Positions 1 to 24,000 of a DNA stretch of 24,000 bases are shown here, piece by piece (position 1 is the stretch's first letter; each line of letters starts with the position of its first letter). This DNA comes from Ruania halotolerans (GTDB lineage: Bacteria; Actinomycetota; Actinomycetes; Actinomycetales; Beutenbergiaceae), in NCBI RefSeq assembly GCF_021049285.1, contig NZ_CP088017.1, forward strand, positions 1,289,380 to 1,313,379, read 5' to 3'. A program made the position numbers and the translations under genes. The notes under the pieces are model-generated. The model saw nothing but the letters and a program-made list of their open reading frames with translations. It did not search any database and had not been told where the DNA came from.

Positions 1-88
1 TGTCGGCCGTTGCAGCTGGCGGGACTCCTAGGCCCAGCGCAAGCGCGGTCAGTGCGACAGAAAAGGCCATCCGGCTTCGACGCCTCAC
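1..88 (-). CDS. 5' end of a secreted protein gene; only the signal peptide is visible and the gene continues past the window start
   Basis: GTG at 88..86 overlaps the TGA (87..85) of the upstream ORF as GTGA. The translation VRRRSRMAFSVALTALALGLGVPPAATAD has a basic n-region, a hydrophobic core and an A-x-A cleavage-like site. ATG at 70..68 is an alternative start. Confidence 0.45.
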   Translation of the reverse strand, partial: MRRRSRMAFSVALTALALGLGVPPAATAD

Positions 89-426
89 GACAGCACACTC
101 GGGTGGGATGAGGACGAGGTGTATCCCGCGATGATGCGACGGTCGTAGCCGCGTACTGCCCGTCGATGCCGGACGTGCAGCAGTGCTAGCCCCAGTATCA
201 AGCCGGTAGCGAAGAGGCCCAGCGCCGTGACTACGATCCTGGGGTCCGTGTGGCGGCCGCCTTCGATGATGGCGATCTCGTTGACGGCGACCAGCGCGGT
301 GGTGAGCAGATGGAGGCCACCGAAGAAGGCTAAGACGAGGGCTTCTACGGGTCCGTACTTCCAATGCTTGGTCAGCAGCCAGCCCCAGCTCAGTACGCCG
401 ATGACGGCGACAACTGCCTCCATCAT
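85..426 (-). CDS. small integral membrane protein (113 aa, about 3 TM helices), function unknown
   Basis: Complete ORF with a GGAG-type SD (GTGAGGAGAC) just upstream of the tandem ATG ATG. Three hydrophobic segments. GC3 is fairly high (about 80% by hand count). No family motif recognised. Confidence 0.6.
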   Translation of the reverse strand: MMEAVVAVIGVLSWGWLLTKHWKYGPVEALVLAFFGGLHLLTTALVAVNEIAIIEGGRHTDPRIVVTALGLFATGLILGLALLHVRHRRAVRGYDRRIIAGYTSSSSHPSVLS

Positions 427-571
427 GTCTCCTCACTGCTCGTCGTCTCACGGCTTTCGACGTGCGGTACTGCCTCCTGCGACGGATCGATGTCGCAGCG
501 CGTTTGTCGCATCGCCATCTAGGAGGACACGCCACAGCAGGAAGGGTCACGCAGTTCTGCGAAAGTCGTCT

Positions 572-587
572 CCGACAGCGCTGTCGG
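572..587 (-). terminator. 16-bp perfect palindrome CCGACAGCGCTGTCGG, 14 nt downstream of the DUF58 stop; possible weak operon-end hairpin or operator
   Basis: Read directly. It would form a 6-bp stem with a 4-nt loop. No convincing U-tract follows, so its terminator function is uncertain. Confidence 0.3.
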
Positions 588-600
588 GTGGCAGGTGAGC

Positions 601-1893
601 TCAGAGCCGGCCGGCGGCCTTCAGCGCGAGATAGGTGTCGGCCACGCCCGGGGGGAGCGATTCGGGGTCGCGCTCCACCACTTCGGCACCGGTACGACGC
701 AACCGGGTGGCGAGGGCATCGCGCTCCAGATCGCCGCGCTCAGCCGCCGCCGCGTCGAACACCTCGGCGGAGGTCTCGCGGGCACGCAGCAGCGCCGCCG
801 CATCCGGGTCCGTCGCGGAGGCGACGATCACCTGGTGATCCCGGGCGATCGTGGCCACGGCCGGCAACAGCCCCGATTCGGCCGCCCCCGCCTCCAGGCC
901 GGTGATCAGCACCACCAAGGCACGCTGGGAGAGCGTGTCCCGCACCGCCTGGGTGATCCGCGCCCAGTCCGGTTCCACCAGCGCAGGCGTCACCTGGGAG
1001 AGTGCGTCAGCGGTGGTGGGCATCACCGTGGCGCCGTGGGTTCCGCGCACGCGAGCCCGCACCGCGTCGTCCACGGCGATCAGATCCACCCGGTCACCTG
1101 CCTTAGTGGCCAGCGCGGCCATCAGCAGGCACGCCTCGATACCGGCGTCCAGACGCGGGGCCTCGCCCAACCGGGCCGCGGAGAGCCGCGACAGGTCCAG
1201 CACCAGCAGTACCCTGCGGTCGCGCTCGGGGCGCCAGGTGCGCACCACCACCTCCTGGCGGCGTGCCGTGGCCCGCCAGTCGATCGCGCGTACGTCATCG
1301 CCCACCACGTATTCGCGCAGCGAGTCGAACTCGGTGCCCTGCCCGCGCACGTTCACCGCAGTGCGGCCGTCCATCTCCCGCAGTCGAGCGAGCCGTGACG
1401 GCAGATGCCGCCGGGAGGAGAACTCCGGCAGCACCCGGATCACACCCGGGACCTCCTGGGACGCCTGCCGGGCAGCGAGCCCGAGCGGGCCATAGGAACG
1501 GATCGTCACCCGGTCGGCGTACAGATCGCCCCGCCGGCGAGGTCGCAGTGCCGTGCGCACCCGCTGCGACTCCTCCACACCGATCCGCAAGCGGTGCCGG
1601 TTCGCATCCGCGCCCGCCGTGGGCTGCCAGGCGTCGCGCACCACGCCACGCAAGGAACGCCGTCCGGTGTTGGTCAGGGTGAGTGTGGACTCGGCCCGTT
1701 CACCGCGGCGCACCGCACCGGCTGTGCGTCGCTCTACCTGAACGGCCGCGACCGACGCAGCGAGCACCGCATCCAGCGCCACCACCACGGCAACACCCGC
1801 AGCCCAGACGAGAACCGTCGTCACCTCTGGCACCAGCAGCACCGGAATGATGCCCAGTGCCACGAGAACAACGGTCCGGCCCGTGATCGCCAT
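601..1893 (-). CDS. DUF58 domain-containing protein (MoxR-associated, VWA-like fold) with N-terminal TM segments
   Basis: 430-aa ORF. It carries the signature stretch EYVVGDDVRAIDWRATARRQEVVVRTWRPERDRRVLLVLD typical of DUF58. Its ATG (1893..1891) overlaps the moxR stop as TGATG. Confidence 0.9.
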   Translation of the reverse strand: MAITGRTVVLVALGIIPVLLVPEVTTVLVWAAGVAVVVALDAVLAASVAAVQVERRTAGAVRRGERAESTLTLTNTGRRSLRGVVRDAWQPTAGADANRHRLRIGVEESQRVRTALRPRRRGDLYADRVTIRSYGPLGLAARQASQEVPGVIRVLPEFSSRRHLPSRLARLREMDGRTAVNVRGQGTEFDSLREYVVGDDVRAIDWRATARRQEVVVRTWRPERDRRVLLVLDLSRLSAARLGEAPRLDAGIEACLLMAALATKAGDRVDLIAVDDAVRARVRGTHGATVMPTTADALSQVTPALVEPDWARITQAVRDTLSQRALVVLITGLEAGAAESGLLPAVATIARDHQVIVASATDPDAAALLRARETSAEVFDAAAAERGDLERDALATRLRRTGAEVVERDPESLPPGVADTYLALKAAGRL

Positions 1894-3170
1894 CAGCGTG
1901 GAACCGGGACCGACCCGAGGATGCCGTCCAGCACGGACTCGGCGCTGATGCCCTCAAGCTCGGCCTCCGCACGCAGTTGCACCCGGTGCCGCAGCGTCGG
2001 GTGAGCGAGAGCCTTGACGTCGTCCGGGGTCACGTACCGGCGACCGGACAACCAGGCCCATGCACGGGAGGTGGCGAGCAACGCCGTCGCCCCGCGAGGC
2101 GAAACACCGAGGGAGAGCGAGGGCGAGGTGCGGGTGGCGCGGCAGATGTCCACGATGTAGGCCAGCACCTCGGGCCCCACTTCCACGGCGGCCACGTCCG
2201 CACGTGCGGCGGCCAGGTCATCCGGTCCGGCCACGCGGCGCACCCCAGCTGCCTCCAGGTTGCGCGGGTCGAAGGCGTGCGCGTGCCGGTTCAGCACCTC
2301 GATCTCGGCTGCTCGCTCGGGAATCGGGAGGATGAGCTTGATCAGGAACCGGTCCAGCTGCGCCTCGGGGAGGGGGTAGGTGCCCTCGTACTCCACCGGG
2401 TTCTGCGTGGCGATCACCACGAACGGCTCGGGGAGCATCCGCGGCTCGCCGTCCACGCTCACCTGACGCTCCTCCATGGCCTCCAGTAGTGAGGCCTGCG
2501 TTTTTGGGGGAGTGCGGTTGATCTCGTCGGCGAGCATCAGGTTCGTGAACACCGGGCCCTCCCGGAAGGAGAACTCGGCGGTGCGGGCGTCGTAGACGAG
2601 GGAACCGGTCACGTCACCGGGCATCAGATCCGGGGTGAACTGGACCCGCTTCATCTCCAGGTCGAGGGAGGCGCCGAGGGTGCGGGTGAGGAGCGTCTTC
2701 GCTACCCCAGGCACTCCTTCGAGGAGGACATGCCCGCGGCAGAGCAGGGCGATCACCAGGCCGGTGACCGCAGCGTCCTGCCCCACCACGGCCTTGGCCA
2801 CCTCGGTGCGCACCCGGGCGAGTGAGGCGCGAATCTCCTGCTGCGTCGTCGTCTCCTCCGGGGGAGCTGGTTGCGGCTGGGTGGGCGCCGAGGTGGGGTA
2901 CGCGGGTCCGTTCGGCCCTGCGCCCCCAGATTCAGCGGGCGCCGGTGCAGAAGGTGCAGCTCCCGACGGCGGAGGTTCAGCAGGTGGGGGAGCGGATGGC
3001 TGGTACTGCCCTGACGCTCCCTCGGGCCCCTGTGCGGCGCCCTGCTGGTTCGTGTTCTGCCCACCGTAGGGGTACGGGTCCTGTGGGCCCTGGTGGTCCG
3101 GCAGGGGGCTGTGGTTCGGCTGAGTGCTGTGGTCCGGCTGGTGGCCGGATTCCGGTGGGGTGGTGCTCAT
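1893..3170 (-). CDS. moxR: MoxR-family AAA+ ATPase with an N-terminal Pro/Gln/Gly-rich extension of about 110 aa
   Basis: Walker A context VLLEGVPGVAKTLLTRTL, followed by RVQFTPDLMPGDVTGS and FTNLMLADEINRTPPKTQASLLEAMEERQVSV (Walker B and sensor region), which is classic MoxR. The ATG at 3170..3168 overlaps the upstream stop as ATGA. Confidence 0.93.
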   Translation of the reverse strand: MSTTPPESGHQPDHSTQPNHSPLPDHQGPQDPYPYGGQNTNQQGAAQGPEGASGQYQPSAPPPAEPPPSGAAPSAPAPAESGGAGPNGPAYPTSAPTQPQPAPPEETTTQQEIRASLARVRTEVAKAVVGQDAAVTGLVIALLCRGHVLLEGVPGVAKTLLTRTLGASLDLEMKRVQFTPDLMPGDVTGSLVYDARTAEFSFREGPVFTNLMLADEINRTPPKTQASLLEAMEERQVSVDGEPRMLPEPFVVIATQNPVEYEGTYPLPEAQLDRFLIKLILPIPERAAEIEVLNRHAHAFDPRNLEAAGVRRVAGPDDLAAARADVAAVEVGPEVLAYIVDICRATRTSPSLSLGVSPRGATALLATSRAWAWLSGRRYVTPDDVKALAHPTLRHRVQLRAEAELEGISAESVLDGILGSVPVPR

Positions 3171-4348
3171 GTGCGATGAACCTCGCCTTCCAAGGTGTCC
3201 AGAGCGTTCGTCAGTGCGAGCAGTGATGCGTCGTCAGTGGGTGGTGGGCCGTACAGCAGTGAGTCGATCGCCTCCGGTGGCCGCCCACTCGCGCGGGCGA
3301 GGGTCTCGACCACCTCGGCAGGATCGGCCGTGCGAGGGATCCCGGTGCGGCGAGCCAGCCGCCGGATGGTGCCCGCCCGCAGTGCCGAACTCGCGTGCTC
3401 GACGGCACGGGCACGGCGGTACAGCCGCCCCCGCCCCCGGGTGGTCTCGGTGGCGCGAACCACCACCGGCAGGTGTTCAACCACCACGGGTCCCAGCCGG
3501 CGCCCGCGCCAGAGCACCACCGTGAGTGCCAGCAGCGCCGCCAGGGACACGAGCTCCGGCGGGAGCAGCTCCGGGGCAGCCTGGTCCGATCCCGTGGAGT
3601 ACGGATCGAGCGGATCGGGAACGTACCAGGTGAGCCGTTCGTGCTGGCCGAGTAGCCGCAACATCAGCGCCGCATTCCCTGCCTCGGCGATCCCCTCGTT
3701 GGAGAGCGGGTACGAGTTCGGCACGACCGACCAACGTTGCTGCCCTTCGGTCCAGGTGGCCATCGCGTAGGAGGTCTGATCCTCCTCACCCTCGATCGGG
3801 AAACAGCCCACGACGCCGTCGCTGACCTGCACGCCCGGCCCCGCCGTGACGATGTCCTCGGCCGCCGTGGCGTGCTCGTCCGCGCAGCGCGCGTCATAGC
3901 TGGTGTGAGCTCCGCCCCCGGTGGCCGTGACGTGGTCGGTGAGCGCCTCGATCGAGTCGAAGTCCAGGTTCACTATCACCAGATCGGCACCGACGCCGCT
4001 GAGCGCGCTGAGCTGCTCCTCGCGCAACAGAGCAGGGTCTGTGAGCAGCACCGTGCTTCCCGTACCGGCCGCGTCCAGCACGGCCTGGGTGGTGTGCACC
4101 TCCCGGACCTGCACGCCGTGCTCGCCCAGGATCTGAGCGGCCGCGCGGGCACCCTCCGGTTCCGGGTTGGTCGAACTCAGCGGCACGGAGCTGATCGGCG
4201 GGGCCAGCAACCGCAGGATCAGCGTGCCCAGCAACAGCATCAGCACGCAGCCGATCGCGATCAGCACGCCCTTGCGGTTCGACGTTCGCTCAGCTGCGCT
4301 GCTGCGCGGACTGTCCGCGAGGTCGCCACGGGCGAGGAACGTACTCAC
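3167..4348 (-). CDS. DUF4350 domain-containing membrane-anchored protein
   Basis: N-terminal TM helix and a C-terminal LPVVVRATETTRGRGRLYRRARAVEHASSALRAGT motif typical of DUF4350. The ORF is open to 4417, but GTG at 4348..4346 forms a GTGA overlap with the DUF4129 stop (4347..4345), so I prefer that start. Confidence 0.8.
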   Translation of the reverse strand: MSTFLARGDLADSPRSSAAERTSNRKGVLIAIGCVLMLLLGTLILRLLAPPISSVPLSSTNPEPEGARAAAQILGEHGVQVREVHTTQAVLDAAGTGSTVLLTDPALLREEQLSALSGVGADLVIVNLDFDSIEALTDHVTATGGGAHTSYDARCADEHATAAEDIVTAGPGVQVSDGVVGCFPIEGEEDQTSYAMATWTEGQQRWSVVPNSYPLSNEGIAEAGNAALMLRLLGQHERLTWYVPDPLDPYSTGSDQAAPELLPPELVSLAALLALTVVLWRGRRLGPVVVEHLPVVVRATETTRGRGRLYRRARAVEHASSALRAGTIRRLARRTGIPRTADPAEVVETLARASGRPPEAIDSLLYGPPPTDDASLLALTNALDTLEGEVHRT

Positions 4349-5004
4349 GAGGTGCCCACCACCGTCGTGCGCTGGCGCTCCGGGCGGGTGCTGCCCACCT
4401 GCCGGTCCACCGCACACAGACGCTCGTAGTCTGCTCGTGCCGGTGTCGTGTCACCGTAGTAGACCTCGTCGAACAGGCGTGATGCGGCAAGCAGATCCTC
4501 GGCGCAGGACGGGAGCCGCGCGCCGCCGTCGACGGCTGCTTCATGCGCCGTGCGGCCCGGACGGTCCTCGAGGATGGCGCGCTCATCCAGGGCGCGCACC
4601 ACGGCACGGAACCGTTCCAGCACGGCGAGTGAGAGGTCGCCGGCTCGAGCCGCCGCCTCGGCCGCCGCGCGCAGATCAGCCGCCGAACGGTCGTCATCGG
4701 CGCTCAGCACTTCGCTGCTGGCGGTGCGAGCCGCACGCCGACGCCGCACCGGCCCGCCGAGGATGAGTGCCACCACGACGATCACCCCGAGGGCGGCCAG
4801 CACGAGCAGTGGCACCAGCACCGGTCCGAGTGAGGTGTTCATCTCGGTGATACGTGCCCAGAGGCCCTGCAGCCACTCGATCAGCTGCTCCAGGAGAGTC
4901 GGGTCGTCGTTGTAGATGCCCTTGCTCAGCTCTGCCTCCGCCCACGCTCGCGCCTCGTCTGCGGACGGCGTGAGCGGGACGTCCCGCGGGTGCGAGCCAG
5001 CCAT
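4345..5004 (-). CDS. DUF4129 domain-containing protein (one TM helix)
   Basis: 219 aa. N-terminal DVPLTPSADEARAWAEAELSKGIYNDD, a central TM helix, and a C-terminal LLAASRLFDEVYYGDTTPARADY typical of DUF4129. It starts 4 nt after the upstream membrane-protein stop. Confidence 0.8.
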   Translation of the reverse strand: MAGSHPRDVPLTPSADEARAWAEAELSKGIYNDDPTLLEQLIEWLQGLWARITEMNTSLGPVLVPLLVLAALGVIVVVALILGGPVRRRRAARTASSEVLSADDDRSAADLRAAAEAAARAGDLSLAVLERFRAVVRALDERAILEDRPGRTAHEAAVDGGARLPSCAEDLLAASRLFDEVYYGDTTPARADYERLCAVDRQVGSTRPERQRTTVVGTS

Positions 5005-5008
5005 CGGC

Positions 5009-6241
5009 TCAGGCGGCCTCGGCGGCCCGGGCGAGCTCGACGTCCAACGCCTCGGTGCGAATCCGTACGTCGATGTAGAGCAGCGCGGTCACGGCGGCCA
5101 TGAACGGCGTGGTCACTGCCAGCGCCACCACGGTGCCGATCAGGCTGGAGATCTGGATCGCCGTGAGGCTGCCCATGAAAGCGCCCACGGCGCCGAACGG
5201 ATAGCTGAGCACGCTGGAGAGAATCCCGACCAGCAGCGCGGTGAGCAGGTAGATCCCCAGAATTCGCCAGAATGCCCGGCGGGTGAGCAGGAAGGAGCGG
5301 CGCAGCGCCGCGAAGATGCCCGAACGTTCCAGCACGAGGACGGGAGTGGCGAGCACGGTGAAGACGATCACCGCGATCATCGCCACCACCATCACCAGCA
5401 CTGCGAACACCGAGACCAGGGCGATCACGGCCGGCTCGCCGGTGAAAGCACTGAGCGCGATCAGGCCGGCAGGGACGGCGGCCGCCACGAGAACGATCAG
5501 GCCGATCACCAGGCTCAATCCGAGCAGGCGCAGGATCTGACCGCGAACGGCGGCCCACACCTGCCCGAGGCTCATCTTCCGCCCGATCACCGACTGGCTC
5601 ACCGAGTGGATCAGCAGACCCGTCAGCACCGTGGTGATCAGGAATGAGATCACCCCGGAGATACCGAAGCCGAGCAGTCCGGACTGGACGGTGGCGGTGA
5701 GGGTGTCCAGGCTCTCCATGTCGCTCATGGCGTTCGGATCCGCCACCAGCCTGTTCAGATCTTCGAGCATGCCCCAGGTGGCGATGCCCTGGACCGCCAC
5801 CGCGAGCGTGACGAGCACGGCCGAGAGGGCGAACATGACCGCGGGGTTCGCCCGGATCGAGCGGATTGCGCCGTCGTAGATCTCCCCGAGAGTGAGGGGG
5901 CGCAGTGGCACCACCCCTGGCTGCGGGGCGAACTGGCCACTTGGCGGATACGGCCCCGGGCCTCCGGCGCCATACTGGCCGTAACTTGCCTGCCCGCCGG
6001 GCGGTGCGGTGGGCACGGATCCCGGCGGCGGGTATCCACCCGGCGGGGGTGATGGTTGATACCCGCCTGGTTGCTGGTACCCGCCGGGCTGCTGACCAGG
6101 ACCAGGCTGCTGGGAGCCGTCGGGGTTCGGCGTGCCCCAGCCCTGACCGGGGTCGGGTGCGCCCCAGCCCTGGCCGGCGTCCGGAGCCCCCCAGCCGCTG
6201 GAACCCTGCGACTCGGGTGGTGGTTGCCCGGGATTCGACAT
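5009..6241 (-). CDS. polytopic membrane protein (GPDPase-membrane-domain-like family) with a Pro/Gly-rich disordered N-terminus of about 108 aa
   Basis: 410 aa. PGVVPLRPLTLGEIYDGAIRSIRANPAVMF is followed by about 6 hydrophobic helices, a pattern seen in actinobacterial proteins annotated as glycerophosphoryl diester phosphodiesterase membrane domain proteins. SD AGAGGA lies upstream of ATG 6241. Confidence 0.8.
   Translation of the reverse strand: MSNPGQPPPESQGSSGWGAPDAGQGWGAPDPGQGWGTPNPDGSQQPGPGQQPGGYQQPGGYQPSPPPGGYPPPGSVPTAPPGGQASYGQYGAGGPGPYPPSGQFAPQPGVVPLRPLTLGEIYDGAIRSIRANPAVMFALSAVLVTLAVAVQGIATWGMLEDLNRLVADPNAMSDMESLDTLTATVQSGLLGFGISGVISFLITTVLTGLLIHSVSQSVIGRKMSLGQVWAAVRGQILRLLGLSLVIGLIVLVAAAVPAGLIALSAFTGEPAVIALVSVFAVLVMVVAMIAVIVFTVLATPVLVLERSGIFAALRRSFLLTRRAFWRILGIYLLTALLVGILSSVLSYPFGAVGAFMGSLTAIQISSLIGTVVALAVTTPFMAAVTALLYIDVRIRTEALDVELARAAEAA
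6116..6196 (-). repeat. three in-frame 27-bp tandem repeats encoding GWGAPDAGQ / GWGAPDPGQ / GWGTPNPDG
   Basis: The plus-strand string GCCCCAGCCCTG recurs at 6134 and 6161 (27-bp period), with a degenerate third copy near 6186. The repeats lie inside the N-terminal low-complexity region of the 410-aa membrane protein. Confidence 0.7.
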
Positions 6242-6329
6242 GGTGTTCCTCTCACGTCATGCGCTACTCCCGCCATCTTCGCACGAGCAACTCCCGCCGT
6301 CCGACGAGTGGAAGTGCGACGATAGGGAG

Positions 6330-7013
6330 ATGAATGCACGCGTCTTGGTGGTTGACGATGATGCCGCTCTCTCGGAGATGATCGGCATCGTCCTGCAGTC
6401 CGAGGGTTTCGAGACGGAGTTCTGCGCACACGGATCGACGGCGATGGAGACATTCCACTCGGTGCAGCCGGATCTGGTGCTGCTCGACCTGATGCTGCCG
6501 GGAATGGACGGCATCGAGATCTGCCGCCGGATCCGGGCTGAATCGGGTGTTCCCATCATCATGCTCACTGCCAAAGGGGACACCGCCGATGTGGTCCACG
6601 GCCTGGAGGCGGGGGCCGATGACTACATGGCCAAACCAGCCAAACCCACTGAGCTGGTGGCCCGGGTACGAGCTCGGCTGCGCCACCGCGACAACGAGGG
6701 CACAGAACGGCTACTCATCGGGGATCTGGTGATCGACGTGCCCGGGCACCGCGTGACGCGGGGCGAAGAGACAATCAACCTCACCCCGCTCGAGTTCGAC
6801 CTGATGGTGGCCCTCGCCCGCAAACCGTGGCAGGTCTTCTCCCGGGAGGTGCTCCTCGAGCAGGTCTGGGGCTACCGGCACCAGGCGGACACCCGGCTCG
6901 TGAACGTACACGTGCAGCGGTTGCGCGCCAAAGTCGAACGTGACCCGGAGAATCCCGAGGTCGTGGTGACCGTGCGGGGCGTCGGGTACCGGGCGGGCAC
7001 TCCGGTCCAGTGA
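6330..7013 (+). CDS. mtrA: OmpR-family response regulator MtrA
   Basis: MNARVLVVDDDAALSEMIGIVLQSEGF...LTPLEFDLMVALARKPWQVFSREVLLEQVWGYRHQADTRLVNVHVQRLRAKVERDPENPEVVVTVRGVGYRAG is nearly collinear with mycobacterial MtrA as I recall it. 227 aa. The ORF-track start at 6240 is an upstream extension. The SD AGGGAG abuts the ATG, which is an unusually short spacing. Confidence 0.95.
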   Translation: MNARVLVVDDDAALSEMIGIVLQSEGFETEFCAHGSTAMETFHSVQPDLVLLDLMLPGMDGIEICRRIRAESGVPIIMLTAKGDTADVVHGLEAGADDYMAKPAKPTELVARVRARLRHRDNEGTERLLIGDLVIDVPGHRVTRGEETINLTPLEFDLMVALARKPWQVFSREVLLEQVWGYRHQADTRLVNVHVQRLRAKVERDPENPEVVVTVRGVGYRAGTPVQ

Positions 7014-8803
7014 CCGAGCCGGTGATGCCCTCCGGCGCCGGCGCTCCGGGCACGAGCGACCGTGCCGGAGCCGAAGGCCCCGGCGGACCATCCCGGCCTT
7101 CCGGTGCCGCCCGGATCCGCCTGCACCGGATGCGCCGCTGGATCCGCAGCCGGGCACGTTTCGGGATGCGCGCCTGGCGGCGCTCACTGCGCCTCCGGGT
7201 GGCCCTGTCCACTGTGGTGGTGGGAACGCTGGCGCTCGCGCTGCTGGCGGCATTGCTCTCGGACCAGGTACGCGACGGGCTGTTCGAAGAGCGCCGCGAC
7301 CAGGTGCTCTCCGACGCCGCCGGACGTGCCGAGCAGGTTCAGGACCAGTTCGACTCGGCCACTGTGGGCACCGCTCAAGACGCTCAGCGGCTCGCCGATT
7401 CCGCGGTGGGATTTCTCCAGCAGACCGCCGTGGACATCGAGGGCGTGCTGCTACTCCCCTCACCGGACCCGGATTCGCCGGTGCTCATCTTCGCTCCGGT
7501 CACGGACCAGTCGCTGCGCTCGGTGATCGAGGATGACCTACGCGAGCGCGTCCGCGAGGAGCAGTTCCAGCAGTGGCAGTCCGTCGCGCTGCCAGCCGTG
7601 AACGGGACGAGCGAGCCCGGGATCGTGGTCGGTGCGCCGGTGACGATCCCGGTGGCAGGCGCCTACGAGCTGTACGTGGTGTACTCCCTGGCGCCGGAAC
7701 AGGCGAACCTGGAACTGCTGCAACGAGTGCTCGCCGTCGGGGCGATCACCCTCGTGGTTCTCCTCCTGGGGATGACCTGGTACCTCACCCGCCAGGTGCT
7801 GGACCCGGTGCGGCAGGCGGCACGCACGGCCGAGCGCCTCGCCGACGGCCGACTCACCGAGCGAATGGAGGTCCGTGGCCACGATGAGCTCGCGCGGCTC
7901 GGCGCCTCGTTCAACGAGATGGCCGCCAGCCTGCAGGATCAGATCGAACGCCTCGCCGCACTCTCGCGCATGCAGCAACGTTTCGTCTCCGACGTCTCCC
8001 ACGAGCTACGCACCCCGTTGAGCACAGTGCGGATGGCCGCCGAGGTGCTCTATCAGGCCCGCGCGCAGTTCCCGCCCACCCAGGCTCGCTCGGCAGAACT
8101 GCTGCAGAACCAGCTCGACCGATTTGAGAACCTGCTGGTGGACCTGCTGGAGATCTCCCGGTTCGATGCCGGCGCTGCGGTCCTCGACGTGGAGCAACTG
8201 GACGTGCGGGACGTGGTGGAGCGGGTGGTCTCGATCACCGATCCTATTGCCGCTGAGCGTGGTTGCACGCTCACGCTCGATCTGCCGAGCAGGCCATGCA
8301 CAGCGGATATGGACGCTCGGCGGGTGGAGCGGGTGCTGCGCAATCTGCTCGTCAATGCGATCGAACACGGTGAGGGCCGCCCGATCGAGGTGCGGGTGGG
8401 AATGCACGAAAGGGCCGTCTCGATCCTGGTGCGAGACCATGGCATCGGTATGACCGCACCCGAGGCAGAGCGCGTATTCGACCGATTCTGGCGAGCGGAC
8501 CCCGCGCGAACTCGCACCCTGGGCGGCACCGGGCTCGGGTTGGCAATCGCGTTGGAGGACGCTCGCCTGCACGGCGGAGGGCTGGACGCGTGGGGCAGCC
8601 CAGGAGAGGGAGCGGCCTTCCGGCTGACCCTCCCGCGGCGTGCCGGTATGGAGATCGGACGACCACCGCTCGAACTGCAGCCGATCCGCATTGAACGAGA
8701 GCCGGTGCACACCCTCGATCCGGCGGGGCCGGCGGCGCTGCCTGAACTCGCCACCCCACCGGCTGGGCAGCCGATGGTGCCCGACGAGGAGGGCGAGCGA
8801 TGA
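7010..8803 (+). CDS. mtrB: sensor histidine kinase MtrB
   Basis: Two TM segments, a HAMP region, an H-box FVSDVSHELRTPL, an N-box LLVNAIEHG and a G-box GGTGLGLAIA. The GTG at 7010 overlaps the mtrA stop as GTGA. ATG at 7025 is an alternative start. Confidence 0.93.
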   Translation: MTEPVMPSGAGAPGTSDRAGAEGPGGPSRPSGAARIRLHRMRRWIRSRARFGMRAWRRSLRLRVALSTVVVGTLALALLAALLSDQVRDGLFEERRDQVLSDAAGRAEQVQDQFDSATVGTAQDAQRLADSAVGFLQQTAVDIEGVLLLPSPDPDSPVLIFAPVTDQSLRSVIEDDLRERVREEQFQQWQSVALPAVNGTSEPGIVVGAPVTIPVAGAYELYVVYSLAPEQANLELLQRVLAVGAITLVVLLLGMTWYLTRQVLDPVRQAARTAERLADGRLTERMEVRGHDELARLGASFNEMAASLQDQIERLAALSRMQQRFVSDVSHELRTPLSTVRMAAEVLYQARAQFPPTQARSAELLQNQLDRFENLLVDLLEISRFDAGAAVLDVEQLDVRDVVERVVSITDPIAAERGCTLTLDLPSRPCTADMDARRVERVLRNLLVNAIEHGEGRPIEVRVGMHERAVSILVRDHGIGMTAPEAERVFDRFWRADPARTRTLGGTGLGLAIALEDARLHGGGLDAWGSPGEGAAFRLTLPRRAGMEIGRPPLELQPIRIEREPVHTLDPAGPAALPELATPPAGQPMVPDEEGER

Positions 8804-10479
8804 CACGATGGAGCCGCACCGCATGGGCCACCGTAGTGAGCGCCGCGGTGCTCGCCGGATGCGCGAGCCTGCCTACCTCTGGGCCTGTGCAACCCGGAGT
8901 GGAGGCCGATCCGGATCAGGGTGTTGGCTACGTGGTGGGAGAGGACCCCACCCCCGGCGACCCCCCGGACTCCATCGTGCGGGGCTTTCAGTCCGCCGCG
9001 GTGGTGGGTACCACCGACGACTTCGTCCAAGCCCGGAAGTTCCTCACCGCGTCCACCGCTGGAACCTGGGCCTCCGCGGACCAGGTGATCGTCTACGACG
9101 CATCGGTCCAGCTCCGGTACGCCGAACCCACCGAAGGGGTGGTGGAGGTGACGGCCGCCGTCGCGGCCACCGTGAACGCCGTCGGGGTGTACACCCAAGC
9201 GGCGCCCGGATCGACCACCACCCTCACCTACGAACTGGAGCAAGAGGACGGTGAATGGCGAATCGAGTCGCTGCCGGAAGGGGTGCTGATCTCAGAGGTC
9301 AACTTCAGCACTCTCTATCGGCAGACGCCGCTTTACTATCTCTCCTCAGATGCATCGGCGCTGGTGCCGGATCCGCGATGGTTCCCTCAGCGCAATGCCG
9401 CGACGTACGCCATCCGCGGACTGCTCGCCGGGGTGGCGGAATGGATGAGCCCGGCAGTGGTCTCGGCGATCCCGGCCGGGACGGGCTTGACGATCGACTC
9501 GGTCACCGTCTCCGGTGGCGTCGCCTCCGTTCCCTTGACCAGGGAGGCACAATCAGCCTCCGCCGCCGATCGGGCACTCTTGCTCGCGCAGATCACCGAA
9601 ACCCTGGTGCGCCTTCCCCAGGTTCAGAGCGTCTCAGTAACAGTCGACGGCGTGCCGCTGGAGCAGCCGCAGGAACGGCCTGAGCTCACGGTGGACCCGT
9701 TGGTAGGCCGCTCACCGATGATGATCAGCGCGGACGAGGAACTCGTCTCCTTCAACGGTGCTCAACTCACGCCGGTGCCCGATGTGGCACCGCTGGTGGG
9801 ATTGGACGCCGCACATGTGGCGCTGCCCTATGACGACGCCCCGCCGGTGGTCCTGTCCGGGACGAATCAGCTGGTGGCGCTGCCGAGTTCCGCCGAGCCG
9901 GAGCCGCTGCATACCGGGCCGGACCTCCTCCCACCCTCGTATGGCCCGGACGGGTGGGTCTGGACCGGCGCGCAGGAGAACGACGGCGAGCTGATGGTGG
10001 TGCGCCCGAGCGAGCAGCAGACGAGGGCGACCGTGGCCGCAGAGGCCTTGGCAGGCCTGCAGGTGCGGGTGATCCGGGTGAGCCGCGACGGTACGCGCCT
10101 GGCCACGGTGGTTCAGGATGGTGACACCACGCGGGCCCTGGTGTTCTCGGTGGTGACCGGGACCGGAGGTGTGCCGACGGCACTCGGCGAGTCGCTCACG
10201 ATTGCCCGGGGGATCGAAGACGTTACTGACCTGGTCTGGCTGGACGGCTCCACACTTGCCGTCCTCGGCACCACGCAGCAGACCGAGCGCGTCCATCTGG
10301 TGCCACTCGGTGGTCCGATCACGCGATTGCCGAGCGTGCCGGGCACGCGCGAGGTGGCGGCAGGCAATGGCGAGCGCGAACTGTTCCTGACCACGGATGA
10401 GGGCGTGCTGTACGGCCGATCCGGGAATGGCTGGGCCGAACTGGCCAGCGGAGTGCAGTATCCGGCCTTCGCTGGCTGA
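8800..10479 (+). CDS. lpqB: lipoprotein LpqB (MtrAB accessory lipoprotein)
   Basis: ATGA overlap with the mtrB stop. Signal peptide with lipobox VLAGC. 559 aa. The position directly after mtrAB is the canonical actinobacterial arrangement. SD GAGGAGG lies 6 nt upstream. Confidence 0.9.
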   Translation: MTRWSRTAWATVVSAAVLAGCASLPTSGPVQPGVEADPDQGVGYVVGEDPTPGDPPDSIVRGFQSAAVVGTTDDFVQARKFLTASTAGTWASADQVIVYDASVQLRYAEPTEGVVEVTAAVAATVNAVGVYTQAAPGSTTTLTYELEQEDGEWRIESLPEGVLISEVNFSTLYRQTPLYYLSSDASALVPDPRWFPQRNAATYAIRGLLAGVAEWMSPAVVSAIPAGTGLTIDSVTVSGGVASVPLTREAQSASAADRALLLAQITETLVRLPQVQSVSVTVDGVPLEQPQERPELTVDPLVGRSPMMISADEELVSFNGAQLTPVPDVAPLVGLDAAHVALPYDDAPPVVLSGTNQLVALPSSAEPEPLHTGPDLLPPSYGPDGWVWTGAQENDGELMVVRPSEQQTRATVAAEALAGLQVRVIRVSRDGTRLATVVQDGDTTRALVFSVVTGTGGVPTALGESLTIARGIEDVTDLVWLDGSTLAVLGTTQQTERVHLVPLGGPITRLPSVPGTREVAAGNGERELFLTTDEGVLYGRSGNGWAELASGVQYPAFAG

Positions 10480-10541
10480 CACCGGTATCCACAGATCCTC
10501 GTGCGGCCCGGCGCTGCTGCGGGCGGGCGGGCCATGCTGAG

Positions 10542-11351
10542 GTGATGGACCCTGATGATCGGCGCCGGAGCGGCCCTACCTGGCGGGTGGAACCGTTCAC
10601 GGCCGTCACCGACCTGCTCGCACTGGTGCTCCCGCGCCGGTGCGCCGGGTGTGATCACCCGGATGTGACGCTGTGCCCGAGCTGCCGAAGAGTACTGGCC
10701 ACTCCTGCGCAGCGCTGTGAGGAGGACACGGTATTCCTGGCAGCAGATGACTATCTGCCCGCGCTGGGCCTGCCCACCTGGTCGCTCGCGGCCTACACCG
10801 GTGCGGTGCGCCGGGTCGTTCTTGCCTGGAAGGCGGGGCAGCGCCCGGATCTGGATGCGGAGCTGACCGCTCTCGCGCGTGGTGGCGTCAGAGGTCTGGC
10901 CGCGGAGATCGTTCCAGCCCGCAACGACCGGACCGATTCCGCCGACCACGCCGAACCTGCCCTCGTGGTGGTCCCGGCTCCCTCCGGATGGCGGCGCCGT
11001 CTGCGGCGCCGACTCGTTGCCCTGACGCTCGCTGACGCAGTGGCCCAGGAGCTCGCGGCAGAGTCCGGGCGGGCCGTGTGGGTGGCCGATCTGCTCCGAC
11101 GGCGAGGCAGGTCCGGACATGCGTTGGGGGCCCGCGCGCGACGCCAGGCGGGCCGGACCGCGATCCGGGCTCTCGGTCCGGTCCCGGCTGGCACCGTGTG
11201 CCTCCTCGTCGACGACGTGGTCACCTCGGGAGCGACTCTCGACGCCGCCCGATCAGCCCTCGAACAGGCCGGCGCACGGGTGGTGGGCGCGGTGGTGCTC
11301 GCCGCCACCCCGCCCGCGCCGGCGACCGGTTCGGCGGTTCGCCTGTCGTAA
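10542..11351 (+). CDS. ComF-family protein (ComFC-like phosphoribosyltransferase-fold protein)
   Basis: N-terminal zinc-finger-like CAGCDHPDVTLCPSC and a C-terminal PRT motif VCLLVDDVVTSGATLDAA. The start is uncertain: GTG 10542, ATG 10545, or GTG near 10587. Confidence 0.85.
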   Translation: MMDPDDRRRSGPTWRVEPFTAVTDLLALVLPRRCAGCDHPDVTLCPSCRRVLATPAQRCEEDTVFLAADDYLPALGLPTWSLAAYTGAVRRVVLAWKAGQRPDLDAELTALARGGVRGLAAEIVPARNDRTDSADHAEPALVVVPAPSGWRRRLRRRLVALTLADAVAQELAAESGRAVWVADLLRRRGRSGHALGARARRQAGRTAIRALGPVPAGTVCLLVDDVVTSGATLDAARSALEQAGARVVGAVVLAATPPAPATGSAVRLS

Positions 11352-11542
11352 CGGCCGACAGTGGACTAGCGTCATGTCATGGAACTTCACCCCGGCCAGC
11401 GCCACCGAGAGAATCGGTGCCGAGCCGGGTTCAGGGGAGGTGATACTGCCTCGTAGCATGCCGCGCCGAGCAGGCGTGGCCATCCCGTCCCTCGGAGCCG
11501 TTGTGGCCTCGGGGAACACCTGAATGACCTGTGGAGGTCCCC

Positions 11543-12205
11543 ATGGAGATTGTCGTGGTCAGCCGTCACACCGAGGTGTCGGAGCGATTCCGACGCCACG
11601 TCGAGGAGAAGCTGGGCAAGGTCCCGCAGTTCTCTCCCTACGCTCAGCGCGTCGACGTCGAGGTGTCCCACGAGAACAACCCGCGTCTGGCAGAGAAGTC
11701 AGAGCGAGTCGAACTCACGGTGCGGGCCAAGGGCCCGGTGGTGCGAGCGGAGGCAGCTGCCTCGGACCGGTACGGTGCGCTCGACCTGGCCACAGCCAAG
11801 CTCCTTGAACGCCTACGCCGCGCGCGCGATCGGCGAAAAGACCACCACCACAGTCGTAAGGCTGCCCCACCCCCGGTCGTGCCCGATCTCGAACCGGTGG
11901 AGAGCGAGGTCGACACCCAGGACGACGGTTTCACACCTCAGGCCCCGAGTGAGCCCGGGGTGGCGGTCGAGGCTCAACTGGGCGATTCACCTGTGGTGAT
12001 CCGCCAGAAGGTGCACGAGACGGCGCCCATGACGGTGGACCAGGCGCTCGCGGAGATGGAACTCGTGGGCCACCCGTTCTTCCTGTTCATCGATTCGGAG
12101 ACGATGCAGCCGTGTGCCGTCTATAACCGGCGAGGCTGGACCTACGGTGTGATCCGGTTGAACTATGAGGCCACCGAAGTGGCCCACGCGGAGGCGACGG
12201 CCTGA
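11543..12205 (+). CDS. hpf: ribosome hibernation-promoting factor, long form
   Basis: MEIVVVSRHTEVSERFRRHVEEKLGKV (sigma-54 modulation / S30EA N-domain), a charged linker, and the C-terminal dimerisation domain PVVIRQKVHETAPMTVDQALAEMELVGHPFFLFIDSET. GGAGG lies 5 nt upstream of ATG 11543. Confidence 0.93.
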   Translation: MEIVVVSRHTEVSERFRRHVEEKLGKVPQFSPYAQRVDVEVSHENNPRLAEKSERVELTVRAKGPVVRAEAAASDRYGALDLATAKLLERLRRARDRRKDHHHSRKAAPPPVVPDLEPVESEVDTQDDGFTPQAPSEPGVAVEAQLGDSPVVIRQKVHETAPMTVDQALAEMELVGHPFFLFIDSETMQPCAVYNRRGWTYGVIRLNYEATEVAHAEATA

Positions 12206-12230
12206 CGCTCCACCCCTGACGCGTTTCAGC

Positions 12231-12270
12231 GGCGCCGGTCGATCGTGAGGGTCGACCGGCGCCGTTGTCT
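12231..12270 (+). terminator. intrinsic terminator-like hairpin after hpf
   Basis: 12-bp perfect stem GGCGCCGGTCGA / TCGACCGGCGCC (12231..12242 and 12252..12263) with a 9-nt loop, followed by GTTGTCT. It lies 26 nt after the hpf stop. Confidence 0.6.
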
Positions 12271-12338
12271 GCCGGAGCGCGTTGCGCGCGTAGTCGGCCG
12301 ACAGGCTGATCGTCCTCGTCACCGCCGGGGGGAGATGG

Positions 12339-13595
12339 ATGTCGGTGCAATCTCCTACTGTGAGGCGCATGCCCCGCACCTTCACCCTCGGCCAGGCGCG
12401 CCGTATTGCCGTGGCCGCGCAGCTGCTCGACCGATCCACGCCCCGGCCGCAACGGCCGACCATGGCGCATCTGCAGCGCACCATCGACCGGTTGGGAGTG
12501 GTGCAGATCGACTCGGTGAACGTGCTCGCGCGTGCCCATCTGTTGCCGCTGCAGGCGCGCCTGGGCAGCTATGACCCCGCCCTGCTGGACCGGGCGACGC
12601 GGGGGACGCCGGCTCGCCCCCGGCGGTTGGTGGAGTACTGGGCACATGAGGCCTCCTACATCTCGCCCGAGACCTACCAGGCGCTGCGGTGGCGGATGGA
12701 CTCGCCACGGATGAGACGCCTGGACGAGCGCCTGTGGCGAGAGCACCCGGAGACGATGGACGCGGTCTTGGAGATCATCGCCTCCCACGGCCCGCTCACT
12801 GCCGCGCAGGTGCACGAGCGGCTCGGCCACCGCAGCGGCCCGCGGGTGGCGTGGGGGTGGAACTGGACTATCGCGAAGGAATCGCTTGAATCGCATTTCG
12901 CTCGCGGCCGGGTGATGAGTGCCCACCGCACTGCGCAGTTCGAACGCGCCTATGATCTGCCCGAACGGGTGTTACCACGATCGGTGCTTAGCGAAGTACC
13001 CGACCGAACGACGGCGATCCGCCAGCTGGTCTCGCTGGCTGCCCGGGCGCACGGGATCGGAACGGCACGATGCCTCGCCGACTATTTCCGCGTACCGGTG
13101 GCGCAGGCGCAGGAAGCGATCGCCCATTTGACGGCCGCCGGGGAGTTGGAGGAGGTCACGGTGCGCGGCTGGGATCGTGCGCTGGTGCTGCACACCGGTG
13201 CACGCCGCCCCCGGTCCACCCGGGCGCGGGCGCTGCTTGCCCCGTTCGACCCGCTGGTGTTCGAGCGTCGACGTCTCCTCGAACTCTTCGGAATGCATTA
13301 CCGCATCGGCATCTACACCCCGGCTGCGCAACGTACCTACGGCTACTACGTGCTCCCGTTTCTCCTCGGTCAGGATCTCGTGGCCCGCACGGATGTGAAA
13401 GCAGACCGTCGCGCGAGCGCATTGGTCGTGCGGACGGCGTTCTCCGAACCCGACGCCCCTGCCGAGACCGCGCGCGAGCTGGCCGCCGAGCTGCGCGAGC
13501 TGGCCGAGTGGCTCGATCTGACCGATGTGCGCCCTGCCAACGACATCCGGGGCGACCTTGCCGGCGCGCTCACGCGGGAACTCGCCGCTGACTGA
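12339..13595 (+). CDS. YcaQ/AlkZ-like winged-helix DNA glycosylase family protein (DUF1006)
   Basis: 418 aa. N-terminal LGQARRIAVAAQLL, and a C-terminal RIGIYTPAAQRTYGYYVLPFLLGQDLVARTDVKADRR characteristic of the YcaQ family. A G-rich SD lies 4 nt upstream of the ATG. Confidence 0.8.
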   Translation: MSVQSPTVRRMPRTFTLGQARRIAVAAQLLDRSTPRPQRPTMAHLQRTIDRLGVVQIDSVNVLARAHLLPLQARLGSYDPALLDRATRGTPARPRRLVEYWAHEASYISPETYQALRWRMDSPRMRRLDERLWREHPETMDAVLEIIASHGPLTAAQVHERLGHRSGPRVAWGWNWTIAKESLESHFARGRVMSAHRTAQFERAYDLPERVLPRSVLSEVPDRTTAIRQLVSLAARAHGIGTARCLADYFRVPVAQAQEAIAHLTAAGELEEVTVRGWDRALVLHTGARRPRSTRARALLAPFDPLVFERRRLLELFGMHYRIGIYTPAAQRTYGYYVLPFLLGQDLVARTDVKADRRASALVVRTAFSEPDAPAETARELAAELRELAEWLDLTDVRPANDIRGDLAGALTRELAAD

Positions 13596-13673
13596 CGCAC
13601 CCGCTCAAGCCTCGCCAGGCCGCAGTACGTGAGAACGTGGTCGGCCTGTGCGAGACCCTCAGCTGCGAGATCT

Positions 13674-13703
13674 TTGACAGTCCTGCGCCCAGTCAGCTAA
13701 TTT
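13674..13703 (+). promoter_or_regulatory. sigma-70-type promoter for the beta-propeller gene
   Basis: Perfect -35 TTGACA (13674..13679), an 18-nt spacer, and -10 TAATTT (13698..13703, fits TANNNT). It sits in a locally AT-rich patch 78 nt upstream of the ATG. Confidence 0.55.
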
Positions 13704-13715
13704 CGGTCCCGACCG
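13704..13715 (+). promoter_or_regulatory. candidate operator CGGTCCCGACCG (dyad CGGTC-N2-GACCG), copy 1
   Basis: It immediately follows the predicted -10 and so covers the expected transcription start. It has A/T-rich flanks (AATTT...GAAAA). An identical 12-mer occurs on the opposite strand at 20863..20874. Confidence 0.5.
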
Positions 13716-13780
13716 GAAAAGGTGCTTAGGGCCCGCTGCGGTCGCACGACACCCAGTCGATGATGACGAAGGAGTGCACG

Positions 13781-16069
13781 ATGAGAACACGACGATCCGC
13801 TGCGATCGCATGGGCGGCAGGAGCTGCCTTGGTACTGGGGGCCGCCGTCGGTGCACCGGCTTCGGCGAGCACGAGCCCGCCCTTGCCGGCCACCACTGAG
13901 GTGGCATCCTCGGCCACGGACCCCGTCACCGACCTCGGCGAGGCGGTGCGCAAGTCCCAGGTCCTCGCCTCGGCTACCGGCACTGCGCCTGACGGTGTTC
14001 CCTACGGCTACTACGTGGTCTCCGGCAACCAGAACGTCACGGCCGAATTCGCCGTCGTCGACCTGCGCACGGAGGAGACGGTGTTGCGCACGCGGATCCC
14101 TTACGGTGCCAGTAGTCAGCGCGCCCTGGCGATCTCGCCAGTGGACGGCACCGTGTATTTCGGAACCTCCGATGTGGGTCACATCTACCGCTATGTGCCG
14201 GGCGCGGACGATGTGGAGCATCTGGCTGAACTGCCCGATGGAGTGCGAGCGTGGGGCATGGCGGTCGACGCGGAGGGGACGCCGTGGTTCGGTGCCTATC
14301 CGACCGGGGCGCTGTACTCCCTCGACCCAGCCTCCGGTGTGGTCACCGATCACGGCCAGGCGATCGCGGGGGAGCAGTACGTCGTCGCCATCGCCCCAGT
14401 TGCGGACACGGTCTACGTCGGTACCGGAGCGAATGCCAAGCTCGCCGCGTTCGACCGGGCCTCGGGGGACTTCACCGAGATCGCGATGCCCGCCGGGCAC
14501 AGCGGAACGAACATCACTGCACTCGATGTGCGCGATGACCTGATGTTCGTCAGCACCACCAGCATGCATGTGCGCGACCTCGTGACCGGTGAGTGGGTCG
14601 ACGAGATCAGTGGAGCGAATGCCCGCGTCTCACCCATCTCTCCCACCGATCCGGACGCGGTCTACCTGCGCCAGGGGAGCGAGGTGAAGCGGTACGACCT
14701 CCGCACCGGTGCGATCACCGGAACGGGCAAGGCACCGAACGCCACTCCCGAATCATGGAGCTGGATCGAGCGTGACGATTCTGGTTACTTCCTCACCCTG
14801 ACCTACTGGAATCAGGGGCGTACCTATGGCTGGAACCTGGATGCCGGCGGGAGCTTCTACCTCGTTCCGGACGTGCAGGGCGCAGGGGCGCCGCTGATCA
14901 GCCTCGGCACCGGCCCCCTCGGCAACATCTACGCCGGTGCGTTCCTCAGCCCACCCGGATCGGGCAGGTACGACCCTGATGGAGAGGGCATTGAACTGTT
15001 GAACGGCACCAGCCAGGTGGAAGGGTGGGGCACCTTCGACGGCAACGTCGTCTTCGGCCGCTACCCGCAGGGTTCGGTCTACCTCTACGATCCGGAACAG
15101 CCCTGGAACTACGGGAGCAATCCCGACACGCCGCCGCTGGAGCTCGGCAACGGGGTGAGCCGACCGCAGTCGTTGATCGAGCTGACCGCCGTACCCGACA
15201 CCGTGGCTGTCGCCTCCGTTCCGAAGCCAGGTGAGCACGGTGGGGCGATCACCCTGTGGCAGCCGTACGCCGGAACACACACGGTCTACCGCAATGTGGT
15301 GCCAGATCAGACGCCGGTTGGCTTCGTCCAGAATGACGGCCTGCTGCTCGGTGGCACGTCCATCGACGGTGGTTACGGAATCGACCCGATCACCGACGAG
15401 GCGGTCCTGTTCGCATGGGATCCGGTGACCACCGAGACACTGTGGACCACGGCTCCCATTCCGGGGGCGCGCACGCTCGCGGGGCTCGCCGTCGACGACG
15501 ACGGGCACCTGTGGGGAGTCGCGGACAGTCGTACCGTGTTCGAGTTCGACCTCGAGACCAAGCAGGTGCTGCGCACGGTCACGATCGACGCGAACGCCTC
15601 CATCGACAGGTTCGGTGACAACGACCGGCTGCTGTTCGACCACGGCCGACTGTTTGGATCCGTGGCGGGCCGGCTCTTCGTGCTGGATCAGGTCACCGAT
15701 GAGGTGACGAGCCTTTACGGTGCAGGCAGCGGTCGCGAGGACTCCACCACCCACGTGCACGAACTCGCCCGCGACCGCTACGGCGATCTGTACGTCATCG
15801 GGGCGAGCACCCGTCTTGTCCGGTATGCCCTGCCCGAGGATGTGACGGCCCCCGAGGTCACGGCACGCCACCGCGGTGCAGCCGTGTGGCTGGAGGCCTC
15901 GGACGGGCACGACGACGCACCACGGATCGATTACCGGATCGACGGAGGCGAGTGGATGAGCGACGACGGCGGCCGTCCGATCGTGGTGCGACCCGGTGCG
16001 CAGTTGGAGTACCGCGCGATCGACGAGGCGTGGAACTCCTCGTCGGTGGAGCATTTCACCGGTGGATGA
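13781..16069 (+). CDS. secreted tandem beta-propeller repeat protein with a C-terminal Ig-like (OmpL47/chitobiase-C-like) domain; function unknown
   Basis: GAAGGAG lies 6 nt upstream of ATG 13781. Signal peptide MRTRRSAAIAWAAGAALVLGAAVGAPASAS, with an RR that could mean Tat export. About 12-14 repeats of the blade pattern, such as DGTVYFGTSDVGHIYRY, EGTPWFGAYPTGALYSLD, DGHLWGVADSRTVFEFD and YGDLYVIGASTRLVRY. The C-terminal tail IDYRIDGGEWMS...LEYRAIDEAWNSS resembles Ig-like accessory domains. Confidence 0.75.
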   Translation: MRTRRSAAIAWAAGAALVLGAAVGAPASASTSPPLPATTEVASSATDPVTDLGEAVRKSQVLASATGTAPDGVPYGYYVVSGNQNVTAEFAVVDLRTEETVLRTRIPYGASSQRALAISPVDGTVYFGTSDVGHIYRYVPGADDVEHLAELPDGVRAWGMAVDAEGTPWFGAYPTGALYSLDPASGVVTDHGQAIAGEQYVVAIAPVADTVYVGTGANAKLAAFDRASGDFTEIAMPAGHSGTNITALDVRDDLMFVSTTSMHVRDLVTGEWVDEISGANARVSPISPTDPDAVYLRQGSEVKRYDLRTGAITGTGKAPNATPESWSWIERDDSGYFLTLTYWNQGRTYGWNLDAGGSFYLVPDVQGAGAPLISLGTGPLGNIYAGAFLSPPGSGRYDPDGEGIELLNGTSQVEGWGTFDGNVVFGRYPQGSVYLYDPEQPWNYGSNPDTPPLELGNGVSRPQSLIELTAVPDTVAVASVPKPGEHGGAITLWQPYAGTHTVYRNVVPDQTPVGFVQNDGLLLGGTSIDGGYGIDPITDEAVLFAWDPVTTETLWTTAPIPGARTLAGLAVDDDGHLWGVADSRTVFEFDLETKQVLRTVTIDANASIDRFGDNDRLLFDHGRLFGSVAGRLFVLDQVTDEVTSLYGAGSGREDSTTHVHELARDRYGDLYVIGASTRLVRYALPEDVTAPEVTARHRGAAVWLEASDGHDDAPRIDYRIDGGEWMSDDGGRPIVVRPGAQLEYRAIDEAWNSSSVEHFTGG

Positions 16070-16120
16070 GATCACCTCAGCGCAGACTCTGAACAGAGAC
16101 TAAAAGCGCGCGCGCAGGTC

Positions 16121-16152
16121 CCGGCAGGGCGGCGGACATCCGTCGCCCTGCC
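16121..16152 (+). terminator. strong GC-rich hairpin after the beta-propeller gene (U-tract-less terminator candidate)
   Basis: CGGCAGGGCGGCGG-ACAT-CCGTCGCCCTGCCG forms a 14-bp stem (one G-U pair) with a 4-nt loop, 52 nt after the stop. No T-run follows, which is common in actinobacteria. Confidence 0.5.
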
Positions 16153-16258
16153 GTGTGCCGCCAGGCACGGGATGGCGCGTGGCGTGGGGTACCCCGCTCT
16201 CGCCGGGAGGCGTATGGCACGATGAAGCCGACCTGGTCAGGCGAGGAACGGGGGGTAG

Positions 16259-17485
16259 ATGACACCGGTCATCGGCGTGGTCGGCCCGGCAGACATCGTC
16301 CCCGGTGTCGCCCAGACATGCAGCACCATGTCCGGATACGACGTGATCCGCCTGCCCTACGTTCACGAGACCGAGACGCACGACATCGTGCGCGCGAATG
16401 TCGATTCGGTGGACGCGTGGCTGTTCACCGGAATCGTTCCTTACGTCCACGCCAAGGGGGCATCCACCCGGCCCGCGGCGTTCGTGGACTACACGCGCGA
16501 GACCGTCCTGCGCTCATGGGTGCAGTTGGCCCGGGCAGGGCGGGATATCGCGCGTACCTCGATCGACACCGTCGGAGCACCGGAACTACGGGAGATCGCT
16601 GACGCTGTCGGCCTTCCCTCCGATCGCCCCAGATCTCTGCCCCATCGCGTCGACCAGCGGGTGGAGCAGCTGATCGATTTCCACCGGAAGAACCCTGACG
16701 CGTCGTGGACGGCGATCACCTGCGTGTCGAGCGTCTATGACGCGCTCCGCGACGACATCTCGATTATCCGACTGGTGCCGTCGGAGAATGCGATCCGGAC
16801 GGCCGTCACCAGGTTGTCGTTCGCCGTGAACACCCATGTGAACGAGGACTCTCAGGTCGCCGTCGGTCTGCTGGTTGCCGACGACATGGCCGGTGCCGCG
16901 CCGTTGGTCCGACAACAGGCGAGGGCGCTGGCAGGAACCGTTGCCACTGCCGATACCGGTGAACTGCTGCTGGTGACCACGCGCGGCGCGCTGGCGATCG
17001 CGTCCTACCAGTTCACCCAGCCGCCGTTGCTGCGGCGGTTGGATGAGGTCGGTATCACGGCCTCGGCGGGATTCGGAGTCGGACGCACCGCCTTGGAGGC
17101 CGAACGCCTGGCGCGCCGGGCGCTGAACCGCGCCGAGACCTACCCCGGTTCGACCGCGGTCGCCTCATTCCGGAACGACGTCGACCTCGTTCTCGGCGCC
17201 GCCGGCGGCCATACCGCGATTGCCCAGGATTCACCTGCACTGAGCACGATCGCCACCCGCGTCGGAGTAGCCCTGCAGACGCTGACGCGCCTGCGCGAGC
17301 TGGCTCAGGCACATCCGGATGAGCCGGTGACCTCCCGCCTGGTTGCCGAGGAGCTCAACGTTCAGCAGCGCACGGCTCGCCGCATGCTGGCACGCCTGGA
17401 GCACGGGGGATACGCCGAACGCACGGGACGTGAGGCGCTCGGATCAAGCGGGCGTCCGCTCACCCGGTACACGCTGCACCTGTGA
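16259..17485 (+). CDS. putative transcriptional regulator with a C-terminal HTH; possibly PucR/CdaR-like with a degenerate GGDEF-like middle domain
   Basis: 408 aa. The C-terminus TSRLVAEELNVQQRTARRMLARLEHGGYAERTG...GRPLTRYTL reads as HTH plus wing. The segment QVAVGLLVADD...ITASAGFGVGRTALEAERLARRALNRAE resembles the end of a GGDEF-fold domain. The N-terminal VIGVVGPADIV...DAWLFTGIVPY looks like an alpha/beta sensor domain. The family assignment is tentative. Confidence 0.6.
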   Translation: MTPVIGVVGPADIVPGVAQTCSTMSGYDVIRLPYVHETETHDIVRANVDSVDAWLFTGIVPYVHAKGASTRPAAFVDYTRETVLRSWVQLARAGRDIARTSIDTVGAPELREIADAVGLPSDRPRSLPHRVDQRVEQLIDFHRKNPDASWTAITCVSSVYDALRDDISIIRLVPSENAIRTAVTRLSFAVNTHVNEDSQVAVGLLVADDMAGAAPLVRQQARALAGTVATADTGELLLVTTRGALAIASYQFTQPPLLRRLDEVGITASAGFGVGRTALEAERLARRALNRAETYPGSTAVASFRNDVDLVLGAAGGHTAIAQDSPALSTIATRVGVALQTLTRLRELAQAHPDEPVTSRLVAEELNVQQRTARRMLARLEHGGYAERTGREALGSSGRPLTRYTLHL

Positions 17486-17550
17486 CTCGCGTGCGAGTGG
17501 GCTGCGATGGATTGACGGCCGCCGCCTCGGATCGATGTCCGTGGTGAACA

Positions 17551-18426
17551 TCACCCCTTGATCCCGCTCGCTGCGACGCTGTTGACGATGTAGCGCTGCA
17601 ACACAGCGAAGACGAGCAGGCATGGGATCACCGTGATCGCGGCGGCCGCCATCAGCCTCGCCTGCGAGACGGCCTCCTGGTTCAGGCTGGCCAGGCCGAC
17701 CGTGAGGGTGCGCATCTCGTCGGTCTGGGCGATGATCAGCGGCCACAGGAAGTCGTTCCAATGCCAGAGGAAGACGAAGATGCCGAGGGTGGCCAGAATC
17801 GGCGTGGTCAGTGGCAGGACGATGCGCCAGAAGATCGTCCACTCGCGCGCACCGTCGATCTTCGCTGCCTCGAACAACTCATCGGGCAGCCCCATGATGA
17901 ACTGCCGCATCAAGAACACCGCCTGTGAGTTCGCCAGGGTGGGAACGATGAGCCCCCAGAAGGTGTCGATACCCTCGAGCTTGGCGACCAGAACGAACAG
18001 CGGGATGATCGTCGCCTGCGTCGGAACCATGAGCGTGGCGAGGAAGGACCAGAAGACGATCTCGCGACCAGGGAATCGCTTCTTCGCGAACGCGTAGCCG
18101 GCCATCGCTGCTGTGATGAGCACGAGCACGACCGAGACGATCGAGTAGATCGCGGTGTTCGCCGTCCAACGCAGGAAGTTCCGTGCCGAGAGCACCGCGA
18201 TGAGGTTGTCCAGTGTCCACTCCTGGGGCAGCTGGAACGGGATGGTCCGGGCGCCCTCCGGGCTGAGCGCGAGGATGAAGACAGCGAGGAAGGGCACCAC
18301 CGTGCCGAAAGCGAGCACGGCGGCGACCAGGATCGTCCCTGGTCGGATGCTGCTGCGGCGCCGGCGCAGCGTCGGCTCCGAGGCCCTTCGCCCCTCAGTT
18401 CCCGGTCGGGTGAGCATGGCGGTCAT
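17551..18426 (-). CDS. carbohydrate ABC transporter permease (MalG-like, CUT1)
   Basis: 291 aa with 6 TM helices and an EAA-loop-like AAKIDGAREWTIFWRIVLPL. ATGA overlap with the upstream permease stop. Confidence 0.92.
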   Translation of the reverse strand: MTAMLTRPGTEGRRASEPTLRRRRSSIRPGTILVAAVLAFGTVVPFLAVFILALSPEGARTIPFQLPQEWTLDNLIAVLSARNFLRWTANTAIYSIVSVVLVLITAAMAGYAFAKKRFPGREIVFWSFLATLMVPTQATIIPLFVLVAKLEGIDTFWGLIVPTLANSQAVFLMRQFIMGLPDELFEAAKIDGAREWTIFWRIVLPLTTPILATLGIFVFLWHWNDFLWPLIIAQTDEMRTLTVGLASLNQEAVSQARLMAAAAITVIPCLLVFAVLQRYIVNSVAASGIKG

Positions 18427-19346
18427 GAGTTGCTCCGATCGAGGAAGCCGCGCTGGATCAAGGAGATGAGGAACACGATCAGGAAGATCGCCACGCCGAT
18501 CGCCGCGGCATAGCCGAAGTCGAAGAACTTGAAGCCTTGGTCATACAGCGCGTAGACGAGCGAATAGGACGCACGAGAGGGTCCCCCTCCGGTCATCACA
18601 TAGATGGTGTCGAACACCTGGAATGCCGCGATCGTCTCGATCACGAGCACGAAGAAGACCACGGGTCGCAGCAGTGGCAACGTGACGCGGACGAACCGCT
18701 GCGTCGCGTTGGCGCCGTCGAGAGTGGCCGCCTCGAGCAGATCCTCCGGAATGTTCTTCAGCCCGGCGAGCAGGATCAGCATCGAATAGCCGAACCCACG
18801 CCATGCCGAGACGACCGCGAGAGAGGTGAGGACCTGAAGCTGATTCCCGGTCAGGAAGGGGTACGGATCGATACCGGCATCGGCGATCAGACCGTTGATC
18901 AAGCCGTCGGTGGCAAAGATCCACAGCCAGATCACACCGGCGAGTACGAACGAGGTCACATAGGGCAGGAAGAGCGCACCGCGGAAGAAGCCGGTTCCCC
19001 AGACGAGGCGGTTCAGCACCAGGGCCGTCGCCATCGAGACGACAACGACGAGCGGCACGTAGATCGCGGCGTAGACCAGCGTCGTGATCAGCGCGCCATG
19101 GAAGACCTCGTCGCCGGCCATCCGCGCGTAGTTGTCGAACCACACCACGGAGAAGTCCCCGCTGAGCTGATAGTCGGTCAGGCTCATCCCGACTGCGCCG
19201 AGGCTTGGCACGAATCGGAAGATGATGAATAGCACCAGCATGGGCAGGACGAACAGGATGCCAGCCCACATTCCGCTACGGGTGGCGGCGCTCGGCCGTC
19301 GGCCCGCGCGGCGCGTCGGCCGCGGTGGAGCAGTGGTCGCGGTCAT
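18423..19346 (-). CDS. sugar ABC transporter permease (MalF-like, CUT1)
   Basis: 307 aa with an EAA loop EAATLDGANATQRFVRVTLPLLRP. SD GGGAG lies upstream of ATG 19346. Confidence 0.92.
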   Translation of the reverse strand: MTATTAPPRPTRRAGRRPSAATRSGMWAGILFVLPMLVLFIIFRFVPSLGAVGMSLTDYQLSGDFSVVWFDNYARMAGDEVFHGALITTLVYAAIYVPLVVVVSMATALVLNRLVWGTGFFRGALFLPYVTSFVLAGVIWLWIFATDGLINGLIADAGIDPYPFLTGNQLQVLTSLAVVSAWRGFGYSMLILLAGLKNIPEDLLEAATLDGANATQRFVRVTLPLLRPVVFFVLVIETIAAFQVFDTIYVMTGGGPSRASYSLVYALYDQGFKFFDFGYAAAIGVAIFLIVFLISLIQRGFLDRSNS

Positions 19347-19367
19347 GGTCTCCCTCTCAAGTCGTGG

Positions 19368-19397
19368 CTGCGGGGCGCATCACTGTGCGCCCCGCAG
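19368..19397 (-). promoter_or_regulatory. intercistronic stem-loop between the SBP and first permease genes
   Basis: 12-bp perfect stem CTGCGGGGCGCA / TGCGCCCCGCAG with a 6-nt loop, 10 nt after the SBP stop and 21 nt before the permease ATG. Confidence 0.6.
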
Positions 19398-19406
19398 CGT
19401 GGTGCG

Positions 19407-20657
19407 TCACAGGCGAGAGATCGCGTCCCGAGCCTCGGCCGCGGCGTCATCCATGGCCTGCTGAGCATCTTTCTGCCCTTGCAGCGCGGACTGGATGTGC
19501 GTGGCCAGGATCGACATCACCTGACGTGCCCCCGGTACGGCTTCGCCCGGGTTGGAGACGTCCAGCGAATCGAACAGCGCCTGAGTCGGCTCGTCCTCGA
19601 TCGCGATCTCAACGTCAGTACGTGAGGGGAACCACCCGGATGCCTCGTACAACTCCGACTGCGCCTGCGGTGCCGCGAGCGCCCGTGCCACCTCGAGCGC
19701 TGCATCCTCGTCCTCGTTGATCGTGGTCCGCGAGATCAGGCCCGGCGTGCCGAATGAGGCTTGGACGGTACCGGTGAGCGGGGCGCCCACGGCGACGTTC
19801 TCCTCGCCGATCGCGGCCTGCATCTGCTCGATCGAGGCTCCCGCCATCGCGTACGACATGGCCGCCGTGCCGAGTGCGAGGGGGCCGCCCTCGATCGTGT
19901 TGTTCTTCGTGGCCGCATCAGCCGGGAGGCCGCCGGCCTCCTGCAGGTCGAGCAGGAACTGCAGAGCGGCGACTCCCTCGGGACCATCGAAGGCGACATC
20001 GCTGCCGTCCTCGGTGAACACAGTCCCGCCCGCCTGCCACAGCAGCGGATAGAAGCTCATGTTCAGCGTGGTTTCGGCGGAACCGGCGTAGTCCATCACG
20101 GCCACGCCGTTGTCGGCGAGCGCAGGTGCCGCAGCGAGCACGTCCTCCCAGGTCTGGGGCAGTTCGTCGATGCCTGCTTCGTCGAACAATGCCTCGTTGT
20201 AGGCCGTGGTGTTGGCGGTCTGGTAGATCGGCACCCCGTAGATCTCACCGTCGAACGTTCCCCCGGCGAGGGCGCCCTCGTAGTACGAGGCGGGATCGTC
20301 GATGGCGTCGCCGATAGGCAAGAGGCCGCCGGTGGAGTAGAAATTCATGGCGAGGTCGGGCACGAGAAGTACGAGATCTGGCCCCGTTCCGGCTGCGATC
20401 GCCGTGCCGATCTTCTCTTCGCGATCACTCCAAGGCTGCAACTCGATCGTGAGGTCGATATCGGTGTGCTCGGCCTCGAAGTCGGCCTCGAAGCCCTCCC
20501 AGTAGGTGCGGTTGGCGTCCTCGTCGCCAATGACGGGATACATCCACAGGGTGATCTCGGACGTGCCGGTGCCGGCATCGCCGCCGGAACTACACGCTGT
20601 CAGTGCAAGCGCAGCGGCGGTACCGAGCGCGAACGCGGTGGTGGTATGGGTTTTCAT
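19407..20657 (-). CDS. extracellular solute-binding lipoprotein of a CUT1 sugar ABC transporter
   Basis: GGAGG lies 5 nt upstream of ATG 20657. MKTHTTTAFALGTAAALALTACSSGG is a signal peptide with lipobox LTAC. 416 aa with typical family-1 SBP composition. The ORF-track start at 20798 is an upstream extension. Confidence 0.9.
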   Translation of the reverse strand: MKTHTTTAFALGTAAALALTACSSGGDAGTGTSEITLWMYPVIGDEDANRTYWEGFEADFEAEHTDIDLTIELQPWSDREEKIGTAIAAGTGPDLVLLVPDLAMNFYSTGGLLPIGDAIDDPASYYEGALAGGTFDGEIYGVPIYQTANTTAYNEALFDEAGIDELPQTWEDVLAAAPALADNGVAVMDYAGSAETTLNMSFYPLLWQAGGTVFTEDGSDVAFDGPEGVAALQFLLDLQEAGGLPADAATKNNTIEGGPLALGTAAMSYAMAGASIEQMQAAIGEENVAVGAPLTGTVQASFGTPGLISRTTINEDEDAALEVARALAAPQAQSELYEASGWFPSRTDVEIAIEDEPTQALFDSLDVSNPGEAVPGARQVMSILATHIQSALQGQKDAQQAMDDAAAEARDAISRL

Positions 20658-20852
20658 CAGAACCTCCTGGGTGTGGGCGATGCGTCCTCGCATCGGGGGA
20701 GTCGAGGCGGTCATCTCAGCGAGCCGCTGAGATCGTTGGTGACACGTGGCCAAACGGATGGACAGTCGCTGCTCCAGCTCTGCTTCGCCGAGCGGCACTC
20801 AGGTGCTGTCGTCATCGTCATGCCCTCCTGGTGTGGCTCCGTCGGCAGTGGC

Positions 20853-20884
20853 TTCATATTTACGGTCGGGACCGTTATTGTCAA
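20853..20884. promoter_or_regulatory. interdigitated divergent promoters sharing one spacer that holds operator copy 2 (CGGTCGGGACCG, 20863..20874)
   Basis: Plus strand: TTCATA (20853..20858), 17 nt, TATTGT (20876..20881), about 40 nt upstream of the SDR gene ATG. Minus strand: perfect TTGACA (20884..20879), 16-17 nt, TAAATAT (20862..20856), pointing at the ABC operon. The 12-mer between them is the exact reverse complement of 13704..13715. Confidence 0.5.
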
Positions 20885-20922
20885 ACGGCGACGATGACGA
20901 TCGAGTAACGGAAAGGACACGT

Positions 20923-21765
20923 ATGCGCATCCTGTTGATCGGTGGAGGGGGTGTGGTCGGAACCGCACTGGCGTTGCGGATGCGAGACCATCACCGCATC
21001 ACCGTGCTGGATCGCCGAAAGGTGAGCATCGCGGGCGTGCACAGCCTGATGGCCGATGCCACCGACCATGACGTGCTCGCAGCGCACATCCGTGGCTCGC
21101 AGGCGGTGGTGCACCTCGCGGCGATCGTGCCGCGCGGTGACACCGAGGCGCGATCGAAGCAGCTCGACGCAGCAATGCGCGTGAACGTCGGTAGCGTTGC
21201 CCAGGCGCTGGCGATCAGTGTGCGCGAGGCGGTGCCCTCCTTCGTGCACATCAGTTCGCTCTCGGTGTTCCGCGAGTTCGGCACCCGACGCATTCCGGCC
21301 AGTGCCCCGCCGGACGCCATCGCGCCTTATGGGCTCACCAAACGCCTCGCCGAGAATGTGTGCGCCGCGCTGGCCGACGAGCCGACGACGGTCACCTCAC
21401 TCCGGCTCGCATTCCCCAGCAGGGCCGGAGATTGGCCACAGTGGCGCTCGCCGTCAGCTGATGACGATGCTCCGGCCCGCTCCCTCCAACTTGCCGATGG
21501 CACGACGTACCCGGCGCTGCACCCGGACGACCTCGCCGATGCAGTCAACCGTGCCCTGCATCGGCGAGGTCCGTACGCGGCGATCGCACTGGCCCACCCG
21601 GCGACCATCGAGGACGAGTCGGCGCATCGTCTGCTCGGCTGGTCACCTCGGTACTTCACGCCGCAGGGGTCCTCGCGAGCTCAGCGTCCTCATTCCGTCC
21701 CGCCGCCCGCGGGTGAAGTCGTCGCGCCACTGAGATCCGCCGCGACTGCGCGCGACGGCGGCTGA
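20923..21765 (+). CDS. NAD(P)-dependent epimerase/dehydratase-family (SDR) protein
   Basis: [17 protein letters not shown] (GxxGxxG Rossmann motif), catalytic YxxxK as [11 protein letters not shown], and a C-terminal [17 protein letters not shown] upstream of ATG 20923. 280 aa. The ORF-track start at 20746 is an extension. Confidence 0.85.
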
Positions 21766-21989
21766 TCGGCCGCTCCTGCGCACACCACGCCGTCGGCGCT
21801 GCCCTGGTGAGGTGCCAGGACCACGGTGACCTGACATCCCGGCGCACCGGCCGCCGTCGGGCATGCCCGCCTTTCCGCTCGCAGCGATCCTGTGGCGCAC
21901 CCGCCACCGGGCGCGGATGCTCTCGCTTACGATGGGAGCTGGCGGTGTCGTTCGGCGCCCCACGACGACTGACCCGACCGGGAGTGTGC

Positions 21990-24000
21990 GTGCCTGCAAT
22001 CCTCGACAAGATCCTGCGGATGGGCGAGGGCAAGATCCTCAAGAAGCTGCAGGGCCTCACCGCCCAGGTCAACGCGCTCGAAGACTCGGTGACTGATCTC
22101 ACCGACGAGGAGTTGCGCGCAGAGACCGAGGCCTTCAAGGAGCGCGTGGCTGACGGCGAGTCCCTCGACTCGTTGCTCCCTGAGGCGTTCGCCGTGGTGC
22201 GTGAAGCCGCGGTCCGCACGCTCGGCCAGCGGCACTTCGATGTCCAGATCATGGGCGGCGCCGCCCTGCACCTGGGCAACATCGCCGAGATGAAGACCGG
22301 TGAAGGCAAGACGTTGGTGGCCACGCTGCCCGCGTACCTGAACGCGCTCAGCGGCAAGGGCGTGCACATCGTCACCGTGAACGATTACCTCGCCAAGTAC
22401 CAGAGTGAGCTGATGGGGCGCGTGTTCCGGTTCCTCGGGCTGACCACGGGGGTGATCCTGTCCGGGCAGAAGCCTGATGAACGGCGCGAGATGTACGCCG
22501 CGGACATCACCTACGGCACGAACAACGAGTTCGGCTTCGACTTCCTCCGCGACAATATGGCCTGGTCCACGAGCGAACTGGTCCAGCGCGGGCACAACAT
22601 GGCGATTGTGGACGAGGTGGACTCGATCCTCATCGACGAGGCCCGCACTCCGCTGATCATCTCCGGCCCGTCCTCGGGCGATGTGAACAAGTGGTACGTG
22701 GAGTTCGCACGGATTGTGCGCACGATGTCCGCCGAGACCGACTACGAAGTCGACGAGAAGAAGCGCACCATCGGCATCCTCGAACCGGGTATCGAGAAGG
22801 TCGAGGATCACCTCGGCATCGACAACCTCTACGAGTCGCTGAACACGCCGCTGATCGGCTTCCTGAACAACGCCGTCAAGGCCAAGGAACTGTTCTCCCG
22901 GGACAAGGACTACGTGGTGATGAACGGTGAGCTACTCATCGTCGATCAGCACACCGGCCGTATCTTGCCGGGCCGCCGATTCAACGAGGGAATGCACCAG
23001 GCACTCGAGGCGAAGGAAGGGGTGACGATCAAGGCGGAGAACCAGACGCTGGCCACGATCACCCTGCAGAACTACTTCCGCCGCTACGCCACCCTTTCCG
23101 GGATGACCGGGACGGCCATGACCGAGGCCGCGGAGTTCCAGGGCACCTATGAGGTGGGCGTGGTGCCGATCCCGCCGAACCGGCCGATGGCCCGGATCGA
23201 CCAGTCGGACTTCGTGTACAAGTCCGAGCTGGCCAAGTTCGAGGCGGTCGTCGAGGACATCGTCGAGCGGCACGCGGCGGGGCAGCCGGTGCTCGTGGGA
23301 ACCACGAGTGTGGAGAAGTCTGAGCTGCTCTCGAAGATGCTGAAGAAGAAGCGGGTCCCGCACGAGGTGCTGAACGCGAAGCAGCACGACCGTGAGGCAT
23401 CCATCGTGGCGATGGCTGGGCGCAAGGGAGCTGTCACGGTCGCCACGAACATGGCCGGTCGCGGTACCGACATCATGCTCGGCGGTAACGCTGAGCACCT
23501 CGCCATCGAGGCGCTCGCGAAGCAGGGCCTGGACGCCCGCGATTCGCCTGAGGAGTACGAGGACGCGTGGCCGGCGGCCCTGGAGAAGGCGCAGGCCTCG
23601 GTGGCGGCAGAGCACGATGAGGTCACCGAACTCGGCGGGCTCTACGTCCTCGGTACCGAACGGCACGAATCGCGCCGGATCGACAACCAGCTGCGCGGCC
23701 GGTCGGGGCGGCAGGGTGACCCGGGGGAGTCCCGGTTCTACCTCTCCCTCGAGGACGACCTGATGCGCATGTTCAACTCCGCGATGGCGGAGCGGTTCAT
23801 GGGTTCATCCTTTCCTGATGATGTGCCACTCGAGTCGAAGCTGGTCAGCCGCGGCATCGAAAGCGCCCAAGGTCAGGTGGAGCGGCGCAACCAGGAGATT
23901 CGCAAGAACGTCCTCAAGTACGACGATGTCCTCTCCCGCCAGCGTGAGGTGGTCTACAGCACGCGGCACGAGCTCCTCAAGGGCGGTGACCTACACGAAC
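21990..24000 (+). CDS. secA: preprotein translocase ATPase SecA (N-terminal ~670 codons; continues beyond the window)
   Basis: Hand translation from GTG 21990 (GGGAG SD 5 nt upstream) gives [20 protein letters not shown]...[33 protein letters not shown]...[21 protein letters not shown]...[14 protein letters not shown]...[45 protein letters not shown]. The frame is open to the window end. It is absent from the ORF track only because no stop lies in the window. Confidence 0.97.

What the first reader, a model, noticed from the sequence alone, without database searches (positions are those of the whole stretch)
13674..20884. Identical 12-nt dyad CGGTCCCGACCG at two promoters: a putative private regulon linking a secreted beta-propeller, an ABC importer and an SDR enzyme
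- **Two exact copies.** The 12-mer CGGTCCCGACCG (arms CGGTC/GACCG, 2-nt spacer) occurs at 13704..13715 on the plus strand. Its exact reverse complement occurs at 20863..20874.
- **Shared context.** Both copies lie in intergenic DNA, in short AT-rich patches of a ~70% GC genome. Their flanks are similar when oriented alike (AAT[T/A][T/A]-motif-[G/T]AAA), and each sits close to a perfect TTGACA -35 box.
- **Repressor-type positions.** Copy 1 directly follows the -10 and overlaps the expected start site. Copy 2 fills the -35/-10 spacer.
- **Chance expectation.** A specified 12-mer is expected about 0.003 times by chance in 48 kb of two-strand sequence.
- **Candidate regulator.** The atypical 408-aa HTH regulator (16259..17485) is encoded between the two sites and is the obvious cognate candidate.
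Basis: partly seen in the sequence, partly recalled or inferred. Interest (0 to 1): 0.72.

Follow-up and report, generated by a model that had tools for sequence, protein, structure and literature searches.

The report
Conserved operator of an uncharacterised regulator family
The two identical 12-base dyads are almost certainly binding sites for the neighbouring 408-residue DNA-binding protein, a member of a widespread but unstudied actinobacterial regulator family that most likely switches off a sugar-uptake and breakdown gene cluster until its substrate appears.

Summary
CGGTCCCGACCG occurs exactly at 13704-13715 (+) and 20863-20874 (-), both intergenic and both embedded in promoter-like sequence.

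The pair alone is not statistically remarkable. Repeated 5-2-5 dyads arise about 0.4 times per simulated window. Comparative evidence makes it real:
- The dyad sits at the orthologous promoters in two other Ruania species and in Polymorphospora.
- A 20-bp palindrome, consensus ATTACGGTCnnGACCGTAAT, lies 14-100 nt upstream of cluster genes in all eight loci fetched only by homology to the 408-aa protein.

The regulator (Ruania halotolerans, annotated hypothetical) has a new architecture: a PrpR_N-like sensor, a GGDEF/cyclase-like domain and a C-terminal winged helix. Pfam covers only the helix-turn-helix.

The operators overlap the -10/+1 region (site 1) and the shared spacer of two face-to-face divergent promoters (site 2). 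This points to ligand-relieved repression of a secreted twin-propeller protein, a sugar ABC importer and an SDR enzyme. Binding, the sign of regulation and the inducer are untested.

This is a new variant of a known kind, of moderate interest.

The parts
13674..13679 (+). -35 box TTGACA of the promoter of the twin-propeller gene
   Evidence: Read directly. TTGACA, the 18-nt spacing and TAATTT are conserved in R. rhizosphaerae and R. alkalisoli, while the spacer sequence differs. No TSS data.
13698..13703 (+). -10-like hexamer TAATTT (TANNNT type), overlapping the left flank of operator O1
   Evidence: Conserved in three Ruania species. Not called by the TATAAT-based scanner.
13700..13719 (.). 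Operator O1: 20-bp palindrome ATTTCGGTCCCGACCGGAAA (core dyad 13704-13715). It covers the -10 3' end and the expected transcription start.
   Evidence: PWM score 25.8, second best in the window. Orthologous sites at L001 7497 and L130 ~9924.
13781..16069 (+). Gene for a secreted 762-aa tandem beta-propeller protein with a C-terminal Ig-like domain; regulon member
   Evidence: Signal-peptide-like N-terminus. AF2 pLDDT 91; best fold matches are the Bacteroides HTCS glycan-sensor ectodomains BT4663/BT4673/BT3049. Homologues are preceded by the palindrome even when unlinked, as at Nonomuraea L017, L049 and L117.
16122..16153 (+). GC-rich hairpin (14-bp stem, 4-nt loop) downstream of the propeller gene; likely terminator separating it from the regulator gene
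   Evidence: Read from the sequence. Not called by the T-tail-based scanner. This is inference.
16259..17485 (+). Gene for the 408-aa candidate cognate regulator: PrpR_N-like sensor (res 1-195), GGDEF/cyclase-like domain (200-315), winged HTH (328-408)
   Evidence: AF2 pLDDT 86. Foldseek matches 2q5c/2pju, 3bre/PleD/Ma1120. Pfam hits only HTH families. Recognition-helix residues R371-R375 and R379-E381 are invariant in 45 homologues. 100% identical to a hypothetical protein of Ruania halotolerans.
17551..20657 (-). ABC importer operon: two permeases (17551-18426, 18423-19346) and a CUT1-type sugar-binding protein (19407-20657)
   Evidence: Pfam BPD_transp_1 x2, SBP_bac_1/8; NCBIfam carbohydrate SBP relatives. 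The same operon follows the palindrome in all related loci.
20658..20855 (-). About 200-nt leader between the operator/promoter and the SBP start codon. It holds a frameshifted remnant (about 20760-20823) of the 5' end of an epimerase-like gene deleted in this species.
   Evidence: Window 20760-20934 aligns to L001 20752-20928 (77%) and window 20593-20732 to the L001 SBP start region. Remnant peptide 'EAELEQRLS' matches 'EEALEHRLS' of the R. rhizosphaerae gene.
20859..20878 (.). Operator O2: 20-bp palindrome TTTACGGTCGGGACCGTTAT (core dyad 20863-20874), shared by two divergent promoters
   Evidence: PWM score 28.5, best in the window. Orthologous sites at L001 20853, L003 16629 and L007 7120.
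20856..20884 (-). Promoter of the ABC operon: -35 TTGACA (20884-20879), 17-nt spacer filled by O2, -10-like AAATAT (20861-20856)
   Evidence: The whole block TTGACA-(A/T)TAACGGnCCnGnnCCGTAAATATGA is conserved in Ruania and Polymorphospora. No TSS data.
20853..20881 (+). Promoter of the SDR gene: -35-like TTCATA (20853-20858), 17-nt spacer filled by O2, -10 TATTGT (20876-20881). It overlaps the ABC promoter face to face.
   Evidence: TA(T/A)TGT is conserved at the same place in R. rhizosphaerae, Polymorphospora and Agrococcus. Inference, no TSS data.
20923..21765 (+). Gene for a 280-aa extended-SDR (NAD-dependent epimerase/dehydratase family) enzyme; regulon member
   Evidence: Pfam Epimerase 1.5e-16, RmlD_sub_bind. 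The same gene is divergent from the operator in Ruania, Polymorphospora and Agrococcus loci.

Best explanation
The two dyads are the cores of two 20-bp palindromic operators (consensus ATTACGGTC-nn-GACCGTAAT). They are bound by a dimer of the 408-aa protein encoded between them.

That protein belongs to an uncharacterised actinobacterial family of one-component regulators. It has an N-terminal PrpR_N-like ligand-sensing domain, a degenerate GGDEF/cyclase-like middle domain and a C-terminal winged helix-turn-helix.

Without inducer the protein sits on O1 and O2 and blocks RNA polymerase. O1 covers the -10 3' end and the transcription start of the secreted twin-propeller gene. O2 fills the common spacer of the overlapping, divergent promoters of the sugar ABC importer operon and the SDR gene.

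A small molecule derived from the imported carbohydrate binds the sensor domain and releases the protein, inducing all three units together.

- **Shown here:** the sites, their conservation, their promoter-proximal position, their tight genomic association with the regulator family and its gene cluster, and the domain architecture.
- **Inferred:** physical binding, dimer stoichiometry, repression rather than activation, and the inducer.
For: 1. **Conservation at orthologous promoters.** The dyad is conserved in R. rhizosphaerae (L001 7501-7512, 20857-20868), R. alkalisoli (L130) and Polymorphospora (L003). The central two bases and surrounding DNA vary (CC, GG, CG, TG) while the arms stay fixed, the pattern expected for a dimeric protein site.
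2. **Regulator to motif.**
 - In eight loci chosen only by protein homology (157 kb), GGTCnnGACC (<=1 mismatch, AT-rich flanks) occurs 26 times, against 5.1 +/- 2.4 in block shuffles. Twenty of the 26 lie in the 10% of DNA that is intergenic.
 - 21 of 22 PWM hits scoring >=15 lie 14-100 nt upstream of a cluster gene start. The one exception lies in the 5' part of a probably over-extended call of the propeller-family gene.
3. **Motif to regulator.**
 - 39 stretches contain a homologue of the regulator, and 66 contain the regulator and/or conserved cluster genes.
 - Three more sites lie directly upstream of unlinked homologues of the propeller gene.
 - Non-actinobacterial hits are chance; 16 fall in rpmA coding sequence.
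4. **Only two strong sites in the window.** PWM scores are 28.5 and 25.8; the next best is 11.9.
5. **No alternative regulator.** No other transcription-factor gene is consistently present in these clusters.
6. **Conserved DNA-reading residues.** The wHTH recognition-helix residues are invariant across 45 homologues, matching one operator across genera.
7. **Promoter geometry.** In several genera the pattern is TTGAC(A/C)-17/18-TANNNT, with the -10 overlapping the operator's upstream flank or half-site. O2 lies inside the -35/-10 spacer. These are repressor-type positions.
8. **Not an RNA or structural element.** The dyad forms only a weak hairpin indistinguishable from shuffles, and there is no Rfam match.
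Against: - No binding, expression or TSS data exist. Promoter hexamers are predicted only, and the generic scanner called none.
- The pair of 12-mers is not significant by itself.
- The core GGTC-2-GACC is shared with the dre element of GntR/HutC regulators such as DasR (PMC4398421).
- The perfect palindrome also occurs upstream of dimethylglycine-oxidase-like genes in two actinobacteria, with no cluster gene in the stretch (L010, L077). Other proteins may therefore read similar sites.
- The regulator gene has no operator in Ruania.
- Regulators with the analogous sensor / GGDEF-like / C-terminal HTH layout (PucR/CdaR) are, from general knowledge, often activators.
- The rest of the R. halotolerans genome could not be scanned, so regulon size is unknown.
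Confidence: 0.75

Rival explanations
1. The sites are real operators, and the 408-aa protein binds them, but it acts as an activator or dual regulator rather than a simple repressor.
For: The layout (sensor domain, GGDEF-like domain, C-terminal HTH) parallels PucR/CdaR-type regulators, several of which are activators (general knowledge, not tested here). The -10 hexamers are weak, which could mean the promoters need help.
Against: The operators overlap the -10/+1 region or fill a 17-nt -35/-10 spacer next to perfect TTGACA boxes. In other genera they lie 18-32 nt from start codons. A classical activator could hardly work from these positions, because the spacer is not the long MerR type.
Confidence: 0.15
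2. The palindromes are operators of a different, unlinked regulator, for example a GntR/HutC (DasR-like) protein that recognises GGTC-nn-GACC cores. The 408-aa protein then has another target or role.
For: The DasR dre consensus A(G/C)TGGTCTAGACCA(G/C)T shares the GGTC-2-GACC core (PMC4398421). The same perfect palindrome lies upstream of unrelated DAO/GCV_T genes in L010 and L077.
Against: - The positions flanking the core are C/G here, against T/A in dre, and the TTA/TAA flanks differ.
- No GntR gene occurs in any of the ten loci.
- 66 of the 77 actinobacterial perfect sites sit with this cluster, and none were seen at GlcNAc or chitin genes.
- The motif follows the presence of the 408-aa family across at least nine genera.
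Confidence: 0.07
3. The repeat is a chance coincidence or a non-regulatory structural repeat (REP-like element, terminator or RNA hairpin).
For: A repeated 5-2-5 dyad arises about 0.4 times per simulated 24-kb window of this composition.
Against: - The dyad is conserved at orthologous promoters in other species and genera.
- The motif is enriched five-fold over shuffles and confined to promoter-proximal DNA.
- The hairpin energy is -3.3 to -3.7 kcal/mol, not different from shuffles.
- The window has only two copies, neither at a gene 3' end.
- There is no Rfam match.
Confidence: 0.02

Closest known systems
Local one-component repressors with palindromic operators that control sugar-catabolic clusters (LacI/GalR, ROK and GntR/HutC types such as DasR/NagR)
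   Same: - A 16-20-bp palindrome overlaps the core promoters of an ABC sugar importer and catabolic genes.
- The regulator is encoded in the cluster.
- One operator serves divergent promoters.
- Induction by a pathway metabolite is expected.
- The DasR dre A(G/C)TGGTCTAGACCA(G/C)T shares the GGTC-2-GACC core (PMC4398421).
   Different: - The protein has none of those families' domains.
- The HTH is C-terminal, and the sensor is PrpR_N-like followed by a GGDEF-like domain.
- The bases flanking the core are C/G with TTA/TAA arms, not T/A.
- The target genes are not GlcNAc or chitin genes.
PucR/CdaR family regulators (N-terminal sensor, GGDEF-like middle domain, C-terminal HTH)
   Same: The same three-part order is present: ligand-sensing N-terminal domain, GGDEF/cyclase-like fold and C-terminal DNA-binding domain. 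Size is similar (about 400-550 aa), and both control catabolic clusters.
   Different: - No Pfam match to PucR, Diacid_rec, CdaR_GGDEF or HTH_30 in any of 45 members, even at E<=1.
- The DNA-binding domain is a winged helix (weak Rrf2, MarR, IclR and GntR-type hits), not a Fis-like HTH_30.
- The sensor is PrpR_N-like.
PrpR and related sigma-54 enhancer-binding proteins (PrpR_N sensor domain; PDB 2pju, 2q5c)
   Same: Residues 1-195 superpose on the PrpR_N sensor fold (2q5c TM 0.79 normalised to the target; 2pju 0.58-0.74). This suggests binding of a small carboxylated metabolite.
   Different: There is no AAA+ sigma-54 activation domain and no Fis-type HTH. The operators overlap sigma-70-type promoters instead of lying upstream as enhancers.
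Periplasmic sensor ectodomains of Bacteroides hybrid two-component systems (BT4663, BT4673, BT3049), for the regulated 762-aa protein
   Same: The fold is a tandem beta-propeller plus a C-terminal beta-sandwich. These are the best Foldseek matches, E 1e-20 to 1e-17.
   Different: The protein is free and secreted, with no transmembrane, kinase or HTH part. Global TM scores are low (0.3) because the propellers are oriented differently. Its function (binding protein or enzyme) is unknown.

Membership tests
Palindromic operator of a cluster-encoded one-component regulator (generic class) | Dyad symmetry with conserved arms and a free centre | tested here: met
   The 21 aligned sites give ATTACGGTCnnGACCGTAAT. 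The arms GG(T/C)C / G(A/G)CC are near-invariant and the central two bases are variable.
Palindromic operator of a cluster-encoded one-component regulator (generic class) | Located in or overlapping promoters of the regulated genes | tested here: inconclusive
   All sites lie 14-100 nt upstream of start codons and overlap predicted -35/-10 elements that are themselves conserved. No transcription start has been mapped, and the generic scanner called no promoter.
Palindromic operator of a cluster-encoded one-component regulator (generic class) | Conserved at orthologous positions and co-occurring with the regulator gene across genomes | tested here: met
   Regulator to motif: 8 of 8 independent loci. 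Motif to regulator: 39 of 120 stretches carry the regulator, and 66 of the 77 actinobacterial stretches carry the regulator and/or cluster genes.
Palindromic operator of a cluster-encoded one-component regulator (generic class) | Specific physical binding by the regulator, and an effect on transcription | not testable with these tools
   Needs EMSA, footprinting or DAP-seq, plus expression analysis of a deletion mutant.
DasR/NagR dre element (GntR/HutC regulon) | 16-bp consensus A(G/C)TGGTCTAGACCA(G/C)T, with T/A flanking the GGTC..GACC core | tested here: not met
   The core is shared, but the flanking positions are C/G (log-odds +1.37 for C against -2.3 for T), followed by TTA/TAA. The dre consensus is from PMC4398421.
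DasR/NagR dre element (GntR/HutC regulon) | Association with GlcNAc/chitin genes and a GntR/HutC regulator | tested here: not met
   No GntR/UTRA gene and no nag, pts or chitinase genes occur in the ten loci or next to the perfect sites examined. Whole genomes were not searched for HutC regulators.
PucR/CdaR transcription regulators | C-terminal HTH_30 (PF13556) DNA-binding domain | tested here: not met
   No hit in any of 45 members at E<=1. The C-terminus matches winged-helix families instead.
PucR/CdaR transcription regulators | GGDEF-like middle domain | tested here: inconclusive
   The fold of residues 200-315 matches GGDEF/class III cyclase domains (3bre, PleD, Ma1120), but there is no sequence match to CdaR_GGDEF PF17853.
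PucR/CdaR transcription regulators | N-terminal PucR or Diacid_rec sensor domain | tested here: not met
   No Pfam hit. The fold is PrpR_N-like.
PrpR-type sigma-54 enhancer-binding proteins | PrpR_N sensor, plus AAA+ sigma-54 interaction domain, plus Fis-type HTH | tested here: not met
   Only the sensor fold is present (2q5c TMt 0.79). There is no AAA+ domain in 408 residues, and the C-terminus is a wHTH.
REP-like extragenic palindromes / intrinsic terminators | Many copies, a stable hairpin, and a location at gene 3' ends | tested here: not met
   There are two copies in 24 kb, both at 5' ends. The hairpin is -3.3 to -3.7 kcal/mol, z -0.2 to -1.8. Copy number genome-wide could not be measured.

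The most novel reading that the evidence does not exclude
The 408-aa protein founds a previously undescribed class of bacterial one-component regulators. The class has at least 456 clusters at 50% identity and reaches from Actinomycetota into Bacillota. In it, a PrpR_N-type ligand sensor is coupled through a degenerate GGDEF/cyclase-like domain to a C-terminal winged helix. Its conserved regulon would encode an unknown pathway for an extracellular glycan: a secreted twin-propeller protein of a new enzyme or binding family, a CUT1 importer, and extended-SDR, DHDPS-like, GFO/IDH/MocA, DegT and amidohydrolase-2 enzymes.
Probability: 0.4. Interest if true: 0.6.

Novelty: new variant of a known kind. 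Interest (0 to 1): 0.45.

Why it matters
- **A testable regulator-operator pair.** It gives an unannotated, widespread regulator family (all members 'hypothetical' or generic 'transcriptional regulator') a concrete DNA motif, a predicted regulon and a predicted mode of action. All of these can be checked with one EMSA or DAP-seq experiment and one deletion mutant.
- **An unknown carbohydrate pathway.** It flags a conserved actinobacterial gene cluster of unknown substrate, headed by a secreted tandem-propeller protein with no characterised relative. The regulator's ligand would be a direct handle on what the pathway degrades.
- **A possible tool.** The operator/regulator pair could serve as an orthogonal inducible switch for high-GC bacteria.
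- **Limits.** It is still an ordinary kind of system, a local regulator with a palindromic operator, so it does not overturn any concept.

Tried and rejected
- **Whole-locus palindrome census.** An unbiased census over whole loci, and even over intergenic DNA with 4-nt arms, is dominated by GC-rich codon or terminator palindromes. GGTC-2-GACC ranked only second. I switched to shuffle-controlled counting.
- **GATGACGA as a second motif.** This block is shared about 45 nt downstream of both dyads, and forms an 11-nt inverted repeat at 20809-20819 / 20890-20900. It is conserved only within Ruania, and one copy is the start (ATGACGA...) of a gene remnant. It was not pursued as a regulatory element.
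- **Natural knock-out test.** R. alkalisoli was tested as a possible natural loss of the regulator, but it has the regulator.
- **L002 11718 dyad hit.** This is the loop of a long terminator hairpin between convergent genes, not an operator.
- **Solved structures.** Sequence searches gave nothing useful for the propeller or the SDR, so the idea that the SDR is a uronate dehydrogenase remains only a guess.
- **Literature.** Searches for the motif strings, DUF6923, the domain combination and a uronate-pathway gene combination (uronate dehydrogenase, 5-dehydro-4-deoxyglucarate dehydratase) found nothing relevant.
- **RNA elements.** Rfam found none.
- **Regulon size.** Genome-wide regulon size in R. 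halotolerans could not be measured, because only patterns with >=14 specified bases can be scanned and only one scan was allowed.

Full report
**1. The observation**

CGGTCCCGACCG occurs exactly at 13704-13715 (+), and its reverse complement at 20863-20874. No other copy with 0 or 1 mismatch exists in the 24-kb window. Both copies are intergenic. Both lie in dips of GC content (0.59-0.62, against 0.678 for the window).

Oriented alike, the flanks are TAATTT-dyad-GAAAAG and CAATAA-dyad-TAAATA. Perfect TTGACA hexamers lie at 13674-13679 (+) and 20884-20879 (-).

The chance argument is not correct:
- At this composition the specific 12-mer is expected 0.025 times, not 0.003 times.
- Repeated 12-mers are common: 268 in the window, against 152 +/- 20 in Markov simulations.
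- A repeated 5-2-5 dyad turns up about 0.4 times per simulated window.

The pair on its own therefore proves nothing. Context and conservation have to carry the case.

**2. The genes**

The window comes from Ruania halotolerans, because the 408-aa product is 100% identical to a hypothetical protein of that species. Around the dyads lie these genes:

| Coordinates | Strand | Product | Evidence |
|---|---|---|---|
| ends 13595 | + | AlkZ-like protein | |
| 13781-16069 | + | secreted 762-aa protein | |
| 16259-17485 | + | 408-aa protein; only a C-terminal winged HTH is recognised by Pfam (res 333-391) | |
| 17551-20657 | - | two ABC permeases and a CUT1-type sugar-binding protein | |
| 20923-21765 | + | 280-aa extended-SDR / epimerase-family enzyme | |

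**3. Phylogenetic footprinting**

I fetched loci that encode homologues of the 408-aa protein.

In R. rhizosphaerae (76% identity) CGGTCCGGACCG occurs exactly twice, at the two orthologous places:
- Upstream of the propeller gene, in the block TTGACA-N18-TAATTT-dyad.
- Midway (54 nt from each start codon) between the divergent catabolic/ABC operon and the SDR gene, in the block ATATTTA-dyad-TTATTGTCAA.

R. alkalisoli shows the same upstream site. Polymorphospora (55% identity) has ATATTTACGGCCCGGACCGTTAATGTCAA at the operon/SDR divergence. It also has TTTAGGTCTGGACCGTAATTGAC between the propeller gene and the regulator gene.

Between species the hexamers and the dyad arms stay fixed. The -35/-10 spacer, the two central bases of the dyad and the downstream DNA all change.

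**4. From regulator to motif**

Loci from a metagenome contig, Micromonospora, Nonomuraea, Agrococcus, Pseudonocardia and Haloactinopolyspora each carry two to five such palindromes.

- In the eight independent loci (157 kb) the loose pattern GGTCnnGACC (<=1 mismatch, AT-rich flanks) occurs 26 times. Block-shuffled controls give 5.1 +/- 2.4 (maximum 11). Twenty of the 26 fall in the 10% of DNA that is intergenic.
- A symmetrised matrix from 21 sites gives ATTACGGTCCGGACCGTAAT.
- 21 of 22 hits scoring >=15 lie 14-100 nt upstream of the start of a cluster gene. The one exception lies in the 5' part of a probably over-extended call of the propeller-family gene.
- In the window only the two sites score high (28.5 and 25.8); the next best is 11.9.
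- In the Polymorphospora, Micromonospora, Nonomuraea, Agrococcus, Pseudonocardia and Haloactinopolyspora loci one site lies directly in front of the regulator gene, which implies autoregulation. No such site was found in the window or in R. rhizosphaerae. There a GC-rich hairpin (16122-16153) separates the regulator gene from the propeller gene.

**5. From motif to regulator**

I scanned one genome from each of 185,579 species for the perfect palindrome TTACGGTCNNGACCGTAA.

- 77 stretches are from Actinomycetota, by my count of the titles. They include Nonomuraea, Kribbella, Streptomyces, Streptosporangium, Microbispora, Sinosporangium, Rhizohabitans, Jiangella and Bailinhaonella.
- 39 stretches contain a homologue of the regulator inside the same 8-kb tile.
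- 66 contain the regulator and/or the conserved cluster genes.
- Three further Nonomuraea sites lie immediately upstream of unlinked 842-851-aa homologues of the window's propeller protein (27-31% identity). That gene family therefore belongs to the regulon even when it sits elsewhere in the genome.
- Sixteen non-actinobacterial hits are the coding sequence ...ERYGRDRK... of ribosomal protein L27. The rest are scattered single hits.
- Two actinobacterial hits (L010, L077) precede dimethylglycine-oxidase-like genes with no cluster gene in the tile. This is a caveat: similar palindromes may also be read by other proteins.

**6. The regulator**

An AlphaFold model built from 45 homologues (pLDDT 86) shows three parts:

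| Residues | Fold | Best matches |
|---|---|---|
| 1-195 | sensor domain of PrpR-type regulators | 2q5c, TM 0.79 to target; 2pju |
| 200-315 | GGDEF / class III cyclase fold | WspR 3bre, PleD, Ma1120 |
| 328-408 | winged helix | see below |

- By sequence the winged helix is only weakly similar to Rrf2/NsrR, MarR, IclR and GntR-type domains.
- No Pfam family covers residues 1-330 in any of the 45 members.
- The recognition-helix residues (R371 T372 A373 R374 R375 ... R379 L380 E381) are invariant. This fits one operator consensus across genera.
- The family is sizeable: 456 clusters at 50% identity with E<=1e-30 and 1069 with E<=1e-10, almost all full length.
- Members carry no informative names, and the family reaches Bacillota.
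- No paper in the searchable library mentions the motif or the architecture.

**7. Geometry and likely mechanism**

- **O1.** The -10-like TAATTT (13698-13703) lies 18 nt after TTGACA and overlaps the left flank of the 20-bp operator (13700-19). The core covers the expected start.
- **O2.** On the minus strand, TTGACA (20884-79), a 17-nt spacer and AAATAT (20861-56) form the ABC promoter. On the plus strand, TTCATA (20853-58), a 17-nt spacer and TATTGT (20876-81) form the SDR promoter. The two promoters overlap face to face, and the operator (20859-78) fills their common spacer. The TA(T/A)TGT element is conserved in Ruania, Polymorphospora and Agrococcus.
- **Other genera.** The promoters of the epimerase/NmrA-like and SBP operons read TTGAC(A/C)-17/18-TANNNT, with the -10 formed by, or abutting, the left half-site of the operator.

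These are positions from which a bound dimer would exclude RNA polymerase. I therefore favour repression relieved by a metabolite that binds the PrpR_N-like domain. Steps not shown are binding, dimerisation, the sign of regulation and the inducer. The dyad is not a meaningful hairpin, and no Rfam family matches.

**8. What the regulon encodes**

- Across genera the cluster combines the CUT1 importer with two DHDPS-family proteins, an epimerase/NmrA-like protein, GFO/IDH/MocA oxidoreductases, a DegT-type aminotransferase, amidohydrolase-2 proteins, the extended SDR and the large secreted protein. R. rhizosphaerae and R. alkalisoli add two sulfatases and a DUF1961 protein.
- The secreted protein models with pLDDT 91 as a tandem beta-propeller plus an Ig-like domain. 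Its best fold matches are the glycan-sensing ectodomains of Bacteroides hybrid two-component systems.
- The likely function is uptake and catabolism of an extracellular, possibly acidic or sulfated, glycan. The substrate is unknown.
- R. halotolerans has a reduced version. The 294-aa DHDPS-like gene, the sulfatases, DUF1961 and the epimerase-like and DHDPS genes of its relatives are absent from the window.
- The roughly 200-nt leader of the SBP gene still contains a frameshifted remnant of the 5' end of the lost epimerase-like gene. Both operators and the regulator have nevertheless been kept intact.

**9. Comparison with known systems**

Functionally this is a local regulator with a palindromic operator, like LacI, ROK or GntR/HutC systems.

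- The nearest known motif is the DasR dre, A(G/C)TGGTCTAGACCA(G/C)T (PMC4398421). It shares the GGTC-2-GACC core, but differs in the flanking bases, in target genes and in regulator type.
- The nearest architecture is PucR/CdaR (sensor, GGDEF-like domain, C-terminal HTH). None of that family's defining domains is detectable.
- The sensor resembles PrpR_N, but the protein lacks the AAA+ module of PrpR.

It should not be filed under any of these families.

**10. Verdict**

It is a new variant of a known kind: an uncharacterised regulator family with its operator and regulon predicted.

| Claim | Confidence |
|---|---|
| The dyads are protein-binding operators | about 0.9 |
| The 408-aa protein is the binder and represses | about 0.75 |
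| Interest | 0.45 |

Noticed in passing
window 20658-20855 (especially 20760-20823), minus strand: The long leader of the SBP gene contains a frameshifted remnant of the 5' end of an epimerase-like gene. In R. rhizosphaerae and Polymorphospora that gene is intact and sits, together with a DHDPS-family gene, between the operator and the SBP gene. R. halotolerans therefore suffered a ~2-kb deletion that fused the regulated promoter to the transporter operon.
   Followed up: yes
window 13761-13771 (+), 20809-20819 and 20890-20900: A GATGACGA-type block recurs in the 5' regions of all three regulated units. It forms a perfect 11-nt inverted repeat (TCGTCATCGTC / GACGATGACGA) with 70 nt between the arms around O2. 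It is partly conserved in other Ruania species but not in Polymorphospora. One copy is the start codon context of the gene remnant. Its meaning is unknown.
   Followed up: partly
window 16122-16153: A GC-rich hairpin (CGGCAGGGCGGCGG-acat-CCGTCGCCCTGCCG, 13/14 pairs) lies just after the propeller gene. It is a likely T-tail-less terminator, which implies the regulator gene has its own, operator-free promoter in this species.
   Followed up: no
window 20713-20733: A perfect 9-bp inverted repeat ATCTCAGCG/CGCTGAGAT (3-nt gap) lies inside the SBP leader, giving a small hairpin of unknown relevance.
   Followed up: no
L010 2649-2666 and L077 3729-3746: The same perfect palindrome TTACGGTCTAGACCGTAA lies directly upstream of 822/832-aa DAO + GCV_T (dimethylglycine-oxidase-like) genes in an Actinomycetes MAG and a Nakamurella MAG. 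L077 has a second GGTCTAGACC about 40 nt upstream. No gene of the cluster is in these stretches, so this may be a separate regulon that uses a near-identical site.
   Followed up: partly
L015, L018, L034, L057, L071, L087, L093, L121, L029, L047, L060, L081, L098, L105, L128, L044: The perfect palindrome also recurs in Ruminococcus, halophilic Bacillaceae and Alistipes. There it encodes the conserved ...FERYGRDRK... segment of ribosomal protein L27 (rpmA). These are coding coincidences, not regulatory sites.
   Followed up: yes
window 13781-16069: The regulated secreted protein is a tandem beta-propeller with a C-terminal Ig-like domain (AF2 pLDDT 91). Its closest solved folds are the glycan-sensing ectodomains of Bacteroides hybrid two-component systems. 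The family is annotated only as 'PQQ-like propeller', 'BamB' or 'streptogramin lyase', and its function is unknown.
   Followed up: partly
window 16259-17485 and its relatives P0210, P0321: Distant full-length relatives (430-460 aa) of the regulator occur in Bacillota (for example Brevibacillus). One is annotated 'GTP cyclohydrolase IIa', presumably because of the GGDEF/cyclase-like middle domain.
   Followed up: no
window 1-13595: Upstream of the cluster lies a conserved housekeeping block syntenic with R. rhizosphaerae and R. alkalisoli: MtrB-like kinase, LpqB, a phosphoribosyltransferase-like protein, the ribosome hibernation factor (11531-12205) and the AlkZ-like glycosylase (12339-13595). 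The relatives carry an extra 294-aa DHDPS-like gene, and in R. alkalisoli a transposase, between AlkZ and the propeller gene. Both are missing here.
   Followed up: partly
window 21927-22811 (-) and 22932-23666 (-): Two ORFs of 294 and 244 aa downstream of the SDR gene have no Pfam or NCBIfam match. They are not homologous to the 294-aa DHDPS-like protein of the relatives.
   Followed up: partly
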